Source: Acidobacteriota bacterium (GTDB lineage: Bacteria > Acidobacteriota > UBA6911 > RPQK01 > JAJDTT01). Taken from it: 64,000 nucleotides of DNA. Shown piece after piece: positions 1 through 64,000 of this stretch. Both the position numbers and the translations under genes were made by a program. Below the pieces are notes generated by a model, which saw only the letters and a program-made list of their open reading frames with translations, was not told the DNA's origin and made no database searches. The stretch lies in the NCBI GenBank assembly GCA_965263035.1, contig OZ253580.1, forward strand, positions 1,392,196 through 1,456,195, given 5' to 3'. The number at the start of each line of letters is the position of its first letter. Position 1 is the first letter of the stretch.

Positions 1-1
1 C

Positions 2-2353
2 GGAGGACTGCTAGTTCCGCTCGCTTTCCTTCTGGCCTTCGCCGGGCTCAGTGCCAGCCCTGTAAAGGCATCCACTCCCGCGCCGGCAGGCGCCCCGAGC
101 TGCGCCATCGTTGTAGGATCCCAGGCGCCGGAATTGGAGCGCTACGCCGCCCGCGAGCTTCGCCGCTACCTGAGCGATCTGTACGGCATCCAGGCGGACC
201 CTCTCACCACGATTTCCCCTCAGGCCGACGTCAACCTGATCCTGGGCAGCCCGGGGACCAACCGATCCGTCTCCCTGGTGATGGGCGAGCAGGGCTGGCC
301 TCAGGTCAGCGATCAGGGATTGGTCCTGAAGACCGTCACCTGGAACGGCAAGCCGGCGGTGGTTGTGGGGGGAGGCAGCCCGGCGGCCACTCTCTGGGCC
401 GTCTACGACTTGCTGGAGAACCTGGGCGTGCGGTTTCTCCTGGAAAAGGACGTGCTTCCCGCGCAGCCGGCCCAGTTCCCCCCCCAGGGCCTGGACAAGG
501 TCCGGGAGCCACGCTTTCGTTTCCGCTCCTACCGGGCCATCAACAACCTGGCCACGTCGCTCATCTTCTACGGAATGGACGACTACCGGCATCTCATCGA
601 TCAGTTGGCCAAGTTGAAGTTCAACGTCCTGTACTGTCAGATCTATCCCCATCAGCCCTTCGTCCATTTTCAATTCCGGGACCAGCCCAAGACGACCGGT
701 GTGTTCCACTACGGTTGGAAGGTGCCGATCCATGGAGAGACCATCGGGCGCGAACTCTTCGGCGGCCGTACTGAACTCGTGAACCCGGACCTGGCCGGAG
801 CCGAGACCTACGAGGAACGGGTTCGCGCGGCCCAGAAGCTGCTGCACGGCCTGCTGGCCTACGCCAAGAGCCGGGGGATGCTGACCGGCATCAACTTCCG
901 GATCAACCAGTTCACCAACGAATTCAACTGGCGGCTTCCCGAATGGTCCGACCGTGAATACGTCCCCAGAGAGCTGATGAAGGGCACGCACAACGGCCGG
1001 CTGGGCATCTCCGAGTACGGCGTGGATCCCACGGCCTTCCCCTACATGACCCCGGACAACCCGGTGGTCACCGGCCTGAACAAGGCCATCATCCGGGCTC
1101 ACATCAACACCTATCCGGAGGCGGACTTCTACGGCCTGACCCAGCCCGAGAATCCGGGAGGCGGCGAGTATTACAAGGCCATGTGGGAGCGGCTGGACCG
1201 CAAATACAAACTGGAGCCCCGATTCAGTCTGGAACGGATGGAGGAGTCGGCCCGAACCAACACCCTGCCGGTGGGCGTCCGCAGCCCAGGCCGGCCCCTG
1301 TATGAACTCAAGGGGGCCATCGCCAACGCCGACACTCTGGACAAGCTTCTCAACGAGGAGCGGATCCTGGAAGGGACCGCCAATCCGGACGCCACCGTCG
1401 TGGTCGCCACCTTCAGCGACGAGTTCTACCCGGTCATGCTCAAGATCTTCCCGGAACGTTCACTGCTTCTGGTCCGGATGGACTACCTGACCTCGCTGGC
1501 GGCCCGCCGCACGGAGATGCTGTCCTTTGCCAGCGAGCATCCGGGGCAGGTGGCCACTCTGGCGACTCTGGCGGACGACAACGTGGGCATCCTGCCCCAG
1601 CTCCCCACGCAGCCGCTGCACCGCATTCTGCAGGCCATGGAACGGTACGGCGTGCACGGCTTCTTCGGCCGGCAGTTCCTGGTGACCAAGCTGGAAGCGG
1701 GAACGGCCTATCTGGCCCAGGCCTCCTGGTCCTCGGAGGTGACTCCCGAATCGGTCTATCGGGACCAGGTGGAACAGGTCTGCGGCTCCGAAGCCGTCCC
1801 CGAGATGATGGAGTTCTACCGAACCTTGGAAAGGGCCACGGCCCGGGGGGACGAGATCGCCATGGGGTTCCTCTTTCCGGTCACCCGGATGATGCGCAAG
1901 CACTGGCACAGCCTGCAGGGTCCGGTCCCGGAATGGAACGAACTGAAGGCCTTCTACGTGGAGGCCGTCCCCCTGCTGGAGTCCGCGCTGGAGAAGACGC
2001 GGCCCGAGGGACGGAGCTACCTGGAGCAGCTCCTGGGGCAGGTCCGTTTCGGCGTCGACTACATTGAAGCCGTGCAGACGGTTCGCCGGGCCCGGGTCGA
2101 ATACGATCTCTCCCAGCAGGCTTTCGTCGGGAAAGACGCCCGCAGTTTCGAGAAGCGGATCAGGGGAGCTCACCGGAGTCTTGAGAAGGCGGTGGAGCTT
2201 CTGGGCTCGGGGATCCAGTCCTGGGCCGGCGCCGTCCGCGATCCTTCCGATCTGGGGGCCCTGGGCGTCCTCAATTACTTCTGCCGCGACTACCTCAAGG
2301 GAGTCGCCCTGGACGTCTACCTGGAAGCGGAAAACTGGAGAATGCAGTTCTGA
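2..2353 (+). CDS. Secreted glycoside-hydrolase-like protein, 5' partial (continues upstream of window).
   Basis: The reading frame is open from base 2 and encodes a hydrophobic signal-like stretch (GGLLVPLAFLLAFAGLSA) before the listed Met at 134. The N-terminal block IVVGSQAPELERYAARELRRYLSDLYG resembles the conserved start of GH20b/GH115/DUF4838-type glycosidase N-domains. The family is not firmly assigned. Confidence 0.55.
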   Translation, partial: GGLLVPLAFLLAFAGLSASPVKASTPAPAGAPSCAIVVGSQAPELERYAARELRRYLSDLYGIQADPLTTISPQADVNLILGSPGTNRSVSLVMGEQGWPQVSDQGLVLKTVTWNGKPAVVVGGGSPAATLWAVYDLLENLGVRFLLEKDVLPAQPAQFPPQGLDKVREPRFRFRSYRAINNLATSLIFYGMDDYRHLIDQLAKLKFNVLYCQIYPHQPFVHFQFRDQPKTTGVFHYGWKVPIHGETIGRELFGGRTELVNPDLAGAETYEERVRAAQKLLHGLLAYAKSRGMLTGINFRINQFTNEFNWRLPEWSDREYVPRELMKGTHNGRLGISEYGVDPTAFPYMTPDNPVVTGLNKAIIRAHINTYPEADFYGLTQPENPGGGEYYKAMWERLDRKYKLEPRFSLERMEESARTNTLPVGVRSPGRPLYELKGAIANADTLDKLLNEERILEGTANPDATVVVATFSDEFYPVMLKIFPERSLLLVRMDYLTSLAARRTEMLSFASEHPGQVATLATLADDNVGILPQLPTQPLHRILQAMERYGVHGFFGRQFLVTKLEAGTAYLAQASWSSEVTPESVYRDQVEQVCGSEAVPEMMEFYRTLERATARGDEIAMGFLFPVTRMMRKHWHSLQGPVPEWNELKAFYVEAVPLLESALEKTRPEGRSYLEQLLGQVRFGVDYIEAVQTVRRARVEYDLSQQAFVGKDARSFEKRIRGAHRSLEKAVELLGSGIQSWAGAVRDPSDLGALGVLNYFCRDYLKGVALDVYLEAENWRMQF

Positions 2354-2476
2354 GGAATAGAGGAAAGCAGGAAAGAGAAAAGCTCCCCCACCGGCCCGGT
2401 CCGGCGGACGCCCGGTAGAAAAAGGGTAGGAGCGCCGGTTTCCAACCGCCGAACTCCGGTGGAGCATGGAGGAATG

Positions 2477-2507
2477 GGCGACTGGAAGTCGCCCCTCCTT
2501 GTTTCTT
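2477..2507 (+). terminator. Putative intrinsic terminator after the glycosidase-like gene.
   Basis: A 7-bp stem GGCGACT-gga-AGTCGCC is followed by the T-rich run CCTCCTTGTTTCTT. Confidence 0.4.
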
Positions 2508-2587
2508 AGAAGAGTGAAGAATGGCGGGTCGTTGACGCGTAGCGGGCCGCGGGCCGGTGGGGAAATTTCTAACGGGATAACGAATCA

Positions 2588-3646
2588 ATGGAATCGAGAG
2601 TTTTTTCGGCCGACGAGTTGAGGGATCTGGCCCGGCGAATCTTCGCCGCCGCCGGCTCCAACGAGCGGGAGGCGCTCAACATCGCCACCCGCCTGGTGAA
2701 AAGCAACCTGGTCGGACACGACTCCCACGGGGTCATTCGGATCCCGCGCTACTGGGAGTGGATCAAGAAGGGCCTGGTCCTGTCCAACCGGAAAGTGACG
2801 TTCGCGTTGGACCGGGGTCCGATTGCGGTGCTCGACGGAAACAGCGGCTTTGGACAGTCGACCGGAGAGCAGACCATGGAAATCGCCGTCGACCGGGCCC
2901 GGCGTCACGGTTGCAGCATGGTGGGACTCCGAAACACGGGACACCTGGGGCGGATCGGCGATTGGCCCGAGATGGCGACCGCCGCGGGAATGCTCAGCCT
3001 GCACTTCGTGAACACCAGCGGAATGGGCAATCTGGTGGCGCCCTACGGCGGCAAGGACCGGCGCCTCTCCGCCAATCCCATCGCCTTCGGCGTTCCTCAG
3101 CGAGAGGGCCCTCCCCTGATCATGGACATGTCCGCCTGCATGATCGCCGAGGGGAAGGTCCGGGTGGCTCTCCACCAAGGCGTGCGAGTCCCCGACGGGT
3201 GCCTCATCGACTCGGAGGGCCGTCCCACCAACGATCCCGAACTCTTCTACCGGCATCCTCCCGGTTCCATACTCCCCATTGCGGGACACAAGGGCTACAT
3301 CCTGAGCTTCATGATCGAAATACTGGCGGGAGCCCTCACCGGCGGATCGTGCACCAATCCCGCCAACGCCCACCGGCTGGCCAACGGAATGTTCACCATC
3401 GTTATCGACCGGAGCTGGTTCGCGGACCGTGACGAGTTCTTCGACGAGGTCGACCGGTACGTCCGGTACGTGAAGAGTGCCCGCACCATCGATCCCGACG
3501 GTGAGATCCTCGTCCCCGGCGAGTTGGAGGTGCGCACGTCGGAGCGGAGAACGCGGGAAGGGATTCCGCTGGCCGGGACCACCATCGGGCAGATCCTCCA
3601 GGTCTGCGAAGAGTTGAATATCGACTCGGGATGGGAAACCGGCTGA
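2588..3646 (+). CDS. Ldh_2 family (malate/L-lactate/sulfolactate-type) NAD(P)H-dependent dehydrogenase.
   Basis: Carries the LVGHDSHGV motif; the length (352 aa) and overall pattern are typical of Ldh_2 family members (AllD/ComC-like). Confidence 0.75.
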   Translation: MESRVFSADELRDLARRIFAAAGSNEREALNIATRLVKSNLVGHDSHGVIRIPRYWEWIKKGLVLSNRKVTFALDRGPIAVLDGNSGFGQSTGEQTMEIAVDRARRHGCSMVGLRNTGHLGRIGDWPEMATAAGMLSLHFVNTSGMGNLVAPYGGKDRRLSANPIAFGVPQREGPPLIMDMSACMIAEGKVRVALHQGVRVPDGCLIDSEGRPTNDPELFYRHPPGSILPIAGHKGYILSFMIEILAGALTGGSCTNPANAHRLANGMFTIVIDRSWFADRDEFFDEVDRYVRYVKSARTIDPDGEILVPGELEVRTSERRTREGIPLAGTTIGQILQVCEELNIDSGWETG

Positions 3647-3685
3647 CCGGACCGGTTCCTTCCTGTCCGCTCCGGTAGATTCGCC

Positions 3686-4606
3686 ATGGGCCTGATGGAT
3701 TGGATCAAGGCAGCCGACTACGAAGCGGCCCTGCCCACCATTTCGAAGCTGCCCCGCACTCTGGCCTACGGCTTGGCCGATTTGCGGGGAAGATTGCTGA
3801 CCTACACGCGCCGGGACTCCTTTGCCTGGGCCTCGCGCAACGTCGAGTCCGTTTTTCCCCACTTCGATGCGGGTGAGCGCCGGCGGATCGTCATCGGCCA
3901 CTACCAGGTCGAATCCCGCGACACGATGGAGGCGTTTTGGTATTCCAAGCCGCTGAGCCATCTCCAATCCTTCGTTCGTTGCACCGGGCTGGACACCCTC
4001 CGGGAAGCCGCATCCTCCGGGAACGGCGTTCTCCTTTTTTCCAGCCACATGGGGAGTACCGGCCTCTTCCTCGTCTTCGCCGGCAAGAGCGGAGTCCCCA
4101 TGAACATCGTCGCACGGTCCATCGAGCCCGAAGACAATCCCCTGCACCCCGCGCTGCTCCGCTACAGCAGGAAGCGGGTCCGTTGGATCGAAACGGCCAT
4201 CGGGCATCCCCTTCTCATAACCGGACGCGGGAACTACTCCCGGCTGGTGGAGAAGCTTCGAGCCGGCGGGGTCATCATGATGCTGATCGATGTCTTGCCC
4301 AACCTGGTCAACCCGAAATACACGACGGAGGTCACGTTCTTCGGCCGGCGGGCCTGGTTCCCCAACGGCATCGCCAGCCTCTTCTTCACCACCGGATCCC
4401 GCCTTTTTCACTGGAGGATCCACAGAAACCAGAAGACGGGATACCAGGAGATCGAGATCTCCGAATTGACCGATTCTTTTCGGCCGGCCGCCGACCGGGC
4501 GCAATTCATGCAAAAGCTGGTGGGACTGCTGGAACAGGACATTCGCCGGTACCCCGATCACTGGCTGAGCTGGGACTCGTTGAGGCACTACTACCGGAAA
4601 CCGTAA
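3686..4606 (+). CDS. LpxL/HtrB-family lipid A (Kdo2-lipid IVA) acyltransferase.
   Basis: Aligns from memory with E. coli LpxL: NVESVFPHFDAGERRRIV ~ NLELCFPEMSEQERRKMV, a HxxxxD-type region SSHMGSTG, and a C-terminal ...RHYYRKP ~ ...RRFKTRP. Confidence 0.6.
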   Translation: MGLMDWIKAADYEAALPTISKLPRTLAYGLADLRGRLLTYTRRDSFAWASRNVESVFPHFDAGERRRIVIGHYQVESRDTMEAFWYSKPLSHLQSFVRCTGLDTLREAASSGNGVLLFSSHMGSTGLFLVFAGKSGVPMNIVARSIEPEDNPLHPALLRYSRKRVRWIETAIGHPLLITGRGNYSRLVEKLRAGGVIMMLIDVLPNLVNPKYTTEVTFFGRRAWFPNGIASLFFTTGSRLFHWRIHRNQKTGYQEIEISELTDSFRPAADRAQFMQKLVGLLEQDIRRYPDHWLSWDSLRHYYRKP

Positions 4607-4723
4607 CGCCAGGAGTCCAATGCGCCGTCCCCGGCTCCATTTCGGGTGTCCCCTTCGACCCGTCTCCCGCGCTTTCCGGAACGAATCGTCCGGCCGGTCC
4701 GTATTTGCTGAGAGACCGGTTCA

Positions 4724-5173
4724 TTGACGGAAAGAGGCACGATGACTCGATGGATGGCCCTGGACGTAGGCTCCAAGCGATGCGGGGTTGCCGTGACCGA
4801 TCCGCTGAAGCTGACGGCGCGTCCACTGCTCACCTTCGAACGGGAGAGCCTGAAGGGGGACGTCGAGAGGCTCATCGGACTCATGCGGGAATACCGGGTG
4901 GAGAGACTGATCGTGGGGCAACCCCGGCATCTCAGTGGCCGGCCCAGCCCCATCGAACAGGCCGTCATTCCCCTGGTGTCCCGATTGCGTGGACAGGCGA
5001 TGGTTCGAGTAGAGTGGATGGACGAACGCCTGTCGACCAAGGAGGCCGAATCGGTCATGCGGGAGCTGGGAATCCCTGAGCACCTGCGGCGACAGAAGAA
5101 GGACGAGTTCGCGGCGGCAGTGATTCTGAAATGGTATCTGGAGGAGAGGGGATCTCCCGGATTCCCCGGGTGA
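4724..5173 (+). CDS. ruvX: Holliday-junction resolvase-like nuclease RuvX/YqgF.
   Basis: LDVGSKRCGVAVTD N-terminal motif; small (~145 aa) RNase H-fold protein. The true start may be the Met at ~4742. Confidence 0.85.
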   Translation: MTERGTMTRWMALDVGSKRCGVAVTDPLKLTARPLLTFERESLKGDVERLIGLMREYRVERLIVGQPRHLSGRPSPIEQAVIPLVSRLRGQAMVRVEWMDERLSTKEAESVMRELGIPEHLRRQKKDEFAAAVILKWYLEERGSPGFPG

Positions 5174-6168
5174 TTCGCGGACTGACGATCGCGATCCTGA
5201 TTCTGGCGGGGAGCGCTCTGGCCGCGGTCAACTGGTGGGAGTCTCGCGTCAGTGAACCTCATCTGGGGCGTTCGACGAAAAACCGGCTTCTGACCGTTCC
5301 CTTCGGGTCGTCGGTGAGAAGCATCGGCCAACTGCTCCAGGGCTCGGACATCATTCGGTCCGACCTCATATTTGCAGCCTATGTCCGCATCAGCGGTCCC
5401 GATCCGCTCCAGGCTGGAGAATACCTTTTCGAGAATCCCATCAGCCTGACCCAAGTGGTGCAGATACTGAGGGAGGGCCGGGTTCACCACTACCGCATCA
5501 CGATCCCTGAAGGATTGACCATGGATGAGGTCATCGGCCGTTTCGTCCAGGAGGGATTGGGACAACAGCACGAGTTGGAGCCTCTGACCGGGCGTACGGA
5601 CCTGCTGGGCGGCCTGGACCCGGAGGCCACGGACCTGGAGGGCTATCTCTTCCCCGACACCTACTATTTCACTCGGTCGGACCAGGAGTTGACGTTGGTC
5701 TCCACACTGGTGACCCGTTTCAGGGAGGTCTGGAACTCCCCGCGGCAGAAGCGCACCGAAGACCTGGGTCTCACCGTTCGGGAGGTGGTGACACTCGCCT
5801 CGCTGATCGAGAAGGAGACGGCTCTCCCTTCGGAGCGGCCTCTGATCTCCGCCGTTTTTCACAACCGGCTCCGGCGAAACATCAAGTTGGATTGCGACCC
5901 CACCGTCATTTACGCCATCCGCAAGACCGGTGAATACGACGGCGTGCTACACCAGAGCGATCTGGCCCTGGACTCTCCCTACAACACCTATCTCTACGCG
6001 GGCCTCCCTCCCGGCCCCATCGCCAACCCCGGGACCGCTTCCATCGATGCGGCACTGAGTCCGGCGCCGGTCAGGCACCTCTACTTCGTATCCAAGAACG
6101 ACGGCAGCCACGTCTTCTCCACCAGCTACCGGGAACACCGGCGGGCCGTACGCCGGTACCAGCGCTGA
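5131..6168 (+). CDS. mltG: Endolytic murein transglycosylase MltG (YceG family).
   Basis: N-terminal TM segment and the conserved C-terminal blocks DPTVIYA and YNTYLYAGLPPGPIANPG. It sits directly after ruvX, as in many bacteria. Confidence 0.85.
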   Translation: MVSGGEGISRIPRVIRGLTIAILILAGSALAAVNWWESRVSEPHLGRSTKNRLLTVPFGSSVRSIGQLLQGSDIIRSDLIFAAYVRISGPDPLQAGEYLFENPISLTQVVQILREGRVHHYRITIPEGLTMDEVIGRFVQEGLGQQHELEPLTGRTDLLGGLDPEATDLEGYLFPDTYYFTRSDQELTLVSTLVTRFREVWNSPRQKRTEDLGLTVREVVTLASLIEKETALPSERPLISAVFHNRLRRNIKLDCDPTVIYAIRKTGEYDGVLHQSDLALDSPYNTYLYAGLPPGPIANPGTASIDAALSPAPVRHLYFVSKNDGSHVFSTSYREHRRAVRRYQR

Positions 6169-6255
6169 TTCGCATCTCGGAAAACCGAATCACGGCCTCC
6201 AATTGGTTCAGCAGTGCGCCCCGGGCTGATAGACTGTGAGCCGGGAACAGCCGGT

Positions 6256-6822
6256 ATGGGACGTAAGCTGGTCTGGACGTCATTGACCCTCTTGGCTCTG
6301 GCCGCGGCGCAGATTGATGCGCAAAAGAGATTCGAACCTCCGATGCGCCTGGGCGTCCCGTTTCCGGCGGCGTGGAAGGCCATGCTGGAAGTCCTGCAAG
6401 GCCAGAAATGGAACCTGGTCAAGAAGGACAGGGGAAGGGGCGAGATCCTGACCGGCTACCGGGAATACATGTCGGGTCCCTTGACGGCAAAACATCTCGA
6501 CAAGATCGGAGTCCGGCCCCGGCTGCCCGACGGGGAGTGGGTTCGGGTCCGCTACCGTTACGATCTGTCGGTCAGTCTGATCCGTGAACGTCAGACGGTG
6601 GTTACCGTCGACAGCGACATCCAGGCGCTCAAACGCGATTTTCTGGGACGGGAGGAGTGGGTCGAGATCGATTCCACCGGGCGGTTGGAAAAACAGTTGC
6701 TGACCGCATTCGGGCAAGCCCTCTACGGGGCCGACTTCTCCCTGGACAAGCGCCGCAAGGGTTTTCTGGGACTGCCCCCCATTGGGGAAGGCCCCACTCC
6801 TGCGAAGCCGCCGGGCAATTGA
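6256..6822 (+). CDS. Hypothetical secreted protein.
   Basis: Signal-peptide-like start MGRKLVWTSLTLLALAAAQIDA. No recognisable family. Confidence 0.5.
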   Translation: MGRKLVWTSLTLLALAAAQIDAQKRFEPPMRLGVPFPAAWKAMLEVLQGQKWNLVKKDRGRGEILTGYREYMSGPLTAKHLDKIGVRPRLPDGEWVRVRYRYDLSVSLIRERQTVVTVDSDIQALKRDFLGREEWVEIDSTGRLEKQLLTAFGQALYGADFSLDKRRKGFLGLPPIGEGPTPAKPPGN

Positions 6823-6964
6823 GAGGAGAGAGACGGCAGACGCCGGGGCGGCCTTGTGAACGCCCGTTAGCGCCGGCAACCGGTCATCCGCCGGCAAACC
6901 CGTTCATCGCGATACCGCGGCGAACGGACGGCTCGAAGACTTTCCCACGGACTTCTGAATTCCA

Positions 6965-7633
6965 ATGGATCATCCCGTCCTTCGAATCGTAGATTTTCCC
7001 GTCCAGGTCGGCCTCTGGGTCTTTCTCGTCTCTTTTCTGGTTTTCCTGCTGGTGGTCCGAGCTCGCATCCGCGCGCGGAAATTCAGTCTCAAGGATTACT
7101 TCAGGGAGGAGTTCGATCGATACTACCGAGAGAAACTCGAGGAGACCTCCAGCAGGACGCGCCGAAAAGAATCCTGGACCGCCACCCTGAACGAGTACCG
7201 CATCGTCTTCCAGATCATGCTGCTTTCCATCCTGTTGGCCGTCGGGTCCTTCGTGGGCGTGAGCTTCGTGCCCATGCCCTATCTCCAGAACTGGACGGGG
7301 GTCGAGTCCGTCGAAACGGAGCCCCTGAGAATGGTCGCTCTCTCCTATGATCGATTCTATACGGGATTCTCCCTCAAGGGGGAGATCTGGAATCAGGGGC
7401 AGATTCCTCTGCAGGGACTCTCGGCGCGCGTCAGGATCTGGGGACGGGATGACATGCCGCTGGAAGAAATCCTGGCCCAGATCGAGCCGGCCGTGCTGAA
7501 TCCCGAGTCTTCGGGCAGTTTCGGCATGAAATACTCGCAGAAGTCCCCTTCCCTGCTCTACGGCTACGAGGTGGCATTCGTCGATTCCGAAGGTGTCGAG
7601 ACGCCGCACATCCGGGGATTCGATGCCCCCTGA
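6965..7633 (+). CDS. Hypothetical membrane-anchored protein.
   Basis: N-terminal hydrophobic segment (LWVFLVSFLVFLLVV) and a second TM. No recognisable family. Confidence 0.5.
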   Translation: MDHPVLRIVDFPVQVGLWVFLVSFLVFLLVVRARIRARKFSLKDYFREEFDRYYREKLEETSSRTRRKESWTATLNEYRIVFQIMLLSILLAVGSFVGVSFVPMPYLQNWTGVESVETEPLRMVALSYDRFYTGFSLKGEIWNQGQIPLQGLSARVRIWGRDDMPLEEILAQIEPAVLNPESSGSFGMKYSQKSPSLLYGYEVAFVDSEGVETPHIRGFDAP

Positions 7634-9386
7634 GCCAGCCGGAGCCGATCGAGAGTGGGCTTTGGCCACCTTGATCCCCTACCTGAGGCAGTACCGCGCC
7701 CGTATCGCCGTCGGCGTGGCGATGGTCCTCATGACCAACGTGGCCGTGGTCATCACGCCCAAGGTCCTGGGATCGGCCGTCGACGATCTCTTCAGCGGAG
7801 GTGACACCCGACTCGTGCTCGGCTACGCCGCCCTGGTGTTGGCCCTGAGCTGCGCCGAAGGCCTCTTCCGCTACCTGATGCGGTGGATCCTCATCGGCGT
7901 CTCGCGCCGGATCGAATTCGACCTGCGCAACGACCTCTTCCGGCACCTGCAGCGACTGACGCCCTCCTTCTACCAGCGGCATTCCACGGGAGACGTGATG
8001 GCGCGATCCACCAACGACCTGAGCGCCGTTCGAATGGTGCTGGGACCGGGCATCATGTACTCGGTCAACACCCTGTTCATGGTCATCCTTACCGTCCCCA
8101 TACTGATTCGGACCGATGCCGGCTTGGCTCTTCTCACCTTGGCTCCCCTCCTGCTCGTCTCCTACTGCGTCAAGTTCTTCGGCAGGAAGATCCACCAGAG
8201 ATTCGAGAAGATCCAGGAACAGTTCTCGATGCTCACGACGCTGGTTCAAGAGAACGTCTCGGGGATTCGAGTCGTCAAGGCCTACAATCAGGAGTCCGCC
8301 TTCGTGAGCCGGTTTCGAGACGCCAACCGGGAATACATGCAGCGAAGCATGGCCCTGGTCAAAGTCTGGGGGATCTTTTATCCCCTGCTGGCTTTTCTCC
8401 TGGGCCTCTCGGCCGTCATTCTCCTCTGGTACGGCGGACGGCAGGTCGTGGACGGGGCTCTGTCTCTCGGCGATCTGGTCTCGTTCATTTTCTATCTGGC
8501 CCGACTGACCTGGCCCACCATCGCCCTGGGATGGGTCATCAACACCTTCGAGCGCGGATCGGCTTCGATGGGAAGAATCAACCGGATCCTGGCGACCCAG
8601 CCGGACGTGCTGGACGAGGGCCGCCTTCCTGTCGAGGCCATCAAGGGACGCGTGCAGGTCAAGAACCTCACCTTTTCCTACGATGAAACTCCGGTCTTGA
8701 AAAACCTGGAATTCGAGCTGCCCGCCGGAACCACCCTTGCCATAGTGGGCAGCACCGGCTGTGGAAAATCCACCCTGGTGCAACTGCTCTGCCGCCTCTA
8801 CCCCGTGCCTCGGGACCGGATCCTCATCGATGGAACGGACGTCAACGACATTCCCCTGATCCAGCTGCGAAGAAGCATCGGCTGTGTTCCCCAGGACACC
8901 TTCCTCTTTTCCGAATCGATCCGGGACAACCTGACCTTCGGAGTCCCGGAGGCCCCCGACCACCCCATCCGGGAGGCTGCGCACACCAGCAACATCCTGG
9001 CTGAGATCCAGAGCTTCCCCGACCAGATGTCCACCTTCGTCGGAGAGCGAGGGTTGACTCTTTCAGGTGGCCAGAAACAGCGGATGACCATAGCGAGAGC
9101 GCTCCTGACCGACCCCAAGATCCTGATCTTGGACGACTCCCTGTCCAGCGTGGATACATACACGGAGGAGGAGATATTGAAGCGGCTCGCTCCCATCATC
9201 GCGGGCAGAACCACCATCCTCATCTCCCATCGCATCTCGACGGTCAAGGCGGCAGACCAGATCCTGGTGATGGATCGAGGCCGAATCGTTCAGCGGGGCC
9301 GCCACCGGGAGTTGCTCCAGGTCGCGGGTCCCTACGCCGAAATGCACCGGAAGCAGTTGCTGGAACAGGAGTTGGGAATCGCATGA
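7623..9386 (+). CDS. ABC exporter, fused permease + ATP-binding protein (half transporter 1 of a heterodimeric pair).
   Basis: Six-TM N-half; Walker A GSTGCGKST, signature LSGGQKQR, Walker B ILILDD. Confidence 0.9.
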   Translation: MPPEPAGADREWALATLIPYLRQYRARIAVGVAMVLMTNVAVVITPKVLGSAVDDLFSGGDTRLVLGYAALVLALSCAEGLFRYLMRWILIGVSRRIEFDLRNDLFRHLQRLTPSFYQRHSTGDVMARSTNDLSAVRMVLGPGIMYSVNTLFMVILTVPILIRTDAGLALLTLAPLLLVSYCVKFFGRKIHQRFEKIQEQFSMLTTLVQENVSGIRVVKAYNQESAFVSRFRDANREYMQRSMALVKVWGIFYPLLAFLLGLSAVILLWYGGRQVVDGALSLGDLVSFIFYLARLTWPTIALGWVINTFERGSASMGRINRILATQPDVLDEGRLPVEAIKGRVQVKNLTFSYDETPVLKNLEFELPAGTTLAIVGSTGCGKSTLVQLLCRLYPVPRDRILIDGTDVNDIPLIQLRRSIGCVPQDTFLFSESIRDNLTFGVPEAPDHPIREAAHTSNILAEIQSFPDQMSTFVGERGLTLSGGQKQRMTIARALLTDPKILILDDSLSSVDTYTEEEILKRLAPIIAGRTTILISHRISTVKAADQILVMDRGRIVQRGRHRELLQVAGPYAEMHRKQLLEQELGIA

Positions 9387-11176
9387 TCGAGTACGACCAG
9401 GAAGAGATCCTGGGTCGAGTCTACGACCGGCGATTGGCCCGGAGGATGCTGGGATACCTGGCTCCCTACCGCTGGGTCGTGGGCGCATCGGTAGCGTTGC
9501 TTCTGGTGGTGTCGGCCCTGCAACTGGCGGGTCCGCTCCTGACGCTGATCGCCATCGACCAACACATCAGAATCGGCGACCGGAACGGTCTCACGCTTCT
9601 GGCACTGCTTTACCTCGGGCTCCTGATTCTGCAATTCGGCTGCTCGTTCGCACAGACGTGGCTGATGAACTGGACCGGACAGCGGGTCATGAACGATCTG
9701 AGGGTCCAGATCTTCAGTCACGTCCAGACCCTGCACGTCGGCTACTTCGACAGGAATCCCGTGGGCCGGCTGATCACCCGCATGACCAACGACGTGGACG
9801 TCCTCAACGAGCTCTTCACGGCCGGCGTCGTGAGCATCTTCGGGGACATCTTCCTGTTGGGCGGCATCGTAACGGTCATGCTCTGGACGGATTGGCAACT
9901 GGCCCTGATCAGCTTGTCGGTCCTGCCCCTCATTTTCCTGGCCACCATGATCTTCAAGATCAAGGTTCGCGGCTCCTATCGATGGGTCCGGGCCTGCGTG
10001 GTCAAGATCAACGCCTTCCTTCAGGAGAACATCACCGGCATGCCGGTGGTCCAGATCTTCGTTCAGGAGGACCGCAAGTTCGACCAGTTCCGGGAACGGA
10101 ACCGGGAACACCTACAGGCCAATATTCAATCCATCTTCTACTACGCGGTATTCTATCCCGTGATCAACTTGGTGGGGGCCCTGGCCATCGCCCTGATTCT
10201 CTGGTACGGAGGGGGCCGCGTGCTGGACGGCGTCCTGACCCTGGGCACGCTGGTGGCCTTCCTTCAGTATTCGGAACGCTTCTTCAAGCCCATCAGCGAC
10301 CTGAGCGAAAAGTTCAACATCCTGCAGAGCGCCATGGCCAGTTCGGAGCGGATCTTCAAGCTCCTGGACACACGTGCCGAGGTTCGGCCTCCGTCGGAAC
10401 CCACACCGTTGCCGTCAGGCGGCGGCGCCATCGAGTTTCGCAACGTGTCGTTCGCCTACAAGGAGGACACGCCGGTCCTGCGGAACCTGAGCTTGAGGAT
10501 CGCCCCCGGCGAACGAGTGGCCATCGTGGGACCGACCGGTTCGGGAAAAACCACGCTGATCAACCTGATCTGCAGATTTTACGACGTCCAGGAAGGAGAC
10601 ATTCTCATCGACGGAATCCCCATCGCCGACCTGGACCCCGGGGAATTGAGGCGAAGGATGGCGGTGGTGCTCCAGGACGTCTTTCTCTTCAGCGGCACCA
10701 TCGAAGAGAACGTCCGGCTGTGGAGGGCTTCCATCGACCGGCCACGGGTCACGGATGCGGTGCGCCACGTCAACGCCCTGGGCTTCATTCAGGAGAAGCC
10801 CAAGGGACTCGACTCGCCGGTTACGGAAAGGGGCACATCGTTGTCCGTGGGTCAAAGACAGCTACTGGCCTTCGCCCGGGCCCTGGCCCACGATCCCAGA
10901 ATCCTGATCCTGGACGAGGCCACTTCGTCGGTCGACACGGAGACCGAGATTCTCATCCAGGACGCCTTGAGCACGCTCATGGAAGGGAGAACCTCCATCG
11001 TCATCGCCCACCGCCTTTCCACCATCCAGAACTGCGACCGTATCGTGGTCCTCCGCCAGGGAAGAATCGAGGAAGAAGGCACCCATCAGGAGTTGCTCAA
11101 ACTGAGGGGCCTCTACTACAAGCTTTACCAACTCCAGTATCAGGATGAGGAACGAACCGTGGGGAGTGAGAAGTGA
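9383..11176 (+). CDS. ABC exporter, fused permease + ATP-binding protein (half transporter 2).
   Basis: Walker A GPTGSGKTT, signature LSVGQRQL, Walker B ILILDEATS. Its 4-bp overlap with the preceding gene indicates an operon. Confidence 0.9.
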   Translation: MIEYDQEEILGRVYDRRLARRMLGYLAPYRWVVGASVALLLVVSALQLAGPLLTLIAIDQHIRIGDRNGLTLLALLYLGLLILQFGCSFAQTWLMNWTGQRVMNDLRVQIFSHVQTLHVGYFDRNPVGRLITRMTNDVDVLNELFTAGVVSIFGDIFLLGGIVTVMLWTDWQLALISLSVLPLIFLATMIFKIKVRGSYRWVRACVVKINAFLQENITGMPVVQIFVQEDRKFDQFRERNREHLQANIQSIFYYAVFYPVINLVGALAIALILWYGGGRVLDGVLTLGTLVAFLQYSERFFKPISDLSEKFNILQSAMASSERIFKLLDTRAEVRPPSEPTPLPSGGGAIEFRNVSFAYKEDTPVLRNLSLRIAPGERVAIVGPTGSGKTTLINLICRFYDVQEGDILIDGIPIADLDPGELRRRMAVVLQDVFLFSGTIEENVRLWRASIDRPRVTDAVRHVNALGFIQEKPKGLDSPVTERGTSLSVGQRQLLAFARALAHDPRILILDEATSSVDTETEILIQDALSTLMEGRTSIVIAHRLSTIQNCDRIVVLRQGRIEEEGTHQELLKLRGLYYKLYQLQYQDEERTVGSEK

Positions 11177-11197
11177 GATCAGGCCGGAGGGCTAGCT

Positions 11198-13662
11198 CTG
11201 CCCTATACCCACAAATAGTGCTGGACAAACAAGAATGCCTGTCGTAGTCTCCACGACATGGCAGTTCAGAACCAGATCAAGCGCACCTTGAGCCGAGAGT
11301 TGGATCGTTTGCACGCCGTGATGAGGCGGGAGAAGTTCGCCCACCGGACGGCGCTGGCGGACCGGGTCTGCTCGGAGTTTGGATTTCACGATGCCCGAGG
11401 GCGGGCGCAACGGAGCGGCTGCCTGAAGGCGCTCCGGGAGCTGGAGGCGGGCGGACGGATTCGTCTGCCGACGCCGCGACGGCGGGTGAAACATTGCGGG
11501 CCCCGAGGACTGGGCCGTGCGGTGCCGGAGCCGGTCGGGGTGCCCGAGACGGTGGACGGCGTGCGGGAGCTGGAGTTGATCGCGGTGGAGACGGGTCCGC
11601 AACGAGCGCTCTGGAACGAGTTGATGGCGCGAGAGCATCCACGGGGCGCGGGGCCGTTGGTGGGTGCTCAACTACGCTATCTGGTGGGCTCGGCGCACGG
11701 CTGGCTGGGGGGCTTGGGGTTCGGGGCGGCGGCGTTGCGGTTGCGGGACCGGGACCGCTGGATCGGATGGGATGAGGAACAACGCCGGGCGCACCTGCAC
11801 CGGGTGGTGGGGCTGAGCCGGTTTCTGATCCGTCCGTCAGTGAGGTGTCGTAATCTGGCCTCCCGGGTGCTGGGGGAGGTGTTGCGGCGGCTGGGTCCGG
11901 AGTTCCAGGCGCGCTACGGCTACCGTCCCTGGCTGGTGGAGACCTTCGTGGAGACGGCTCGCCACGATGGGGCCAGTTTGCGCGCCACGAACTGGAGGGT
12001 TCTGGGGCAGACGCAGGGTCGAGGCCGGCAAGATCGGGCGCACCGGGGTGCGGAGACGAGCAAGGCGATCTATGGGTATGAGTTGTGCCGGGATTGGCGT
12101 CGGCGGTTGGGGGTGGGACCGGCGCCGAGGCGGGGAGTGGAACCGATGTCGGAGGGCGAGGGACTGGAGGGAGCGGGCTGGGCTCAGCAGGAGTTGGGCG
12201 GGGCGCCGCTGGGAGACCGGCGCTTGAGTCGGCGACTGGTGGAGAGTGCGCACCGTCAGGCGCAGGAGCCGGGGCGGGCGTTCACGGGAGTGGCGCGGGG
12301 CGATCCGGCGGCGGTCAAGGGATACTACCGGCTGATCGACCAGCCGGAAGCCTCGGCGGTGACGGTGTCCAACATCCTGGCCCCGCACCGGGAGCGGACC
12401 CGGCAGCGGATGCAGGGGCAGCGGACGGTGCTGTGCATCCAGGACGGGAGCGATCTGAACTTCACGCGGCACGGCCGGTGTGAGGGACTGGGGGTGATCG
12501 GGCGCAACCAGACGGGAGCGACGGCGCGGGGACTGCATCTGCACGCGACGCTGGTGGTGAGTGAGACGGGGCTGCCGCTGGGGGTGTTGCGGGCGAAGCT
12601 GGACGCGCCGAAGCCGGGACCGGTGGCCACGCGGAAAAAGAAGAAGACGTATCGCTGGATCGAGGGACTTCGGGACTGCGCCGAGGTGTCGCGGTCCCTC
12701 GACGGGGTGCGGGTGGTCAGCGTGGTGGACCGGGAGGCGGATTTTTTCGCACTGTTCGCCGAGCAACGAGCGTCTCCGGAGGTGGAGTTGCTGGTGCGTG
12801 CGAAGCAGGATCGGGTGCTGAAGCGGAAGACCCGGGCGAAGGCGGCCGGGAAAAGCGGGGATCCGGACCAGGAGCAGAAGCGGAAGCTGTTCGGGCGCCT
12901 GCGATCGGCGCCGGTGCGGGCCCGGATGCTGCTGGAGGTGAAGCGTCAGAGTGCGCGGATCAAGGCCAGCAAGCAGGCGGCCCGCCCGCGGCGGCTGGCG
13001 CGGGTGGCACGGATGGAACTGCGCTACGAGACCCTGACGATTCCGGCGCCGCGCGGGAACCCAACCGGCATCCCGTCGCTGAGACTGTCGGTGGTGCACG
13101 CGCGGGAGGTCGCGCCGCCGGCGCAGGGGAAGCGCCTGGAATGGTTCCTGCTCACCACCCTGCCGGTGACCGATGTCGAGACGGCGCAGCAACTGCTGAG
13201 ATGGTATGCCCTGCGCTGGCGGGTGGAGGATTATTTCCGGGTGCTCAAGACCGGATGCCGGGTGCAACAGCTCCAGCACCAAACCGCCGAACGTCTGAAA
13301 CGGGCCATCGCCATGCACGCCGTCATCGCCTGGCGGATCATGCTGATGACGCTGTTGGGGCGAGAGGACCCGGATCTGCCGGCGCAGTTGCTGTTTTCCG
13401 ATCTGGAAATCCGGGTCCTGGGGGCGTTTGCCGCGTCGCGACGATACCCACCGCCGGAAGACCTGGGGGCGGCCGTGCTCGTGCTGGCCCGCCTGGGAGG
13501 ATATCTGGCTCGTAAACACGACCCCCCACCCGGGCATCAACTGCTGTGGCAGGGCTACGTCACGCTTTACGGCATGTGTCTGGGCTTCGCTTTACGAGAA
13601 GAAACATGAACGAAACCAGACCCAGGCTAATGTGCCCTGTGCAATATGTGGGTAAAGGGCAG
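11198..13662 (+). mobile_element. IS4/Tn5-like insertion sequence, copy 1 (the divergent copy).
   Basis: Imperfect terminal inverted repeats CTGCCCTATACCCACAAATAGTGC ... GCAATATGTGGGTAAAGGGCAG. An 8-bp direct repeat GGCTAGCT lies at 11190-11197 and 13663-13670. It contains the 783-aa transposase ORF. Confidence 0.9.
11258..13609 (+). CDS. Fusion protein: N-terminal ~300-aa domain (DUF4338/DruA-like, from memory) + Tn5-type DDE transposase.
   Basis: The C-terminal ~470 aa match Tn5 Tnp in the DNA-binding region and the DDE triad (IQDGSD, VVDREADFF, RWRVEDYFRVLKTG). The N-terminal 300 aa have no transposase counterpart. Confidence 0.85.
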   Translation: MAVQNQIKRTLSRELDRLHAVMRREKFAHRTALADRVCSEFGFHDARGRAQRSGCLKALRELEAGGRIRLPTPRRRVKHCGPRGLGRAVPEPVGVPETVDGVRELELIAVETGPQRALWNELMAREHPRGAGPLVGAQLRYLVGSAHGWLGGLGFGAAALRLRDRDRWIGWDEEQRRAHLHRVVGLSRFLIRPSVRCRNLASRVLGEVLRRLGPEFQARYGYRPWLVETFVETARHDGASLRATNWRVLGQTQGRGRQDRAHRGAETSKAIYGYELCRDWRRRLGVGPAPRRGVEPMSEGEGLEGAGWAQQELGGAPLGDRRLSRRLVESAHRQAQEPGRAFTGVARGDPAAVKGYYRLIDQPEASAVTVSNILAPHRERTRQRMQGQRTVLCIQDGSDLNFTRHGRCEGLGVIGRNQTGATARGLHLHATLVVSETGLPLGVLRAKLDAPKPGPVATRKKKKTYRWIEGLRDCAEVSRSLDGVRVVSVVDREADFFALFAEQRASPEVELLVRAKQDRVLKRKTRAKAAGKSGDPDQEQKRKLFGRLRSAPVRARMLLEVKRQSARIKASKQAARPRRLARVARMELRYETLTIPAPRGNPTGIPSLRLSVVHAREVAPPAQGKRLEWFLLTTLPVTDVETAQQLLRWYALRWRVEDYFRVLKTGCRVQQLQHQTAERLKRAIAMHAVIAWRIMLMTLLGREDPDLPAQLLFSDLEIRVLGAFAASRRYPPPEDLGAAVLVLARLGGYLARKHDPPPGHQLLWQGYVTLYGMCLGFALREET

Positions 13663-13664
13663 GG

Positions 13665-15104
13665 CTAGCTCGCGCCGCGGCCCCAGACTACGGCCGGTAT
13701 GGTCTTGAGCAGAATCCAGAGATCGAGCTTCAAGGACCACTGGTCGATGTACTGGAGATCCAGCTTCATCCATTCCTGAAAGTCCAGCTCGTTCCGGCCG
13801 GAGATCTGCCAGAGACAGGTGATGCCCGGCTTGACGCTCAGGCGCCGCCGCTGGCTCCGGGAATAGTGCCGGACCTCCTCGGGGAGCGGCGCCCGGGGGC
13901 CCACCAGGCTCATCTCGCCTCTCAACACGTTTGCCAGTTGCGGCAACTCGTCGATGCTGTACCTGCGCAGAATGCGTCCCAAGGACGTCACGCGGGGATC
14001 GTTGCGCATCTTGAACACCGGACCGTCCATCTCGTTGAGATGCCGGAGTTCCCGGAGCTGGTCCTCGGCCCCTTCGACCATGGTGCGAAACTTGACCAGC
14101 CGGAACTCCCGGCCGTAGAGCCCGCGCCGAACCTGACGATAGAAGACCGATCCGGGTGAGGTGAACTTGATCAGAGCCATGATCAGGAGCATGAAGGGGG
14201 ACGCCAGCGCCAGCAGAGCCGACGCCAGGACACAATCCATGATCCGCTTGACCACCAGGGCCACGCTCTGGTCCGGAGCCATGGAGAAGGTGATGAGGGG
14301 AAGCTCCTCCAGGAAATCGAGCGATAGCCTGGAGGCGGATGCGGGGAAGAAGTCGGCGGCGATCCGGGTCCGGATTCCGAGCTCCTCACACAGTTTCAGA
14401 ACCTCCTGAAACTGGCGGTTGTCCTCGGGCTGAGCGTCCACGAATATGATCTCGTCCACGATCAGCCGGTCCATGACCAAGTCGGGAAGATCCTTGAGCG
14501 ATCCCACAATCCGTATCCCGGGGGCCTCGGTCCAGGTTTCTCCAGGCGCCAGATGTCCGACGACGTGGTAGCCCCACTTTCGGAACCGGACCAGCACCTC
14601 GCTGACATGCTGGGCCCGGGAGTCGATTCCCACGACCAGGATCTTGACCTGATGGTGCTCGTTGACGTTCCGGGTCCTCAAGATCCAATGCAGCAGAATG
14701 CGGTTCAAGCCCAGAAAGAGACCGGAGAGTCCGATGAAATTGAAGAAAACGGGCCGGCTCACATCCAGGTCGAACACGAAGACGATGAAACCCACGGCAA
14801 GACCGGCGGCGCAGACGAAGCGGCCGATGCGGAACAGGTGCTGGGAGGCGGAGACCTGGTAGAAGCGAGAGTATTGTTGGGTCATCCGGAGGATGGGAAT
14901 CCAAATCGGCAACACGGCCAGCAGATAGACCAGGTAACGGGAATAGGGCAGCAGAACCGGATGGAATGCGGGCGCGATCAAGGCCGGCGCCAATTCCACC
15001 AGCAAGGATCGGGAGAAATAGGCCAGGGTCAAGGCCAGAAAGGCGACGGCGATGTCCGCCGCCTGAAGGAGGTTGCCGTAGACTTGAGACTGGCGATCGA
15101 ACAT
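13665..15104 (-). CDS. Polyprenyl-phosphate sugar phosphotransferase (WcaJ/EpsL-like bacterial sugar transferase, exopolysaccharide priming).
   Basis: N-terminal TM helices plus the C-terminal Bac_transf blocks KFRTM, DELPQL and SLVGPRP. Its stop codon lies inside the CTAG target duplication of IS copy 1. Confidence 0.85.
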   Translation of the reverse strand: MFDRQSQVYGNLLQAADIAVAFLALTLAYFSRSLLVELAPALIAPAFHPVLLPYSRYLVYLLAVLPIWIPILRMTQQYSRFYQVSASQHLFRIGRFVCAAGLAVGFIVFVFDLDVSRPVFFNFIGLSGLFLGLNRILLHWILRTRNVNEHHQVKILVVGIDSRAQHVSEVLVRFRKWGYHVVGHLAPGETWTEAPGIRIVGSLKDLPDLVMDRLIVDEIIFVDAQPEDNRQFQEVLKLCEELGIRTRIAADFFPASASRLSLDFLEELPLITFSMAPDQSVALVVKRIMDCVLASALLALASPFMLLIMALIKFTSPGSVFYRQVRRGLYGREFRLVKFRTMVEGAEDQLRELRHLNEMDGPVFKMRNDPRVTSLGRILRRYSIDELPQLANVLRGEMSLVGPRAPLPEEVRHYSRSQRRRLSVKPGITCLWQISGRNELDFQEWMKLDLQYIDQWSLKLDLWILLKTIPAVVWGRGAS

Positions 15105-15163
15105 CTCGGTGTCGTCCCCGAAGCGGCCCGCCGGACCTGGCCGGGAGCCGGGGGGCGTTCAAT

Positions 15164-15874
15164 TCAGCAATCGGTCAGGTCCCCGATCCGGGGAGGCCGG
15201 GACATGAGGAAACCCTCCGCCAAGGAGCATCCTACTAGACTCCCCACGTGCGTGTGGAAACTCCGGATCCTTTCCAGGAACCGAGGATCGCTGAGATAGG
15301 TGGCAGGCTCGCTCGAGTCCGAGCGAAATAACTGGGACGCAAAGGCCTCCAAAGCGCGCTCCTTCTGCTCGTAGTGGTCCGAAATGTCCACTCCGAAGTG
15401 GGGTACGACCGGCTGATCGAAATGGGTCCAGTAGGCGATCCGCTGCGGACGGAAACGCGGTTGAGACGTTTCGATGGCCGCCAGGCCGGCATGGTGAACC
15501 GCCTCCTCTACCAGAATCGTTGCCTTGCCGTGGTCCGGATGGCCCCATCTGGAATGAGTCAGGACCAGCTTGGGCCGGTACTGGCGGATCACTCGGATCA
15601 ATTCCAGACGGCTCTCCTCATCGAGACTCAGATCCCCGTCTCTCAACCCCAGGTTCAGCCGGAAGTCCAGACCCAGGAGAGCAGCCGCGCGACGGGCTTC
15701 GAGGGCCCGGGTCTCAATCGTACCGCGGGTTCCCAACTCGCCCCGTGTCAGATCCACGACGCCTGTGCGGCGACCCAGGGACTTCAGGCGAAGCAGCGTC
15801 CCGCCGCAACCCAGCTCGACGTCGTCGGGATGCGCGCCCACGGCGAGAACGTCGACTCGTTCCTGTTCACACAT
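15164..15874 (-). CDS. bshB: PIG-L/LmbE-family N-acetylglucosaminyl deacetylase (BshB-like).
   Basis: AVGAHPDDVELGCGGT motif. It overlaps the 3' end of bshC by 8 bp. Confidence 0.75.
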   Translation of the reverse strand: MCEQERVDVLAVGAHPDDVELGCGGTLLRLKSLGRRTGVVDLTRGELGTRGTIETRALEARRAAALLGLDFRLNLGLRDGDLSLDEESRLELIRVIRQYRPKLVLTHSRWGHPDHGKATILVEEAVHHAGLAAIETSQPRFRPQRIAYWTHFDQPVVPHFGVDISDHYEQKERALEAFASQLFRSDSSEPATYLSDPRFLERIRSFHTHVGSLVGCSLAEGFLMSRPPRIGDLTDC

Positions 15875-17507
15875 GGATCACCTGGTGGCCCATACAGAAG
15901 GGGTCGATCGTTTCCAACAGGCCATCGATGAACCCGGGTCCCTCTTCCATCAGGAACTGGTTGAAGTTGACGACCCGTTCCTGCAGCTTCTCCTCGGGAT
16001 GAAGACGGGTATGAAGATAGTCCAGATGACGGCCGGCGACGCGGTCGCGGTTTCGATAGTTTTCCAGAAATCGGTTCTCCACCCGGTCCATCTGATAAAA
16101 GACTCGCTTCCAAGCCCTGGGAACCATCCTGTCGAGACTCGGATCGACGCGGACAATGTCCCCCTGTAGCCGAGTCAGGCTCTCCCTGACCACTTCCGAG
16201 ATCCGGTCGAACTCGTCCAGGACGTGCTTTGAAGCTCCTGTCCTGGCGACACGTTGGGTGATTCGGGAGGCGCCCAGGGTGAGCAGCTCGACCAGATCCA
16301 GCGAGTGCTTTTTCAGCAGCCGCTGGGACTTCCGGTCCACTACCGTTACCCCGACCCTGGGGAACACGCAGCACTGAATCTTCCAGTAGGGACTGATGGC
16401 GCCGATCTGACTGAAGTAGGCGACCTCCGCCGGCCCTCCCACGTAAGCTACGGTAGGGAAAAGGTGGTCCTGAATGATGGGCCGCAACAAAACGTTGGGA
16501 CCGAACTCACCAACTCCGGTTCGTATCCGTTCCAGCAGCTCTTCCGGCCGCAGCCGGAGAGAGCGGCTACCGCGGCTCCAATAGGCTCCGGATCGGTACT
16601 CCAACTTGTAACGCCGTCTCCCCTCGAGCCAGAAGAGGAGTGACTCTGAGCTGTCCACGGGCACCTGCACGCGGTGGCCATCCGCCTCCAGCTTCCGCCC
16701 GCGGGTCTGCAAGGAGCGGATCAGACGTTTCCGCTCCAGGACCGCCGTCTCGAAGACCTGTCTCAACGCGCCCTTGTATCCGGGTTGGAGCGCGTCGAAG
16801 AGAATGAGCCCCTGGTTTCGAAAGAGCCGGGCGAGCCAACGGCCCTGGGCATCGGTAAAAGGCGTGCCGGGCGCGAAGGCCGATTCGAGGGTTCGAAGGA
16901 TCGCTTCCTGACACTCGGAAGTGGGAGCGCCGTCCTGGAGCCTCTTCAGGGGATCACCCACCGATTCCAACGAAACCGTGCCCACCATGGTTGACGAAGG
17001 GGGGGAGGGACCGGAATAGTCCAGATGCAACAACGATCCCTGCGGACCGAAGAAGGCTGTGGAACGGGATTCCAGAAAATCAGAGTCATCGGAAGGAAGC
17101 CAGAAGACGGGAACCGCCGGACACCCCTGAGACTCCAGGACCCGGGCCAGGCTCACGGCGGTCAGCGCCTTGTAGACGGAGAGGGCCGGTCCGCCGAAGA
17201 GGCCCAGCTGTTGGCCCGTCACCACAGCCACGGTCCCCGAATCCCGCAGCTTCTCGATATTCTCGCCGGTGGAGGGCCCCGAGCCCACCCGGGCATTGAA
17301 ATCGTGCAGCATCCGGACGAGACTCTCGCGGGGCAACCGGGAGTCCCGTCCCCGCGCGGCCTCGGCCCGTTGGCGCAGAGCCTCCGGGCTGGTGTGCGCC
17401 GGTCCGGCCGGATAGAGCGGTGAGACCCGGTCGAAATCGTGCAGATACTGGAGAAAAAGCCGACTCTGCCCCGGCAACCGGCGGCGGTCGAGACGCTCGA
17501 CTCTCAT
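15867..17507 (-). CDS. bshC: Bacillithiol biosynthesis cysteine-adding enzyme BshC.
   Basis: 546 aa. VVTGQQLGLFGGPALSVYKALTAVSLARVLE...VPVFWLPSDDSDFLE aligns with the B. subtilis BshC block VVGGQQAGLLTGPLYTIHKI...IPIFWVAGEDHDLDE. PTVAYVGGPAEVAYFSQ ~ PTLAFIAGPGEINYWGE. Confidence 0.8.
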   Translation of the reverse strand: MRVERLDRRRLPGQSRLFLQYLHDFDRVSPLYPAGPAHTSPEALRQRAEAARGRDSRLPRESLVRMLHDFNARVGSGPSTGENIEKLRDSGTVAVVTGQQLGLFGGPALSVYKALTAVSLARVLESQGCPAVPVFWLPSDDSDFLESRSTAFFGPQGSLLHLDYSGPSPPSSTMVGTVSLESVGDPLKRLQDGAPTSECQEAILRTLESAFAPGTPFTDAQGRWLARLFRNQGLILFDALQPGYKGALRQVFETAVLERKRLIRSLQTRGRKLEADGHRVQVPVDSSESLLFWLEGRRRYKLEYRSGAYWSRGSRSLRLRPEELLERIRTGVGEFGPNVLLRPIIQDHLFPTVAYVGGPAEVAYFSQIGAISPYWKIQCCVFPRVGVTVVDRKSQRLLKKHSLDLVELLTLGASRITQRVARTGASKHVLDEFDRISEVVRESLTRLQGDIVRVDPSLDRMVPRAWKRVFYQMDRVENRFLENYRNRDRVAGRHLDYLHTRLHPEEKLQERVVNFNQFLMEEGPGFIDGLLETIDPFCMGHQVIHV

Positions 17508-17527
17508 GCGGCCGCCAGTTTAACCGA

Positions 17528-17565
17528 AAGTCCCGCGCGGCACCGGGACCGATGCCGCGCGGGAC
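17528..17565 (-). terminator. Stem-loop between comEA and bshC (possible comEA terminator or bshC leader structure).
   Basis: Perfect 14-bp inverted repeat AGTCCCGCGCGGCA-ccgggaccga-TGCCGCGCGGGACT. There is no strong U-tract. Confidence 0.3.
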
Positions 17566-17675
17566 TCTCATCAGGGACCTCCGGGAACAGAGTCCGCAGT
17601 GTCATGCCCCTCGAGATGACCGACGACAATCGCCGGCATCTCCATGAGACGCAAGCCTTTTGGAGGGACGGTCTG

Positions 17676-17990
17676 TTACGGGCGCTTCGCCTTTTCCTCG
17701 GAAGGGGAGGAGGGGGCCTTGACCATGATCCGGTCCCTGAGCCTCAGAAAGGTCTTCTCTCCGATGCCACGGACGTTCATCAGATCTTCAATCCGCTTGA
17801 AGGCTCCGTTTTTCTCCCGGAACGTCACGATTCGTCTGGCGATTGACGGTCCGACGCCGGGGAGGGTGTCCAACTCTTCCACGGTCGCCTGATTCAGATC
17901 CAGCTTGTCCGCAGCCGCGGCATCCGGACACCAGAGCCAGGGCATGGCCATCAGCAAGGTCGAGAACAACAGAATCTTTCGCATGTGCAC
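17676..17990 (-). CDS. comEA: ComEA-family helix-hairpin-helix DNA-binding protein.
   Basis: Signal peptide followed by the HhH motif LDLNQATVEELDTLPGVGPSIARRIVTFR...GIGEKT. Confidence 0.85.
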   Translation of the reverse strand: MHMRKILLFSTLLMAMPWLWCPDAAAADKLDLNQATVEELDTLPGVGPSIARRIVTFREKNGAFKRIEDLMNVRGIGEKTFLRLRDRIMVKAPSSPSEEKAKRP

Positions 17991-18013
17991 CTCCTTTGGT
18001 TTGGGTTTGGGGC

Positions 18014-18601
18014 TTATATATCTGACTTGACATCAGCACACAGTTCCGGCGCCACGCTCGGCCCACTGGCCCACGTTTCGGCACCCAGGGCAAGAACCCC
18101 CGCCCTGAGAATGTTCAGGGCTGCATTGTGGTCCCTGTCCATTCTGAGATCGCAGGCTGAGCAGCGATACGTCTCGCTCCTTCCCGGTCGATACCGGGCA
18201 CCAAAACGGTGACAGTCCTGCGACGTGTTTTGTGGGTTGACTTCCACGAACTCCCGACCGGCCCACTCTGCCTTGTATCGGAGCCGGGGATACCCAGGAT
18301 TCTCTCCAGCCTTGCAGCGCCGGAAGAAGGCCTGGAAGGCTCGCTCCTGGCGAAACCACATCCCCCTTTCGGCCTTGACGGCAATGGCCCCGAGCCCGTC
18401 CGGATCGTTTCTCCGCTGCTGCGTCAAACCCCGCATCTGGTCATATAGAGTCACGGATTTCTCTTCCTTCTCCCAGGTGTCCTTACGCTCCTCCAGGGCG
18501 GAGTTGTAGAGGCGGTTCAAAACCGATCTGATCCAATCCAGATGCCGAAACCCTCCCTTGGACATCTTGGCTCGGCACTGAAATATTGTGTGAACCTTCA
18601 T
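18014..18601 (-). pseudogene. IS200/IS605-family TnpB relic with in-frame loss of the RuvC core.
   Basis: The first ~130 aa align with the TnpB N-terminal region (YNSALEER, FQAFFRR, GYPRLRYK ~ GFPRFRKK of ISDra2 TnpB). The ORF then jumps directly to the C-terminal zinc-finger/RuvC-III tail (NTSQDCHRFG...YRCSACDLRMDRDHNAALNILRAG). About 200 aa of catalytic core are missing. Confidence 0.65.
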
Positions 18602-18717
18602 AGTGAATGCGAAAACACATCTCTAGGACGATCTGTCAAGTTAGATAAATGAGCCCCTTGGGTTTCCTATCTGAGCCTAACGCTCCAGATGGAAAAAACG
18701 CGAAGCGGAGCGGCGGT

Positions 18718-19971
18718 TCACCCGCCAACTGGTGCGTGGACGCCGTTGCAGAGGTAGTCGAAAATTTCGTAGTTCCGGGCTCCGTGGGCCGCCCGGGTCC
18801 GGTACTCGTCGCTCAAAGGCTCGGAAAGCAGCATGGGGACCATCTCTTCATGGCGTCCGCCGTGGGACCTTAGAGGTTGGTTCAGGACGCTCAGATCATG
18901 GTCGGCAGGGGTCCTGCCGATGACGGCGCCGGCGTCCGCCATCACGACCAGATCGCCGATGCGGTCGGCCGGCAAGTCCAGTTCTCTCGACGCCGCAGTG
19001 CGGTCGTAGACTTCGTCGATGCCGGGCAGCCGGCGGATCCAAGCGGCCACGGCAGCGGTCTTGAGCGGTTCGGTCACGTGCACCATGACCGCCGAACCCA
19101 GAGAGCCGTGGTGAACGACGTAGGGGTCCGTGATGGGACAGACCACTCGGTTTCCCTCTCCGAAACGATCTCTCAGCAGAGATTCGAGATAGACGACGTT
19201 GGGGCTCCCGTCGGGCCGGGTTTTGGCATTCATTCCGTGGTCAGCCGTCACTCCAACCCGGGCGCCGGTCTCCAGCAGCGCGCCGATCTCCCGGTCCAGC
19301 GCCTGGTGGAAATCCAGTGACTCGGAAGACTCGGGAGGGTACTTGTGCTGCATGTAGTCAGTCAGGGAGAGGAAGAGAAAATCGACCATATCCCTCTGGA
19401 TGAGTCTGGCCCCGGCCGCCAGCACGAAGAGGCTGGCGTCGGCGCTGTAGATCTCCGGCTGTGGCCTGCCCACCAGGTCTTCCAGGTTCGCGATGCCGTG
19501 GGTCTCGACGGAGGCGACGGCGGCTCGCTCGGAAGAAAAGGCGATTCCGTTCAGGCCTTTCGTGAGCAGGTCACGGAGTTTCTCCTTGGCCGTCACCATA
19601 GCCACCTTTCTGCCGGCACGGGACGCCGCCGCCAGAATGGTGTCGCACCGGACGTAGCGGGATGAGTTCATCATCAGTTCCCGGCCGGTCCGCGGATCGA
19701 GAAAGAAGTTGCCGCTGATACCAGTCACGGACGGGGGGACCCCGGAGACGATGGCAGCATTGTTCACGTTGGTGAAGGAGGGGAGAGCGCCCCGGACCAC
19801 GGACTCGAATCCACCTGCGGCCAGACCGTCCAGATGAGGCATGCGGCCCCGACGCCTGGAGACCTCCAGGTACTCGGGCCCGCAGCCATCGATGCAGACC
19901 ACCACCAGGGGCTTGGCCGGAGGCCGGTATTCCCGCCCGTTGACCCGGAAAGGTGTGGTGCTGATCCGCAT
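18718..19971 (-). CDS. Alkaline-phosphatase-superfamily hydrolase, phosphonoacetate hydrolase (PhnA)-like.
   Basis: VVVCIDGCGPEYL, PSFTNVNNAAIVSGVPPSVTGISGNFF, VAMVTAKEKLRDLL and ITDPYVVHHGSLGS match, from memory, the conserved blocks of Pseudomonas PhnA. Confidence 0.6.
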   Translation of the reverse strand: MRISTTPFRVNGREYRPPAKPLVVVCIDGCGPEYLEVSRRRGRMPHLDGLAAGGFESVVRGALPSFTNVNNAAIVSGVPPSVTGISGNFFLDPRTGRELMMNSSRYVRCDTILAAASRAGRKVAMVTAKEKLRDLLTKGLNGIAFSSERAAVASVETHGIANLEDLVGRPQPEIYSADASLFVLAAGARLIQRDMVDFLFLSLTDYMQHKYPPESSESLDFHQALDREIGALLETGARVGVTADHGMNAKTRPDGSPNVVYLESLLRDRFGEGNRVVCPITDPYVVHHGSLGSAVMVHVTEPLKTAAVAAWIRRLPGIDEVYDRTAASRELDLPADRIGDLVVMADAGAVIGRTPADHDLSVLNQPLRSHGGRHEEMVPMLLSEPLSDEYRTRAAHGARNYEIFDYLCNGVHAPVGG

Positions 19972-19981
19972 CAAGCAGCCG

Positions 19982-20797
19982 TCAATTGGAGAAGTACCAG
20001 CGCAGAATCTCGGGACCCCAAAGGGCGGCCGCAGCCGATGCCACACCCAGGAACGTTCCGAACGGCAACGGGTAGCTCCGTCGCTTGGAGCGGGCCCGCA
20101 TGTAGATGGAGCCCGCGACGGCTCCCACCACCGAACCCAGGAAGACGCTCAGCCAGGCACACTTCCAGCCCAGGAAGGCGCCCAGCATGGCCGTCATCTT
20201 GACGTCGCCGAATCCCATCCCGTCGATGCCTGAAAAACGGCGGTAGAGGGCGGCGATCAACCAAAGAAAGCCACCTCCCACCCCGGCTCCCAGGAGGGAG
20301 AATCCCAGGTGGTCCCAGGCCGGGAGCGACGCCGTCCTCGCCTCCCAGTGGAAGAAATCCGGATCCTGAAAAGGCGACAGGAGGACACCGGCCGCCAAAC
20401 CTCCGAGCGTCAGGACGTCGGGCAGGATCCGATGGTAAAGGTCGATGACGGTGAGAGCCAGGATCAACGCCAGGAACAGGCAGCTGACCACAAAGGCCGA
20501 GGACCAACCGAACCGCATCCAGGCGGTGACAAAAAGAGCTGCGGTCGCGGCCTCCAGCAGCGGGTACTGGAGAGAGATGCGCCGGTGGCAGGCGCGGCAG
20601 CGGCCCTTGAGGAGCAAGAAGCTCAAGACCGGAATGTTGTCCCCGGCCGATATCGGTTTCGAGCAGTTCGGGCAGCGGGAGCGGGGCCGAATGACCGACT
20701 CCCGGCGCGGGAGACGGTGAATGCAGACATTGAGAAAGCTTCCGATCACCAATCCGGCCAGGGCCGGCACGACTGCGATCCAATCCATCTCCCGCAA
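19982..20797 (-). CDS. pilD: Prepilin peptidase (A24 family, PilD/GspO).
   Basis: N-terminal GSFLNV, the Cys-rich RCPNC...CRAC zinc site and a multi-TM C-terminal peptidase domain. Confidence 0.85.
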   Translation of the reverse strand: MREMDWIAVVPALAGLVIGSFLNVCIHRLPRRESVIRPRSRCPNCSKPISAGDNIPVLSFLLLKGRCRACHRRISLQYPLLEAATAALFVTAWMRFGWSSAFVVSCLFLALILALTVIDLYHRILPDVLTLGGLAAGVLLSPFQDPDFFHWEARTASLPAWDHLGFSLLGAGVGGGFLWLIAALYRRFSGIDGMGFGDVKMTAMLGAFLGWKCAWLSVFLGSVVGAVAGSIYMRARSKRRSYPLPFGTFLGVASAAAALWGPEILRWYFSN

Positions 20798-20858
20798 TTA
20801 TACGCGTGGCTTGGCAGGGTCCGGTTGCACCAGGAGACGGAGCTGCCCGAATGCCGGA

Positions 20859-22544
20859 CTATTCGCGGCGGGCCAGTACGATGTCGTTGTTGTCGACGAT
20901 GGTGTACATGGCCTTCTCCAGGTCGGTCACGGCCTGTTGATAGTCCACCCGAGCCCTCAGCTCCTGCACCTGCGCGTGGCTCAGGTCCCTCTGATAACGG
21001 AGCACTTCGAAGTTGGTGGACAGGCCGGCCTGGAAACGCTTGTTCTCGCCCTCCAACTGGGCCTCCGAGAGCTGGCGCGCAACCCCGGCCGCTTCCAGGC
21101 GCTTCCTCTGGGTGGCGATGGTCTCGTAGGCATTGCGCACTTCCACGATGATCATCTGCTGCTGGTTCTTCAGTTGACTGGCAAGCCGGCGATCCCGGAT
21201 CAGGATGCTCGCTCTCTCCGCCTCGTTGGCCCGGTTCTTCAGCGGGATCTCCACGCTGACACCGAGAGTGTAGTTGATGTAGTCGAACCCGAAGACCTGA
21301 CCCCACGAATTTCCGAAACCGCCGTAGAACGGACTCCCCTGCTGAGGCACGTTCTGCATTCGGGTGTCGGGGACGCCGTCCCCATCGGTATCCACGAACT
21401 CGCTTCCGAACACCTCTCCGGCGCGCCCCGTATTGGTCAGGCTCGCCACCAGGTCCACGCTGGGTCGTCCATCCTTTTGAAAGAACTCCCGGTCCACCTC
21501 GACCTGTTCCCGTGCCAACTGATTTTGTTTCAGTTCGGGACGCCTCTCCATGGCCCTGGCGATGGCCTCATCCAGAGTGATCACCAAATCCTGGACTTGA
21601 GGACGCTGGGTGGGGATCAGCGTCAGATTCCAGATGGACGCCGTCGGGTCCGGCGCCAGATAACGCTTGAGTCCGTTCTGGGAGGTAATGATCTGAACCT
21701 CCGACTGGATCATCTCCTGCTCTCGCGTGGCCACTTCGGCCCGAGAGGCGGTGACTTCGATGGGCGCCATGACGCCGATCCGGACCCGCTTCTGATTGTT
21801 CTCGTGCTGGATGATGGCCAGCTCCATGGACTTGCGAATGGCTTCGTAGCTTTCGATCGCGAACACCAGTTCCCAATACTGATTCTGCACCTGTTGGACG
21901 ATCTCCGACACTTTCTGTTGAAACTGGCTGTCGTTGATCTCGGTCTCCAGGTTGTAGATCCTGAGCTGGCGCCGGGTCCAGGTCTCGCGGAATCCCCTCA
22001 AGAGCGGCTGGCGCAAGATAACCGCGATGTTGGATCCAAAAGAGGGATTCATGAAGGAAAAGGAACTGTTGGTGCTGAAACGGTTGTTGTTGAAGTTCAA
22101 GGTGAGGCTGCTTCCGTTAGGCAGATTCTGCACCAGCGAGCTGTCGAAATAGATCCGGTCCGTGGTGTTCACCGGAATGCCCTGACCCGCGTCCAGGATG
22201 GACCGAGCCGGATTCTCAGTGGCCGCCCAGCCCACCTCGAATTGGATCCTGGGATCGTAGAAGCCCTTGGTTCCAAAGATCAGTTGTCGGTTCAGATCCT
22301 CGTTGTAGTCCTCGATGGAGATCTCCAGGTTGTTGATCAACGACAGGCGGATGGCGTCCTTGACACTCAACTCCCGTACCGGTTTCTCACGGCGCATCCG
22401 ATCCGCCCACGACTCGGGCCGGTCGATTTCCGGCATCTTTGGCCCGGTCTGATCCGTGGCCGCCTTCCCTTGAGGGCCACCCCGCAAAAAGGACACGGCC
22501 AATACGAGAAAGATGGGAAGAATGATTCCTGTGACGATCTTCAT
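20859..22544 (-). CDS. TolC-family outer-membrane efflux protein.
   Basis: Signal peptide MKIVTGIILPIFLVLAVS. Two tandem repeats of the OEP-type coiled-coil/beta-barrel pattern. Length ~560 aa. Confidence 0.7.
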   Translation of the reverse strand: MKIVTGIILPIFLVLAVSFLRGGPQGKAATDQTGPKMPEIDRPESWADRMRREKPVRELSVKDAIRLSLINNLEISIEDYNEDLNRQLIFGTKGFYDPRIQFEVGWAATENPARSILDAGQGIPVNTTDRIYFDSSLVQNLPNGSSLTLNFNNNRFSTNSSFSFMNPSFGSNIAVILRQPLLRGFRETWTRRQLRIYNLETEINDSQFQQKVSEIVQQVQNQYWELVFAIESYEAIRKSMELAIIQHENNQKRVRIGVMAPIEVTASRAEVATREQEMIQSEVQIITSQNGLKRYLAPDPTASIWNLTLIPTQRPQVQDLVITLDEAIARAMERRPELKQNQLAREQVEVDREFFQKDGRPSVDLVASLTNTGRAGEVFGSEFVDTDGDGVPDTRMQNVPQQGSPFYGGFGNSWGQVFGFDYINYTLGVSVEIPLKNRANEAERASILIRDRRLASQLKNQQQMIIVEVRNAYETIATQRKRLEAAGVARQLSEAQLEGENKRFQAGLSTNFEVLRYQRDLSHAQVQELRARVDYQQAVTDLEKAMYTIVDNNDIVLARRE

Positions 22545-22825
22545 TGCATCTCCTGGATAGCTCGAGACTCGGCAAACTTTGGTGAAGGTCCCCGCACCAT
22601 TCGACGGTTGCCATTGGGGACTTTCACCACGGAATGTACCACGAGGTTCCACCCTTATGGTGTACGAACGACACGGGAAGATTGTTTCAACAACCTGGAG
22701 GTGGGGTTAAGGGCTCGAAGCGCCGGCCACCGGGGGAGGACCCTCCCAGGAGCCGGCGCTGAAGGTGGTCGCGGCATTCGACCGGCGCTACGCGGAACCT
22801 GCCGGAGACGCCGGAATGCGTGCCG

Positions 22826-23899
22826 TCAATTCTCGGACTCAGGCTCAGACTCGGGCTCGGACTCGGACTCGCTCGGCCGCGTCCGCTTCAGGGAGGGCCG
22901 CTTCAACGTCGGTCGGTCGCCCTTCAACGTGGGCTCTTCCCGATCGTCCCGGTCGTTGGTCCGACGCTTCAAGGTGGGGCGGGAAGCGCCGCTCTTGGTT
23001 CCGCCCTGCCCCGGACGGATCTCCGCACGATCCATCTGGATCAGCCGCGCCTTCACCCGGTCGAACTCGGAAGTGCTGACCACGTACTCGTCCTTGGCCG
23101 GCAAATGCGAGATCTCCTTGTTCACCTGGGTGATCCGGTTCTCGAAGGAGGGGTGAGTCCGAAAGAAGCTGGCGAACTTGCCGGGCCGGTTCTTGTCCTT
23201 GGCCTGCATCTTCTCGAAGAAGGAAATGAATCCCTGCGGGTCGTATCCCGTATTCCAGAGGTACTGGGTCCCCAACTGATCGGCTTCGACCTCCGACTTG
23301 CGGGTAATGCCCAGAACCGCCAGGTTCATGCCCATTCCCAGCCCCTGATAGAGCGCGTACTGAGCCCAGCCACCGGTGAAGATCAGGGCCGGCAGAGCCG
23401 CGAACTGCATGAGTTGGCCCTTGGTCATCCTCTCGGTGGCATGCCGGGCCGTCACGTGGGCGATCTCGTGAGCCATGACCCCGGCCAGCTCGGCCTCGTC
23501 CTCGGCCTCCAGGATCAGCCCCTTGTTCACGAAGAAGTAGCCGCCTGGCAAGGCGAAGGCGTTCACCTCTTCGGAATCGAGCACGCGGATCACGAAGGGA
23601 ACTTTCGCGTCGGAGTTCTTCACGATGTACTGTCCCAGTCCGTCGACGTACTCGATCACTACAGGATCTTCCACCAGCCGGGCAGTCTGCTCGATCTGCT
23701 GGGCGTACTGGGCGCCCAAATGGATCTCCTTCTCCAGCGACACGAAGTTCGGGAAGATCATGGCTACCTTCCCGTTGATATCCCGGTTGCCGATATTTTC
23801 CACATCCCCGTGTTTGCGCCCGGATTGTGTCGGCACGTTCGCCAGCAGCACCAGGGCCACGGTCACGAGAGTCAATGGGATTCTGGTTCGTTTGGTCAT
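22826..23899 (-). CDS. M48-family Zn metallopeptidase (BepA/YfgC-like) with an acidic Glu/Ser/Pro-rich C-terminal tail.
   Basis: HEIAHV zinc-binding motif; signal peptide; C-terminal ESESEPESEPESE low-complexity tail. Confidence 0.75.
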   Translation of the reverse strand: MTKRTRIPLTLVTVALVLLANVPTQSGRKHGDVENIGNRDINGKVAMIFPNFVSLEKEIHLGAQYAQQIEQTARLVEDPVVIEYVDGLGQYIVKNSDAKVPFVIRVLDSEEVNAFALPGGYFFVNKGLILEAEDEAELAGVMAHEIAHVTARHATERMTKGQLMQFAALPALIFTGGWAQYALYQGLGMGMNLAVLGITRKSEVEADQLGTQYLWNTGYDPQGFISFFEKMQAKDKNRPGKFASFFRTHPSFENRITQVNKEISHLPAKDEYVVSTSEFDRVKARLIQMDRAEIRPGQGGTKSGASRPTLKRRTNDRDDREEPTLKGDRPTLKRPSLKRTRPSESESEPESEPESEN

Positions 23900-24130
23900 G
23901 GTAGCGTCCTCATGAGGGTTAGGGACTGACATTCAGTATATCCGTAGTCAGGCAGATCTGCCAAGAACACGCCGGAACCGTTACGGTCTTTCCATGTGCG
24001 CCGCATCTCTGCTAACTTCCTTCACCATATTCCGATGCTTCCACAAGCTTCCGGGTTCAATAGCTCAAGGCCACCCGTCTTCCTCGGCGGAGAGGTCCGC
24101 TCCTGGGTCAAGATACTGACCGCGTCCCAG

Positions 24131-25726
24131 ATGGGGACCGTGGACCGGCTCACCACCCGGGACTGCGGACTCCCCAGCCTGCTGTTGATGGAAAACGCCG
24201 GGCTGAACCTGTATCAGGTCCTAAAATCCCACTTCGGGGAACGGCTTGCCAGCCGCTCCACCGTGATTCTCTGCGGCAAAGGGAACAACGGCGGAGACGG
24301 TCTGGTCCTGGCGCGCCAATTGGCGCGCCGCGAATCTTCCCCGACGGTGGTCCTGCTCTGCAGACCCGGGCAGCTGCGGGGAGACGCCGCCGTCCAGTTG
24401 AAGGCGTACCGGAAATCCGGTGGAGAGGTGGTGTCCGTCACCTCACGGGAGGAGTGGACGAAGGTTGCGCCCATCCTCGGCAGCTGCCGGATCTTGGTGG
24501 ACGCCCTCCTGGGAACCGGGCTCGGACGTCCCGTAACCGGACTGCTCGCAGAGGTGGTTCGGGACGTCAACGGCAGCGGCGCCTTCGTGCTGGCCGTGGA
24601 CATCCCGACGGGTACCCCCTCCGACGGCCTCCGGCCTATCGGGCCCTCGGTCCGGGCTCACGCCACCGTCACCTTCACGGCCCCCAAGATCGCCCACATT
24701 CTTCACCAGGAGCCGGAGACGTTCGGACAGATCTACGTCACTCCCATCGGGACGCCCCTCCAGGTGCTGGATACACCGGAACACTTTCTGAACCTGATGA
24801 TGCCTGCCCGGATCCGGGCGGTCCTGCCGGCCCGAAAGGCGTTCTCCCACAAGGGCACATTCGGGCATGTGGCGGTCATTGCGGGGAGCCGGGGCAAGAC
24901 CGGGGCCGGCGCCCTGGCCTCCCGAGCCGCGTTGAGATCCGGGTCCGGCCTGGTGACGGGCTTGGCCCCCGACGCCGTCCAACCACTGATGGCCTCCTTC
25001 CAGCCTGAGATCATGACGGAAGGGGTGCCGTCCACGCCCGCTGGAACCTTGGCCTCGTCCGGAATCGATCGCATTCTGGAACTATTGGAGGGCAAGGACG
25101 CCGCCGGCCTGGGGCCGGGCCTGAGCACGGAGAAGGAAACCGTCGACGTGGTTCGCCGGCTGACGCGGGAGGCCGAGGTTCCCCTGGTCCTGGATGCCGA
25201 CGCCTTGAACGCCTATGCCGGCCGGGCCCACGAGTTGGTCAACCTGAAGGGGCAACCCCTCGTCATCACTCCCCACCCGGGCGAGTTTGCCCGCCTGACG
25301 GCCCATTCCATTCCGCAAATTACGGAAAACGGGATCTCCATCGCCCGCGAGTTCGCCCGGAACCGGAATCTCTGGCTCGTGCTCAAGGGGTTCCGGACCC
25401 TGGTGGCGTCGCCGGACGGCCAAGTCTATGCCTGTCCGCTGGGAAACCCGGGAATGGCCACCGCAGGAAGCGGCGACGTCCTTACGGGCGTGATCACCTC
25501 TTTCCTGGGCCAGTATCGGGCCCAGGCCCGCGTCTCTCCGCCGCAGACCACCGACGCCGTCGTCACCGCCGTCTACCTCCATTCCCTGGCCGGCGATCTG
25601 GCGGCCCAAACGCGGGGGATGGACTCGCTGGCGGCCACAGACATCATCGATCACCTGGGATCGGCCTTCCTCCAGCTGCGCGGCCGTGGAGGGCGGCACA
25701 GCGACCCGGTGGGAAATGCGGGCTAG
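24131..25726 (+). CDS. nnr: Bifunctional NAD(P)H-hydrate repair enzyme (epimerase + ADP-dependent dehydratase).
   Basis: YjeF-N motif ILCGKGNNGGDGLVLARQL and the C-terminal carbohydrate-kinase-like domain with GSGDVLTGVI. Confidence 0.85.
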   Translation: MGTVDRLTTRDCGLPSLLLMENAGLNLYQVLKSHFGERLASRSTVILCGKGNNGGDGLVLARQLARRESSPTVVLLCRPGQLRGDAAVQLKAYRKSGGEVVSVTSREEWTKVAPILGSCRILVDALLGTGLGRPVTGLLAEVVRDVNGSGAFVLAVDIPTGTPSDGLRPIGPSVRAHATVTFTAPKIAHILHQEPETFGQIYVTPIGTPLQVLDTPEHFLNLMMPARIRAVLPARKAFSHKGTFGHVAVIAGSRGKTGAGALASRAALRSGSGLVTGLAPDAVQPLMASFQPEIMTEGVPSTPAGTLASSGIDRILELLEGKDAAGLGPGLSTEKETVDVVRRLTREAEVPLVLDADALNAYAGRAHELVNLKGQPLVITPHPGEFARLTAHSIPQITENGISIAREFARNRNLWLVLKGFRTLVASPDGQVYACPLGNPGMATAGSGDVLTGVITSFLGQYRAQARVSPPQTTDAVVTAVYLHSLAGDLAAQTRGMDSLAATDIIDHLGSAFLQLRGRGGRHSDPVGNAG

Positions 25727-26177
25727 CCAGATCCTTCGCTCCAGCAGCGAAGAGGAGACACGGCGCATCGGCCTCAGGCTGGGTGAGACGCTGCACCCTC
25801 CGCGTGTGGTCCTCCTCTCTGGAGAGCTGGGAGCCGGCAAGACGGTGTTCACCCAGGCCTTGGCAGCCGGTCTGGAGGTCGAAGATCTCTCCCTGGTCCG
25901 AAGTCCCTCCTTCACCCTGATCAACGAGTACCCGTCGGCTCGCGGTCCCATCTACCATGTCGACCTGTACCGCCTGGAGGGAGCGGACGACTTCCATTCC
26001 ATCGGTATGGAGGAGATCCTGGAGCGGGAAGCCGTCGTCATCATCGAATGGGGCGAAAAGCTCGACTTGCCCGTGGAAGACCCCGTCCGTATCCGAATCC
26101 TGGTAGACCCGGCGAGCGACGAGCGCCTGCTGGAAATCGACGTCGGAGAGGAAAGAGGAAAGAGGAAAGAGAGATAA
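25716..26177 (+). CDS. tsaE: tRNA t6A37 threonylcarbamoyladenosine biosynthesis protein TsaE.
   Basis: P-loop GELGAGKT and ~150 aa length. The nnr-tsaE adjacency is conserved in many bacteria. Confidence 0.8.
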   Translation: MRASQILRSSSEEETRRIGLRLGETLHPPRVVLLSGELGAGKTVFTQALAAGLEVEDLSLVRSPSFTLINEYPSARGPIYHVDLYRLEGADDFHSIGMEEILEREAVVIIEWGEKLDLPVEDPVRIRILVDPASDERLLEIDVGEERGKRKER

Positions 26178-26555
26178 GGTGGCGGCTGGCTCTGAGATAA
26201 CTCGATCTCACTCGAGGTATGTGACTTGGGCGTGAGAGGAGAGGAGAGCTTTCTTATGGGGCGGGATCCGGTGAAGTCACCGGAGAAACAAGGCATCGAG
26301 TTAGTCCGGCTCAGATGCCCCCGATGAGATCATTTCCCATTCTGCGCCCCCCTGCGCGTCAACTACCCACCCTCTTTCCTCTTTCCTGATTTCCCCTGCT
26401 TCCCCGAAGACAATATTCATGCTTTTCCAGCAGAGATCGTTTGAGTTCTGTGAAGCCAACACACGAAAAGAGGTGAGACCATCGCTGCCAACGCTGTACT
26501 GCTGACTCGTCTGCTGGAGTTTCCCGCAACTGCGCTTCCAACTCATTTCACCGGA

Positions 26556-27026
26556 GTGGCCACTGGGGAGGGGCGTGTCCGAACCGGATCCCCAGCACGT
26601 GGGAATGCTCACGGCTATCAGCTGCTGGAAGTCACGTTGACCTGCCTGCTCATCGGCTTTCTGGCCTCGCTGGCATGGCCGGCCTATCAGCAGGTGCGGG
26701 ATCACTGGAGACTGTCGCAGGGGTCTCATCTCTTTCTCTCCCTCCTGGAGCAGGGGCGTACCGCGGCCATCGGGCGGAATCTGACCGTACAGATCCGAGT
26801 TTCACCCGACGGGGGACGAGCCACGATTGCACCGGCAGGGGAAGAGACCGGACATTGGCTGACCCTCCCCAGGGGAGTTCTGGTCGTCCGGAGGCCAAAC
26901 CGCGAAATATCCTTCTATTCCAGAGGGACCGCCGCTCCGGGCGGGACGTTTGTCCTGGGCAACTCTGCCGGCAAGATCCGCATCGTGATCTCGCCGGCCG
27001 GGAGGATTCGATGGCAGAGAGGATAG
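26556..27026 (+). CDS. Type IV pilin-like minor pseudopilin (GspH/FimT-like).
   Basis: A prepilin-type N-terminus (GYQLLEVTLTCLLIG) followed by a beta-rich domain. Confidence 0.55.
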   Translation: MATGEGRVRTGSPARGNAHGYQLLEVTLTCLLIGFLASLAWPAYQQVRDHWRLSQGSHLFLSLLEQGRTAAIGRNLTVQIRVSPDGGRATIAPAGEETGHWLTLPRGVLVVRRPNREISFYSRGTAAPGGTFVLGNSAGKIRIVISPAGRIRWQRG

Positions 27027-27331
27027 CCGGGGACAGCGCCGAGGACGGGTTCGCCCTCCTGGAGCACCTGATGGCCACAACGATACTGACCGTCGCCGTC
27101 CTTTCCCTGATCCAGACCATGGCTCTGACCCTGGGCAACTACGCCATCATGGAAAAACGGCGCCAGGAAATTCTGCAACGGTGGAACCGGGGCGAAGAGG
27201 CCCGCTCCCGGGAGCCGGAAGGGGAGAGGATCGTCCTGGTGCCGGACGGACCCTTGTTGTGGCGCCTGAACGTCTCGGGCACCGAGGACGAGAACGCCTC
27301 AAGTTGGGAGGTGCTCCGATCGCTACCCTGA
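27011..27331 (+). CDS. Minor pseudopilin (GspI-like).
   Basis: N-terminal GFALLEHLMATTILTVAVL prepilin-type cleavage/methylation segment. ~105 aa. Confidence 0.5.
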   Translation: MAERIAGDSAEDGFALLEHLMATTILTVAVLSLIQTMALTLGNYAIMEKRRQEILQRWNRGEEARSREPEGERIVLVPDGPLLWRLNVSGTEDENASSWEVLRSLP

Positions 27332-27345
27332 ATGGAGGCGTCCGA

Positions 27346-27948
27346 ATGAGCCCGATTGATTCGCCGGCGGGACCCCGCGGGGCGAAGACGAAAGAGGGGG
27401 AACGGGGATTCAGCCTGATCGAGGCGCTTCTGGCCACCGCTGCCTCGGCGCTCCTTTTCTCTCTTTTTCTGGGAATGTTCGACCAGGTTCAGACCACCGT
27501 CACCAATCTCACACGCTTGATGGAACGGGACCGGAACCTGATCCTGGCCCCCGTCCTGCTGGGTGGGTGGATCCTGGGAGCGGGCAACCGGGAGTGGAAC
27601 CGGGCCGGGGACGGAATCCTGATCCAGTCCGGAATCCTCCAGATCGAGTCCGACCTGGACGGGAAGGACGGGTTTCCCGACGGGCGAGTCGACGGCAATT
27701 TCGAGAGCCTGTCGCTCCGCTGCCGGACGGAGCATTTGCAACTCAAGAGCGGCGGGGGGAGCTTTCAAGCCGTCCTGAAACACATCCGGCAGTGGGAAAT
27801 TCTGATGCAAGGACGGTTGCTGAGCCTTCGCCTCACCGGCGCCGTCAGCCCCAACCTGATGTACTGGAAAGGGGACGGAGAGACCGTTGAGACGATCCAA
27901 TTCACGCTTCGGAACTACCGGCCCAACCTCTTCCCTCCCCGGGATTGA
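27346..27948 (+). CDS. Minor pseudopilin (GspJ-like).
   Basis: N-terminal GFSLIEALLATAASALLF prepilin-type segment. Confidence 0.5.
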   Translation: MSPIDSPAGPRGAKTKEGERGFSLIEALLATAASALLFSLFLGMFDQVQTTVTNLTRLMERDRNLILAPVLLGGWILGAGNREWNRAGDGILIQSGILQIESDLDGKDGFPDGRVDGNFESLSLRCRTEHLQLKSGGGSFQAVLKHIRQWEILMQGRLLSLRLTGAVSPNLMYWKGDGETVETIQFTLRNYRPNLFPPRD

Positions 27949-29182
27949 TGAACTCCGGAAATCGGAATCGGAAGCAGGACTTGCCCTGCTGGCCGCCCTG
28001 CTCACGACGGCTCTGGTCGCGACTCTGGTCTGGACCCTGAGCGTGCAGAACCTGATCCAGTGGAGACTGCTCCAAGGGGTCGAGGCGCAACTCTACAGTC
28101 TGTTTCTGGCCCAGAACGGGATCGAATTCGCTCGCGGCCTTCTTCCCCTGGTCGATGTCGACGAACTCCTTTCCGGTCCCGACGGTTCCTTCTCCGGAAC
28201 CGATTTTCCCGAATGGAGAAATCCTCTCCCCTTTTCGGAGGCTCACCGTCTGGACCCGGAGAGTTGGACACCCGACCGCGACGACGGACTCCCGTCTCGT
28301 GGCCGGAACCGGCTGCTGCCGAACGGTTACCCGGACCCTGGAGGGGGGCGTTTCTACTTGAGGTTTTCCAACAACCCCGAGGAGCCGGCCCACCAGGACC
28401 GGGACGGAGTGGTCCTGGTCCGGAGCATGGGGATCGCTCCTCTCAAACTGCAGAACCCCTTCCTGGCTTCCACCCACAACAGCGTGACTCTGATCGAATC
28501 CCGCCTTCTGCAGGAGACTGCATTTCGACTCCGGAGCGCGCTCACCCTGGCGGGAGACGACGGAGACTTCCATTGGGTGGGAAGCGACTTTCTCCTGGAC
28601 GGTGGACACCGAGAACCGGCGGTCCGCCTCCTCTCCCTGGGAGGCGATGGACTCGGCACCGAGTTTCTGCGGAACCTCAATCCGGCCCAAGCCGGCCGGA
28701 TCCGGGGTGCCGGACCGGAACCTTCTCTTCGGGACTCGACTGCGGCATACCGTGAGGACCCTCGTTATCGTTCCCTTTTCCAAGCTGTCTTCTGGAGGCA
28801 CTTTCAGGATCAGCTGCCGGCCCTCTCGTCGGCCACCGGGATTGTCCATCTTCCGGAGGGAGGAACCCTGTCAGGCGCGGTGTCGGGGGTCGTCATCGCC
28901 CGGGGGAACCTGATCCTGCAGGGAGACGTCCGGTTCCGGGGAATCCTGCTTCATCTGGGTGGGGGAGGCGTCATTCTGAAAGACCGTGCCCAGATCGTAG
29001 GAGGACTCTGGCTTTCCAACCTGAGTGTGGAGGGAGAAACGATCCGCGGGGGCTCCTTGAGCCTTCATCTTTCGGACCTGGCCAGTATCCGATACGACGC
29101 CGATGCCATCCGGTCGGGACTGCGCAGCTTTCCGCCGACTCAACTGGGTTGGCGGCTCCTCTTTCCGGAGATGAAGCTGTGA
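27887..29182 (+). CDS. GspK/PilX-like large minor pseudopilin.
   Basis: N-terminal hydrophobic GLALLAALLTTALVATLVWTL segment and size (~430 aa). It ends 5 bp before a MITE. Confidence 0.45.
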   Translation: MRRSNSRFGTTGPTSSLPGIDELRKSESEAGLALLAALLTTALVATLVWTLSVQNLIQWRLLQGVEAQLYSLFLAQNGIEFARGLLPLVDVDELLSGPDGSFSGTDFPEWRNPLPFSEAHRLDPESWTPDRDDGLPSRGRNRLLPNGYPDPGGGRFYLRFSNNPEEPAHQDRDGVVLVRSMGIAPLKLQNPFLASTHNSVTLIESRLLQETAFRLRSALTLAGDDGDFHWVGSDFLLDGGHREPAVRLLSLGGDGLGTEFLRNLNPAQAGRIRGAGPEPSLRDSTAAYREDPRYRSLFQAVFWRHFQDQLPALSSATGIVHLPEGGTLSGAVSGVVIARGNLILQGDVRFRGILLHLGGGGVILKDRAQIVGGLWLSNLSVEGETIRGGSLSLHLSDLASIRYDADAIRSGLRSFPPTQLGWRLLFPEMKL

Positions 29183-29186
29183 GGGA

Positions 29187-29353
29187 CTAGGAGGCTGCGC
29201 CGCAGAAATTGATCTACTGCGAAAGCGGTAGAATCGGTCCATATTTCCTCGATTTCTCGGCGAATAGAACAACTATGCACCTCCAAATCGAGAAAATCTG
29301 GCCTCGATTCCCCACTTTCTCGCTACGATCATTTCTACCGCGCAGACTCCTAG
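29187..29353 (+). repeat. MITE-like ~165-bp repeat, copy A.
   Basis: Same sequence as 50846-51012. Its reverse complement is at 35103-35268. Terminal inverted repeats GAGGCTGCGCCGCAGAAAT ... ATTTCTACCGCGCAGACTC. A CTAG tetranucleotide bounds both ends. Confidence 0.85.
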
Positions 29354-29355
29354 CC

Positions 29356-31817
29356 CTGCTCTATACCCACAAATAGTGCTGGACAAACAAGAATGCCTGT
29401 CGTAGTCTTCACGACATGGTAGTTCAGAACCAGATCAAGCGCACCTTGAGCCGAGAGTTGGATCGTTTGCACGCCGTGATGAGGCGGGAGAAGTTCGCCC
29501 ACCGGACGGCGCTGGCGGACCGGGTCTGCTCGGAGTTTGGATTTCACGATGCCCGAGGGCGGGCGCAACGGAGCGGCTGCCTGAAGGCGCTCCGGGAGCT
29601 GGAGGCGGGCGGACGGATTCGTCTGCCGACGCCGCGACGGCGGGTGAAACATTGCGGGCCCCGAGGACTGGGCCGTGCGGTGCCGGAGCCGGTGGAAGTG
29701 CCCGAGACGGTGGACGGCGTGCGGGAGCTGGAGTTGATTCTGGTGGAGACGGGTCCGCAACGAGCGCTCTGGAACGAGTTGATGGCGCGAGAGCATCCAC
29801 GGGGCGCGGGGCCGTTGGTGGGTGCTCAACTACGCTATCTGGTGGGCTCGGCCCACGGCTGGCTGGGGGGCTTGGGGTTCGGGGCGGCGGCGTTGCGGTT
29901 GCGGGACCGGGACCGCTGGATCGGATGGGATGAGGAACAACGCCGGGCGCACCTGCACCGGGTGGTGGGGCTGAGCCGGTTTCTGATCCGTCCGTCAGTG
30001 AGGTGTCGTAATCTGGCCTCCCGGGTGCTGGGGGAGGTGTTGCGGCGGCTGGGTCCGGAGTTCCAGGCGCGCTACGGCTACCGTCCCTGGCTGGTGGAGA
30101 CCTTCGTGGAGACGGCTCGCCACGATGGGGCCAGTTTGCGCGCCACGAACTGGAGGGTTCTGGGGAAGACGCAGGGTCGAGGCCGGCAAGATCGGGCGCA
30201 CCGGGGTGCGGAGACGAGCAAGGCGATCTATGGGTATGAGTTGTGCCGGGATTGGCGTCGGCGGTTGGGGGTGGGACCGGCGCCGAGGCGGGGAGTGGAA
30301 CCGATGTCGGAGGGCGAGGGACTGGAGGGAGAGGGCTGGGCTCAGCAGGAGTTGGGCGGGGCGCCGCTGGGAGACCGGCGCTTGAGTCGGCGACTGGTGG
30401 AGAGTGCGCACCGTCAGGCGCAGGAGCCGGGGCGGGCGTTCACGGGAGTGGCGCGGGGCGATCCGGCGGCGGTCAAGGGATACTACCGGCTGATCGACCA
30501 GCCGGAAGCCTCGGCGGTGACGGTGTCCAACATCCTGGCCCCGCACCGGGAGCGGACCCGGCAGCGGATGCAGGGGCAGCGGACGGTGCTGTGCATCCAG
30601 GACGGGAGCGATCTGAACTTCACGCGGCACGGCCGGTGTGAGGGACTGGGGGTGATCGGGCGCAACCAGACGGGAGCGACGGCGCGGGGACTGCATCTGC
30701 ACGCGACGCTGGTGGTGAGTGAGACGGGGCTGCCGCTGGGGGTGTTGCGGGCGAAGCTGGACGCGCCGAAGCCGGGACCGGTGGCCACGCGGAAAAAGAA
30801 GAAGACGTATCGCTGGATCGAGGGACTTCGGGACTGCGCCGAGGTGTCGCGGTCCCTCGACGGGGTGCGGGTGGTCAGCGTGGTGGACCGGGAGGCGGAT
30901 TTTTTCGCACTGTTCGCCGAGCAACGAGCGTCTCCGGAGGTGGAGTTGCTGGTGCGTGCGAAGCAGGATCGGGTGCTGAAGAGGAAGACCCCGGCGAAGG
31001 CGGCCGGGAAAAGCGCGGATCCGGACCCGGAGCAGAAGCGGAAGCTGTTCGGGCGCCTGCGATCGGCGCCGGTGCGGGCCCGGATGCTGCTGGAGGTGAA
31101 GCGTCAGAGTGCGCGGATCAAGGCCAGCAAGCAGGCGGCCCGCCCGCGGCGGCTGGCGCGGGTGGCTCGGATGGAACTGCGCTACGAGACCCTGACGATT
31201 CCGGCGCCGCGCGGGAACCCAACCGGCATCCCGTCGCTGAGACTGTCGGTGGTGCACGCGCGGGAGGTCGCGCCGCCGGCGCAGGGGAAGCGCCTGGAAT
31301 GGTTCCTGCTCACCACCCTGCCGGTGACCGATGTCGAGACGGCGCAGCAACTGCTGAGATGGTATGCGCTGCGCTGGCGGGTGGAGGATTATTTCCGGGT
31401 GCTCAAGACCGGATGCCGGGTACAACAGCTCCAGCACCAAACCGCCGAACGTCTGAAACGGGCCATCGCCATGCACGCCGTCATCGCCTGGCGGATCATG
31501 CTGATGACGCTGTTGGGGCGAGAGGACCCGGACCTGCCGGCGCAATTGTTGTTCTCGGATCTGGAAATTCGGGTCCTGGGGGCGTTTGCCGCGTCGCGAG
31601 GATTCCCAGCGCCGGAAGACCTGGGGGCGGCCGTGCTCGTGCTGGCCCGCCTGGGAGGATATCTGGCTCGTAAACACGACTCCCCACCTGGGCATCAACT
31701 GATGTGGCAGGGCTACGTCACGCTCTACGGCATGTGTCTGGGCTTCGCTTTACGAGAAGAAACATGAATGAAACCGGACGGCTAATTTGCCCTGTGCAAT
31801 ATGTGGGTAAAGGGCAG
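29356..31817 (+). mobile_element. IS4/Tn5-like insertion sequence, copy 2.
   Basis: 8-bp TSD TCCTAGCC at 29348-29355 and 31818-31825. The left IR carries one mismatch (CTGCTC). Confidence 0.9.
29416..31767 (+). CDS. Fusion transposase (DUF4338-like N-domain + Tn5-type DDE transposase), copy 2.
   Basis: 783 aa, ~99% identical to copies 3 and 4. Confidence 0.85.
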   Translation: MVVQNQIKRTLSRELDRLHAVMRREKFAHRTALADRVCSEFGFHDARGRAQRSGCLKALRELEAGGRIRLPTPRRRVKHCGPRGLGRAVPEPVEVPETVDGVRELELILVETGPQRALWNELMAREHPRGAGPLVGAQLRYLVGSAHGWLGGLGFGAAALRLRDRDRWIGWDEEQRRAHLHRVVGLSRFLIRPSVRCRNLASRVLGEVLRRLGPEFQARYGYRPWLVETFVETARHDGASLRATNWRVLGKTQGRGRQDRAHRGAETSKAIYGYELCRDWRRRLGVGPAPRRGVEPMSEGEGLEGEGWAQQELGGAPLGDRRLSRRLVESAHRQAQEPGRAFTGVARGDPAAVKGYYRLIDQPEASAVTVSNILAPHRERTRQRMQGQRTVLCIQDGSDLNFTRHGRCEGLGVIGRNQTGATARGLHLHATLVVSETGLPLGVLRAKLDAPKPGPVATRKKKKTYRWIEGLRDCAEVSRSLDGVRVVSVVDREADFFALFAEQRASPEVELLVRAKQDRVLKRKTPAKAAGKSADPDPEQKRKLFGRLRSAPVRARMLLEVKRQSARIKASKQAARPRRLARVARMELRYETLTIPAPRGNPTGIPSLRLSVVHAREVAPPAQGKRLEWFLLTTLPVTDVETAQQLLRWYALRWRVEDYFRVLKTGCRVQQLQHQTAERLKRAIAMHAVIAWRIMLMTLLGREDPDLPAQLLFSDLEIRVLGAFAASRGFPAPEDLGAAVLVLARLGGYLARKHDSPPGHQLMWQGYVTLYGMCLGFALREET

Positions 31818-31819
31818 TC

Positions 31820-32500
31820 CTAGCCACCCGATCTCGATTTTCGGCCCAGGTGAAGACATGCGATCCCGGCCGAGAGGGTTCGGTGGTGGATCTCGCGGAA
31901 CCCCGCCCTCTCCAGCAACCGGTCCAGATCCTCGGGCGCGAGGAACTGTCGCACCGACCGGGAGAGATAGTCGTAGGCTGGTCCGTGTCCCGAGATCCAA
32001 CCGCCGAGTCGAGGCAGGATCCGCACGAAATAGAACAGGTACAGCGACCTGAACAGCGGCAAAGTGGGGAGCGTAAACTCCAGGATGGCCAACACGCCTC
32101 GGGGTCGGAGCACCCGATGCATTTCGGCCAGACCCTGGCGGTAGCTCTCCAGATTCCTCAATCCGAACGCGATGCTGACGGCGTCGAAGGACCGGTCCGG
32201 AAAGGGGAGTCTCAGCGCGTCCCCTTCGGCGAACGCAACACGACGGCCGTTTGCGGAACGGGACGCCTTCTTCTTACCCAAAACCAGCATGGGATGAGAG
32301 AAGTCACACGCCACCACCGAACCCACATTGGAGAGCTCCAGGGCCAGGTCCCCGGTTCCCGTGCACAGGTCCAATATCCGCGGTTCCGACGGCAGCCGGC
32401 GTTCCAGCTCGCGCCTCGTCACCCGCCTCCAGCGCCGGTCCACGGACAGGGAGAGAAGACGGTTGGCCCGGTCGTATCGGGGGGCAATGGCGCCGAACAT
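31820..32500 (-). CDS. ubiE: UbiE/MenG-family demethylmenaquinone/ubiquinone C-methyltransferase.
   Basis: MFGAIAPRYDRANRLLSL plus the SAM-binding motif LDLCTGTGD. The start is uncertain; the ORF extends upstream in frame. Its stop codon lies inside the TSD of IS copy 2. Confidence 0.7.
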   Translation of the reverse strand: MFGAIAPRYDRANRLLSLSVDRRWRRVTRRELERRLPSEPRILDLCTGTGDLALELSNVGSVVACDFSHPMLVLGKKKASRSANGRRVAFAEGDALRLPFPDRSFDAVSIAFGLRNLESYRQGLAEMHRVLRPRGVLAILEFTLPTLPLFRSLYLFYFVRILPRLGGWISGHGPAYDYLSRSVRQFLAPEDLDRLLERAGFREIHHRTLSAGIACLHLGRKSRSGG

Positions 32501-32738
32501 CCGGCGGATCCGCCCCGATTCCTTATCAGTCCGTGGTGAAAGTCCCGCGTAGCACCGAGACCGGGGCTGCGCCCGCCGGACCAGGCGCGGTGAGGGAGCA
32601 TATTCGACCCTATGTGACCGAGGCGCAACGCAGTCCGCGCACGATGCAGACCCGGTCGAATGCCGCGACGACTTTTGCCACGGGCTATTATCCTCCATTT
32701 GAATCCCCGGAACCCGCGACGGCAATCCCCGGCGACCG

Positions 32739-33830
32739 CTATTTCACTTGCTTCACTTGGTCCCAGGCCCGCGCCAGGTCCTGGTCTGGAATGTCGTCCC
32801 GGATCCGGGTGATCCCGATCGCCGCCAGCAACACGACGACCGTACGTTGATTCCGGCGTTTCTTGTCCCGCTTCATGGCCTCCACGACGCGACCCGTGGG
32901 CACCGTATCGATCGTTGGCAGAGGCCCGATCTCCCGGATCGACTGCACTGCCCGGTCCCGTGACTCCCGTGAAAGACCCGTGCGCCAATGCGAGAGATGA
33001 GCAGCAGCCATCATTCCGTAGGCTACCGCTTCCCCGTGGGTCACCCCCTGAAATCGGACGGCGGATTCCAGTCCGTGACCGAAGGTATGTCCCAGGTTCA
33101 GTATTCGCCGCAGATCCGATTCGCGTTCGTCCTGGGCGGTGACCTGCGCCTTGATCTGGCAGCAGCGCTGGATCAACTGCTGCATCACCGGGGCCTTCCG
33201 GGCCTGGATCTCTTCCAGCGACGCGTTCAGCCAATCGAAGAATTCGGCGTCCCGGATGAGGCCGTACTTGAACACTTCATAGAGTCCGGACTGATACTCT
33301 CGTTGAGGCAAGGAGAGAAGGGTTTCCGGGTCGATGCAGACCAGGCTCGGCTGCCAGAAGGAACCGACCATGTTCTTGGCCAGACCATGATTGACTCCGG
33401 TCTTGCCTCCAACTGAACTGTCCACCTGAGCCACCATCGTCGTCGGGATCTGGATATACGGAATTCCCCGCATGAAGGTGGCAGCGGCGAATCCCGCGAT
33501 GTCTCCGGTCACGCCGCCACCCAGGGCCAACAGGGCCGACGAGCGATCCGCGCCGCCGGTCACGAGCTGTCCGTAGATCCGCTCGACGGTTCGGAGTGTC
33601 TTGTGGGATTCTCCGTCCGGTATCAGAATCTCCGATACCCGGAACCCGAAGTCCGCGAGACCCTGCATGAGCCGCTCGCCGTAGAGTTCGTGGACCGTGG
33701 GATTGGAGACCAGGAACAGCCTCCGGGTCGTCTCGCGGTCGCTCAGCAGCCTCGGGACCTCGGCCAGGAGACCGGGACCGATCAGGATGTCATAGCTGCG
33801 GCCGGGAAGGCTGACCTGAACCGTCTTCAC
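32739..33830 (-). CDS. aroB: 3-dehydroquinate synthase.
   Basis: GGGVTGDIAGFAAATFMRGIPYIQIPTT and the metal/NAD-binding blocks typical of AroB. Confidence 0.85.
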   Translation of the reverse strand: MKTVQVSLPGRSYDILIGPGLLAEVPRLLSDRETTRRLFLVSNPTVHELYGERLMQGLADFGFRVSEILIPDGESHKTLRTVERIYGQLVTGGADRSSALLALGGGVTGDIAGFAAATFMRGIPYIQIPTTMVAQVDSSVGGKTGVNHGLAKNMVGSFWQPSLVCIDPETLLSLPQREYQSGLYEVFKYGLIRDAEFFDWLNASLEEIQARKAPVMQQLIQRCCQIKAQVTAQDERESDLRRILNLGHTFGHGLESAVRFQGVTHGEAVAYGMMAAAHLSHWRTGLSRESRDRAVQSIREIGPLPTIDTVPTGRVVEAMKRDKKRRNQRTVVVLLAAIGITRIRDDIPDQDLARAWDQVKQVK

Positions 33831-33917
33831 CGGGTTCCTTTCCTGCTGTACGCCGCTTTGGGAAATCGCGTCGGCATCGATGCGGCTGGTGCGATCTTGG
33901 AAAAAACCGGTCCCGGG

Positions 33918-34901
33918 CTAACCCAGCACGCCTTCCAGAGGACTGCTCGCCGTGGCGTAGAGCTTGCGGGGAATCCGCCCCGCCTTATAGGCCAGACGAC
34001 CCGACTCCACGGCCAGTTTCATGCTCCGGGCCATGGACACCGGATCCTTGGCGCCGGCAATCCCGGTGTTCATGAGGACTCCGTCGATCCCCAGCTCCAT
34101 GGCCAGCGTGGCGTCGGAAGCGGTCCCGACACCGGCGTCGACGATGACGGGAACCGAGGCGAACTCCAGGATGATGCGGATATTGTTGGGGTTCTGGATG
34201 CCGAGGCCCGAACCGATGGGGGCTCCCAACGGCATCACCGCCGCCGCTCCCGCATCCTCCAGCCGCTTGCAGACGATGGGGTCGTCGTTGGTGTAGGGGA
34301 GCACCACGAATCCTTCCTTGACCAGCACGTGCGTGGCTTCCAACAAGGCTTCGTTGTCGGGGAACAGCGTGCGCTCGTCTCCGATCACCTCCAGCTTGAC
34401 CAGATTCGACAGGCCCGCCTCCCGCCCCAGCCGGGCGTATCGAATCGCTTCGGCCGCCGTGTAGCAGCCGGCGGTGTTGGGCAACAGCCGGTAGCGGTTG
34501 GGGTCGATGTGGTCCAGGAGGGATTCTCGAGTCTTGTCGGTCAGATTGACGCGCCGCACGGCCACCGTGACCAACTCGGCCCCGCTGGCCTCCAAGGCCT
34601 GCTCCATCTGGCCGAAGGTCGCGTATTTCCCCGTTCCCACCAGCAAACGGGAGTGATACTCACGTCCGGCTATGGTCAGCGTATCTTCCACGGCCCCTCC
34701 TCCCACGAAATGAACGATTTCGATCCGATCGCCACTTTGGATTTCCTGCTCGGCCCACCGGGCACGGCGGACGATCCGCTCATTGATTTCGACCGCGACC
34801 CGACCCCCCTCAAGCTCCAGATCCTGAACCAGATCCGCCACACTGCGGCCCAATTCCACCCGGTGCTGCAGACCATTCAAAACGACTTGGATCTTGCCCA
34901 T
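33918..34901 (-). CDS. thiG: ThiS-ThiG fusion: sulfur-carrier ThiS domain + thiazole synthase ThiG.
   Basis: The N-terminal ~66 aa end in ...IVHFVGGG (ubiquitin-like ThiS C-terminal GG). The remainder is a canonical ThiG TIM barrel ([17 protein letters not shown]). Confidence 0.8.
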
Positions 34902-35102
34902 GGGTCCATCGTTTTCGAGCCCAGTCTACTACGACGCCGCGCCCGTCTGCCAGCCGGACGGAGCCCTGACCCGCGGGGCATCGGCCCATTCCGGGACCAT
35001 CGTCCGGCTCTAGCGGACCCAGGGTCGGAGCCACTCAACTTCCGGTCGAATTCCTCATCGAATGTTGGCGAGCGCCATCAACCTTGACGGGGTTCTGCAC
35101 CA

Positions 35103-35268
35103 CTAGAGTCTGCGCGGTAGAAATGATCGTAGCGAGAAAGTGGGGAATCGAGGCCAGATTTTCTCGATTTGGAGGTGCATAGTTGTTCTATTCGCCGAGA
35201 AATCGAGGAAATATGGACCGATTCTACCGCTTTCGCAGTAGATCGATTTCTGCGGCGCAGGCTCCTAG
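35103..35268 (-). repeat. MITE-like repeat, copy B (inverted orientation).
   Basis: Reverse complement of copy A. CTAG at both ends (35103-35106 and 35265-35268). Confidence 0.85.
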
Positions 35269-35287
35269 CCTGATTGCCGAAGGGTTC

Positions 35288-35611
35288 CTATTGCCGGAAG
35301 AGTTCGTATGCCTCAGGGAGGAAAATCCGGGCGGTCATGATCTCCGTCATGGGGATGACGACCCGAAAATCTCCATACGCCAATCCGGATGACCCCTCAA
35401 GGGACCTCCATATCATAGGCGCATAGTTGGTCTTGACTACCAACTCCTGTTTGTCTTTATCGCGGTAGCCGCTAGCCATCGGGACGATCTTAATATCGCC
35501 CTCACCCTGGCTTTCGATTCCGCTCTTGAGGGGGAAGCCAATGTATACCTTTCTGCTCTTCAGCGAGATCTCAACCAGCCTTTGATTCTCGATGGATTCC
35601 GCGACGAGCAA
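35288..35611 (-). CDS. Hypothetical protein in a lower-GC islet.
   Basis: 107-aa ORF with no recognisable family. Local GC (~52%) is well below the surrounding sequence. Confidence 0.3.
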   Translation of the reverse strand: MLVAESIENQRLVEISLKSRKVYIGFPLKSGIESQGEGDIKIVPMASGYRDKDKQELVVKTNYAPMIWRSLEGSSGLAYGDFRVVIPMTEIMTARIFLPEAYELFRQ

Positions 35612-36427
35612 CTCAATGAGGTCACCGCCTCTTTCTGCTACTCGTCAAGCGGCCTGTTCTTCGCTGTAGAAACGGTTGCCCACAAACGGCAGCACGAAGC
35701 CCAACAGGGCACTCGGCAGTATTGCCGTCGAGGAGTAGGGGATTGATCCGTACGACGTCCATGCCGGGTCTATCCAAGACCAATAATAGTGCAGAGGAAG
35801 AACCATCAAGTGTCCAATCCCCGCCAGAATGCCGCCGAGACCGCGGCCCGGAAGAAGACATGGTAACCGGAATCACGCAGAGCGCCGTAGCGGGTGAAGT
35901 AGAGATGGGTCAGGAACCAGTATCCACCCAGAGCCGAGACGAGAAACAGACCAAGACCCAAGGGCAACAGTTCCTGACAGATTGATGGCGTTGATCCTTA
36001 CTGGCGTTTTTCCGGAGATGCACCGGACGAATCCCTTCCAAAGTCAAGTTTCGCCATTTTTTCGATGACGGCGCGCGCCCGCTTGCTGCGGAGCAGATCA
36101 TCTGCTTTGACGTACAGCGCGCCCTTTGGCGTCACGTACACCGGAGGACGTTCCGGGTCCGTTGACGACGGTGCCTTTGGCGAAGTCTTCGTCATGATGT
36201 CTCCTTACTCCATAACGTCCGAAACTCATCGTACATGATCAAGGTGCTTTCGGACATGGAGCGGACCCGGCCAGCCCTCAAGATGGGCTGAAGTTCGAGC
36301 CTGCCCGGTTCTTCCTTTCATCGGAAGGGAGACCGTGTCGCTTGTAATTCACGGCGACCCGACATTAGGCGTCGCCGGGAGCGCATCCCCATATGCGGTG
36401 CGAAGCGGGGACCCTTGCCCCGAACCG

Positions 36428-37354
36428 TCAACGCAACAGATAGGCCAAGGCCAGGCCGACCTGGGCCGTCAGCGTCAGGAGATACATCTGCCGCCAACTG
36501 GGGTGGTTCTCCCAGTCCATGCTCCCTTCCCATTCCTGCGAAGACCGGACCAGCAGGAGGATGATCCAACCGCCCCAACCGGCGAGAATCAGCCCCAGGC
36601 CCGCCAGCAGCGCCGGTTGTCCGGACAGCAGCCCGAAGACCGCGCCCGGGACGAGGGCCAGAAATGGCAGTACAAAGAAAGGCGCGATGATCCGGATCGA
36701 CCGGTGCACGCCATAGATAACGGGAAGCGTCCGGCAGCCGCCCCGGCGGTCCCCCTCCACGTCGGAGAAGTCCTTCGTGGTGACGGCCCCCAGGAAATAG
36801 ACTCCCAGGATCGCACCGAGCACCCAAGGCTCCGGCTGCAGCACATGCTTCACGGTGGACCAACCGGCCACCGGGAGCAGCGTTCCCCGGACGACGGCGA
36901 TGGTCAGGTTGGCCCAGATGCCTCGAGACTTGGTCCGGAATGGAGGCGCCGAGTAGAGACAGGTTCCCAGGGCGCCTCCGAGAACGACGAGAAAGCACTG
37001 GTAATTGATCCAGATGGCCAGCAGCAGGGCGACCACCAGGAAGACCAGACTGAGGCCCCAGGCTTCCGGCATGGAGATGCGGCCCGATGGCAGCATGCGG
37101 TGAGGCTTGTTGATACGATCGATCTCCAGGTCGCAGATCTGGTTGAGGCCGTTGGAAAAGGCGTTCAGCGCGGCCGCCAGAACGGCTCCGGCCAAGATCC
37201 GCAGAATGATCTCCTCACCCCCCGGGCTCCAGTCGGATACTCCCTTCGGATCCACCGAGAGCCCCATGAGTGCGCCGCAGACCATTCCCAGCGCCGGCAC
37301 CAGCAGGGTGAAGGGGCGAATGAACCGGAAGTAACGGACGATTGGTTCAGGCAT
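36428..37354 (-). CDS. UbiA-family membrane prenyltransferase.
   Basis: NQICDLEIDRINKPHRMLPSG matches the UbiA Asp-rich motif. Eight to nine TM helices. Confidence 0.8.
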   Translation of the reverse strand: MPEPIVRYFRFIRPFTLLVPALGMVCGALMGLSVDPKGVSDWSPGGEEIILRILAGAVLAAALNAFSNGLNQICDLEIDRINKPHRMLPSGRISMPEAWGLSLVFLVVALLLAIWINYQCFLVVLGGALGTCLYSAPPFRTKSRGIWANLTIAVVRGTLLPVAGWSTVKHVLQPEPWVLGAILGVYFLGAVTTKDFSDVEGDRRGGCRTLPVIYGVHRSIRIIAPFFVLPFLALVPGAVFGLLSGQPALLAGLGLILAGWGGWIILLLVRSSQEWEGSMDWENHPSWRQMYLLTLTAQVGLALAYLLR

Positions 37355-37447
37355 GACGCGGCGGGTGCTTTACCTCGAAGCCCGGAAGGCACGGGCAACC
37401 GGCAGCGATTCCGAGTCGTCGGGAATCCATCGGCGCCGATCCATTTC

Positions 37448-38779
37448 TCAAGGGGTCGCCGGGGAACGGAAAAGGAACCAGATTCCCCCGCTGGCGCAGG
37501 CTCCCGCCAACGTATTGTACAAGTTGAGCACCTGGTGCCGGCCCGGGCCGTCCCGCCCGTCGCCGGCCAGCCAAGACTCGACTCCATTCCCCGCAATGGC
37601 TCCGGCCGCCAACGCCGGCAGTGCCGACGCAGGAATCCAGCTCCACAGGACCGGAACCGACGAAACCGCCAGGGCCGCAACCGATCCGGCCAGCGTGCCC
37701 GCAAGTGAAACGGCGCCGGGAGTCCCCACCGGAACCGGCTTGAAGGTGCGGAGATCCCTGGGAGTCCGTCCCAACCACTGCCCGATCTCGGTGGCGACCG
37801 TGTCCAGGGTGGCGGCGGCCAGGGCGCCGGTGTAGGCCACTCGCGCCACCGTGCTGTCGGCCCAGAAAAACAGCAGCGCCAGGATGCCCGCGACCAGACC
37901 CTTGGACAGAACGTTGGCCACGCCTCTCCGTCCGAGATTCTCTTCCGCGACTCCCAGAGCCTCCTTCCGTCCCTTCCCCAACCAGGTGCTGAACCCGCCC
38001 AGGAAGAAAAAGAGGCAGAGGACGACATAGCCCGCGGGTCCCGCCGAGAGATAGACGCCGATCCCCAGGACCAGCCCGGCGGCGGCGCCGCGCCAGGAGA
38101 TCCAACCCACCATCAGACTGAGGCCGGCCAGGAGCAAGTTGATTCCAACCGCGTGGGACCAGGGCGCGGCCAGCTCGGGAATCAGGTCGGGCGCGCCCAG
38201 GAGCAGCGGGAAGATCCCGGCGCCGACCACCACGATGACCAGATTGTCGTCCACCAGGTTCGGCAACGACTCGGCCAAGGCGCAGACCAGGGAACCGAAA
38301 AGACAGAAGGCTGCCAGCGTGAGACTGGAAATTCCGTCCGATTGCGGCAGGTTCCAGACCAGGAGTGTCCAGGATCCCGCCGTCGCCGCCAGGAAGAAGC
38401 CAAGGGAGCCGCCCAGGCTCTTCTCCCGATTGTAGGGGAGTGGGACCCAGGGCCACCGCCGTCCCGCCAAGTTGGAAACCGAGTCTCCCACCGCCAGAAC
38501 GGCCCAGACGGCCGCCGCGACGTGAAGGCGCTCGCGAAACAGGAGAAGCAGCATCATGATTCCGAAGGCGTAGTAGAGCTTGCCGGCGGAGTATCCCGCC
38601 TCCCGTTCCGAACCCCGCGTCGTCACCCGGATCCAACGAGGGGAAATGAACGCGGCGTAGAAAAACGAAAAGAGGCTCAGGAGAAGGATCAGCCCGTAGT
38701 CCACGTAGGGAAGGAGAAAGGCGAAGGCCAGGGGCAGCACATGTTCCAGCTGCCTCAGGTCCTCTCTTCCGTCCTTCAT
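37448..38779 (-). CDS. Fusion membrane protein: CTP-transferase/phytol-kinase-like domain (dolichol kinase/VTE5/CdsA family) + DUF92 (TMEM19/VTE6-like) domain.
   Basis: N-half AVLAVGDSVSNLAGRRWPWVPLPYNREKSLGGSLGFF resembles the CTP_transf_1 catalytic loop. C-half NVLSKGLVAG...ATLDTVATEIGQ resembles DUF92 conserved blocks. The Met at 38777-38779 overlaps the TGA of the upstream SDR gene (ATGA). Confidence 0.65.
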   Translation of the reverse strand: MKDGREDLRQLEHVLPLAFAFLLPYVDYGLILLLSLFSFFYAAFISPRWIRVTTRGSEREAGYSAGKLYYAFGIMMLLLLFRERLHVAAAVWAVLAVGDSVSNLAGRRWPWVPLPYNREKSLGGSLGFFLAATAGSWTLLVWNLPQSDGISSLTLAAFCLFGSLVCALAESLPNLVDDNLVIVVVGAGIFPLLLGAPDLIPELAAPWSHAVGINLLLAGLSLMVGWISWRGAAAGLVLGIGVYLSAGPAGYVVLCLFFFLGGFSTWLGKGRKEALGVAEENLGRRGVANVLSKGLVAGILALLFFWADSTVARVAYTGALAAATLDTVATEIGQWLGRTPRDLRTFKPVPVGTPGAVSLAGTLAGSVAALAVSSVPVLWSWIPASALPALAAGAIAGNGVESWLAGDGRDGPGRHQVLNLYNTLAGACASGGIWFLFRSPATP

Positions 38780-39699
38780 GATCCCATCCAACGGTTCGTG
38801 CTGCTCAGGCCCTCCTCCAGGGAGCGGGCCGAGTAGCCCAGATGGGAGCGGGCCTTGCCCGAGGAAAACCGCCAGTTCTGGAGAAAGAACTCGGCCGTGG
38901 AGGGGACCAGCAACGGCGAGGTCCCCCGCAGTCGCGCGCTCCAGTCCTCCAACCGGGCGGCGGCGCGAAACAGCCCGTCCGGGAGACCCAGGGGAACGAT
39001 CGGCACGTCCGCAACCCTTCGGAAGGTCGCATACAGATCCCGGAGCGTCCGGTTTTCGCCTCCCAGGACGAAATCCTCTCCGGGGTCGGCATCCAGGCAT
39101 CGAACCAGAGCCTCGGCGACGTCGTCCACGTAGACGAAGTTCCAGCAGGGGGCCCCGCGGCCGGGCAGTGCCGCCACACGCAGCTTCTTCCACCGCCGAA
39201 GGAGACGCACCAGCAGGTTCCCCTCCGTCATCGGCCCGGGGCCGTACACGACGGTGGGAAAGACCGTGTTCATGGGAAGCCGTTCCTTCCACCGGCCGGC
39301 CAGTCGAAATGCCTCGAATTTGCTCTGGTCGTACCCGTGGAAGAATCGGGTCCTGTCGGGAATTCGTTCCTCGGTATGGATCCCGTCGCCGCTGGGGCCA
39401 AAGATGGTGAACGAGGAGACATGGACCATCCTGGCAACCCGGTGGCGCCGAGCCAGTTCCAGGACGTTCCTCAAACCGTCCACGTTGACCCGGAGGAAGG
39501 GGCCGGGCCGGGCCTGGACCAGGGCGGCCAGATGAAACACGGCCTCAGCGTCCCGGAAGCTGGGCTCCAAGGTCCGGATGCGGGTCACGTCCTGGCCCCG
39601 GGATCGCGAAGCCACGGTCACGTCGTGCCCTTGCTCCCTTAGCCTTCGCACCAGGACACTCCCCAGGAAGCCTGTCCCGCCCGTGACCAGGCACCTCAT
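38776..39699 (-). CDS. NAD-dependent epimerase/dehydratase-family SDR.
   Basis: N-terminal Rossmann motif VTGGTGFLGSVLVRRL. ~307 aa. Confidence 0.75.
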   Translation of the reverse strand: MRCLVTGGTGFLGSVLVRRLREQGHDVTVASRSRGQDVTRIRTLEPSFRDAEAVFHLAALVQARPGPFLRVNVDGLRNVLELARRHRVARMVHVSSFTIFGPSGDGIHTEERIPDRTRFFHGYDQSKFEAFRLAGRWKERLPMNTVFPTVVYGPGPMTEGNLLVRLLRRWKKLRVAALPGRGAPCWNFVYVDDVAEALVRCLDADPGEDFVLGGENRTLRDLYATFRRVADVPIVPLGLPDGLFRAAARLEDWSARLRGTSPLLVPSTAEFFLQNWRFSSGKARSHLGYSARSLEEGLSSTNRWMGS

Positions 39700-41678
39700 G
39701 GCGATTCGAATGACCAGGCGCGGCCGTCCAGGGGCTCAGGATCTTCGACCTGAAACAACCGGTACAGCGTCGGCGCCACGTCCATGATGTGAGGATTCTC
39801 CGTAACGATGGTGCGATTTGAGACCGCGAAACCCGCGGTGTCCGAAAAATCGGAAGCACAGTGGTCGCCGCTCCATTTCCTGAGGTTGGCGACGAGGACG
39901 TGCTCGGGCACCGCACCCAGGGCCGTCTGCCACGAAGTCCGGTAACCGGAGCGGAAGCTGAGCTGGATGTCTCCGGCATGCTCGATCTCTTCACCGGTGT
40001 AGATCTCGTCCCTGAAATAAGCGTTCTGCAGCACCGGTTCTCCGGTTTCCGGGTCCCGATACTCGAGAATATCGCGAGAGATTTCCCGGACCAGATCCAT
40101 ATAGCCGCGGCCGGGTTCGACGATTCCCTGACCCTCCCGCCCCTTCAGGTTCACGTAGATATGGCCCAGGCCCAGGGCGTAGGCTCGAGTCCGGCTCCAG
40201 TCCACGTTGGGGAAGAAGCTTCCGCCGCGATAGACCTGCTCCATCCGCTTCAGATCAGTGTCGGCCCGCACGCCTTTGAGAACCACGAAACCATTCTCCA
40301 GGAGCCAGGTGTTGGTGTTGAATTCCTTGCGCCAGGAGTGAAACCCATGATCGGAAACGACCAGCAGCAGGTCCTGGGGATCCAGGTGCTCCAGGACTCG
40401 GGAAAGGATGGAGTCCATTTTCCGGTAGACGTTCAACAGGAATCTGCCGTAGGCCTGTGCGGCCTCCGGGTCGTAACGGGGATGATGGGGGTCGATGAAG
40501 CGGTAGAACATGTGGGCGGCGCTGTCGGTGGCCGTGAAAACGGCCGTGTACAGGGACGCCTTACCTCGTTCCAGCTCGTGCATCAGGAGCCGCTCCAGAT
40601 GGTTCATGTTGCGGAAGAGGTCCTCCAGAAAGACCTGCTCGTCGATCTGCTCCTCGTTCAGGCCCCAGGTCTCGTGGACCCAGCCGAGAGTCTTGAACGG
40701 GAAGAGTTGGGCGGCCAGGTCTTCCGAGTAACCGGCCGGACTCGATAGAGGCAGGATGGGATCGGCCGGATCGAGGCTGATGGGCATCAGGTAGAGCCTC
40801 ACTTCGGGAAATGTCTCCAGTACGTAGAAGCGGCTGATTCCGCGGATCTTGACCAGGGGCCCCGCGGAGAAGGCGAAGCGGAACCAGTCGCTCCACTGTC
40901 CCTCGTCGACCTCCTCTTCCTGATCCTGGAGCCTCAGCGTCAGGGAGGTCGACTGCGGGTCCAACTCCACCGACAGCGGGATCGTCAGCCGGACCAGGTC
41001 CTCTTCTCTGGGGTCGGCGGGTCCGTCGATCTGCGCTTGAAAACGGCCGTCCTGCTCTTCCAGGCGGATCACCCGGCCGCCGAACTCCGTATCCTGCAGG
41101 TCCCAGCGGCTCACGTCGGTGGAGAGGTAGAAGTAGGTCCCCCAGGTCCCCCGGACGTCGGGCACGCCCAGCCCCGACAGCGTGGTCCCATGGTCCAGGG
41201 ACCGGGCCGGGAACTCCAGGGGAAGCCGCAGATTGGCGGTGACGATGCCGGATCGATCCAGTTGCTCCCAAAAGGGGACGCCCTTGCGGTTGTTGGTCAA
41301 TCGGGCTCCGCGGATGGGGATGGTCTTGAACAGGAAGCGAGGCTTTTCCACCGTCACCAGCCCGATGTCGGGCATGTAGGTGACCGGGTCCCGCCGGAGA
41401 AAGTCGAAGATTCCGTGCCGGCCTGGATTGAGTCCGGTGGCGAAACTGGCCCAGGCCACGGGGGACGCGGGAGGGTTGGTGGTTCCCAGGGTCGACAGGG
41501 TCCCCTGCTCCCCCAGGCGGCGGATAGTGGGAAGCTCTTCGATCCATCGATCCACCAGGTCGGGATCCACACCGTCGAAGCCCAGGACCACGACCTTGAA
41601 CCCTGTACGCCTGGGGTCAGGCGTACAGAAGGATCCCAGAAGGACGATCAGAATGAGTCCCAGCCGACTCCAGGTCAT
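39696..41678 (-). CDS. Secreted alkaline-phosphatase-superfamily protein (type I phosphodiesterase/nucleotide pyrophosphatase-like).
   Basis: Signal peptide. VVVLGFDGVDPDLVD ... NPPASPVAWASFATGLNPGRHGIFDF is a typical metal-site N-terminal block of AlkP-core/NPP enzymes. It overlaps the SDR gene by 4 bp. Confidence 0.65.
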   Translation of the reverse strand: MTWSRLGLILIVLLGSFCTPDPRRTGFKVVVLGFDGVDPDLVDRWIEELPTIRRLGEQGTLSTLGTTNPPASPVAWASFATGLNPGRHGIFDFLRRDPVTYMPDIGLVTVEKPRFLFKTIPIRGARLTNNRKGVPFWEQLDRSGIVTANLRLPLEFPARSLDHGTTLSGLGVPDVRGTWGTYFYLSTDVSRWDLQDTEFGGRVIRLEEQDGRFQAQIDGPADPREEDLVRLTIPLSVELDPQSTSLTLRLQDQEEEVDEGQWSDWFRFAFSAGPLVKIRGISRFYVLETFPEVRLYLMPISLDPADPILPLSSPAGYSEDLAAQLFPFKTLGWVHETWGLNEEQIDEQVFLEDLFRNMNHLERLLMHELERGKASLYTAVFTATDSAAHMFYRFIDPHHPRYDPEAAQAYGRFLLNVYRKMDSILSRVLEHLDPQDLLLVVSDHGFHSWRKEFNTNTWLLENGFVVLKGVRADTDLKRMEQVYRGGSFFPNVDWSRTRAYALGLGHIYVNLKGREGQGIVEPGRGYMDLVREISRDILEYRDPETGEPVLQNAYFRDEIYTGEEIEHAGDIQLSFRSGYRTSWQTALGAVPEHVLVANLRKWSGDHCASDFSDTAGFAVSNRTIVTENPHIMDVAPTLYRLFQVEDPEPLDGRAWSFESP

Positions 41679-42109
41679 GATCCCTCCCGCGTCCGTTCTT
41701 TGGGCGGAGTGGTCCCGGCTTGCATATCCGCCGTCCAGTCTACTACGACCCCGCGAATCTCAGACACAGGGAACGAACCACCGGCGCAGGGACCACGGCA
41801 GGTTCACGACTTCGCCTTTCGTCCCCAGAATGGGTCCTCGGTTAACAGCCCGTGGCAAAAGTCGTCACGGCATTCGACCGTCCCTGCATCGTGCGCGGAC
41901 TGCGTTGCGAACTCGGTCACATACTCCCGGTAGGCTCCCTCATTGCGCCTTGTCCGGCGGCGGGCGCAGGAATGGTCTCGGTGCTCGCGGGACTTTCACC
42001 ACGGACTGTTAAACGCCCATGTGGACGAGTGTCGAGACAGCATATTCCAAGACTCGCCGCGGCCCGATATCGGGTCCGTTCGTTGACACCATCCGGGCCC
42101 TTCACTAAG

Positions 42110-42637
42110 ATGCATTCTCCGCAAGCGGGGGAGCCAAGTGTGGAGCAAATCGTCTTTTACGTGTTTGCAGCCGTAGCCGTCGGCTCCGCTCTCATGGTGA
42201 TCCTCCAGCAGCGCGCCGTCTACAGCGCATTCTCCCTGATCGTCTGCTTCGGCGCTTTGGCCGTCCTCTACTTTCAGTTGGGAGCCGCCCTCGTCGCCGC
42301 TCTGCAGGTCATCGTTTACGCCGGGGCCATCATGGTCCTGTTCCTGTTCGTGATCATGCTTCTGGATCCGAAGTCGGAGATTTTCGGTCCCGACCGGTTC
42401 AAGAAGACGGCCTTGGCCGCATTGCCCGCGGCCGCCTTTCTGGCGTTTGTCCTGCTTCGCGTCTTCCCGGCGTGGAGTCCCCGCGGATCAGGCGACCCCC
42501 TCGGATCAGGCGAAGGTCCGAAGCGGATCGCCCAGCTTCTCTTCCGGGACTATCTGCTGCCCTTCGAGGTCACCTCCATCCTGATTCTGGTGGCCATTCT
42601 GGGCGCCGTCGTCCTGGTCAAGCATAGTCCCGATTGA
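42110..42637 (+). CDS. nuoJ: NADH-quinone oxidoreductase subunit J.
   Basis: VYAGAIMVLFLFVIMLL motif. The start is uncertain; a GTG at 42140 is an alternative. Confidence 0.8.
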   Translation: MHSPQAGEPSVEQIVFYVFAAVAVGSALMVILQQRAVYSAFSLIVCFGALAVLYFQLGAALVAALQVIVYAGAIMVLFLFVIMLLDPKSEIFGPDRFKKTALAALPAAAFLAFVLLRVFPAWSPRGSGDPLGSGEGPKRIAQLLFRDYLLPFEVTSILILVAILGAVVLVKHSPD

Positions 42638-42945
42638 TGGGTATGGTCCCTGCCACTCATTACCTGGCGCTGGGCGCGGTTCTCTTCGTCATCGGCGTCG
42701 CCGGCTTCATCGTCAGACGCAACGTCATAACCATGTTCATGTCGGTGGAATTGATGCTCAACGCCGTCAACCTCACGTTTCTGGCCTACGCGCGGACGTG
42801 GAGCCAGGTGGACGCCCACATCTTCGTCTTCTTCGTCATGACCGTGGCCGCGGCGGAGGCGGCGGTGGGTCTGGCGCTGATCCTGGGTCTCGACCGGCAC
42901 TCCCAGACCCTGGACATCGACTCCGCCAACAAGCTTCAGGGCTGA
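42634..42945 (+). CDS. nuoK: NADH-quinone oxidoreductase subunit K.
   Basis: ~100-aa three-TM protein with FMSVELMLNAVNLTF. Confidence 0.85.
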   Translation: MMGMVPATHYLALGAVLFVIGVAGFIVRRNVITMFMSVELMLNAVNLTFLAYARTWSQVDAHIFVFFVMTVAAAEAAVGLALILGLDRHSQTLDIDSANKLQG

Positions 42946-42947
42946 CC

Positions 42948-44885
42948 ATGACCGAGTACTTCTGGCTGGCCCTGGTCCCACCCCTCGCCGGCTTCCTGTT
43001 CAACGGCCTGGTGGGAAAGCGGCTGCCGGCTCGCATCGTCTCCGGCGTCGGCTGCGCGGCCACCGGAGCCAGCTTCCTGTTTCTGCTGTCCGTCTTCGCC
43101 GAGTTCATCCGGCTGCCGGCACCGGAGCAGCAGATCGTCCACCGCCTCTTCACCTGGATTCAGGCGGGGACCTTCACCGCCGAGTGCAGCTTCCTGCTGG
43201 ACCCTCTGTCCATGATCATGCTCCTGGTCATCACGGGAGTCGGATTCCTGATTCACGTCTACTCCACGGCCTACATGAAGGGTGAGACGGGTCTGTACCG
43301 CTATTTTTCCTACCTCAACCTCTTCGTGTTCATGATGTCCCTGCTGGTGATGGCGGGAAACTACCTGTTGCTGTTCGTGGGGTGGGAAGGGGTGGGCCTC
43401 TGCTCCTATCTCCTGATCGGCTACTACATTGAACGGAAGAACGCCGGCGATGCGGCCAAGAAGGCCTTCGTCGTCAATCGGGTGGGGGACGCCTGTTTTC
43501 TGCTGGGCGTCTTTCTCATCTTCAAGACCTTCGGGACTCTGGAGTTCGGATCCCTCTTCGAAACCGTGAGCCGGACCCATCCCCAACCCGAGAGCGGGTT
43601 CACCGTGCTGGCGGCAATCACTCTGCTCCTGTTTCTGGGGGCGACGGGCAAGAGCGCCCAGATCCCGCTTCAGGTCTGGCTGCCGGACGCCATGGAGGGA
43701 CCCACTCCGGTGAGCGCCCTGATCCACGCCGCCACCATGGTGACCGCCGGCGTCTACCTGGTGGTGCGCTCGGCCGCGCTCTACAGCCGGGCGCCCGACG
43801 TGCTCCTCCTGGTGGCCATCGTCGGAGTCCTGACGGCGCTCCTGGCGGCCCTCACGGCGTTGGTCCAGCGGGACATCAAGAAGGTCCTGGCGTACTCCAC
43901 CATCAGCCAACTGGGCTACATGTTCATGGCGCTGGGGGTGGGCGCCTTCAGCACCGGGATCTTTCATCTGTTCACCCACGCCTTCTTCAAGGCCCTGCTC
44001 TTCCTGGGGGCGGGCAGCGTCCTGCTGCGGCTTCATCACGAGTTGGACCTGTTCCGCATGGGGGGGCTGAAGAACTCCCTGAAAGTGACCTGTTGGACCA
44101 TGTGGGTGGGGACCGCGGCCCTGGCCGGAATTTTCCCCCTGTCCGGGTTCTTCTCCAAAGACGAGATTCTGTGGAGAGCGCTCGACAGTCCCCTGGGGCA
44201 TCCGGTCTTCTGGGTAGCGGGCCTGGTGGTGGCCGGGCTCACCGCCTTCTACATGTGCCGGCTCATGTTCCTGGCCTTCTACGGCAAGGCCGCCCACGGC
44301 CACGAGGAATCCGGCTCGGAAGCGGGAACCGCCGTCACCGCGCCCCTGGCCATCCTGGCCGGAGCGGCGGCGGTCGCCGGAGTCGCCGGTCTGCCGGCCT
44401 ACCTGGGCGACCACCGTTTGGACGACTTTCTGGCTCCCGTGTTCCGGTTCACCTACGACCATGGCGTCTCGGCGGGTCACGGAGCCTCCCACAGCCTGGA
44501 ATTGCTGGCGGGTGGCGCCGCCCTGGCCGTCAGTCTGTTGGGCGCCGCCCTGGCCTACCGTCTCTACGCCGGAGACCGGTCTCTCCCCCGGCGGCTGGCC
44601 GACCGGTTGCCGGGACTCCACGGCACGCTCCTGCAGCAGTTCCGGATCGATCAGGCCTATTCCCTGTTCGTGGTCGGCGGTCTCAAAGCGCTGTCCAGGC
44701 GGGTGTTGTGGAGAGTCGTCGACGTGGGCATCGTGGACGGAGCGGTCAACGGCACCGCCTCCCTGTTTCGGCGATGGAGCGGCGTGGCGAGCCGGATGCA
44801 GAGCGGGAACACCCGCACCTACGCGGCCTGGATCGTGACCGGCGCCGCCCTCGTTTTCCTGTATCTCTATAGTGTGATCGGTTGA
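42948..44885 (+). CDS. nuoL: NADH-quinone oxidoreductase subunit L.
   Basis: Antiporter-like subunit with WLPDAMEGPTPVSALIHAATMVTAGVYL. The ATG at 42948 lies within the longer track ORF. Confidence 0.85.
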   Translation: MTEYFWLALVPPLAGFLFNGLVGKRLPARIVSGVGCAATGASFLFLLSVFAEFIRLPAPEQQIVHRLFTWIQAGTFTAECSFLLDPLSMIMLLVITGVGFLIHVYSTAYMKGETGLYRYFSYLNLFVFMMSLLVMAGNYLLLFVGWEGVGLCSYLLIGYYIERKNAGDAAKKAFVVNRVGDACFLLGVFLIFKTFGTLEFGSLFETVSRTHPQPESGFTVLAAITLLLFLGATGKSAQIPLQVWLPDAMEGPTPVSALIHAATMVTAGVYLVVRSAALYSRAPDVLLLVAIVGVLTALLAALTALVQRDIKKVLAYSTISQLGYMFMALGVGAFSTGIFHLFTHAFFKALLFLGAGSVLLRLHHELDLFRMGGLKNSLKVTCWTMWVGTAALAGIFPLSGFFSKDEILWRALDSPLGHPVFWVAGLVVAGLTAFYMCRLMFLAFYGKAAHGHEESGSEAGTAVTAPLAILAGAAAVAGVAGLPAYLGDHRLDDFLAPVFRFTYDHGVSAGHGASHSLELLAGGAALAVSLLGAALAYRLYAGDRSLPRRLADRLPGLHGTLLQQFRIDQAYSLFVVGGLKALSRRVLWRVVDVGIVDGAVNGTASLFRRWSGVASRMQSGNTRTYAAWIVTGAALVFLYLYSVIG

Positions 44886-46417
44886 TGCCCTTGGCTGCGT
44901 ATCCGCTGAGTCTGTTGCTGTTGATTCCGCTGACCGGTGCGGCCGTGGTCTGCCTGCTCCCGTCCGGTCGAGAACGACTCCTGAAATGGGCCGCGCTGAT
45001 CGCATCCCTGGCGGCGTTTCTCTGGTCGGTCGTTCTCTTCAGGGATTTCGACAACCAGACCGGATCCTTCCAGATGGTGGAGCAGGCCGACTGGTTCCAG
45101 ACGGTCGGTTTTCGAGTCCAATACTACCTGGGCCTGGACGGGATCAGCCTGCTCCTGGTGCTCCTGACCACGGTCCTGATCCCCTTGGCGCTGTTGTCCA
45201 GCTGGAACCTGAAGGACAAGCTCAAGCTCTACCTGGCCTCCATCCTGCTACTGGAGGTGGGGATCCTGGGCGTTTTCCTGGCTCTGGACCTGATCCTCTT
45301 CTACGTCTTCTGGGAGGTCTCCCTGATTCCCATGTACTTCCTGATCGGGATCTGGGGGTCGAGCCGGCGGATCTACGCCGCGGTGAAGTTCTTCATCTTC
45401 ACCATGGCCGGTTCGCTGCTGATGTTGGCGGGGATCGTCCTCCTCTATTCCCTGCTGGGAACCGGCAACTTCGATCTGGTGGAGATGATCGCAATCTTGA
45501 ATCGGGGCGAGACGATTCTCTCCCCGGGAATGGAATACGCCCTCTTCGGCCTGTTCTTCGTCGCGTTCGCCGTCAAGGTGCCCGTCTTTCCCCTGCACAC
45601 CTGGCTGCCGGACGCCCACACCGAAGCCCCCACGGCGGCTTCGGTGATCCTGGCCGGAGTCCTCCTCAAGATGGGGGCCTACGGGCTCCTGCGCTTCTGC
45701 CTGCCCCTCTTCCCCTGGGCGTCGGCTCAACTGGCGCCGGCGATCTGCATCCTGGCGTTGATCGGAATCATCTACGGCGCGCTGGTGGCCATGGTGCAAC
45801 CCGACCTGAAGCGGCTCGTGGCCTACTCTTCCGTCAGCCACCTGGGCTTCGTGGTGCTGGGAATCTTCTCCTTCAGCTTTCAGTCCATGGAGGGAGCGGC
45901 CTACCAGATGCTCAACCACGGAGTCTCCACCGGAGCCCTGTTCCTCCTGGTGGGCATCCTCTACGATCGCCGCCACACCCGCCGGATCGACGAGTTCGGA
46001 GGGCTGGCTCATTCCATGCCGCGCTACTCGGCCTGCTTCTTCATTGTCCTGCTGGGAAGCATCGGGCTGCCCGGCCTCGGCGGGTTCGTAGGCGAGTTTC
46101 TCATTCTCCAGGGGACCTTTCTCACCAGTGTCCCGTCCGCCGCCGTTGCGGTCTGCGGAGTGGTCCTTTCGGCGGCCTACATGCTCTGGATGTACCAGCG
46201 GGTCTTTCTGGGACGGGTGGAGAAGGAGGAGAACCGCCGGCTCCCGGACCTGAGCCTCCGGGAGGGAGCGATGCTGATTCCGGCCATCGCCCTTTCGCTC
46301 TGGATGGGGATCGGCTCCGGCACCTTTCTGAGAACCATGGACGGCAGCATTCAACTGCTGGTGGACCGGTTGGACCAGGTACAGCACGCACAGGTAGTCC
46401 GAAGCGATGTCCCTTAA
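44882..46417 (+). CDS. nuoM: NADH-quinone oxidoreductase subunit M.
   Basis: TWLPDAHTEAPTAASVILAGVLLKMG antiporter-like motif. Confidence 0.85.
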   Translation: MMPLAAYPLSLLLLIPLTGAAVVCLLPSGRERLLKWAALIASLAAFLWSVVLFRDFDNQTGSFQMVEQADWFQTVGFRVQYYLGLDGISLLLVLLTTVLIPLALLSSWNLKDKLKLYLASILLLEVGILGVFLALDLILFYVFWEVSLIPMYFLIGIWGSSRRIYAAVKFFIFTMAGSLLMLAGIVLLYSLLGTGNFDLVEMIAILNRGETILSPGMEYALFGLFFVAFAVKVPVFPLHTWLPDAHTEAPTAASVILAGVLLKMGAYGLLRFCLPLFPWASAQLAPAICILALIGIIYGALVAMVQPDLKRLVAYSSVSHLGFVVLGIFSFSFQSMEGAAYQMLNHGVSTGALFLLVGILYDRRHTRRIDEFGGLAHSMPRYSACFFIVLLGSIGLPGLGGFVGEFLILQGTFLTSVPSAAVAVCGVVLSAAYMLWMYQRVFLGRVEKEENRRLPDLSLREGAMLIPAIALSLWMGIGSGTFLRTMDGSIQLLVDRLDQVQHAQVVRSDVP

Positions 46418-47837
46418 CACCATTGCCCTGCTCCCGGAGATCCTTCTGGCCGTGGCCGGCATTCTGCTCATGTTGGCCATTCCCGTCCTTCCGTCTCGCC
46501 ACCAGGTTCGACTGGGATACGCCGCCTCGCTGATCCTGGCCGCAGCGCTGGTCGTCGCTCTGCTCCAATGGGGCGATCACGGCCCCGCCTTCTTCGGCAT
46601 GGTGTCCATGGACCCGTTGGGCGGCGGCGCCAGGATCCTGTTTCTGGTCTCCAGCGCAGCGGTTGCCCTGATTTCGGTCTCCTACCTGAAGCGGGAGCAG
46701 TTGCGGCACGGCGAATACTTCCCTCTCCTGCTGATGGCGACGGTGGGGATGTCGCTCATGGCCGTGAGCGCCGACCTCATCATGACCTTCCTGGGACTGG
46801 AGATCCTTTCCATCTCCAGCTACGTCCTGGCCGGCTATCGCCGGGGGGATCCCAGGTCGAACGAGTCGGCCCTCAAGTACTTCCTGCTGGGGGCATTCTC
46901 CACGGCGTTCATGCTCTACGGGATCGCCCTCCTTTACGGCGCGACGGGATCGACGAAATATTCCAGGATCGCCGAGTCGGCGACCCAGGGACAGGCGGAC
47001 CAGGCTACTTTTCTCGTGGGTCTCGGACTGCTTTTGGTGGGATTCGGCTTCAAGGCGGCCCTGGCGCCGTTGCACGTCTGGACTCCGGACGTCTACCAGG
47101 GAGCCCCGATTCCCATCACCGCCCACTTGGCAGTGGGCTCCAAGGCGGCCGTCCTGATCACGCTGCTGCGCCTCCTTCATCAGGTATTCCCGGAGAGCGC
47201 CGACCAATGGCAATACCTGCTCTGGATCGCCAGCGCCGCGACCATGATCATCGGCAACGTGGCGGCACTGACCCAGACCGACGTCAAGCGCCTCCTGGCC
47301 TATTCCTCCATCGCCCACGCCGGTTACATCCTGCTCGGCGTCATCGCCAACAGCCCGCGGGGCGCCCAGGGGGTTCTCTTCTATCTGGCGGCGTACTCCC
47401 TCATGACGCTGGGAGCGTTCGCCGTGGTGCAGGTCTTCTCCCGCCGGGACGAGCAGTTCACCTCGCTCGAGGACTACCGGGGGATCGGCTATCGCTATCC
47501 GCTTCTGAGCGTCTCCCTGACCATCTTTCTCCTCTCCCTGATCGGAATCCCGCCGACAGCGGGATTTTATGGAAAGCTCTTCCTCTTCTCGGCCGCAGTC
47601 GAGGCGGACCTGATCGCCCTGGTGATTCTGGCGGTGCTGGCCTCGGCCGTGGGACTCTACTACTACCTGCAGCTCATCGTCCTGATGTTCATGAAGGAGG
47701 CGTCCTCGCCGCCGGAGCCCGTTCCGATACCTCTGGCGGCACGGATCGTGATACTACTAATGGCCGCTGGAACCCTCTACCTGGGGGTCTACCCGGCGCA
47801 GGTTCTTTCCATTGCCGGGGAGGCAGCAGGATTGTGA
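46407..47837 (+). CDS. nuoN: NADH-quinone oxidoreductase subunit N.
   Basis: Antiporter-like subunit with HVWTPDVYQGAPIPITAHL. Confidence 0.85.
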   Translation: MSLNTIALLPEILLAVAGILLMLAIPVLPSRHQVRLGYAASLILAAALVVALLQWGDHGPAFFGMVSMDPLGGGARILFLVSSAAVALISVSYLKREQLRHGEYFPLLLMATVGMSLMAVSADLIMTFLGLEILSISSYVLAGYRRGDPRSNESALKYFLLGAFSTAFMLYGIALLYGATGSTKYSRIAESATQGQADQATFLVGLGLLLVGFGFKAALAPLHVWTPDVYQGAPIPITAHLAVGSKAAVLITLLRLLHQVFPESADQWQYLLWIASAATMIIGNVAALTQTDVKRLLAYSSIAHAGYILLGVIANSPRGAQGVLFYLAAYSLMTLGAFAVVQVFSRRDEQFTSLEDYRGIGYRYPLLSVSLTIFLLSLIGIPPTAGFYGKLFLFSAAVEADLIALVILAVLASAVGLYYYLQLIVLMFMKEASSPPEPVPIPLAARIVILLMAAGTLYLGVYPAQVLSIAGEAAGL

Positions 47838-48298
47838 AGGAAGCCAAGGCCAAGCTGGAACAAGAGGTCCGGAAGTTGGAGCGCGAGCTGCGCGAGGAAC
47901 TCCCCGCGGCGCTCAAGAAAGCGTTGCAGATGGGCGATCTCCGGGAGAACGCCGAGTACCAGGCCGCCAAGGAACGGCAATCCTACGTCCAGGCCCGGCT
48001 GTCCCATCTGCAACAACGGCTGGCCAGCTTCTCCCTGATCAATCTGAGCAAGATTCCCACCGGTCGTATCTCCTACGGTTCCACCGTGGTCCTTTTCGAC
48101 CTGGACACCGAAGCCGAGGTGACCTACCGGCTGGTCACCAGCGAGGAGTCGGACGTCAAGGCCGGCAAGATCTCCACCGCCTCTCCCATCGGTCGCAGCC
48201 TGCTGAACCGGGAAGAGGGGGACGAGGTTCAGATCCGGACCCCCGGCGGGACCAAGAACTACGAGATCATGGAGCTCACGACCATCCACGACGAGTAG
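47834..48298 (+). CDS. greA: Transcription elongation factor GreA.
   Basis: N-terminal coiled coil with GDLRENAEYQAAKERQ and a C-terminal FKBP-like domain. GTG start overlapping the nuoN stop. It is the 3' part of a longer track ORF in the same frame. Confidence 0.8.
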   Translation: MKEAKAKLEQEVRKLERELREELPAALKKALQMGDLRENAEYQAAKERQSYVQARLSHLQQRLASFSLINLSKIPTGRISYGSTVVLFDLDTEAEVTYRLVTSEESDVKAGKISTASPIGRSLLNREEGDEVQIRTPGGTKNYEIMELTTIHDE

Positions 48299-48381
48299 CT
48301 TTGGCGAAGGCCCTGCGCAGCCATTGCCGCAATCTCCGTCCAGAGGGTCCGCTCGCCGCACCGTAGAGGGGCTGGCTAGGA

Positions 48382-50843
48382 CTGCCCTATACCCACAAAT
48401 AGTGCTGGACAAACAAGAATGCCTGTCGTAGTCTTCACGACATGGTAGTTCAGAACCAGATCAAGCGCACCTTGAGCCGAGAGTTGGATCGTTTGCACGC
48501 CGTGATGAGGCGGGAGAAGTTCGCCCACCGGACGGCGCTGGCGGACCGGGTCTGCTCGGAGTTTGGATTTCACGATGCCCGAGGGCGGGCGCAACGGAGC
48601 GGCTGCCTGAAGGCGCTCCGGGAGCTGGAGGCGGGCGGACGGATTCGTCTGCCGACGCCGCGACGGCGGGTGAACCATTGCGGGCCCCGAGGACTGGGCC
48701 GTGCGGTGCCGGAGCCGGTCGGGGTGCCCGAGACGGTGGACGGCGTGCGGGAGCTGGAGTTGATTCTGGTGGAGACGGGTCCGCAACGAGCGCTCTGGAA
48801 CGAGTTGATGGCGCGAGAGCATCCACGGGGCGCGGGGCCGTTGGTGGGTGCTCAACTACGCTATCTGGTGGGCTCGGCCCACGGCTGGCTGGGGGGCTTG
48901 GGGTTCGGGGCGGCGGCGTTGCGGTTGCGGGACCGGGACCGCTGGATCGGATGGGATGAGGAACAACGCCGGGCGCACCTGCACCGGGTGGTGGGGCTGA
49001 GCCGGTTTCTGATCCGTCCGTCAGTGAGGTGTCGTAATCTGGCCTCCCGGGTGCTGGGGGAGGTGTTGCGGCGGCTGGGTCCGGAGTTCCAGGCGCGCTA
49101 CGGCTACCGTCCCTGGCTGGTGGAGACCTTCGTGGAGACGGCTCGCCACGATGGGGCCAGTTTGCGCGCCACGAACTGGAGGGTTCTGGGGCAGACGCAG
49201 GGTCGAGGCCGGCAAGATCGGGCGCACCGGGGTGCGGAGACGAGCAAGGCGATCTATGGGTATGAGTTGTGCCGGGATTGGCGGCGGCGGTTGGGGGTGG
49301 GACCGGCGCCGAGGCGGGGAGTGGAACCGATGTCGGAGGGCGAGGGACTGGAGGGAGCGGGCTGGGCTCAGCAGGAGTTGGGCGGGGCGCCGCTGGGAGA
49401 CCGGCGCTTGAGTCGGCGACTGGTGGAGAGTGCGCACCGACAGGCGCAGGAGCCGGGGCGGGCGTTCACGGGAGTGGCGCGGGGGGATTCTGCGGCGGTC
49501 AAGGGATACTACCGGCTGATCGACCAGCCGGAAGCCTCGGCGGTGACGGTGTCCAACATCCTGGCCCCGCACCGGGAGCGGACCCGGCAGCGGATGCAGG
49601 GGCAGCGGACGGTGCTGTGCATCCAGGACGGGAGCGATCTGAACTTCACGCGGCACGGCCGGTGTGAGGGACTGGGAGTGATCGGGCGCAACCAGACGGG
49701 AGCGACGGCGCGGGGACTGCATCTGCACGCGACGCTGGTGGTGAGTGAGACGGGGCTGCCGCTGGGGGTGTTGCGGGCGAAGCTGGACGCGCCGAAGCCG
49801 GGACCGGTGGCCACGCGGAAAAAGAAGAAGACGTATCGCTGGATCGAGGGACTTCGGGACTGCGCCGAGGTGTCGCGGTCCCTCGACGGGGTGCGGGTGG
49901 TCAGCGTGGTGGACCGGGAGGCGGATTTTTTCGCACTGTTCGCCGAGCAACGAGCGTCTCCGGAGGTGGAGTTGCTGGTGCGTGCGAAGCAGGATCGGGT
50001 GCTGAAGAGGAAGACCCCGGCGAAGGCGGCCGGGAAAAGCGCGGATCCGGACCCGGAGCAGAAGCGGAAGCTGTTCGGGCGCCTGCGATCGGCGCCGGTG
50101 CGGGCCCGGATGCTGCTGGAGGTGAAGCGTCAGAGTGCGCGGATCAAGGCCAGCAAGCAGGCGGCCCGCCCGCGGCGGCTGGCGCGGGTGGCTCGGATGG
50201 AACTGCGCTACGAGACCCTGACGATTCCGGCGCCGCGCGGGAACCCAACCGGCATCCCGTCGCTGAGACTGTCGGTGGTGCACGCGCGGGAGGTCGCGCC
50301 GCCGGCGCAGGGGAAGCGCCTGGAATGGTTCCTGCTCACCACCCTGCCGGTGACCGATGTCGAGACGGCGCAGCAACTGCTGAGATGGTATGCGCTGCGC
50401 TGGCGGGTGGAGGATTATTTCCGGGTGCTCAAGACCGGATGCCGGGTACAACAGCTCCAGCACCAAACCGCCGAACGTCTGAAACGGGCCATCGCCATGC
50501 ACGCCGTCATCGCCTGGCGGATCATGCTGATGACGCTGTTGGGGCGAGAGGACCCGGACCTGCCGGCGCAATTGTTGTTTTCCGATCTGGAAATCCGGGT
50601 CCTGGGGGCGTTTGCCGCGTCGCGAGGATTCCCAGCGCCGGAAGACCTGGGGGCGGCCGTGCTCGTGCTGGCCCGCCTGGGAGGATATCTGGCTCGTAAA
50701 CACGACTCCCCACCTGGGCATCAACTGATGTGGCAGGGCTACGTCACGCTCTACGGCATGTGTCTGGGCTTCGCTTTACGAGAAGAAACATGAATGAAAC
50801 CGGACGGCTAATTTGCCCTGTGCAATATGTGGGTAAAGGGCAG
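48382..50843 (+). mobile_element. IS4/Tn5-like insertion sequence, copy 3.
   Basis: 8-bp TSD GGCTAGGA at 48374-48381 and 50844-50851. The right TSD overlaps the start of MITE copy C. Confidence 0.9.
48442..50793 (+). CDS. Fusion transposase, copy 3.
   Basis: 783 aa. It differs from copy 4 at ~2 positions. Confidence 0.85.
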   Translation: MVVQNQIKRTLSRELDRLHAVMRREKFAHRTALADRVCSEFGFHDARGRAQRSGCLKALRELEAGGRIRLPTPRRRVNHCGPRGLGRAVPEPVGVPETVDGVRELELILVETGPQRALWNELMAREHPRGAGPLVGAQLRYLVGSAHGWLGGLGFGAAALRLRDRDRWIGWDEEQRRAHLHRVVGLSRFLIRPSVRCRNLASRVLGEVLRRLGPEFQARYGYRPWLVETFVETARHDGASLRATNWRVLGQTQGRGRQDRAHRGAETSKAIYGYELCRDWRRRLGVGPAPRRGVEPMSEGEGLEGAGWAQQELGGAPLGDRRLSRRLVESAHRQAQEPGRAFTGVARGDSAAVKGYYRLIDQPEASAVTVSNILAPHRERTRQRMQGQRTVLCIQDGSDLNFTRHGRCEGLGVIGRNQTGATARGLHLHATLVVSETGLPLGVLRAKLDAPKPGPVATRKKKKTYRWIEGLRDCAEVSRSLDGVRVVSVVDREADFFALFAEQRASPEVELLVRAKQDRVLKRKTPAKAAGKSADPDPEQKRKLFGRLRSAPVRARMLLEVKRQSARIKASKQAARPRRLARVARMELRYETLTIPAPRGNPTGIPSLRLSVVHAREVAPPAQGKRLEWFLLTTLPVTDVETAQQLLRWYALRWRVEDYFRVLKTGCRVQQLQHQTAERLKRAIAMHAVIAWRIMLMTLLGREDPDLPAQLLFSDLEIRVLGAFAASRGFPAPEDLGAAVLVLARLGGYLARKHDSPPGHQLMWQGYVTLYGMCLGFALREET

Positions 50844-50845
50844 GG

Positions 50846-51012
50846 CTAGGAGCCTGCGCGGCAGAAATTGATCTACTGCGAAAGCGGTAGAATCGGTCCA
50901 TATTTCCTCGATTTCTCGGCGAATAGAACAACTATGCACCTCCAAATCGAGAAAATCTGGCCTCGATTCCCCACTTTCTCGCTACGATCATTTCTACCGC
51001 GCAGACTCCTAG
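50846..51012 (+). repeat. MITE-like repeat, copy C.
   Basis: Identical in organisation to copy A. CTAG at 50846-50849 and 51009-51012; the latter contains the stop codon of the downstream methyltransferase gene. Confidence 0.85.
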
Positions 51013-51533
51013 ACCTCGCCGTAGACCTCCGCAAGGGCCTTGTTCTCGACCCGGATGCGCGTACGGAGCGCTAGCAGGTTCAGCACGGATGCGATCACTG
51101 CCAGTGTCCACGCGCCGAACATCAGCGGCACCACGGCGATCTCGCCGCAAACGATCAGGTAATTCGGGTGGTTGACGTAGCGGTACGGCCCGGCCCGAAT
51201 GCGTTTGGCGCCGGGCACGACCATGACGCGAGTCGTCCATCGCGAACCCAGGGTCACGACCACCCACACCCGCCCGCACTCCAGCAGGACGAAGACGGCC
51301 AGCAGCGGGATCGACACCGGCGTCTGCGGATCGATGGTGCCAAGCAGCGCCAGCAGCCAGCCGGCGTGCAGGGCGACAAGCGCGGGATAGTGCCGCCGGC
51401 CGAACTCGATCGCCCCCCGAGCCACCAGCGCCCGATGGTTGCGCCGTGCGATGCCCAGTTCCACGAGACGCTGAAAAACCAGAAAGCCGATGATCGCGTA
51501 CAGGGGGCTCATGGGAAACGAGCTCAGCATCAC
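51009..51533 (-). CDS. Isoprenylcysteine carboxyl methyltransferase (ICMT)-family membrane methyltransferase.
   Basis: Multi-TM ~170-aa protein with the C-terminal RVENKALAEVYGE-type motif of ICMT/phospholipid methyltransferase family enzymes. It overlaps the PKS gene by 4 bp. Confidence 0.7.
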   Translation of the reverse strand: MMLSSFPMSPLYAIIGFLVFQRLVELGIARRNHRALVARGAIEFGRRHYPALVALHAGWLLALLGTIDPQTPVSIPLLAVFVLLECGRVWVVVTLGSRWTTRVMVVPGAKRIRAGPYRYVNHPNYLIVCGEIAVVPLMFGAWTLAVIASVLNLLALRTRIRVENKALAEVYGEV

Positions 51534-52585
51534 ATCGACTGCAGTAGCAGGAATCCGGCCGAAAACCCCGGGCCCAGGCTGGTCAACAGGTGCCGTTTCG
51601 CCGTGCGGTCCCTGAGCATGCGGTCGAGTACGAACAGCACGGTCGCGGCCGACATGTTGCCGTAGTCACGCAAGACCGCCCGCGACTCTTCGAGCCCCCC
51701 GGGCGGGAGGTCGAACGCCTCTTCGAGGGCGTCAAGCACCTTGGCGCCGCCGGGGTGGCAGACGAAGCTGTCGATATCGCGAAGACCCAGGCTCCGGGTG
51801 GAAAGAAATTCCTCCGTTGCGCGCCGCATGCGCGAACGGACGAGGTCGGGAATACTGCGCGAGAACACGACCCCGAACCCGTCATCGGCCACGTCCCAAC
51901 CCATGATGTCGAGCGAATCAGGCCACGTGTATTCGCCCCACGAGGAGATCGCCGGTCCCGGTCCGTCATCCGTCAGCAATACCGCCGCGGCGCCGTCACG
52001 GAACAACGCCGTGGCGACGAGGTTCCGAACGGATCGATCGCGGCCACGGAACGTGAGGGTGCAGAGTTCTACGACCAGGAACAGAACGCGACTGCCAGGA
52101 GAAGCCCGCGCACAAGCGGCGGCGCGCGCCAGCCCCAGCACGCCTCCTGCGCATCCCAGACCGAAGATCGGCAGTCTTTGCACGTCGCGGCGAAACGGCA
52201 GCTCGGTCATGAGCCTGGCGTCCAGGCTGGGCGTAGCGATGCCGGTCGTCGAGACGGTGACGATCAGGTCGATGTCGCCGGGGTCGGTGTTGCCGGCGGC
52301 CAGGCACTCGACGGCCGCGTCTTTCAGCAGGGCCACCGCATTTTCGAGGTACAGCCGGTTCTTCTCCGCGAAGCCGTGCCCGGTTTCCCCGTACCAGCTT
52401 CTGGGCAGGCAGCAATACCCTTCTCCGATCGCCGCGTTCTCGTAAACATCAAGCAGGCGATCCAGGCCCGCGACGCTGCCGGCAAAGAAACTGGCACCGA
52501 AATCCCTGACCTCGTCCTGGGTTATCCGGTGGGACGGAACCGCCGTCGCGATCGACCTGATTCGCGGACCCGATTCTGCCGTCAC
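51530..52585 (-). CDS. Type III polyketide synthase (chalcone/stilbene synthase family).
   Basis: Catalytic Cys in GLGCAGG, His in CHPGGAKV, Asn in GNMSAATVLFVL, and the GPGFS C-terminal motif. Confidence 0.85.
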   Translation of the reverse strand: MTAESGPRIRSIATAVPSHRITQDEVRDFGASFFAGSVAGLDRLLDVYENAAIGEGYCCLPRSWYGETGHGFAEKNRLYLENAVALLKDAAVECLAAGNTDPGDIDLIVTVSTTGIATPSLDARLMTELPFRRDVQRLPIFGLGCAGGVLGLARAAACARASPGSRVLFLVVELCTLTFRGRDRSVRNLVATALFRDGAAAVLLTDDGPGPAISSWGEYTWPDSLDIMGWDVADDGFGVVFSRSIPDLVRSRMRRATEEFLSTRSLGLRDIDSFVCHPGGAKVLDALEEAFDLPPGGLEESRAVLRDYGNMSAATVLFVLDRMLRDRTAKRHLLTSLGPGFSAGFLLLQSM

Positions 52586-52860
52586 CGGAACCCCTCCTCC
52601 AGTCCAGTTCTCATCGGGAAATCCTCAAGTTATTGATAAATAAGGGATAAGAAGGCGTTTTCAAGTTCCGGTTCCAGCCTGATCATGGGTTAGGCCATTG
52701 GCGACAGATTAAAGACAACAAACGACTTGCACAAGACCGAGTGTTTGATCTTGCGTCGCCACCGGAAAAACCAACTTCGACTGACCAGCCCCTGGCCGGA
52801 CCAAGCGCAACAAGATCCTATAGCTCGCCACCATCCACGATGAAAAGGTCTTGGTTTCTA

Positions 52861-54036
52861 CTATCGTAGCGGGGGGCTCCAGATCGTCGCTCCGATGTAG
52901 CGCTCGGGGCCGGAGGCCTCGTCGGTGAAGTAGTACACCGCGACCACCTTGCCGTCCGGTCTCTGCACGGCTCGGACGTAGCCGATGTCGCGGCTGGCGC
53001 CGTCGTCGCGGAGCGTGACGGGTTCGCTCCAGGTCCGGCCACCGTCGCTACTGAGCACCGCACGAATGCTGTAGGGCTCGGCCCGGTAGCCGTAGAGCAG
53101 GCAGATGCGGCCGTCCCGCAGCCGGATCATGGCGGGCGGGTTGCCGACGCCCGTGTCGGAGACGGCGTCGTTGATGTACTCCCAGGTCGCACCGTTATCG
53201 GTGGACAGGTAGGTCGCGATCCACCGCCTGGGCCCTTCGCGATCGCGGACCGTCACCAGGATGTCGGTTTCGCTGAGCCGCAACGAGGCGGGCATGATGG
53301 AAAACCCCTCCTCCGGCTCGGGGGCGATCCAGGAAAGGAACTTCCAGGTCTTGCCGCCGTCGGTGGTGCGGACACAGAGGGGGCGGCCCTCCCTGCCGTT
53401 GGGCTTCGCGGCCGTGATGAACAGGGTGGAGGTTTCTTGGCCGTCGACGATGTAGTCCGTTCTGGGGGCGATTCCGGGAGTATCGAAGCTGGGTAGCCGG
53501 AACGGGCCGTCCCAGGAGCGCCCGCGGTCGTAGGAGTAGAACACCCGGCCGATTCCGGCGTGAATGCTGTTGGTGCGGACCGTCAGCGCGAAGTCGGGGT
53601 GGGTGAAGTCGATGCCGCCCTCGCTCTCCCGCAAGGGAGGGATGGTCACGCCCGGCCGCGTGACTCCGTGCAGATACCCCCCCTCGGTGAGCAGGTACCC
53701 GTTGGCGCCCGGATCCTCCAGCGACCAGGTCTCACCGCCGTCGAGGCTCCTGGCCAGCATGGGAATCTCGGGTTTTTCGCGATCGATGTGGTGGCTCAGA
53801 CCCTGATCCTTGTAGTAGCCCATGCCGAATCCGACGAGAATCTCCTCATCCCAGATCCAGATCCCGTGGTTGGCCGGCCACCCGCCGAACATGCCTTTCT
53901 CGAAGTAGACCTTGACGTGGCGGGGCTCGTCCGCCGGCTCCGCACCCTCACTGCTCGATCCCGAGTCGCCAGGGACTGTGCAGGCAACGGCCCCGATCGC
54001 CAGCACGCCTGCTGCGGCAATGTTTCTCCAAGTCAT
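52861..54036 (-). CDS. BNR/Asp-box repeat sialidase-like lipoprotein.
   Basis: Lipobox-like AIGAVAC signal. Five Asp-box repeats: SLDGGETW, SYDRGRSW, TTDGGKTW, STDNGATW, SSDGGRTW. Confidence 0.75.
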   Translation of the reverse strand: MTWRNIAAAGVLAIGAVACTVPGDSGSSSEGAEPADEPRHVKVYFEKGMFGGWPANHGIWIWDEEILVGFGMGYYKDQGLSHHIDREKPEIPMLARSLDGGETWSLEDPGANGYLLTEGGYLHGVTRPGVTIPPLRESEGGIDFTHPDFALTVRTNSIHAGIGRVFYSYDRGRSWDGPFRLPSFDTPGIAPRTDYIVDGQETSTLFITAAKPNGREGRPLCVRTTDGGKTWKFLSWIAPEPEEGFSIMPASLRLSETDILVTVRDREGPRRWIATYLSTDNGATWEYINDAVSDTGVGNPPAMIRLRDGRICLLYGYRAEPYSIRAVLSSDGGRTWSEPVTLRDDGASRDIGYVRAVQRPDGKVVAVYYFTDEASGPERYIGATIWSPPLR

Positions 54037-54246
54037 GGGATCCTCCATCTCTTCTTCACATTTCGCCCGAAGCCTATACCGGAATACCCGCCGCCGAACA
54101 TACGGATCCCGGTCAGTGTTGACAAGGCGTGGCGGGTCCCTGTCTTTGGGGTTGGCCGTAGAACGTCCAGGATCGGGCAAGAGTAGAGCCCCTGATCAAC
54201 GCTCCATGCCCAAGCCCGGCAATCTGCTACATTCAATGGACCCGAC

Positions 54247-56358
54247 ATGAACCACAGCCAGATCGCCAGCTTCATTTGGGGCGTGGCGGACCTGATCCGC
54301 GACACCTTCAAACGCGGCAAGTACCAGGACGTGATCCTGCCGCTCACCGTGCTGCGCCGGCTCGACTGCGTGCTGTCCCCTACGAAACCAAAGGTGCTGG
54401 AAGTCCAGGCCAGATTCAGGGGCAAACTCGAGAACCTCGACCCACTGCTTCGGCGCGCCTCCGGATTCGCCTTCTACAACACGTCCCGCTACGACTTCGA
54501 GAAACTGCTCGCCGACGCGCCTCACATCGCGCAGAACCTGCGGAACTACATCGCCGGGTTCAGCCCCAACATGCGGGAGGTGCTGGAGAAGTTCGACTTC
54601 GACAACACCATCTCCAAGCTCGACGAGGCGGGCCTCCTCTTCCTGGTCATGCAGCGGTTCGGCGACCCGAAGGTGAACCTCCACCCGGACGCCATCGACA
54701 ACTTCACCATGGGCACGATCTTCGAGGAGCTCATCCGTAAGTTCAACGAGGCGCTGAACGAGAACCCCGGCGAACACTTCACGCCCCGCGATGTGGTCCA
54801 TCTCATGGTGGACCTGATGCTGGCCGGTGACGAGGAAGAACTGCGCAAGAAGGGCGTTGCGCGGAGCGTCTACGACCCTTGCTGTGGCTCAGGCGGCATG
54901 CTCACCATCGCCAAGGAGCACACGACCCTCGGCGAGATACGAGAGGGCAAGCGGCTGGGCGACCCCGTGAACCCGGACGCTCACATCCACCTGTTCGGCC
55001 AGGAGGTGAACCCGGAAACGTTCGCGATCTGCAAGTCCGACCTCTTCATGAAGTCGAAAGACGGCCGCGACGCGAAGAAGATCCTGTTCGGGAGCACGCT
55101 CTCGAACGATCGGCACGCCGGAACCGGCTTCGACTACATGATCGCCAATCCTCCCTACGGCAAAGACTGGAAGCGCGACCAGGACGCAGTACGGGGCGAG
55201 CACGATCGAGGCGCTGCCGGCCGCTTCGCACCGGGCCTGCCGCGGATCAGCGACGGCCAGCTCCTGTTCCTGCTGCACATGCTCGCGCACGCCAAAGAAC
55301 CGGCCCAGGGCGGCTCCCGGGTGGCCATCATCATGAACGGCTCGCCGCTCTTCACCGGCGACGCCGGCAGCGGCGAGAGCGAAATCCGCCGCTGGATCCT
55401 TGAGAACGACCTGCTCGAGGCGCTCATCGCGCTGCCCGAGCAGCTCTTCTACAACACGGGGATCGCCACCTACGTCTGGGTGCTCACGAACCGGAAACGG
55501 CCCGAGCGGCGCGGCAAGGTCCAGCTCATCCACGCCACGTCGTTCTGGGTCCTGCTGCGAAAGAGCCTGGGCGCCAAACGCCGCGAAGTCCCGTTCGACC
55601 GCAAGGAGGACGTCCTGCGGCTGCTGGAGGACTTCGAGGACGGCGCGACCCGCAAGGTGGACGATAACGGCGAGGAACGGGAGGTGGTCGTCAGCCGCAT
55701 CTATCCCACCACCCGGTTCGGCTTTCGCAAGATCACGGTGGAACGGCCGCTTCGGCTCGATTTCCAGGCCAGCCCCGAGCGGATCGCGCGGCTCGACGAC
55801 CAGCGCGCCTTCGTCAACCTGGCCCGGTCCCGCAAGAAGGGCCCAGCCAAGGCCAAGGACGAGGCGGCGGGCCGCGAGAAGCAGGCCGCGATCCGCGCCC
55901 TCCTCCGTAGTCTGCCCGACCGGCTCTTCCTGGATCGGGCTGTCTTCGAATCCGAACTCTCCCGGGCAACGCAAACTGCCGGGCTGAAACTCACCGCGCC
56001 TCTAAAAAAAGCCGTGCTCTCCGCCCTGTCCGAGCGAAACACCGAAGCCGCGGTCTGCCGGGACCGAAAGGGCCGCCCGGAGCCCGATCCGCAGCTCCGC
56101 GACACGGAGAACGTGCCTCTCCTGGAGGACGTAGAGTCGTTCTTCGAGCGCGAGGTGAGGCCCCACGTTCCCGACGCCTGGATCGATTCTAAGCGCCGGG
56201 ACCCCCAGGACGGAAAGGTCGGGCTTGTGGGCTACGAGTTCAACTTCAATCGCTACTTCTACGAATACCGACCGCCCCGTCCCTTGGAGGAGATCGAGGC
56301 CGACATCCGGCGGGTGGAGAAGGAGATCGCGGCGATGCTGGAAGAGACGCGCGGTTGA
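54247..56358 (+). CDS. hsdM: Type I restriction-modification N6-adenine DNA methyltransferase subunit M (long form).
   Basis: HsdM_N start MNHSQIASFIWGVADLIRDTFKRGKYQDVILPLTVLRR. SAM motifs DPCCGSGGML and NPPYG. ~200-aa C-terminal extension. Confidence 0.85.
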   Translation: MNHSQIASFIWGVADLIRDTFKRGKYQDVILPLTVLRRLDCVLSPTKPKVLEVQARFRGKLENLDPLLRRASGFAFYNTSRYDFEKLLADAPHIAQNLRNYIAGFSPNMREVLEKFDFDNTISKLDEAGLLFLVMQRFGDPKVNLHPDAIDNFTMGTIFEELIRKFNEALNENPGEHFTPRDVVHLMVDLMLAGDEEELRKKGVARSVYDPCCGSGGMLTIAKEHTTLGEIREGKRLGDPVNPDAHIHLFGQEVNPETFAICKSDLFMKSKDGRDAKKILFGSTLSNDRHAGTGFDYMIANPPYGKDWKRDQDAVRGEHDRGAAGRFAPGLPRISDGQLLFLLHMLAHAKEPAQGGSRVAIIMNGSPLFTGDAGSGESEIRRWILENDLLEALIALPEQLFYNTGIATYVWVLTNRKRPERRGKVQLIHATSFWVLLRKSLGAKRREVPFDRKEDVLRLLEDFEDGATRKVDDNGEEREVVVSRIYPTTRFGFRKITVERPLRLDFQASPERIARLDDQRAFVNLARSRKKGPAKAKDEAAGREKQAAIRALLRSLPDRLFLDRAVFESELSRATQTAGLKLTAPLKKAVLSALSERNTEAAVCRDRKGRPEPDPQLRDTENVPLLEDVESFFEREVRPHVPDAWIDSKRRDPQDGKVGLVGYEFNFNRYFYEYRPPRPLEEIEADIRRVEKEIAAMLEETRG

Positions 56359-56491
56359 CGCCGACCCGTCTGCGGCGGCTGCGGGCCAAGCAGACCGAGA
56401 GGAGACTGTCGCCGCTCCCCGTCAGTCTCCTTCGTGCGATTCACAGCAGTTGACACGCACTCGACGCCACAAGACTTCCGGTTCTACCTCC

Positions 56492-56520
56492 TTGACACAC
56501 ACCATGTGTGGCTCTAGGAT
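56492..56520 (+). promoter_or_regulatory. Sigma70-like promoter with an embedded operator-like inverted repeat for the VapBC-like pair.
   Basis: TTGACA (56492-56497), a 17-bp spacer and TAGGAT (56515-56520). The spacer contains CACAC-CAT-GTGTG. It sits immediately upstream of the antitoxin ATG at 56529. Confidence 0.4.
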
Positions 56521-56528
56521 CACGGACC

Positions 56529-56834
56529 ATGGGAGATACGCGGCGAGTCCAAGTGACGCTCGATGCGAGGGGATACGCGGCGGTGTCGCGGATTGCACGA
56601 CGCGAAGGGAAGAAGCTGGCCGCAGTCGTGCGGGAGGCCGTCGAGCAGTACTGCGTTCTGCCGGAGGCGCGGCAACGGCGACTGGAGGCCATCGACAGGC
56701 TGTACGCGACGGGGGCGGTCCCAGCGCCAGAATCGCTGCCGGAGTGGGAACGCCAGTACAGTCGGCTGAAGGTCGGCCTGGCTACCGACTGTCTCCACAC
56801 CACCGAAGGTCCGGGAAGTCACGAGGACAGTTGA
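56529..56834 (+). CDS. Ribbon-helix-helix (CopG/VapB-like) antitoxin.
   Basis: ~100 aa. The N-terminal RRVQVTLDARGYAAVSRIARREG is RHH-like. Its stop overlaps the start of the PIN gene (TTGA). Confidence 0.6.
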   Translation: MGDTRRVQVTLDARGYAAVSRIARREGKKLAAVVREAVEQYCVLPEARQRRLEAIDRLYATGAVPAPESLPEWERQYSRLKVGLATDCLHTTEGPGSHEDS

Positions 56835-57259
56835 CGAGCGTGCGTGATTCACTGTTCGTGGACGCCAACGTGTTCATGTACCTCGCGGGCGGTGATGCCC
56901 TGTACCGGGAGGCCTGCCGACGGGCTCTGTTGGCCGCGACTGAGCAGGGGACCATGTTGATCACCAGCACAGAAGTACTGCAGGAGATCCTCCATTACCA
57001 TGTCGCCCGAAGGCGGCCCGAAAACGCCCGGACCGTGTACCGGGCAGTGACAGACATCTGCGACGAGATCCTGCCGGTGACGGAACACCAAACGGCCCGT
57101 GCGCTCGAACTGCTGGTGCGGCATCCCGGGTTGCCGGCACGAGACGCCCTGCACGTCGCGACGATGGAGGTCCACGGCGTCGAGCGGCTGCTGTCGGCAG
57201 ACCGGCACTTCGATCAGATCGACACCGTCACGCGTGTCGACCCGCTCGCCCCCCCTTGA
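56831..57259 (+). CDS. vapC: PIN-domain toxin (VapC-like).
   Basis: LFVDANVFMY N-terminal Asp, conserved acidic residues (TSTEVLQE, DALHVA) and ~140 aa. It is the 3' part of a longer track ORF in the same frame. Confidence 0.65.
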   Translation: MTSVRDSLFVDANVFMYLAGGDALYREACRRALLAATEQGTMLITSTEVLQEILHYHVARRRPENARTVYRAVTDICDEILPVTEHQTARALELLVRHPGLPARDALHVATMEVHGVERLLSADRHFDQIDTVTRVDPLAPP

Positions 57260-57533
57260 TCCTCCGCCTGCACTGGACGACAAACAGGCGGAGAATGAGA
57301 CCGCCGTCATGCTGCAGGACATGACGGCGAGTTGATCTCCGGGCGCGTGCGCCTCGGGCACGCGAGATCCCAGCCGAGCGGTTCGAGCCGGATTGAACAC
57401 GCAGAGTGGCAGCCTCTCTGGCACAGACTGCGCTGGGCGCGCCCTCGCCGGTGTTTTCGCCGTTTGCCGGCGCCTCGCTCAAGGGGATGGCGGAGCGACG
57501 GCTTCGGCGGCCTGGGCGAATCAGGAACAAACT

Positions 57534-57559
57534 GTCGGCACTTGTTTTTATGTGCCGAC
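57534..57559 (+). promoter_or_regulatory. Inverted repeat, candidate AbiEi operator upstream of abiEi.
   Basis: GTCGGCAC-ttgtttttat-GTGCCGAC, a perfect 8-bp arm IR 20 bp upstream of the abiEi ATG. AbiEi antitoxins are known to autoregulate via promoter inverted repeats. Confidence 0.4.
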
Positions 57560-57580
57560 AATCATTACGATTCTTTCATG

Positions 57581-58180
57581 ACTGAACTCACTGCTGCCGC
57601 GCTCGAAGAAGCCGGCATTGGAGCCTTTTTCCGGCCGCGAGACATTGAGGCGCTCGGTGTCCCGTACCGTCGCCTCCGCGGACTCGTTGCGGCCGGTGCC
57701 GTGGAGAACCTCGGCGGCGGCCTTTACCGGCTGGCCGAGGTCGAGCCGACCGAGCTGGAAACGGTCGCCATGGTGGCTGCTGCCGTGCCGCACGCGATCG
57801 TCTGCCTGATGACCGCGCTCCGCGTCCACCAGATCGGAACCGAGTCCCCTCACGAGGTCTGGATAGCCATCAACCGCAAGGCGCGCCGGCCCACCCGAGT
57901 GCCGGCGCAGATTCGCGTCGTCTGGTTCTCGAAGGCGATGCTCACATACGGGGTCGTGCGCCGCCCGATGCTCGGCGTGCCGGTTGCGATCACATCGCCG
58001 GCCCGGACGGTCGTCGACTGCTTCCGGTACCGCAACAAGTTCGGCCTCGACACCGCGCTGGAGGCGCTCCGGGACGTGCTGCGCCAACGGCTCGCCACCG
58101 TGGATGAGATCATGCGCGCAGCCAGCGTCTGCCGGGCTCGCACGGTCCTGCAGCCCTACATGGAAGCGGTTCTGTCGTGA
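57581..58180 (+). CDS. abiEi: AbiEi-family type IV antitoxin / transcriptional regulator.
   Basis: ~200 aa. N-terminal winged-helix region (FFRPRDIEALGVPYRRLRGLVAAGAVENLGGGLYRL) typical of AbiEi/COG5340. 4-bp overlap with abiEii. Confidence 0.7.
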   Translation, partial: TELTAAALEEAGIGAFFRPRDIEALGVPYRRLRGLVAAGAVENLGGGLYRLAEVEPTELETVAMVAAAVPHAIVCLMTALRVHQIGTESPHEVWIAINRKARRPTRVPAQIRVVWFSKAMLTYGVVRRPMLGVPVAITSPARTVVDCFRYRNKFGLDTALEALRDVLRQRLATVDEIMRAASVCRARTVLQPYMEAVLS

Positions 58181-59127
58181 CGAGACGCCATCTCAAGAAC
58201 GTCGCGGCGTCCGTCCGTGCCCGGCTGCTCGCCCGCAGTCGCGAAACCGGCGAGGATTTCCAGTTTCTCCTGTGGAGGTACGTGGTCGAACGATTCCTTT
58301 TCCGTCTTAGCCATTCCCCCTACCGTGATCGCTTCGTTCTGAAAGGGGCCATGCTCTTCGCTCTCTGGAACGAGGCGTTCCACCGGCAGACCCAGGACAT
58401 TGACTTCGCCGCCTACGGCGACTCGGAAACCGACGACTTTGTGACGGAGTTGCAGCAAGTTTGCTGTACCGGCGTTGACGACGACGGCGTTGTCTTCCAC
58501 GCCGACCAGATCAGCAGCAGCACAATCCGCGGCACAACGGACAAGGGCGGCACCCGCTACCGCTTCCCGGCGACCGTTGGCGGAGCCCGCATAACCGTGC
58601 AGGTCGACATCGGCGTCGGCGACTCGATTCAGCCACCGCCGGAGGATGCCGAATTCCCGACGCTGCTCGACACCGCCCCGTGCCACGTTCGTGCGTATCC
58701 GAAGGAAGCGGTCGTCTCCGAGAAGTTCCACGCTACGGTCGCACACGGTGAGCGGACGAGCCGCTACAAGGACTTCTTCGACCTGTACGAATTGGCTCGG
58801 TGCTTCCGCTTCGACGGCGTGCGACTCGTGCAGGCCCTTGTCGCGACTTTCGAGAGCCGTAGTTCACCGACCGAAGCGGTCCCGCTCTCCCTGACCAGCG
58901 GCTTCTATACAGACACGGCGCGAGGCGAACGCTGGCGGGCCTATCTGACCAAGCGCGGGCGCCTGCCGGCGCCCATGGACTTCGGTGCTGTCGGTGAACT
59001 CGTCACGCTCTTCCTGGCACCGCCGTGGCGCGCCCTGTTACGTAGGGACCGATTTATAGCCGCGTGGCCTGCCGGCGGGCCGTGGCGGCCCGGGATTCGG
59101 GCCCGGACGGGAGGTGAAGGACTGTGA
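58177..59127 (+). CDS. abiEii: AbiEii/AbiGii-family nucleotidyltransferase toxin (DUF1814).
   Basis: N-terminal MTRRHLKNVAASVRARLL...FQFLLWRYVVERFLFRL and the NTase motif KGAMLF...DIDFA. Confidence 0.75.
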   Translation: MTRRHLKNVAASVRARLLARSRETGEDFQFLLWRYVVERFLFRLSHSPYRDRFVLKGAMLFALWNEAFHRQTQDIDFAAYGDSETDDFVTELQQVCCTGVDDDGVVFHADQISSSTIRGTTDKGGTRYRFPATVGGARITVQVDIGVGDSIQPPPEDAEFPTLLDTAPCHVRAYPKEAVVSEKFHATVAHGERTSRYKDFFDLYELARCFRFDGVRLVQALVATFESRSSPTEAVPLSLTSGFYTDTARGERWRAYLTKRGRLPAPMDFGAVGELVTLFLAPPWRALLRRDRFIAAWPAGGPWRPGIRARTGGEGL

Positions 59128-59261
59128 CCGAAGGAACCGATCGGAAGGAGGAGGCGCGGCCGCGGCGTTTTCGGCCGTACCCTGAGTACAGTGACTCCGG
59201 TATCGAGTCGCTGGGCGAAATTCCGGCACATTGGGACGTGAGACGGCTCAAGACCCTAGCC
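59124..59261 (+). pseudogene. hsdS: Type I R-M specificity subunit HsdS, 5' fragment (gene split by IS copy 4).
   Basis: Encodes VTEGTDRKEEARPRRFRPYPEYSDSGIESLGEIPAHWDVRRLKTLA. IPAHWDVRRLK is HsdS N-terminus-like. The frame is broken by the IS at 59262. Confidence 0.7.
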
Positions 59262-61723
59262 CTGCCCTATACCCACAAATAGTGCTGGACAAACAAGAAT
59301 GCCTGTCGTAGTCTTCACGACATGGTAGTTCAGAACCAGATCAAGCGCACCTTGAGCCGAGAGTTGGATCGTTTGCACGCCGTGATGAGGCGGGAGAAGT
59401 TCGCCCACCGGACGGCGCTGGCGGACCGGGTCTGCTCGGAGTTTGGATTTCACGATGCCCGAGGGCGGGCGCAACGGAGCGGCTGCCTGAAGGCGCTCCG
59501 GGAGTTGGAGGCGCGCGGACGGATTCGTCTGCCGACGCCGCGACGGCGGGTGAAACATTGCGGGCCCCGAGGACTGGGCCGTGCGGTGCCGGAGCCGGTC
59601 GGGGTGCCCGAGACGGTGGACGGCGTGCGGGAGCTGGAGTTGATTCTGGTGGAGACGGGTCCGCAACGAGCGCTCTGGAACGAGTTGATGGCGCGAGAGC
59701 ATCCACGGGGCGCGGGGCCGTTGGTGGGTGCTCAACTACGCTATCTGGTGGGCTCGGCCCACGGCTGGCTGGGGGGCTTGGGGTTCGGGGCGGCGGCGTT
59801 GCGGTTGCGGGACCGGGACCGCTGGATCGGATGGGATGAGGAACAACGCCGGGCGCACCTGCACCGGGTGGTGGGGCTGAGCCGGTTTCTGATCCGTCCG
59901 TCAGTGAGGTGTCGTAATCTGGCCTCCCGGGTGCTGGGGGAGGTGTTGCGGCGGCTGGGTCCGGAGTTCCAGGCGCGCTACGGCTACCGTCCCTGGCTGG
60001 TGGAGACCTTCGTGGAGACGGCTCGCCACGATGGGGCCAGTTTGCGCGCCACGAACTGGAGGGTTCTGGGGCAGACGCAGGGTCGAGGCCGGCAAGATCG
60101 GGCGCACCGGGGTGCGGAGACGAGCAAGGCGATCTATGGGTATGAGTTGTGCCGGGATTGGCGGCGGCGGTTGGGGGTGGGACCGGCGCCGAGGCGGGGA
60201 GTGGAACCGATGTCGGAGGGCGAGGGACTGGAGGGAGCGGGCTGGGCTCAGCAGGAGTTGGGCGGGGCGCCGCTGGGAGACCGGCGCTTGAGTCGGCGAC
60301 TGGTGGAGAGTGCGCACCGACAGGCGCAGGAGCCGGGGCGGGCGTTCACGGGAGTGGCGCGGGGGGATTCTGCGGCGGTCAAGGGATACTACCGGCTGAT
60401 CGACCAGCCGGAAGCCTCGGCGGTGACGGTGTCCAACATCCTGGCCCCGCACCGGGAGCGGACCCGGCAGCGGATGCAGGGGCAGCGGACGGTGCTGTGC
60501 ATCCAGGACGGGAGCGATCTGAACTTCACGCGGCACGGCCGGTGTGAGGGACTGGGAGTGATCGGGCGCAACCAGACGGGAGCGACGGCGCGGGGACTGC
60601 ATCTGCACGCGACGCTGGTGGTGAGTGAGACGGGGCTGCCGCTGGGGGTGTTGCGGGCGAAGCTGGACGCGCCGAAGCCGGGACCGGTGGCCACGCGGAA
60701 AAAGAAGAAGACGTATCGCTGGATCGAGGGACTTCGGGACTGCGCCGAGGTGTCGCGGTCCCTCGACGGGGTGCGGGTGGTCAGCGTGGTGGACCGGGAG
60801 GCGGATTTTTTCGCACTGTTCGCCGAGCAACGAGCGTCTCCGGAGGTGGAGTTGCTGGTGCGTGCGAAGCAGGATCGGGTGCTGAAGAGGAAGACCCCGG
60901 CGAAGGCGGCCGGGAAAAGCGCGGATCCGGACCCGGAGCAGAAGCGGAAGCTGTTCGGGCGCCTGCGATCGGCGCCGGTGCGGGCCCGGATGCTGCTGGA
61001 GGTGAAGCGTCAGAGTGCGCGGATCAAGGCCAGCAAGCAGGCGGCCCGCCCGCGGCGGCTGGCGCGGGTGGCTCGGATGGAACTGCGCTACGAGACCCTG
61101 ACGATTCCGGCGCCGCGCGGGAACCCAACCGGCATCCCGTCGCTGAGACTGTCGGTGGTGCACGCGCGGGAGGTCGCGCCGCCGGCGCAGGGGAAGCGCC
61201 TGGAATGGTTCCTGCTCACCACCCTGCCGGTGACCGATGTCGAGACGGCGCAGCAACTGCTGAGATGGTATGCGCTGCGCTGGCGGGTGGAGGATTATTT
61301 CCGGGTGCTCAAGACCGGATGCCGGGTACAACAGCTCCAGCACCAAACCGCCGAACGTCTGAAACGGGCCATCGCCATGCACGCCGTCATCGCCTGGCGG
61401 ATCATGCTGATGACGCTGTTGGGGCGAGAGGACCCGGACCTGCCGGCGCAATTGTTGTTTTCCGATCTGGAAATCCGGGTCCTGGGGGCGTTTGCCGCGT
61501 CGCGAGGATTCCCAGCGCCGGAAGACCTGGGGGCGGCCGTGCTCGTGCTGGCCCGCCTGGGAGGATATCTGGCTCGTAAACACGACTCCCCACCTGGGCA
61601 TCAACTGATGTGGCAGGGCTACGTCACGCTCTACGGCATGTGTCTGGGCTTCGCTTTACGAGAAGAAACATGAATGAAACCGGACGGCTAATTTGCCCTG
61701 TGCAATATGTGGGTAAAGGGCAG
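59262..61723 (+). mobile_element. IS4/Tn5-like insertion sequence, copy 4, inserted in hsdS.
   Basis: 8-bp TSD CCCTAGCC at 59254-59261 and 61724-61731. Confidence 0.9.
59322..61673 (+). CDS. Fusion transposase, copy 4.
   Basis: 783 aa. All DDE residues are intact. Confidence 0.85.
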   Translation: MVVQNQIKRTLSRELDRLHAVMRREKFAHRTALADRVCSEFGFHDARGRAQRSGCLKALRELEARGRIRLPTPRRRVKHCGPRGLGRAVPEPVGVPETVDGVRELELILVETGPQRALWNELMAREHPRGAGPLVGAQLRYLVGSAHGWLGGLGFGAAALRLRDRDRWIGWDEEQRRAHLHRVVGLSRFLIRPSVRCRNLASRVLGEVLRRLGPEFQARYGYRPWLVETFVETARHDGASLRATNWRVLGQTQGRGRQDRAHRGAETSKAIYGYELCRDWRRRLGVGPAPRRGVEPMSEGEGLEGAGWAQQELGGAPLGDRRLSRRLVESAHRQAQEPGRAFTGVARGDSAAVKGYYRLIDQPEASAVTVSNILAPHRERTRQRMQGQRTVLCIQDGSDLNFTRHGRCEGLGVIGRNQTGATARGLHLHATLVVSETGLPLGVLRAKLDAPKPGPVATRKKKKTYRWIEGLRDCAEVSRSLDGVRVVSVVDREADFFALFAEQRASPEVELLVRAKQDRVLKRKTPAKAAGKSADPDPEQKRKLFGRLRSAPVRARMLLEVKRQSARIKASKQAARPRRLARVARMELRYETLTIPAPRGNPTGIPSLRLSVVHAREVAPPAQGKRLEWFLLTTLPVTDVETAQQLLRWYALRWRVEDYFRVLKTGCRVQQLQHQTAERLKRAIAMHAVIAWRIMLMTLLGREDPDLPAQLLFSDLEIRVLGAFAASRGFPAPEDLGAAVLVLARLGGYLARKHDSPPGHQLMWQGYVTLYGMCLGFALREET

Positions 61724-61731
61724 CCCTAGCC

Positions 61732-62970
61732 TCGGTGCAACTGAGCAATGTCGACAAGAAAACCGTAGAAGGCCAAGCTCCCGTAAAACTCTGCAACTAC
61801 GTCGACGTTTACTACAATGACTTCATCACCGCCGGGCTCGAATTCATGAACGCAACCGCCACACCCGAACAGGTGCGGCGATTCATGCTCCGGGGCGGCG
61901 ATGTTTTGATCACCAAGGACTCGGAATCCTGGAATGACATAGCAGTCCCCGCTGTCGTGGTCGAAGAACTGACGGATGTCCTGTGTGGATACCACCTGGC
62001 ACAAATCAGGCCGCGATCAGGTCTTGATGGGCGGTTTCTTGCCCGCCAATTCTCGGCGATTGGCACCCGGGACCAGTTCCATCTTGCGGCCAACGGAATA
62101 ACACGGTTCGGCTTGGGTGGAGATGCAATCCGTAGCGGTCTGTTTCCGATCGCGCCGATCGAGGAACAACAAGTCATCGCTGACTTCCTTGACCGCGAGA
62201 CGGCGAAGATCGATGCGTTGGTGGAGCAGAAGGAGCGGCTGGTTGAGTTGCTTCAGGAGAAGCGCAGCGCTTTCATCGCCCGTGCCGTCACCCGGGGCCT
62301 CGACCCGAACGTCCCCATGAAGGACTCCGGCGTCGAGTGGCTGGGCGAGATCCCGACACACTGGAAGCTTAAGCCGCTCAAGCGTCTTCTAAGCCGAAGT
62401 GACTATGGAATATCGGAGAGCTTGGGAGTAGGAGGTGATATCCGGGTTCTAACTATGGCGCACATTCAAAATGGCGAGGTTGTATTGCCCCATGATGGCA
62501 GCATCAGTGAAATCGACCGGTCAATGAGGCTTGAGTCCGGCGACCTTCTGTTCAACAGAACCAACAGCCGTGAGCTCGTAGGTAAGGTCGGTATATTTCG
62601 TGGCAACCACGATGATTGCGTGACCTTTGCATCGTACCTTGTAAGGTTAACCCCGCGTCAGCACGTCGAACCCGAATGGCTAAACTACCTGCTCAACTCC
62701 ACTGGCGTTCTTGGAATGGCGCGAAGCATGGCATTACTTAGTGTAAACCAAGCCAATCTCAACCCAACCAAGCACCAGCAAATTATCATACCTGTGCCCG
62801 CACCCGCTGAACAGCGAACCATCGCAGGTTTCTTACGCGGGGAGACCGCGAAGATCGATTCCCTCATCGTCAAGATCCGGCAAGCAATCAGCTACCTCCA
62901 CGAATTTCGCACCGCTCTTATCTCCGCGGCGGTCACCGGCAAGATTGATGTCCGGGAGGAAGCGTCATGA
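61732..62970 (+). pseudogene. hsdS: HsdS, 3' fragment (both target-recognition domains).
   Basis: Continues in frame from the 5' fragment once the IS and one TSD copy are removed (...LKTLA|SVQLSNVDKK...). It contains the conserved HsdS coiled-coil repeats LDRETAKIDALVEQKERLVELLQEKRSAFI and LRGETAKIDSLIVKIRQAISYLHEFRTALISAAVTGKIDV. Confidence 0.75.
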
Positions 62971-64000
62971 GCCCCGAGGTATCTGAGCGAGCCTTCGAAG
63001 AGGCGATCGAGTGTTCGCTACTTCGAGATGGTCCGGACGCCTGCCCGGGCGACGCGATGACAGTGAGGGAATCGCCACGGGCATACGGTGCCGAGCCGGT
63101 GCCAGGCGGCTACCACAGACGGCGTCCGGAGGACTTCGACCGCAGGCTCTGCCTGATCACGGCCGACGTTGTCGACTTCCTCCTCGCCACCCAGCCGAAG
63201 GAGTGGGAGAAGCTCAAGCAGCACCACGGTGCCGACGTGAAGCCCCGCTTCCTGGGCCGGCTCTCGCGTGAGATCACCCGGCGGGGGGCGCTCGACGTGT
63301 TGCGCAACGGCGTCAAGGACTCGGGCTGCAAGTTCCGGATGGCGTACTTCCGGCCGGCGAGCGGGCTCAACGAGGAATTGCAGCGCCTGCACGGGGCCAA
63401 CCTCTTCGCTGTTGTGCGCCAGCTCCGCTTCAGCGAGAAGACTGAGCAGAGTGTCGATCTCGCCCTCTTCCTGAACGGCATCCCCGTCTTCACGGCCGAG
63501 CTCAAGAACCCGCTCAACGGGCAGGATGTCGAGGACGCAATCCGGCAGTACAAGCACGACCGGGACCCTCGCGAGCCGCTCTTCGGCTACGGACGCTGCC
63601 TCGCCCATTTCGCCGTGGACCCGGAGCAGGTGTTCGTGACGACCCAACTCGCCGGGCCCAGGACCCGGTTCCTGCCATTCAACCAGGGACGCTTCGGCGG
63701 TGCGGGGAATCCTCCGATCCCGCCCACTCGTACGGGCTTCCCGACCGACTACCTGTGGGAGCGGATCTGGGCCCGCGACAGCGTCCTCGATCTCGTCCGG
63801 CAGTTCATCCACGAGGTCGAGGTGGAGGACGACCGCGGGCGCAGAACCGGCAAGCGGATCCTGATCTTCCCGCGTTTCCAGCAGCTCGCCTGCGTGCGCC
63901 GGCTCGTGCGTCACGCACGCAACCACGGCGCCGGTGAGCGCTACCTGATCCAGCATTCTGCCGGCAGCGGCAAGAGCTTCACCATCGCCTGGCTCGCCCA
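62967..64000 (+). CDS. hsdR: Type I restriction enzyme R subunit HsdR, 3' partial (runs off window).
   Basis: The ATG at 62967 overlaps the hsdS stop. The frame is open to the window end. HsdR N-terminal nuclease region (FLNGIPVFTAELKNPLNGQDVEDAIRQY) and helicase motif I (HSAGSGKSFTIAWLA). It is not in the ORF track because it has no stop in the window. Confidence 0.75.
   Translation, partial: MSPEVSERAFEEAIECSLLRDGPDACPGDAMTVRESPRAYGAEPVPGGYHRRRPEDFDRRLCLITADVVDFLLATQPKEWEKLKQHHGADVKPRFLGRLSREITRRGALDVLRNGVKDSGCKFRMAYFRPASGLNEELQRLHGANLFAVVRQLRFSEKTEQSVDLALFLNGIPVFTAELKNPLNGQDVEDAIRQYKHDRDPREPLFGYGRCLAHFAVDPEQVFVTTQLAGPRTRFLPFNQGRFGGAGNPPIPPTRTGFPTDYLWERIWARDSVLDLVRQFIHEVEVEDDRGRRTGKRILIFPRFQQLACVRRLVRHARNHGAGERYLIQHSAGSGKSFTIAWLA

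Follow-up and report, generated by a model that had tools for sequence, protein, structure and literature searches.

A conserved gene cluster of Acidobacteriota encoding a putative fused isoprenoid-alcohol kinase and a UbiA-family prenyltransferase

Acidobacteriota genomes contain linked genes for an SDR, a two-domain fusion protein resembling phytol/dolichol kinases and DUF92 proteins, and a UbiA-family prenyltransferase, joined in some clades by a gene for an exported enzyme of the alkaline phosphatase (AlkP) superfamily. With a probability only slightly above one half (about 0.55), this cluster codes for a modular lipid-prenylation pathway, in which the SDR and the kinase-kinase fusion supply the donor to the UbiA enzyme, with head-group trimming left to the exported enzyme. 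The likely task of the fused kinase is conversion of a free isoprenoid alcohol to the diphosphate, which then passes to the dedicated UbiA protein, an intramembrane prenyltransferase.

Organization and conservation of the gene cluster

The window, i.e., the whole stretch of 64,000 nt analyzed, originates from an uncultured Acidobacteriota bacterium from soil or sediment. Reading of the window located all four minus-strand ORFs where the initial annotation had placed them, coding for an AlkP-family protein (39696–41678; 660 aa; PF01663), an SDR (38776–39699; 307 aa; PF01370), the fusion protein (37448–38779; 443 aa counted from the ATG) and a UbiA prenyltransferase (36428–37354; 308 aa; PF01040); every peptide motif quoted there was also found in the sequence. 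Fusion orthologs likewise comprise 443 aa, matching the length of the window protein. The description of the gene junctions as overlapping or abutting holds for the first three genes, since the AlkP stop and SDR start as well as the SDR stop and fusion start overlap by 4 nt (shared ATGA), but the UbiA gene begins 93 nt past the fusion stop. For this spacer (37355–37447, minus strand), the site scan reported neither promoter-like nor terminator-like sites; within the cluster, terminator-like sites are not in excess (8 versus 6.0 ± 2.5 expected).

Of 80 Acidobacteriota genome loci, 70 carry a UbiA ortholog no more than 3.5 kb from the fusion gene (fusion identity 30–92%), 68 of them on the same strand; the other ten are mostly truncated contigs. 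When UbiA was used as seed, an ORF comprising both halves of the fusion was found directly upstream in 17/19 metagenome loci, a count that takes in only loci with flanks of at least 3 kb. The SDR gene lies directly upstream of the fusion gene in 49 of the 80 loci and is absent from locus L109. Two gene orders occur between classes, SDR–fusion–UbiA and UbiA–SDR–fusion, with the SDR–fusion unit kept in both; the conserved units are SDR–fusion and fusion–UbiA. The four-gene operon proposed in the initial annotation thus stands with respect to the strongly conserved fusion–UbiA linkage, but not with respect to the AlkP gene, which is clade-restricted. The latter adjoins the cluster only in five of the 80 genome loci (L001–L004, L007) and in L081 and L109, and is an accessory member outside the phylum-wide core.

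The housekeeping genes flanking the cluster (nuo, thiG, aroB, ubiE) and the restriction of the AlkP gene to some clades might suggest that the adjacency is accidental, or a side effect of conserved housekeeping synteny, without joint function. However, the flanking genes differ among loci, whereas the fusion–UbiA pairing persists to about 30% identity, in at least five classes and in two gene orders, and is recovered from either seed gene, which makes a fortuitous association highly improbable.

The fusion protein

The N-terminal half of the fusion (residues 1–205; 38165–38779, minus strand) is a predicted phytol/dolichol-kinase-like domain of the CTP_transf_1 superfamily. The window N-half itself did not match any Pfam model at E ≤ 10, and PF01148 matches 9 of 27 orthologous N-halves (best E-value 2.8e-7); the assignment rests on a profile of the orthologs and not on a Pfam match of the window sequence. 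This profile matches proteins bearing the automated JGI labels "phytol kinase" or "dolichol kinase" (E-values of 1.4e-15, 5.9e-14 and 1.8e-9), and a second matched stretch is frequent in other fused proteins. Residues R9, H13, D99, G106, G124, E170, D178 and N179 are invariant both with the labelled kinases and across 48 fusions, and the kinase-branch motifs R..H, GD..A...G, K[ST].xG, E and DN are kept. Ortholog profile and motifs agree in supporting the proposal of the initial annotation that the N-half is a member of the phytol/dolichol-kinase branch rather than of CdsA. A CdsA/CarS-like cytidylyltransferase is unlikely, because the profile matches kinase-labelled proteins and no CdsA or CarS chains are among its PDB matches at E ≤ 10.

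The C-terminal half (residues 206–443; 37448–38164, minus strand) matches PF01940 (DUF92) far above the gathering score (128.2 versus 27.5 bits; 4.5e-37; residues 214–404), as expected from its earlier assignment to the DUF92/COG1836 family of plant VTE6 phytyl-phosphate kinase. The match to TIGR00297 (116.1 bits) is under the curated cut-off of 205.85, and the C-half, with invariant D326, T327, E331 and G333, is a divergent member of the DUF92 family. Both halves are distant homologs of each other and align in register on their catalytic motifs (hhalign, E-values of 3e-6 to 8e-5). The predicted fold of the fusion is a single confident two-domain protein (pLDDT 92.1, pTM 0.91).

The fusion, one part of the module that the initial annotation did not recognize as described, has counterparts reported for archaea only: Makarova, Galperin & Koonin (2015; PMC5898192) noted fusions of Sec59/dolichol-kinase-like and DUF92 domains (arCOG02245, COG1836), for example Mbar_A3310, so that the architecture as such is not novel. 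A published description of the bacterial cluster was not found in a literature search. The same study recognized DUF92, in which aspartates are conserved, as a remote relative of CTP_transf_1, and predicted a kinase step in isoprenoid metabolism (PMC5898192). The archaeal and window proteins share the two-domain architecture, the kinship of DUF92 and CTP_transf_1, and the kinase prediction. However, the single conserved neighbor of the archaeal fusions is uppS, coding for a cis-prenyl diphosphate synthase (PMC5898192), whereas the window fusion is from a bacterial host, and its conserved neighbors are the UbiA prenyltransferase and SDR genes.

The UbiA, SDR and AlkP-family proteins

The UbiA protein matches PF01040 with 154.5 bits (cut-off 34.2; 3.9e-45), whereas all models of characterized subfamilies score under their curated cut-offs. 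These include the ChlG/BchG models PRK07566 (122.7 versus 313 bits), TIGR01476 (114.7 versus 212.3) and TIGR02056 (80.9 versus 436), the DGGGP synthase models PRK12882 (85.2 versus 296) and PRK12883 (72.4 versus 353), and the NCBIfam models PRK12884 (110.7 bits) and HPT (106 bits). MenA, UbiA and MqnP models reach at most 50.6 bits against cut-offs of 225–430. With these low scores and no conserved quinone genes nearby, a role as quinone enzyme was rejected, in line with the earlier view that the protein is not an ordinary MenA/UbiA; ubiE is located 3.7 kb from the cluster, a synteny limited to the two closest relatives. Among solved structures, DGGGP synthase (6M31; 3.9e-21) and chlorophyll a synthase (9SAU; 9.8e-21) match best. 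Across 28 orthologs, the Asp-rich motifs NQxxDxxxD (N68, N71, Q72, D75, D79) and KDxxDxxGD (K194, D195, D198, D202) are invariant, as are N283, H284, W287 and Y291 of a subfamily-specific C-terminal motif, ENHPSW..MY. Judged from sequence, the protein represents a subfamily of its own, at roughly similar distances from chlorophyll synthase, DGGGP synthase and homogentisate phytyltransferase. These nearest characterized subfamilies all use C20 diphosphates. The window protein resembles DGGGP and chlorophyll synthases in both Asp-rich motifs, overall length and E-values of about 1e-20, but differs in scoring far under the family cut-offs, in its own C-terminal motif, and in that neither GGGPS/G1PDH nor (bacterio)chlorophyll genes are located nearby. 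Since the N-half appears not to be CdsA, the linkage is conserved and the UbiA protein is not of the quinone type, the findings named beforehand as speaking against the initial annotation did not occur.

The top structural match, DGGGP synthase, raises the alternative of an archaeal-style lipid assembly, in which a DGGGPS-like, ether-forming UbiA enzyme would use a glycerol-phosphate acceptor. The product would be activated by the N-half, perhaps together with the DUF92 domain, as CarS-like CTP:lipid-phosphate cytidylyltransferase, and the AlkP protein would remodel the head group. The pairing of UbiA and AlkP genes would suit a phosphorylated lipid product, and several bacterial phyla are reported to contain DGGGPS-like genes (PMC7852524, PMC6431249). 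However, chlorophyll synthase is an equally good match; GGGP synthase and G1P dehydrogenase genes are absent from all loci examined; and the N-half profile, without a CarS or CdsA match at E ≤ 10, hits kinase-labelled proteins, whose motifs the N-half shares. We therefore consider this assembly route unlikely.

Sequence comparison places the SDR among extended SDRs of the HpnA/OleD/SdmB-like (lipid carbonyl reductase) group. It matches PF01370 (Epimerase; 115 bits, 4.7e-33), contains the GxxGxxG and YxxxK motifs, and has 3WJ7 as top PDB match (2.8e-26). The best NCBIfam model is HpnA (TIGR03466), followed by OleD and SdmB, and the same ranking holds for fusion-linked orthologs of other classes (HpnA, 187–200 bits). 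Identity as true HpnA was rejected, since TIGR03466 scores under the cut-off in the window (127.2 versus 367.65 bits) and hpn genes are missing from the loci; genuine acidobacterial hpnA is clustered with hpnG (PMC5462960). The SDR also matches NAD_binding_4, the "male sterility" fatty acyl reductase family (61 bits, cut-off 20.1), and a thioester-reductase domain model (1e-14). It could thus be an acyl-thioester/aldehyde reductase providing a non-isoprenoid lipid alcohol, e.g., a fatty alcohol, to be activated by the kinase pair, with the UbiA enzyme ether-linking the alkyl chain; ether-linked lipids of non-isoprenoid type are a known feature of Acidobacteria (works cited in PMC7852524). Such cross-matches, however, are frequent within the extended SDRs, the N-half falls with the kinases of isoprenoid alcohols, UbiA-type transfer requires an allylic diphosphate (PMC9385802), and an FPP/GGPP synthase gene beside one UbiA ortholog (see below) indicates an isoprenoid donor. 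Activation of a fatty alcohol is thus quite improbable.

The AlkP protein belongs to the NPP/Phosphodiest branch of its superfamily (PF01663, 111.2 bits, cut-off 23; 1e-31); a PDB sequence search did not return a match. Its metal and Thr-nucleophile positions (D35, T67, D385, H389, D443, H444, D605, H606) are invariant in six homologs. The N-terminal segment, a signal or anchor, terminates with a Cys (LLGSFC), and homologs with 55–64% identity have canonical lipoboxes (LAAC, IAGC, AAAC). Export as a lipoprotein is therefore more probable than the free secretion implied by the initial annotation. In an unrelated low-GC lineage (L091, L096, L099, L100), AlkP, here with a signal peptide and inserted membrane helices, is paired with a UbiA ortholog in the absence of kinase and SDR, which argues for AlkP acting downstream. 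A UbiA-like protein (EboC) and an NPP/AlkP-family protein (EboF) are also part of the ebo cluster, EboA–F. We know of no ebo cluster with kinases. The adjacency of UbiA-family and Phosphodiest-family genes is common to both systems; however, the EboC model reaches only 57.6 bits on the window UbiA (cut-off 250) and eboA, B, D and E are absent, so that identification as an ebo cluster was rejected.

Proposed pathway and relation to known systems

The following scheme is drawn from domain identities, catalytic motifs, gene linkage and modular presence or absence, with all substrates and activities predicted. By reference to VTE5 and dolichol kinase, the N-half would use CTP to form the monophosphate of a free C15–C20 isoprenoid alcohol such as farnesol, geranylgeraniol, phytol or the like, to which the DUF92 half, by reference to VTE6, would add the second phosphate. 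The translationally coupled SDR, as part of the same donor-supply module, would most likely make or reshape the alcohol, e.g., by reducing an isoprenoid aldehyde with NADPH. The UbiA enzyme would use the prenyl diphosphate to alkylate an acceptor, and the NPP-type lipoprotein, where present, may process a phosphate-containing head group on the external side of the membrane. The donor-supply logic is suggested by the single locus of "Ca. Alcyoniella australis" (L084), where no kinase or SDR adjoins the UbiA ortholog (50% identity) and the next gene, in the place expected for the fusion, codes for a short-chain FPP/GGPP synthase (NF045485, 240.9 bits; CrtE, 233 bits; both under curated cut-offs).

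A polyprenyl-phosphate carrier pathway resembling decaprenyl-phospho-arabinose synthesis was also considered. The N-half would then form a long-chain polyprenyl phosphate, UbiA would add a phospho-sugar such as phosphoribosyl, AlkP would dephosphorylate the product, and the SDR would epimerize or reduce the sugar. The combination of UbiA, phosphatase and SDR mirrors Rv3806c, Rv3807c and DprE2; glycosyl carriers are the usual product of dolichol-kinase-like proteins, and RmlA and an NDP-sugar dehydratase are encoded just upstream of the cluster in Vicinamibacterales loci. The uppS neighborhood of archaeal DUF92 genes (PMC5898192) would fit as well. Nevertheless, the top UbiA scores are for ChlG, DGGGPS and HPT, and the decaprenyl-phosphate phosphoribosyltransferase model, not among the top matches of the window protein, reaches 20.7 bits on the L084 ortholog (cut-off 234). 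In all classes tested, the SDR ranks with HpnA, OleD and SdmB over any sugar enzyme, the prenyl synthase neighbor in L084 is of the short-chain type, and the DUF92 kinase would be left without a role, rendering a carrier pathway improbable.

The preferred prenylation pathway has its closest model in phototrophs. In plants and cyanobacteria, VTE5 and VTE6 act ahead of the UbiA-family phytyltransferases HPT/VTE2, ChlG and MenA. This order of VTE5, VTE6 and UbiA-family enzymes has been reviewed, and within DUF92 the established activity is that of plant VTE6 only (PMC9782597). Both routes would employ a CTP_transf_1 kinase branch and then DUF92 for two phosphorylations, and a UbiA-superfamily enzyme of the ChlG/HPT/DGGGPS neighborhood as consumer. 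In contrast to the VTE5/VTE6 route, the window kinases form one polypeptide whose gene is clustered with that of the transferase, the UbiA protein is under the ChlG, BchG, HPT and MenA cut-offs, and the cluster further encodes an SDR of HpnA-like type and, in certain clades only, an NPP-type enzyme that is exported. Acidobacteriota are overwhelmingly non-phototrophic, and chlorophyll-derived phytol is therefore not an obvious substrate. Free prenol may be "salvaged", as the initial annotation inferred; the lack of an evident free-prenol source in a non-phototrophic host counts against the proposed pathway.

More speculatively, and rather doubtfully, the cluster might provide the whole phylum with a route, similar to that of archaea, to a membrane lipid not yet described. 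The SDR would make a lipid alcohol, the fused kinase would convert it to the diphosphate, and the DGGGPS-like UbiA enzyme would ether-link it to a phosphorylated (glycerol-type) acceptor, with head-group trimming outside the membrane by the exported NPP-type lipoprotein. Acidobacteriota are among the most abundant soil phyla. If such a route exists in these bacteria, the fusion would also be the first kinase pair for "salvage" of the farnesol/geranylgeraniol type to be defined genetically in organisms other than phototrophs.

Gene organization of the cluster

The cluster consists of four minus-strand genes, whose open reading frames were found exactly where the initial annotation had placed them and whose products contain all of the peptide motifs it quoted. 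They code for an AlkP-family protein of 660 aa (39696–41678; Pfam Phosphodiest, 1e-31), an SDR of 307 aa (38776–39699; Pfam Epimerase, 4.7e-33), a fusion membrane protein of 443 aa (37448–38779; Pfam DUF92, 4.5e-37, residues 214–404), and a UbiA protein of 308 aa (36428–37354; Pfam UbiA, 3.9e-45). All junctions had been described as overlapping or abutting; the AlkP, SDR and fusion genes indeed overlap via ATGA, but the UbiA start lies 93 nt past the fusion stop. The ATG taken as the start of the fusion gene is backed by orthologs that have the same 443-aa length. Simple scans for terminator-like sites inside the cluster revealed no excess. The host is an uncultured Acidobacteriota bacterium; the G+C content of the window is about 63%, and closed contigs of about 6.2 Mb encode proteins identical to those of the window. 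In public records, the gene products go by the labels "alkaline phosphatase family", "NAD-dependent epimerase/dehydratase family", "DUF92 domain-containing" and "UbiA family prenyltransferase", and nothing more specific.

The interval of about 1.5 kb (34902–36427) separating the UbiA stop from thiG contains a 107-aa ORF (35288–35611) without a Pfam match; it is a variable insertion site, which measures 93 nt in the close relative L001 and about 2.9 kb in locus L003. Elsewhere within the 64 kb, an insertion sequence occurs in four direct copies on the plus strand (11190–13610, 29348–31770, 48374–50795 and 59254–61675), which are 98–99% identical over the 300-nt stretch compared. Each copy carries a 783-aa ORF in which an N-terminal match to the Druantia DruA domain (PF14236, 2e-31) is fused to a transposase of the Tn5 type (Tnp_DNA_bind, DDE_Tnp_1, Dimer_Tnp_Tn5). 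About 14 kb from the cluster, past an insertion sequence copy, a gene on the minus strand (51530–52585) codes for a chalcone/stilbene-synthase-like type III polyketide synthase; such enzymes make phenolic lipids, which in principle are possible prenyl acceptors. A bifunctional NAD(P)HX epimerase/dehydratase (YjeF_N and Carb_kinase; 23996–25726, plus strand) and a type I restriction-modification HsdM methylase (54247–56358, plus strand) represent ordinary context genes.

The fusion protein

The proposed assignment of the C-terminal half (residues 206–443) to DUF92, the family of the phytyl-phosphate kinase VTE6, is borne out by the Pfam match (4.5e-37). The weakest point of the initial annotation is the N-terminal half (residues 1–205), which had been taken for a CTP_transf_1 kinase related to the phytol kinase VTE5. 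Searched alone against Pfam and NCBIfam, the N-half of the window protein matched no model; PF01148 (CTP_transf_1) is, however, matched by nine of 27 orthologous N-halves (best 2.8e-7). The N-half profile also retrieved stand-alone proteins, one of which bears PF01148 (1.7e-21), and three of its matches carry the JGI names phytol kinase or dolichol kinase (1.4e-15, 5.9e-14 and 1.8e-9). The kinase assignment thus stands via the orthologs and the kinase-labelled profile matches, but not by any model match of the window N-half itself. In an alignment with the labelled kinases, R9, H13, D99, G106, G124, E170, D178 and N179 are invariant, which we take to be the GD..A...G / K[ST].xG / E...DN pattern of Sec59/DOLK and VTE5. 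The AlphaFold model of this half is confident (pLDDT 92.9). A plain CdsA could be ruled out, since the N-half profile, run against PDB sequences, retrieved neither CdsA (4Q2E) nor CarS (5GUF) at E ≤10; the sole match, to LHCI with an E value of 0.13, is spurious.

The two halves align with each other in register on acidic motifs (hhalign, E 3e-6 to 8e-5), GD..sN..GRR pairing with DT.ATEIGQ and ESLP..DDN with ES....LN, and within fused proteins the N-half profile often matches a second stretch as well. The full fusion is predicted as one compact unit (pLDDT 92.1, pTM 0.91). DUF92/COG1836 has been described as distantly homologous to CTP_transf_1, with a Sec59-like domain at the N-terminus of some archaeal members, e.g. 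Mbar_A3310 (Makarova, Galperin and Koonin 2015, PMC5898192); the window protein matches these archaeal fusions in its two-domain architecture as well as in the kinship of DUF92 with CTP_transf_1. Because the 2015 report describes the same architecture, this is not new; what is new is the bacterial occurrence and the gene context. At E ≤1e-30, the family comprises 452 representative clusters (50% identity), and the proteins of the top clusters are mostly 430–480 aa in length. In the fusion-seeded search, homologs were confined to Acidobacteriota, namely Terriglobia, Vicinamibacterales, Thermoanaerobaculia, Polarisedimenticolia and Aminicenantes-type MAGs.

The UbiA protein and conservation of the gene neighbourhood

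Among NCBIfam models, the UbiA protein scored best with ChlG (122.7 bits), BchG/ChlG (114.7), PRK12884 (110.7), HPT (homogentisate phytyltransferase, 106) and DGGGPS (DGGGP synthase, 85), all far under the curated cut-offs. In PDB searches, DGGGP synthase and chlorophyll a synthase came out as the nearest solved structures (about 1e-20 each). The MenA, UbiA, MqnP and EboC models gave at most 58 bits, on which grounds both a MenA, UbiA or MqnP quinone prenyltransferase and an EboC of an ebo cluster were rejected; the view that the protein is unlike ordinary MenA/UbiA is thereby upheld. Its subfamily is tight, with at least 50% identity across the phylum, and the orthologs show no variation in either of the Asp-rich motifs or in a private C-terminal motif. 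An archaeal lipid pathway of the CarS/DGGGPS type is improbable, as it conflicts with at least one computed result. We likewise consider it unlikely that the cluster serves a DPA-like polyprenyl-phosphate carrier pathway, with which one or more of the computed results disagree.

Conservation of the fusion-UbiA linkage in relatives was confirmed. In the fusion-seeded set, a UbiA ortholog lies within 3.5 kb of the fusion gene in 70 of 80 Acidobacteriota genome loci, on the same strand in 68 of the 70; in six of the ten loci without it, the contig is cut about 1.2 kb or less from the fusion gene. Conversely, an ORF with both the N- and the C-half is located directly upstream of UbiA in 17 of 19 UbiA-seeded metagenome loci with at least 3 kb on both sides. 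The SDR gene is directly upstream of the fusion gene in 49 of the 80 genome loci, and ORF clustering detected it in 58 loci. Two gene orders occur, SDR-fusion-UbiA and, in Terriglobia, UbiA-SDR-fusion, while the flanking genes vary from class to class. Activation of a non-isoprenoid alcohol by the kinases is improbable, and it too is at odds with at least one computed result.

The reading of a neighbouring DHQ-synthase-like gene as a G1P dehydrogenase was dismissed, as its sequence signature is that of an ordinary AroB and its synteny is confined to close relatives. In Vicinamibacterales, UbiA is followed downstream by a radical SAM gene of the Rv2578c type; this was likewise rejected as a pathway member, because it occurs in 24 loci only and belongs to a DNA-repair-type family. 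In Vicinamibacterales-type loci with this gene after the cluster (L012, L013, L040, L068 and L079; about 2400–7000), the genes upstream of the cluster are accD, folC, and those for an outer-membrane protein (about 800 aa), an RmlA of the long form and an SDR resembling NDP-sugar dehydratases/epimerases.

In every class tested, the SDR ranks with the lipid carbonyl reductases HpnA, OleD and SdmB; a true HpnA was rejected on account of a score under the HpnA cut-off and the absence of hopanoid gene context. The AlkP gene accompanies the cluster only in the clade of the window and a few other loci (L001–L004, L007, L081 and L109). Homologs of its product all share the metal and nucleophile residues of NPP-type enzymes, and they carry lipoboxes; a search of PDB gave no sequence match. 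A second, shorter Phosphodiest/NPP-family protein (442 aa) is encoded in the window at 18718–20046 (minus strand).

Several loci depart from the common arrangement. In "Ca. Alcyoniella australis" (L084, 8001–11320), a UbiA ortholog of 50% identity occurs without kinase or SDR; next to it come genes for an FPP/GGPP synthase of the short-chain type, then for a "variant radical SAM" protein (NF045502, 203 bits) and a LysW-like zinc-ribbon protein. On low-GC contigs (40–46% G+C; L091 7983–11344, L099 2095–5403, L096, L100), the kinase and SDR are also absent, and the UbiA ortholog (47–49% identity) is directly followed by an AlkP homolog of about 780–840 aa, which has a signal peptide as well as two hydrophobic helices as insertions. 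Genes for V/A-type ATPase subunit I and for an ISC1217-like transposase are among the neighbours in the low-GC metagenome loci. The site at L085/L086 (6001–6687) shares synteny with L081 (gltX-spoU ... CarboxypepD_reg) but retains just one gene, for a 228-aa protein consisting of the N-half (P0106); AlkP, SDR, DUF92 half and UbiA are missing, which looks like decay of the cluster. Locus L109 has the order AlkP-fusion-UbiA and lacks the SDR. Taken together, these exceptions suggest three modules: SDR and fusion for donor supply, replaceable by a prenyl diphosphate synthase; UbiA as the transferase; and AlkP for a step outside the cytoplasm that goes with the UbiA product and not with the kinases.

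Proposed pathway and significance

We infer a five-step scheme, to which, as a whole, we assign a probability of about 0.55. The SDR would make or adjust an isoprenoid alcohol, which the N-half would phosphorylate with CTP and to which the DUF92 half would attach a second phosphate; UbiA would then move the C15–C20 prenyl group onto an acceptor, and the exported NPP-type enzyme, where present, may process a phosphate-bearing head group. A precedent exists in plants and cyanobacteria, where VTE5 and then VTE6 act ahead of HPT, ChlG or MenA (PMC9782597). That the two kinase families act one after the other and supply UbiA enzymes is already known, as are the families themselves.

According to a 2022 review, farnesol/geranylgeraniol salvage kinase genes are known only from plants and cyanobacteria (PMC9782597); a prenol kinase has since been reported in malaria parasites (PMC10849223), and for animals and most other organisms such genes continue to be listed as missing. 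The literature searched on DUF92/COG1836/VTE6, prenol and prenyl-phosphate kinases and Acidobacteria UbiA describes neither the Acidobacteriota cluster nor this UbiA subfamily; it does include the note on archaeal fusions (PMC5898192). The supposition that the module had not been described agrees with this search as regards the bacterial cluster, but does not hold for the fusion.

The compact fusion of two predicted kinases, with its hundreds of natural variants, would provide a convenient system for defining the chemistry of both families, and such work would also characterize DUF92, to which human TMEM19 belongs. Linked as strictly as it is to a private UbiA subfamily, the fusion implies a prenylated lipid. 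Most classes of the Acidobacteriota would make this lipid, which has a bearing on membrane biology and the interpretation of lipid biomarkers, since the phylum is dominant in soils and sediments and poorly cultured. The cluster offers a way of testing prenol activation and of approaching a lipid of a major soil phylum.

Follow-up and report, generated by a model that had tools for sequence, protein, structure and literature searches.

The window, the whole stretch of 64,000 nucleotides analysed here, carries towards its end an acidobacterial type I restriction-modification (R-M) operon in which an AbiE pair and a VapBC-like pair lie between the methylase and specificity genes. The genes hsdM, RHH, PIN, abiEi, abiEii, hsdS and hsdR lie in this order on one strand, hsdS being split by an insertion sequence (IS) (Table 1). 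The same gene order had been given in a preliminary description of the DNA, and profile searches together with PADLOC support every domain assignment made there (HsdM, HsdS, HsdR, RHH, PIN, AbiEi and AbiEii). The sequence shows overlaps of 4 bp at the abiEi/abiEii junction (GTGA), as described earlier, at the abiEii/hsdS junction (GTGA), where the GTG start codon of hsdS overlaps the abiEii stop codon, and at the hsdS/hsdR junction (ATGA). The source assembly is a 4x long-read assembly in which single-base errors are possible, yet all open reading frames are open, and none of the five genes tested has a dN/dS of 0.5 or more. HsdM matches the PADLOC model MTase_I PDLC03029 over its full length (E = 1e-266), and its translation contains the NPPY and DPCCGSGG motifs. 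The full hsdR gene on the parent contig (L001:14791-18327) encodes ResIII/DEAD and T1R_D3 domains and a C-terminal SLFN_AlbA_2 domain.

Table 1. Features of the operon and its candidate regulatory regions, in window positions.
Feature	Position	Strand	Size or description	Evidence
hsdM	54247..56358	+	703 aa, long-form type I methyltransferase subunit	HsdM_N (PF12161) and N6_Mtase (PF02384)
Putative sigma-70-like promoter of the RHH/PIN cassette	56492..56520	+	TTGACA-17-TAGGAT	10/12 consensus matches
RHH (CopG-like) antitoxin gene, vapB-like	56529..56834	+	101 aa	RHH_1, 19.2 bits (cut-off 20.5)
PIN-domain toxin gene, vapC-like	56840..57259	+	139 aa from GTG 56840	PF01850, E = 7.5e-16
Structured spacer 3' of the PIN gene	57262..57400	+	three hairpins	fold energy -63.9 kcal/mol, z = -2.66
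Candidate abiE operator	57534..57559	+	inverted repeat GTCGGCAC-N10-GTGCCGAC	conserved upstream of abiEi
abiEi, antitoxin/repressor gene	57578..58180	+	200 aa	PADLOC AbiEi, E = 1.9e-62, full length
abiEii, DUF1814 nucleotidyltransferase toxin gene	58177..59127	+	316 aa	PF08843, E = 3e-44; PADLOC AbiEii, E = 2.9e-96
hsdS, 5' fragment	59124..59261	+	46 codons	PADLOC Specificity_I, E = 5.5e-10
IS4-family insertion sequence	59262..61723	+	2462 bp	transposase at 59322-61673
hsdS, remainder	61732..62970	+	412 codons	PADLOC Specificity_I, E = 2.8e-105
hsdR, 5' part	62967..64000 (runs past window end)	+	344 of 1178 codons	HSDR_N, E = 1.5e-16

An IS4-family element with a CTAG target has split hsdS at codon 46. 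Its terminal inverted repeats start with CTGCCCT(A/T)TACCCACA, and it differs at 3 positions from another copy at 48382-50843. The transposase matches the IS4 model NF033590 (1.6e-89), and its N-terminal domain is DruA/DUF4338. All four IS copies within the window are located in CTAG sites, and CTAG is ten-fold under-represented. The target duplications of 8 bp, CCCTAGCC, flank the element at 59254-59261 and 61724-61731, and deletion of 59262-61731 gives back an in-frame hsdS reading frame of 458 aa, so the disruption reported in the preliminary description is exact. Over its full length the rejoined HsdS has 79% identity with HsdS of the related locus L010, and conserved helices are repeated internally in the remainder of the gene (62164-62214 and 62809-62859). 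Because hsdS is split, methylation and restriction can no longer be directed to a target. The restriction part of the operon is dead in this strain, and only the two toxin–antitoxin (TA) modules, RHH/PIN and AbiE, remain intact. Of the earlier phrase "layered-immunity operon", the presence of abortive-infection or TA cassettes inside a one-strand type I R-M operon stands, but a working system cannot be claimed here because hsdS is split.

AbiEi scores slightly below the cut-offs of Pfam AbiEi_4 and AbiEi_1 and weakly matches Streptococcus agalactiae AbiEi (6Y8Q); dN/dS of its gene is 0.11-0.16. An alignment of AbiEii with S. agalactiae AbiEii (9HLO_B) shows that the KG(G/A), T-x-DID, GD and KDF-D motifs are retained, and Thr-72 aligns with the phosphoacceptor Thr-65. 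The pair resembles the AbiE systems of Lactococcus lactis and S. agalactiae and MenAT of M. tuberculosis in its bicistronic arrangement of overlapping genes, in its DUF1814 nucleotidyltransferase toxin with conserved motifs I-IV and phosphoacceptor threonine, in its COG5340-type antitoxin and in having a palindromic candidate operator in the promoter. Unlike the IR1/IR2 pair of 11-23 bp in known AbiE systems, the candidate operator is one palindrome of 7-8 bp with a spacer of 10-12 nt. It overlaps a -35-like hexamer, TTGTTT, and a -10-like hexamer, TACGAT, follows at 57566-57571. In a further difference from known systems, the abiEi start codon lies 6 nt past the latter hexamer, and therefore the transcript may be leaderless. 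Unlike free-standing AbiE, this pair is fused with a type I R-M operon, hsdS following it without a gap.

Both cis elements put forward in the preliminary description, this repeat and a palindromic promoter upstream of the RHH gene, were found where they had been placed. Neither beats chance within the window alone; they are significant, and real as candidate operators, because they were compared with related loci. A GTCGGCA-N12-TGCCGAC repeat is present upstream of 52 of 79 abiEi genes, as against 115 of 7821 background windows (1.5%). Its sequence and position are kept in 11 of the 12 abiEi loci of the window type, in four different upstream contexts, and its arms have symmetrical variants such as GTAGGCA/TGCCTAC. 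The repeat is a family-wide element. It is highly improbable that it serves as an RNA hairpin (a terminator or attenuator ending the upstream transcript) and not as an operator bound by protein. The repeat does fold as a 9-bp stem (-16.2 kcal/mol, z = -4.05) and is located where the preceding transcription unit ends, but it lacks a downstream U tract and has a loop of 10-12 nt. Moreover, the arms are conserved in sequence across phyla instead of showing free compensatory variation, the few variants altering both arms symmetrically; the window-type loci keep a fixed distance from the repeat to the -10-like TAC(G/T/C)AT and to the start codon; and AbiEi-bound palindromic operators are established in S. 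agalactiae.

The RHH antitoxin gene lies directly 5' of the PIN toxin gene, as in VapBC type II TA systems. RHH_1 is matched in 12 of 24 RHH homologues (best E = 4.8e-7), and the family profile matches the RHH regulator AvtR (4HV0). The four acidic residues typical of PIN toxins are seen in FVDANV, TSTEVLQE, ARDALH and SADRHFD. As in VapBC, the promoter contains a palindrome, CACAC-CAT-GTGTG (56498-56510). The promoter hexamers and their 17-nt spacing are kept in 6 of 6 cassette-bearing loci, across which only the outer CACA...TGTG of the palindrome is retained. In contrast to VapBC, the antitoxin has a C-terminal extension of 60 residues with a conserved Trp-73, and the NCBIfam VapC model is matched only weakly (19.4 bits against a cut-off of 73.6); a sequence search found no solved homologue. 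Values of dN/dS are 0.15-0.26 for the RHH gene and 0.18-0.48 for the PIN gene. The 4-bp overlap previously assigned to the two genes holds only if PIN starts at TTG 56831. GTG 56840, which leaves a gap of 5 nt, is the likelier start; it lies at a better distance from a Shine-Dalgarno sequence, GAGGA, and the public gene calls use it. The structured spacer behind the PIN gene is partly deleted in loci L003 and L004. Neither protein matches a PADLOC model, and therefore a defence role of this pair is assumed, not supported.

Relatives of HsdM with 74-93% identity occur in 80 genomes of many phyla, and 74 loci with hsdS downstream were counted. AbiEi lies between hsdM and hsdS in 64 of them (86%) and the full AbiEi/AbiEii pair in 49; hsdM directly adjoins hsdS in just 6, and AbiEii is lost or truncated with AbiEi kept in 15. 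In related loci abiEii reaches up to hsdS or overlaps it. AbiEi and AbiEii follow HsdM in their pairwise identities (Spearman 0.75 and 0.82, respectively; Mantel p = 0.001), and AbiE also co-diversifies with HsdR, although shared vertical inheritance of entire genomes could account for part of this. In more distant plasmid relatives of HsdM (45-48% identity) hsdS is directly 3' of hsdM, and therefore the link to AbiE is specific to this clade. The standard layout of this widespread family is hsdM, abiEi, abiEii, hsdS, hsdR, and the locus described here is a chromosomal copy of it. By these comparisons AbiE is a conserved, co-inherited part of the operon family, not an occasional guest. Only the closest relatives have the RHH/PIN pair, and the same junction elsewhere holds other cargo, including Fic, GmrSD, ABC ATPases and kinases. 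The pair is a lineage-specific addition in the hsdM–abiE junction with its own promoter, and this junction and that between hsdS and hsdR are both cargo hot spots. In the sister genome L086 all seven genes are found at the same chromosomal site, at 96% nucleotide identity, and hsdS is intact, with no IS. The earlier view of two embedded cassettes is correct in that both lie between hsdM and hsdS, but the two are not alike, AbiE being conserved and co-inherited and RHH/PIN being found only in the nearest relatives. Its general idea of Abi/TA cassettes within a type I R-M operon is right, and its interpretation overall is partly supported.

We consider it likely that the locus is best explained as a member of an R-M operon family with co-inherited AbiE, a lineage-specific RHH/PIN pair, an IS-split hsdS and the following TA mechanism. 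By homology, with the AbiE mechanism taken from published work (PMC3985639; bioRxiv 10.64898/2026.01.19.700257), and from the anatomy of the locus, AbiEi would bind the operator and repress its promoter. It probably also sets the transcription level of hsdS and hsdR, because there is no room for another promoter downstream; to judge solely from the absence of spacing, these two genes are probably co-transcribed from the abiE promoter. AbiEi would neutralise AbiEii by inducing autophosphorylation of Thr-72. If phage shut-off or loss of the locus cut off the supply of AbiEi, AbiEii would nucleotidylate tRNA 3' ends and arrest translation, and this may lead to abortive infection or to post-segregational killing, by which the operon is maintained. 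The PIN RNase, kept in check by its RHH partner, may likewise form a second module of the addiction or abortive type. The split in hsdS would leave the methylase and nuclease untargeted, so that the locus would now act only as two TA modules beside a disabled R-M system. S. agalactiae AbiE in E. coli gave no protection against 32 coliphages, and therefore a defence role of any given AbiE pair is not assured; the 15 loci that keep AbiEi but have a lost or truncated AbiEii fit addiction and anti-addiction dynamics no less well than defence.

It is possible, but doubtful, that both TA pairs are purely selfish addiction modules that lodged in permissive junctions of a mobile R-M operon and persist through being hard to lose, with no defence role or functional tie to restriction. 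In L087, at the same chromosomal site, only fragments of the R-M genes are left, yet AbiEi/AbiEii is intact and is accompanied by an added Phd/ParE pair. Antitoxins often occur as orphans, and the orphan AbiEi of L004 and L067 is still under purifying selection. The closest plasmid homologues of AbiEii stand alone beside replication and partition genes, AbiE stabilises plasmids, and the lack of PADLOC matches for RHH and PIN points the same way. However, an opportunistic guest is not expected at one fixed position in 86% of loci across phyla, nor to co-diversify with HsdM and HsdR and be fused to the hsdS start by an overlap, and recognised defence domains, such as GmrSD, Fic, ABC ATPases and KAP NTPase, predominate in the remaining cargo of the junctions. 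The same co-diversification would also suit a closer tie to restriction, in which AbiEi is a C protein-like controller of hsdS and hsdR and AbiEii a PrrC-like backup freed when a phage anti-restriction protein blocks HsdM/S. In agreement with this, the overlaps from abiEii through hsdS to hsdR leave the proposed AbiEi-controlled promoter as the sole visible one for hsdS and hsdR, the candidate operator is kept across the clade, two AbiEii types with only 42% identity elsewhere share their last ~20 residues, where they meet hsdS, and PrrC and Ronin are precedents for Abi effectors that guard type I systems. Nevertheless, this arrangement seems improbable. Physical contact between AbiE and Hsd proteins is purely hypothetical, hsdR at least can be uncoupled, as additional cargo separates it from hsdS in many loci, AbiE persists where R-M has decayed, as in L087, and the shared AbiEii C-terminus could be just a recombination anchor or the ribosome-binding region of hsdS.

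Examples of defence genes within type I operons are already published, namely PrrC in EcoprrI, the Campylobacter rlo genes and TgvAB of Vibrio cholerae VPI-2, and such genes have been surveyed by "guilt-by-embedding" (Payne et al. 2024). The locus is a well-resolved member of this known kind, not a new system. Like those loci it has additional Abi or defence genes within the hsd operon, in the same orientation, and junctions that are hot spots of variable cargo. The literature searched contained no paper stating that AbiE is near-constant and co-diversifying in type I operons. In comparative genomics, Makarova et al. reportedly noted COG5340/COG2253 pairs within type I operons in 2011. What differs from the published embedded loci is that one module, AbiE, stays near-constant throughout a clade spanning phyla and co-diversifies with Hsd proteins, whereas the other cargo varies.

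The AbiE pair is the rule in an operon family of type I restriction-modification (R-M) systems with the gene order hsdM–abiEi–abiEii–hsdS–hsdR. A genome scan with HsdM gave 80 loci with 74–93% identity, which together with the window's parent contig (L001) and the related locus L002 make 82 loci. The scan loci belong to Acidobacteriota, Proteobacteria, Chloroflexota, Gemmatimonadota, Planctomycetota, Spirochaetota, Rokubacteria and others, and the genomes nearest to the window are Acidobacteriota MAGs near Vicinamibacterales. The layout was counted in the 74 of the 82 loci in which hsdS is found downstream of hsdM. The hsdM–hsdS interval contains at least one AbiEi gene in 64 of these 74 loci and a full AbiEi/AbiEii pair in 49; about 15 have AbiEi and a toxin gene that is truncated or has been lost, and hsdM is directly followed by hsdS in 6. 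The usual spacing is 125–180 nt between hsdM and abiEi and 0–20 nt between abiEii and hsdS. Over the 27 loci in which all four proteins are complete, the pairwise identity values of AbiEi and of AbiEii correlate with those of HsdM (Spearman 0.75 and 0.82, respectively; Mantel p = 0.001); for HsdR versus HsdM, the comparison value is 0.93. HsdM homologues encoded on plasmids (45–48% identity) have hsdM adjoining hsdS with no AbiE between them, and most AbiEii homologues found on plasmids are free-standing. No specific statement of AbiE between hsdM and hsdS was found in the literature searched; of the present results, only the constancy of AbiE and its operator throughout the clade was not found stated there.

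AbiE of this family occurs in two types, and complete pairs of the window's type are those of the window, L002, the sister genome L086 and the related loci L087 and L088, the last of which has both AbiE pairs complete. The window-type AbiEi survives alone upstream of a second complete pair in L003, L004, L006, L007, L013, L016, L021, L044, L045 and L067. These orphan copies are 80–96% identical and retain the operator, and those of L004 and L067 show a dN/dS of 0.11–0.16 despite the deleted toxin. Since the operator half-sites are common to both types, cross-regulation between the two types of AbiEi is possible. The two types have identical C-terminal ~20 residues of AbiEii, which lie over the ribosome-binding region of hsdS. 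A chimeric or mosaic AbiEii in the window was considered and rejected, because the two types are ~42% identical throughout the remainder of the protein.

The gene order of the locus in the window is summarized in the table below. Profile searches confirmed the order and the domain assignments made in the preliminary description, from hsdM through the ribbon-helix-helix (RHH), PIN and AbiE genes to hsdS and hsdR.

Features of the type I R-M locus and its surroundings in the window
Feature	Coordinates	Strand	Length, profile matches and remarks
IS4-family copy	11198-13662	+	
IS4-family copy	29356-31817	+	
IS4-family copy	48382-50843	+	
ICMT-family methyltransferase gene	51009-51533	-	
Type III polyketide synthase gene	51530-52585	-	
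BNR/sialidase-like gene	52861-54180	-	
hsdM	54247-56358	+	703 aa; HsdM_N + N6_Mtase; PADLOC MTase_I 1e-266
Hairpin	56401-56430		GGAGACTG-N14-CAGTCTCC
RHH promoter	56492-56520		TTGACA-17-TAGGAT with CACAC-CAT-GTGTG inside
RHH gene	56529-56834	+	101 aa; RHH_1 19.2 bits
PIN gene	56840 or 56831 to 57259	+	139 or 142 aa; PF01850 7.5e-16
Spacer with three hairpins	57262-57400		-63.9 kcal/mol, z = -2.66
Inverted repeat before abiEi	57534-57559		GTCGGCAC-N10-GTGCCGAC
abiEi	57578-58180	+	200 aa; PADLOC AbiEi 1.9e-62
abiEii	58177-59127	+	316 aa; PF08843 3e-44; PADLOC AbiEii 2.9e-96
hsdS, 5' piece	59124-59261	+	46 codons; PADLOC Specificity_I 5.5e-10
IS	59262-61723	+	2462 bp; IS4 family
Transposase gene of this IS	59322-61673	+	783 aa
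hsdS, remainder	61732-62970	+	412 codons; PADLOC Specificity_I 2.8e-105
hsdR, 5' part	62967 to window end	+	344 codons; HSDR_N 1.5e-16

HsdM contains the domains PF02384 (3e-53) and PF12161 (3e-23). HSDR_N of HsdR lies within the window, and the full gene (L001:14791-18327) extends past window position 64000 and encodes on the parent contig a protein of 1178 aa with ResIII/DEAD, SWI2_SNF2 and T1R_D3 domains, which matches TIGR00348 at 5.6e-61. The C-terminus of HsdR in the clade is an SLFN_AlbA_2 (Schlafen/AlbA_2) domain; this domain is also found in free-standing cargo proteins of related loci. AbiEii, by its domain a DUF1814 nucleotidyltransferase toxin, retains in alignment with 9HLO_B the catalytic motifs KG(G/A), T72-x-DID, GD and KDF-D, and places a Thr at the position of the T65 phosphoacceptor of S. 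agalactiae AbiEii. The two-domain COG5340-type antitoxin AbiEi lies just upstream in the same operon, and its PADLOC match spans residues 15–198, with slightly sub-threshold Pfam scores (AbiEi_4, 24.6 versus 25; AbiEi_1, 19.4 versus 22.2) and only weak matches in a PDB sequence search. The PIN protein has the acidic D, E, D and D positions in its sequence, scores far under the cut-off of the NCBIfam VapC model and has no match in the PDB search. The RHH protein by itself lies slightly below the Pfam cut-off for RHH_1 (20.5 bits), and its assignment comes from its homologues, 12 of 24 of which carry RHH_1 and whose family profile matches the RHH regulator AvtR. None of the PADLOC models matches the RHH or the PIN protein of the window.

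Successive genes overlap by 4 bp at abiEi/abiEii (GTGA), as had been described, and also at abiEii/hsdS (GTGA) and hsdS/hsdR (ATGA), as read directly from the sequence. The 4-bp overlap also claimed for the RHH and PIN genes requires a TTG start at 56831 and disappears with GTG at 56840. The latter is the likelier PIN start, because it is better spaced from the GAGGA Shine-Dalgarno sequence and is the start in public gene calls.

The RHH/PIN pair is carried, among the loci compared, only by the window, L002–L005, L067 and L086. Other loci have different cargo at the hsdM–abiE and hsdS–hsdR junctions, namely Xre-HTH proteins, Fic, a different FitA-RHH/PIN pair, HicAB, GmrSD, ABC/SMC-like ATPases, SLFN_AlbA_2 proteins, a Ser/Thr kinase, a KAP NTPase, a Macro-domain protein, DUF4411, a type IIG-like methylase and transposases, in agreement with what has been published on embedded genes of type I operons. 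When the window is compared with L086, L067, L004 and L005, dN/dS is 0.09–0.48 for all five genes, with small counts.

Both candidate operators of the preliminary description are present as claimed, one inside the promoter upstream of the RHH gene and the other before abiEi. The palindrome before abiEi and a -10-like hexamer TAC(G/T/C)AT are constant in sequence and in distance from the start codon in 11 of 12 window-type abiEi loci, and the DNA farther upstream falls into four unrelated contexts. When 200 nt upstream of each gene were surveyed, GTCGGCA-N(11-13)-TGCCGAC with at most two mismatches was found upstream of 52 of 79 abiEi genes, versus 115 of 7821 background windows (1.5%) from the same loci. 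Operator variants alter both arms together, as in GTAGGCA/TGCCTAC, and this pattern of paired changes is that of a protein-binding operator. It is established that S. agalactiae AbiEi binds promoter palindromes. Comparison across loci places an inverted-repeat operator before abiEi, to which AbiEi is predicted to bind. A hairpin reading of the same repeat is weak, because it has no U tract and a long loop, and its arms are conserved as sequence. Since the abiEi ATG of the window follows the -10-like hexamer after just 6 nt, the abiE transcript may be leaderless. The hexamers and 17-nt spacer of the RHH promoter are kept in six cassette-carrying loci, in which the palindrome is kept solely as an outer CACA...TGTG; coming from six close relatives, this conservation lends weak support to the predicted promoter. 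A second TTGACAC lies 44 nt upstream of it. Three strong hairpins occupy the spacer after the PIN stop codon, partly absent in L003 and L004, and another hairpin lies just 3' of hsdM; no U tract was found at any of them.

The disruption of hsdS by an IS was confirmed with exact boundaries. The IS interrupts hsdS at codon 46, so that the window lacks an intact HsdS with two target-recognition domains and two conserved helical regions. In silico excision of 59262-61731 restores an in-frame hsdS of 458 aa that aligns end to end with HsdS of related loci and has an internal conserved repeat. The reconstructed gene is thus a normal HsdS, and the family assignment holds for a gene that is nonfunctional in the window strain. 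HsdS is required for methylation and restriction alike (PMC11411939). The R-M part is therefore predicted to be inactive in the window strain, with both activities lost.

The window contains four copies of this IS in the same orientation, and the copy in hsdS differs from that at 48382 at three positions. Each copy is flanked by an 8-bp target duplication with a central CTAG (GGCTAGCT, TCCTAGCC, GGCTAGGA and CCCTAGCC). In the window, CTAG occurs ten-fold less often than base composition predicts (20 observed versus 215 expected), and because it is so rare, about a quarter of the original sites (4 of ~16) are occupied by the IS. Selection for a knock-out of hsdS is not needed to explain the insertion in the window, since the IS inserts only at CTAG and fills this share of the sites; hsdS was independently hit in the window, L002 and L033. 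In L002 (11731-13491), a 1759-bp IS (DDE_Tnp_1_4) with a 9-bp duplication cuts the hsdS allele of the window at another codon, and in L033 (15276-18574) two ISs interrupt an hsdS allele 76% identical to that of the window. A composite transposon with the two IS copies flanking 50844-59261 as its ends was considered as the source of the genes between them. This origin was rejected, because each copy has its own duplication, GGCTAGGA or CCCTAGCC, and because in L086, where these genes stand at the corresponding site, the IS is absent and GGCTAGGA occurs once at the position of the upstream copy. In all four copies, the transposase is Tn5-like and carries an additional DruA/DUF4338 domain at its N-terminus, ahead of the Tn5-type DNA-binding, DDE and dimerisation domains. 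Its first 300 residues match 535 cluster representatives at E <= 1e-30, many of them proteins of 740–800 aa that carry the domain N-terminally, and the DruA/DUF4338–transposase fusion is a large family. The DruA/DUF4338 domain has been described as GNAT-like.

Judged from gene content and comparison across loci, the locus is most likely a type I operon in which AbiE is a resident module and a VapBC-like module has been added. Both modules would be autoregulated toxin-antitoxin (TA) systems that arrest translation once the antitoxin supply fails. They may serve in phage defence, in stabilising the locus and nothing more, or in a role wired to restriction. The view that the two cassettes between hsdM and hsdS form a layered-immunity operon is supported in part: the modules lie where they had been placed, and in the window strain both sit next to a disabled restriction enzyme. 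AbiE might be a working part of R-M in the cross-phylum clade and no mere passenger, with AbiEi controlling transcription of hsdS and hsdR via the conserved GTCGGCA-N12-TGCCGAC operator and AbiEii acting as a backup effector that would fire upon a block of restriction or loss of the operon; we consider this improbable. If true, the five genes would be an 'R-M plus Abi' unit comparable to EcoprrI–PrrC, from which it would differ in having a tRNA-nucleotidylating toxin as its effector. AbiEii is not similar to PrrC, and of what a PrrC-like guard would show, it is the genetic linkage of the AbiE and Hsd genes that is seen here. The locus is to be annotated as one operon family, hsdM–abiEi–abiEii–hsdS–hsdR, with variable cargo slots rather than as a chance defence island, and the restriction part of the window strain is to be scored inactive. 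The family provides ~70 natural variants (intact, toxin-less, with doubled AbiE or with decayed R-M) and a sharply defined operator, which could together serve to test if a type I restriction enzyme is regulated or backed up by an Abi/TA module embedded in its operon.

The contig of the window is a 346-kb metagenomic contig from a long-read assembly with ~4x coverage. The sister genome L086 (5.9 Mb, 154x coverage) shares the chromosomal neighbourhood of the window, with 96% nucleotide identity, and all seven genes are intact in it. The HsdS proteins of L086 and the window are just 36% identical, indicating that specificity domains have been exchanged. In L087, the R-M genes are in fragments and AbiE is intact. 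The minus-strand genes at 51009-54180, in which the type III polyketide synthase is paired with the ICMT-family methyltransferase and the BNR/sialidase-like gene lies immediately upstream of hsdM, are kept in L086 and L087. Adjoining the empty IS target of L086 (1720-1850) is an AT-rich stretch of ~100 nt bounded by a 16-bp inverted repeat (GGAGGCTGTCCGAGAA...TTCTCGGACAGCCTCC) and absent from the window, which may be a miniature mobile element.

Follow-up and report, generated by a model that had tools for sequence, protein, structure and literature searches.

Insertion of an IS4-Family Element into the Specificity Gene hsdS of an Acidobacterial Type I Restriction–Modification Operon

The window, by which we mean the whole 64,000-nucleotide stretch of DNA analysed here, ends in a type I restriction–modification (R-M) operon whose specificity gene hsdS lies in two pieces on either side of an insertion sequence (IS). 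This raises the question of whether the IS has genuinely split a formerly intact gene, what would then be left of the system, and whether such an event represents an accident or, as a preliminary description of the locus had proposed, a disarming of host defence or a reversible switch. The chromosomal operon is ordered hsdM, a vapBC-like pair, abiEi/abiEii, hsdS, and hsdR, so that hsdS is flanked by the hsdM and hsdR genes. Its features, all on the forward strand except for the strandless target duplications, are as follows.

54247–56358, forward: hsdM, 703 aa, intact; Pfam HsdM_N and N6_Mtase
56529–56834, forward: ribbon-helix-helix antitoxin-like gene (vapB-like); weak Pfam RHH_1 match, called as a 101-aa gene in an identical contig
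56840–57259, forward: PIN-domain toxin gene (vapC-like); Pfam PIN 7.9e-16, called as a 139-aa gene in an identical contig
57578–58180, forward: abiEi-like antitoxin gene; Pfam AbiEi_4 and AbiEi_1, each just under the cut-off
58177–59127, forward: abiEii nucleotidyltransferase toxin gene; Pfam AbiEii 3.3e-44, its stop overlapping the hsdS start (GTGA)
59124–59261, forward: hsdS 5' fragment, 46 native codons; start GTG at 59124, overlapping the abiEii stop
59254–59261, no strand: left copy of the target-site duplication CCCTAGCC; single copy at the empty site in the related contigs L001 and L002
59262–61723, forward: IS4-family IS, copy 4, 2462 bp; inverted repeats at 59262–59288 and 61697–61723
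59322–61673, forward: transposase gene, 783 aa; identified with Pfam and NCBIfam
61724–61731, no strand: right copy of CCCTAGCC, a perfect 8-bp match to the left copy
61732–62970, forward: hsdS 3' fragment; rest of recognition domain 1, central helix, recognition domain 2, and C-terminal helix
62967–64000, forward: 5' part of hsdR, 344 codons, continuing past the window end; its ATG overlaps the hsdS stop; Pfam HSDR_N

HsdM carries the motifs DPCCGSG at residue 210 and NPPY at residue 301, and its length of 703 aa recurs in three related contigs (L001, L002, and L087), which bears out the earlier statement that hsdM is intact. The same statement for hsdR stands on a second contig, L086, whose overlap with the window (12,266 bp) is 100% identical and which contains hsdR as a complete 1178-aa open reading frame (ORF; 11233–14769); the window itself displays only the first 344 codons. 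The hsdR gene has its own Shine–Dalgarno sequence (GAGGAA), and HsdR possesses a C-terminal AlbA_2 domain.

The split reading frame and the reconstructed HsdS

The 5' fragment of hsdS is preceded by a strong Shine–Dalgarno sequence, GGGAGGTGAAGGA, and is native through 59261, where it ends with GEIPAHWDVRRLKTLA. Its 46 codons are 100% identical to residues 1–46 of P0049, a protein from L002, and include Y19, P34, and W37, which are invariant in the family alignment. Beyond 59261 the IS contributes six further codons (LPYTHK) before the ORF ends in a TAG at 59280–59282, giving a stub of 52 aa in total. Past the IS, native sequence in this frame begins again at 61732 (SVQLSNVDKK...) and ends with the stop at 62968–62970; an in-frame TAA at 61714–61716 precedes it within the IS. 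This remnant has 412 codons when counted from 61732 and 411 when counted from the earliest start codon, a GTG at 61735, for which no Shine–Dalgarno sequence was detected at normal spacing; it matched the NCBIfam type I S-subunit model NF007278 with an E-value of 7e-35, which is below the model cut-off. The gene is hence a single broken ORF, in which 2470 bp (the IS plus the duplicate target) lie between the halves and the IS sits between codons 46 and 47. When the IS and one duplicate were removed in silico, a 1377-nt ORF of 458 aa was obtained. The boundaries at 59261 and 61732, the flanking duplication, and the 411-aa remnant, counted from the GTG, all agree with the preliminary description, as does the restored frame, which had been expected at approximately 457 aa.

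The reconstructed protein has many homologues of 456–470 aa with 100% coverage and up to 81% identity, and equals P0049 over residues 1–259 save for the start codon read as M. A scan of GTDB genomes gave a nearest species representative of 77% identity, a Vicinamibacterales metagenome-assembled genome, which suggests a tentative placement of the organism in Acidobacteriota/Vicinamibacterales. A profile search retrieved EcoKI HsdS at 8.6e-38, and among solved structures the EcoKI S subunit was likewise the closest by sequence. Pfam PF01420 (Methylase_S) was recognized in domain 1 with 41.7 bits (cut-off 22), and no match to it at E 0.01 or better was reported on domain 2. An AlphaFold model of the 458-aa protein (pLDDT 88.9, pTM 0.81) predicted recognition domain 1 at residues 22–186, a long helix at 189–234, recognition domain 2 at 242–401, and a second long helix at 404–447, which is the alternating two-domain, two-helix layout of HsdS. 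The sequences of the two helices are similar to one another, and the top Foldseek matches of the model were the HsdS structures 1yf2, 2y7c, 3okg, and 5ybb, with E-values of 1e-17 to 6e-24. Residues 22–50, which bracket the insertion point, were modeled as strands and a helix with pLDDT 90–96 and contain invariant or near-invariant positions. The excision, the full-length homologues, and the empty-site alleles described below together confirm that a resident IS has been inserted into a type I hsdS, with all structural details as first described.

The inserted element and its CTAG targets

The transposase of the element is composed of a DruA/DUF4338-like N-terminal domain, Tnp_DNA_bind, DDE_Tnp_1, and a Tn5 dimerisation domain (Pfam Dimer_Tnp_Tn5), and scored 300.8 bits against NCBIfam NF033590 (transpos_IS4_3; cut-off 160). 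Its cluster at 90% identity has 340 member sequences. A tblastn search of plasmid records returned only distant IS4-family matches of 36% identity or less, covering residues ~304–780 (the C-terminal 60%). No description of a DruA/DUF4338–transposase fusion was found in the literature; DUF4338 has been termed GNAT-like in one paper. The terminal inverted repeats are imperfect, matching at 21 of 27 positions, and eight occurrences of the IS-end motif were counted in the window where 0.01 would be expected. Four copies are present there with a mutual identity of 98.5–99.9%, and all four retain an intact transposase ORF. The closest to copy 4 is listed below; the two differ at 3 of 2462 nucleotides (99.9% identity).

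48382–50843, forward: IS copy 3, 8.4 kb upstream of copy 4 in the same orientation; own duplication GGCTAGGA

Every copy in the window is flanked by a perfect 8-bp duplication, and every one lies on a CTAG-centred 8-mer. That of copy 4 spans hsdS codons 44–46, around the only CTAG of the gene. CTAG is very rare here, occurring 16 times in the 54,117 IS-free bases where 63–185 would be expected; four of these 16 sites are occupied by the IS, each with a GGCTAG/CTAGCC half-site. There is none in hsdM, and the one in hsdS is the only CTAG across hsdM, hsdS, and the windowed part of hsdR. The position of the IS in hsdS is therefore accounted for by a strong preference for a rare target of which this gene has one. 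The transposase cut the two strands 8 bp apart around this CTAG, leaving the IS bracketed by the 8-bp duplication. A 9-bp duplication in the style of Tn5 was considered and ruled out, since copies 3 and 4 do not tolerate a one-base shift of the boundary, and the overlap at the empty sites is 8 nt exactly.

Alleles, consequence, and alternative readings

At least 10 contigs of approximately 97–99% DNA identity have this locus in common. L001, L002, and L087 have no copy 4 at the syntenic position; L001 is also without copy 3 and has single 8-bp targets at both positions, while the predicted empty site, GACGGCTCAAGACCCTAGCCTCGGTGCAACTGAGC, was found verbatim in L002, whose hsdS with the exact empty site is 99.5–99.9% identical. 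The proposal that the interruption is a strain variant was thus supported by uninterrupted alleles at this very site in relatives (L001 and L002). These empty sites and the near-identity of copies 3 and 4 indicate a recent insertion, and the presence of multiple copies that come and go between strains is that of a mobile element. A scan of JGI metagenomes with the 20-nt left flank gave no match, hence no extra filled or empty alleles there.

The allele of the window is disrupted in all four assemblies that carry it, differently each time: by the IS4-type element here, by an unrelated IS1380-type element at TTAA in L002, by frameshifts in L001, and by 12 indels in the N-terminal half in L087. 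The L002 product is 268 aa long and comprises domain 1 and the central helix. The frameshift-type lesions were read from long-read metagenome contigs of 4–94x depth, in which consensus errors are possible, and in L087 decay and poor consensus are not separable because the 12 indels are confined to ~550 bp. The 12 include a deletion of 4 bp at the IS target; its interpretation as an excision footprint was weighed and set aside, since it is one among the 12. In addition, L012 contains a 77%-identical orthologue that two further ISs, both at the same CTAG, have split. Several other contigs of the same locus, roughly 97–98% identical, have an unbroken hsdS with different recognition domains. The variation at the locus is from strain to strain, in the form of recognition-domain alleles and IS hits.

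In type I biology, the M2S1 core is needed for methylation and restriction alike. The stub would be translated but useless. In the model, the cut deprives the first recognition domain of core strands, so the remnant would be without the first four strands and one helix of domain 1; as it would also lack a good ribosome-binding site, a functional S subunit is not expected. No M2S1 core would then form, and therefore neither methylation nor restriction could be targeted, so that the R-M system of this strain is probably inactive (r- m-), even with HsdM and HsdR still coding. Taken as a whole, we consider it very likely that an active IS4-family (Tn5/IS50-like) IS recently transposed into the CTAG of hsdS, and that the outcome is a one-way, strain-level knock-out, not a programmed switch.

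Other readings would leave the system in some way active or the insertion unreal. The 411-aa remnant, or a shorter internal product, might pair with HsdM, maybe as a domain-2 homodimer with a new and possibly palindromic specificity. The modeled remnant retains an intact domain 2 and both of the mutually similar helices. Transcription downstream of the IS is possible because the IS lies in the operon orientation and its right end has no terminator-like site; a scan of 59000–63100 detected no sigma-70-like site and no terminator near the IS ends, though the promoter rules of the host may differ. According to the review by Loenen et al., a Tn5 insertion in the hsdS of EcoDXXI and an engineered N-terminal deletion did yield active homodimeric S subunits (PMC3874165). 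The remnant, however, is not a clean half-subunit, as its damaged domain 1 is likely to misfold, its GTG has no Shine–Dalgarno sequence at normal spacing, and working half-subunits are documented for type IC only, namely EcoDXXI::Tn5, the EcoDXXI N-terminal deletion, EcoR124I delta-50, and NgoAV (PMC3874165). We regard such residual function as quite improbable. It is also rather improbable that a back-up hsdS elsewhere in the genome serves this HsdM/HsdR and keeps the system active. The candidate is L089, a contig that shares its sample with the 346-kb source contig and encodes an intact HsdS of 468 aa with 79% identity and very similar conserved regions; the depth of L089 (3x) is near that of the source contig (4x, long-read, the only source contig of known depth), and at the locus it matches, L088, HsdM and HsdR share 86% identity with their counterparts in the window. 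Against this, L089 is 99.1% identical to L088, which lies in a different contig of 6.43 Mb and has its own hsdM and hsdR. Moreover, in another sample the L088 contig has a depth of 70x and the window-type locus (L002) one of 3.9x, so the two loci come from different organisms in that sample. Within the 64-kb window, tblastn found no second hsdS; a match at 24395–24700 (E = 0.079) was taken as chance. As for a mis-joining of the IS into hsdS during assembly, the low coverage of the 4x contig and at least four near-identical IS copies would favor such an error, but a mis-join would not make a perfect 8-bp duplication or an exact in-frame restoration. The disrupted allele, with the exact 411-aa remnant and the exact HsdM, is moreover on record both in the 346-kb contig and in another of 6.198 Mb. 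Given this second record and the perfect duplication, we rejected an artefact and take its probability to be negligible.

The preliminary description went further, suggesting that the insertion could revert or act as an ON/OFF switch. In favor of precise excision toggling hsdS within a population, related assemblies do contain intact-site alleles, and the 8-bp direct repeats could in principle permit rare slippage-mediated precise excision. The empty-site contigs, however, are other strains with flanks 97–98% identical and not the same genome. Moreover, cut-and-paste excision as in Tn5 and Tn10 is not known to restore the target, precise excision being a rare host-mediated accident. The locus contains no additional partial hsdS cassettes and no called recombinase gene, and no simple-sequence repeats were found in hsdM or hsdS; two weak arrays at the locus are both transposase-internal. 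The switch was accordingly dropped as highly improbable. The same description also saw a host defence being disarmed. Loss of this hsdS allele might indeed be favored, for DNA uptake or escape from self-restriction, and the different lesions in all four assemblies, the doubly hit L012 orthologue, and an hsdM kept at 703 aa in all these assemblies would suit convergent knock-outs. Target availability, on the other hand, accounts for the IS positions without selection, the frameshifts may be consensus errors, and other alleles at the locus are unbroken. We therefore find selected disarming unlikely; an adaptive explanation is unneeded where the CTAG preference and the lone CTAG of hsdS suffice. 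An extended form of the idea, that convergent independent lesions (three unrelated IS types plus frameshifts in five assemblies) reflect selection to shed or re-tune specificity, with the 268-aa L002 product acting as a homodimeric S of new palindromic specificity, seems equally doubtful. If true, nature would with this product have repeated the EcoDXXI::Tn5 experiment.

The one-way knock-out by the IS thus remains our preferred reading. Its direct importance is small, as a clean, documented case of IS inactivation in an uncultured soil bacterium whose empty site was recovered from metagenome assemblies. For annotation, a defence caller relying on counts of hsdM and hsdR would list this strain as armed, which it very probably is not. 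It also illustrates that the position of a knock-out can follow the target preference of an IS (a rare CTAG), so that selection need not be invoked. With many hsdS alleles and several independent lesions among ~97–99% identical contigs, the locus may suit the study of natural specificity turnover in type I systems.

Relation to known systems

The event, a defence gene knocked out by an IS, is ordinary and of a known kind; the parts of the literature drawn on here report IS-interrupted hsdS genes in staphylococci, mycoplasmas, and lactococci. With classical type I systems (EcoKI-like, M2S1 and R2M2S1), the locus shares the hsdM, hsdS, and hsdR trio and an HsdS with two domains and two long helices. 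It differs in its long HsdM (703 aa), in the two toxin–antitoxin/abortive-infection modules between hsdM and hsdS, and in the C-terminal AlbA_2 domain of HsdR. Phase-variable type I systems act through hsdS inversion shufflons (SpnD39III, tvr) or through simple-sequence repeats in hsdS or hsdM. Common to them and to this locus is intraspecies hsdS variation that alters or abolishes specificity, whereas inverted partial hsdS cassettes, a site-specific recombinase, and a repeat tract are lacking here.

The element itself resembles IS50/Tn5 in its DDE transposase with Tn5-type N-terminal DNA-binding and C-terminal dimerisation domains and in its short target duplications, and its ends begin with CTG...TATAC.CACAA, similar to the Tn5 outside end. 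Unlike IS50/Tn5, its transposase bears an extra N-terminal domain of ~300 aa (DruA/DUF4338), it duplicates 8 bp instead of 9 bp, and it strongly prefers CTAG-centred targets. The nearest parallels to the broken operon are the Tn5-interrupted hsdS of EcoDXXI and the fragmented hsdS of NgoAV, in which the specificity gene is likewise interrupted while hsdM and hsdR are intact (PMC3874165). In contrast to both, the cut here falls near the N-terminus (codon 46/47) within domain 1, so that no clean half of one domain plus helix is produced; it is the L002 allele (268 aa, domain 1 and central helix) that shares their half-subunit layout.

Anatomy of the split hsdS gene

The preliminary description held that the specificity gene hsdS of a type I R-M system (hsdM, hsdS, hsdR) is split by copy 4 of a resident insertion sequence (IS) with a flanking duplication. 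Mapping of ORFs and inspection of nucleotides 59000–63100 bore out this arrangement. The following features were located:

54247–56358: hsdM, 703-aa ORF with HsdM_N and N6_Mtase domains and DPCCGSG and NPPY motifs, equal in length in relatives
59124–59261, + strand: hsdS 5′ fragment (stub), with a GTG start at 59124 that overlaps the upstream abiEii stop
59262–61723, + strand: IS copy 4, 2462 bp, with inverted ends and an 8-bp duplication
59322–61673, + strand: transposase ORF of copy 4, 783 aa, the sole ORF of the element
61732–62970, + strand: hsdS 3′ fragment (remnant), whose frame picks up at SVQLSNVDKK...
from 62967: hsdR, whose ATG overlaps the hsdS stop (ATGA) and which leaves the window at codon 344
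L086, 11233–14769: hsdR on an identical 346-kb contig, one 1178-aa ORF with HSDR_N, ResIII/DEAD, SWI2_SNF2, T1R_D3-like and AlbA_2 domains

The 5′ ORF encodes ...YSDSGIESLGEIPAHWDVRRLKTLA through 59261 and gains six codons (LPYTHK) from the element before terminating at TAG (59280–59282), while the 3′ fragment is preceded by an in-frame TAA within the IS (61714–61716) and has its first start codon at GTG 61735, giving 411 aa. The target duplication, CCCTAGCC, lies at 59254–59261 and 61724–61731. When 59124–59261 was joined in silico to 61732–62970, the 1377 nt encoded a single 458-aa ORF, against the ~457 aa of the preliminary description. The finding is genuine and was rightly read; it is an IS4-family insertion splitting hsdS. 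Both flanking genes had also been called intact. This holds for hsdM, and for hsdR it follows from contig ERZ25068833:ctg57957_4x_l (346 kb, L086), which carries the exact HsdM and the exact 411-aa remnant and, along 12,266 bp, shares 100% identity with the window; the window alone shows 344 codons of hsdR. The same HsdM and remnant are recorded on a 6.198-Mb contig as well. Two toxin-antitoxin/abortive-infection modules, a ribbon-helix-helix + PIN pair and an abiEi/abiEii pair, lie between hsdM and hsdS (56529–59127), and the cargo at this place differs in related loci (Fic, HigB, an AAA_13 protein). The AlbA_2 domain of HsdR (L086) is Schlafen-like and forms its C-terminus.

The reconstructed HsdS matches Pfam Methylase_S, is covered over 100% of its length by many 456–470-aa proteins with identity up to 81%, and retrieved EcoKI HsdS at 8.6e-38 in a profile search. 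Its AlphaFold model, built on 47 sequences (pLDDT 88.9, pTM 0.81), consists of domain 1 (22–186), a helix (189–234), domain 2 (242–401) and a second helix (404–447), and the top structural matches were the HsdS subunits 1yf2, 2y7c (EcoKI), 3okg and 5ybb. The internal motif DSGVEWLGEIPTHWKLKPLKRL, which starts the second recognition domain, recurs in the N-terminal stub of 46 native codons, where the family-invariant Y19, P34 and W37 and other near-invariant residues also lie. In the model, the cut after residue 46 removes strands 22–24, 32–34 and 38–41 and helix 42–45 and splits strand 46–50, all elements modelled at pLDDT 90–96. No second hsdS was found in the window by tblastn. A 576-aa ORF at 23996–25726 gave weak tblastn matches to HsdS (E = 0.079 and 6), which were taken as chance.

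Empty sites and lesions in related strains

Comparison with related strains, as had been proposed, yielded three loci without the IS in hsdS. P0049, the HsdS homologue from locus L002, equals the reconstructed HsdS across residues 1–259, junction included; L002 holds GACGGCTCAAGACCCTAGCCTCGGTGCAACTGAGC, the exact predicted excision product, and its hsdS is 99.5–99.9% identical to the reconstruction. L001, a 6.4-Mb contig 98% identical to and collinear with the window, has neither IS copy 3 nor copy 4, and at both IS sites the adjoining alignment blocks share exactly 8 nt, so that each target occurs there once. L087 also has no IS at hsdS. Since these relatives lack the IS, the insertion is genuine, recent and strain-specific, in line with the earlier suggestion of a strain variant. 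The accompanying suggestion of an ON/OFF switch was not borne out: in addition to the single hsdS in the window, no simple-sequence repeat was found in hsdM or hsdS, no recombinase gene was called in the locus, and the empty-site contigs are other strains, 97–98% identical in flanking DNA.

A back-up subunit encoded elsewhere was also considered, as an intact hsdS 79% identical to that of the window is carried by L089, a contig of the sample that also yielded the 346-kb contig. L089 is 99.1% identical to the locus of L088, a different, 6.43-Mb contig whose HsdM and HsdR are 86% identical to the window's. In another sample L088 is found at 70x versus 3.9x for the window-type locus (L002), so the two loci belong to different organisms there, and a different organism is also the most likely source of L089.

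Contigs encoding an identical GreA, 6 kb upstream, were looked up (20 contigs read; 36 blocks listed in the index). They are 97–99% identical to the window in DNA, and the ten contigs shown have the same gene order. The hsdS alleles differ, with 427–466 aa and 35–64% identity to the window's, and represent ordinary, extensive type I specificity polymorphism at one chromosomal locus.

L091, L092, L094, L096 and L097, about 18818–20221: divergent hsdS alleles on contigs ~97–98% identical to the window; complete ORFs of 427–466 aa, except in L094 (447 aa), which runs off its locus

The window's own allele was found in four assemblies (window, L002, L001, L087) and is damaged in all four, each time differently. 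In L002 (10001–13145), from another sample, a 1764-bp IS1380-type element, unrelated to the IS4-type IS and bounded by inverted repeats CCCGCATTTCTCATCA and CCCGAATATCTCATCA, follows residue 259 with a TTAA duplication. In L001, hsdS is frameshifted, as are hsdR and abiEii. L087 (9461–10846, equivalent to window 59185–62161) has 12 indels, all in the N-terminal half of hsdS and including a 4-bp deletion precisely at the IS target site, with none in the remaining ~6.7 kb of the ~7.3 kb compared; its hsdM and hsdR are intact. These indels could be genuine decay, a footprint or poor consensus. The IS events are solid; the indel-type lesions, in long-read metagenome contigs, may be consensus errors. 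An orthologous hsdS (74–77% identical) in L012, a Vicinamibacterales MAG (10001–14668), is split by two tandem ISs of IS5/IS1182 and IS1380 type. Both sit at one and the same CTAG, which belongs to the TGG CTA GGC stretch of the second WLGEIP motif, and in-silico excision of both gave a 461-aa ORF. In another strain, L098 (17929–20465), the same IS as in the window (98.7% identical) abuts a 40-nt stretch (...CAACCTAGCC versus ...CAACCTGGCC in the window) matching the hsdM interior (window 55785–55824). This stretch sits downstream of abiEi, although the contig has a complete hsdM farther upstream as well, and the arrangement suggests IS-mediated rearrangement or a chimeric contig.

The element and its target site

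Copy 4 is bounded by CTGCCCTATACCCACAAATAGTGCTGG and, given as the reverse complement, CTGCCCTTTACCCACATATTGCACAGG, which agree at 21/27 positions. This end motif occurs eight times in the window versus 0.01 expected, which defined four IS copies, the other three being:

11198–13662, + strand: IS copy 1
29356–31817, + strand: IS copy 2
48382–50843, + strand: IS copy 3

Copies 1–3 are 98.5–99.9% identical to copy 4, and all four have an intact 783-aa ORF and a perfect 8-bp duplication (GGCTAGCT, TCCTAGCC, GGCTAGGA and CCCTAGCC). Copies 3 and 4, directly repeated and with 3/2462 nt different, flank 8.4 kb with hsdM and both toxin-antitoxin modules (48382–61723); their separate duplications show that they arose by independent insertions, and recombination between them would remove the enclosed segment. 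The transposase scored 300.8 bits against NCBIfam transpos_IS4_3 (cut-off 160), matches Pfam Tnp_DNA_bind, DDE_Tnp_1 and Dimer_Tnp_Tn5, and falls in a 90%-identity cluster of 340 member sequences. Residues ~1–300 (59322–60230 in copy 4), N-terminal to the Tn5-like domains, match DruA/DUF4338 (Pfam, 3.6e-31) in all four copies, whereas plasmid-borne IS4-family transposases lack this part and align with residues ~304–780 alone at ≤36% identity. DUF4338 has been termed GNAT-like (PMC10853773), the DruA name comes from a Druantia defence protein, and no description of a DruA/DUF4338-transposase fusion was found in the literature searched.

After IS removal the window holds 16 CTAG sites in 54,117 bp, a strong depletion against the 63–185 expected from composition, and the IS occupies four of them. 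All four occupied sites are GGCTAG/CTAGCC half-sites, of which there are just seven in the window. In hsdS the IS entered at the single CTAG, at nt 133; neither hsdM nor the IS itself contains a CTAG. Target preference and CTAG scarcity are enough to account for why and where hsdS was struck. A MITE-like repeat of ~170 bp was also seen in three copies (29187–29357; 35106–35270, − strand; 50844–51016), ~98–99% identical and partly self-complementary, whose ends (CTAG followed by GAGCCTGCGCGGCAGAAAT...) match the inverted repeats of the full-length IS5/IS1182-type element in L012. The CTAGs bordering two of these repeats are the exact landing sites of IS copies 2 and 3.

Likely consequence and comparison with known systems

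In type I systems, an M2S1 core is needed for methylation and restriction alike, so an r− m− phenotype is expected for this system, and the disrupted hsdS very probably represents a null allele. A strong Shine-Dalgarno sequence, GGGAGGTGAAGGA, precedes the native start codon; the GTG of the remnant has only AAAGGG, 14 nt upstream, and the remnant product would have domain 1 minus its first strands. The claim of inactivation is tempered by the orientation of the IS, which is that of the operon, with no terminator-like site at the IS end, and by hsdR having its own Shine-Dalgarno sequence, GAGGAA. Disruption of R-M genes by ISs has often been reported and the novelty is therefore low; modest extras are CTAG targeting, the transposase's DruA-like domain and the fact that the window's hsdS allele has been damaged repeatedly and independently. 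Also weighing against a firm claim of inactivation, truncated HsdS can act as homodimers in type IC systems, as reported for EcoDXXI::Tn5, an EcoDXXI N-terminal deletion, EcoR124I delta-50 and NgoAV (PMC3874165). The broken hsdS of L002 leaves a 268-aa product comprising domain 1 and the whole of the central helix, the layout of the active half-subunits EcoDXXI::Tn5 and NgoAV.
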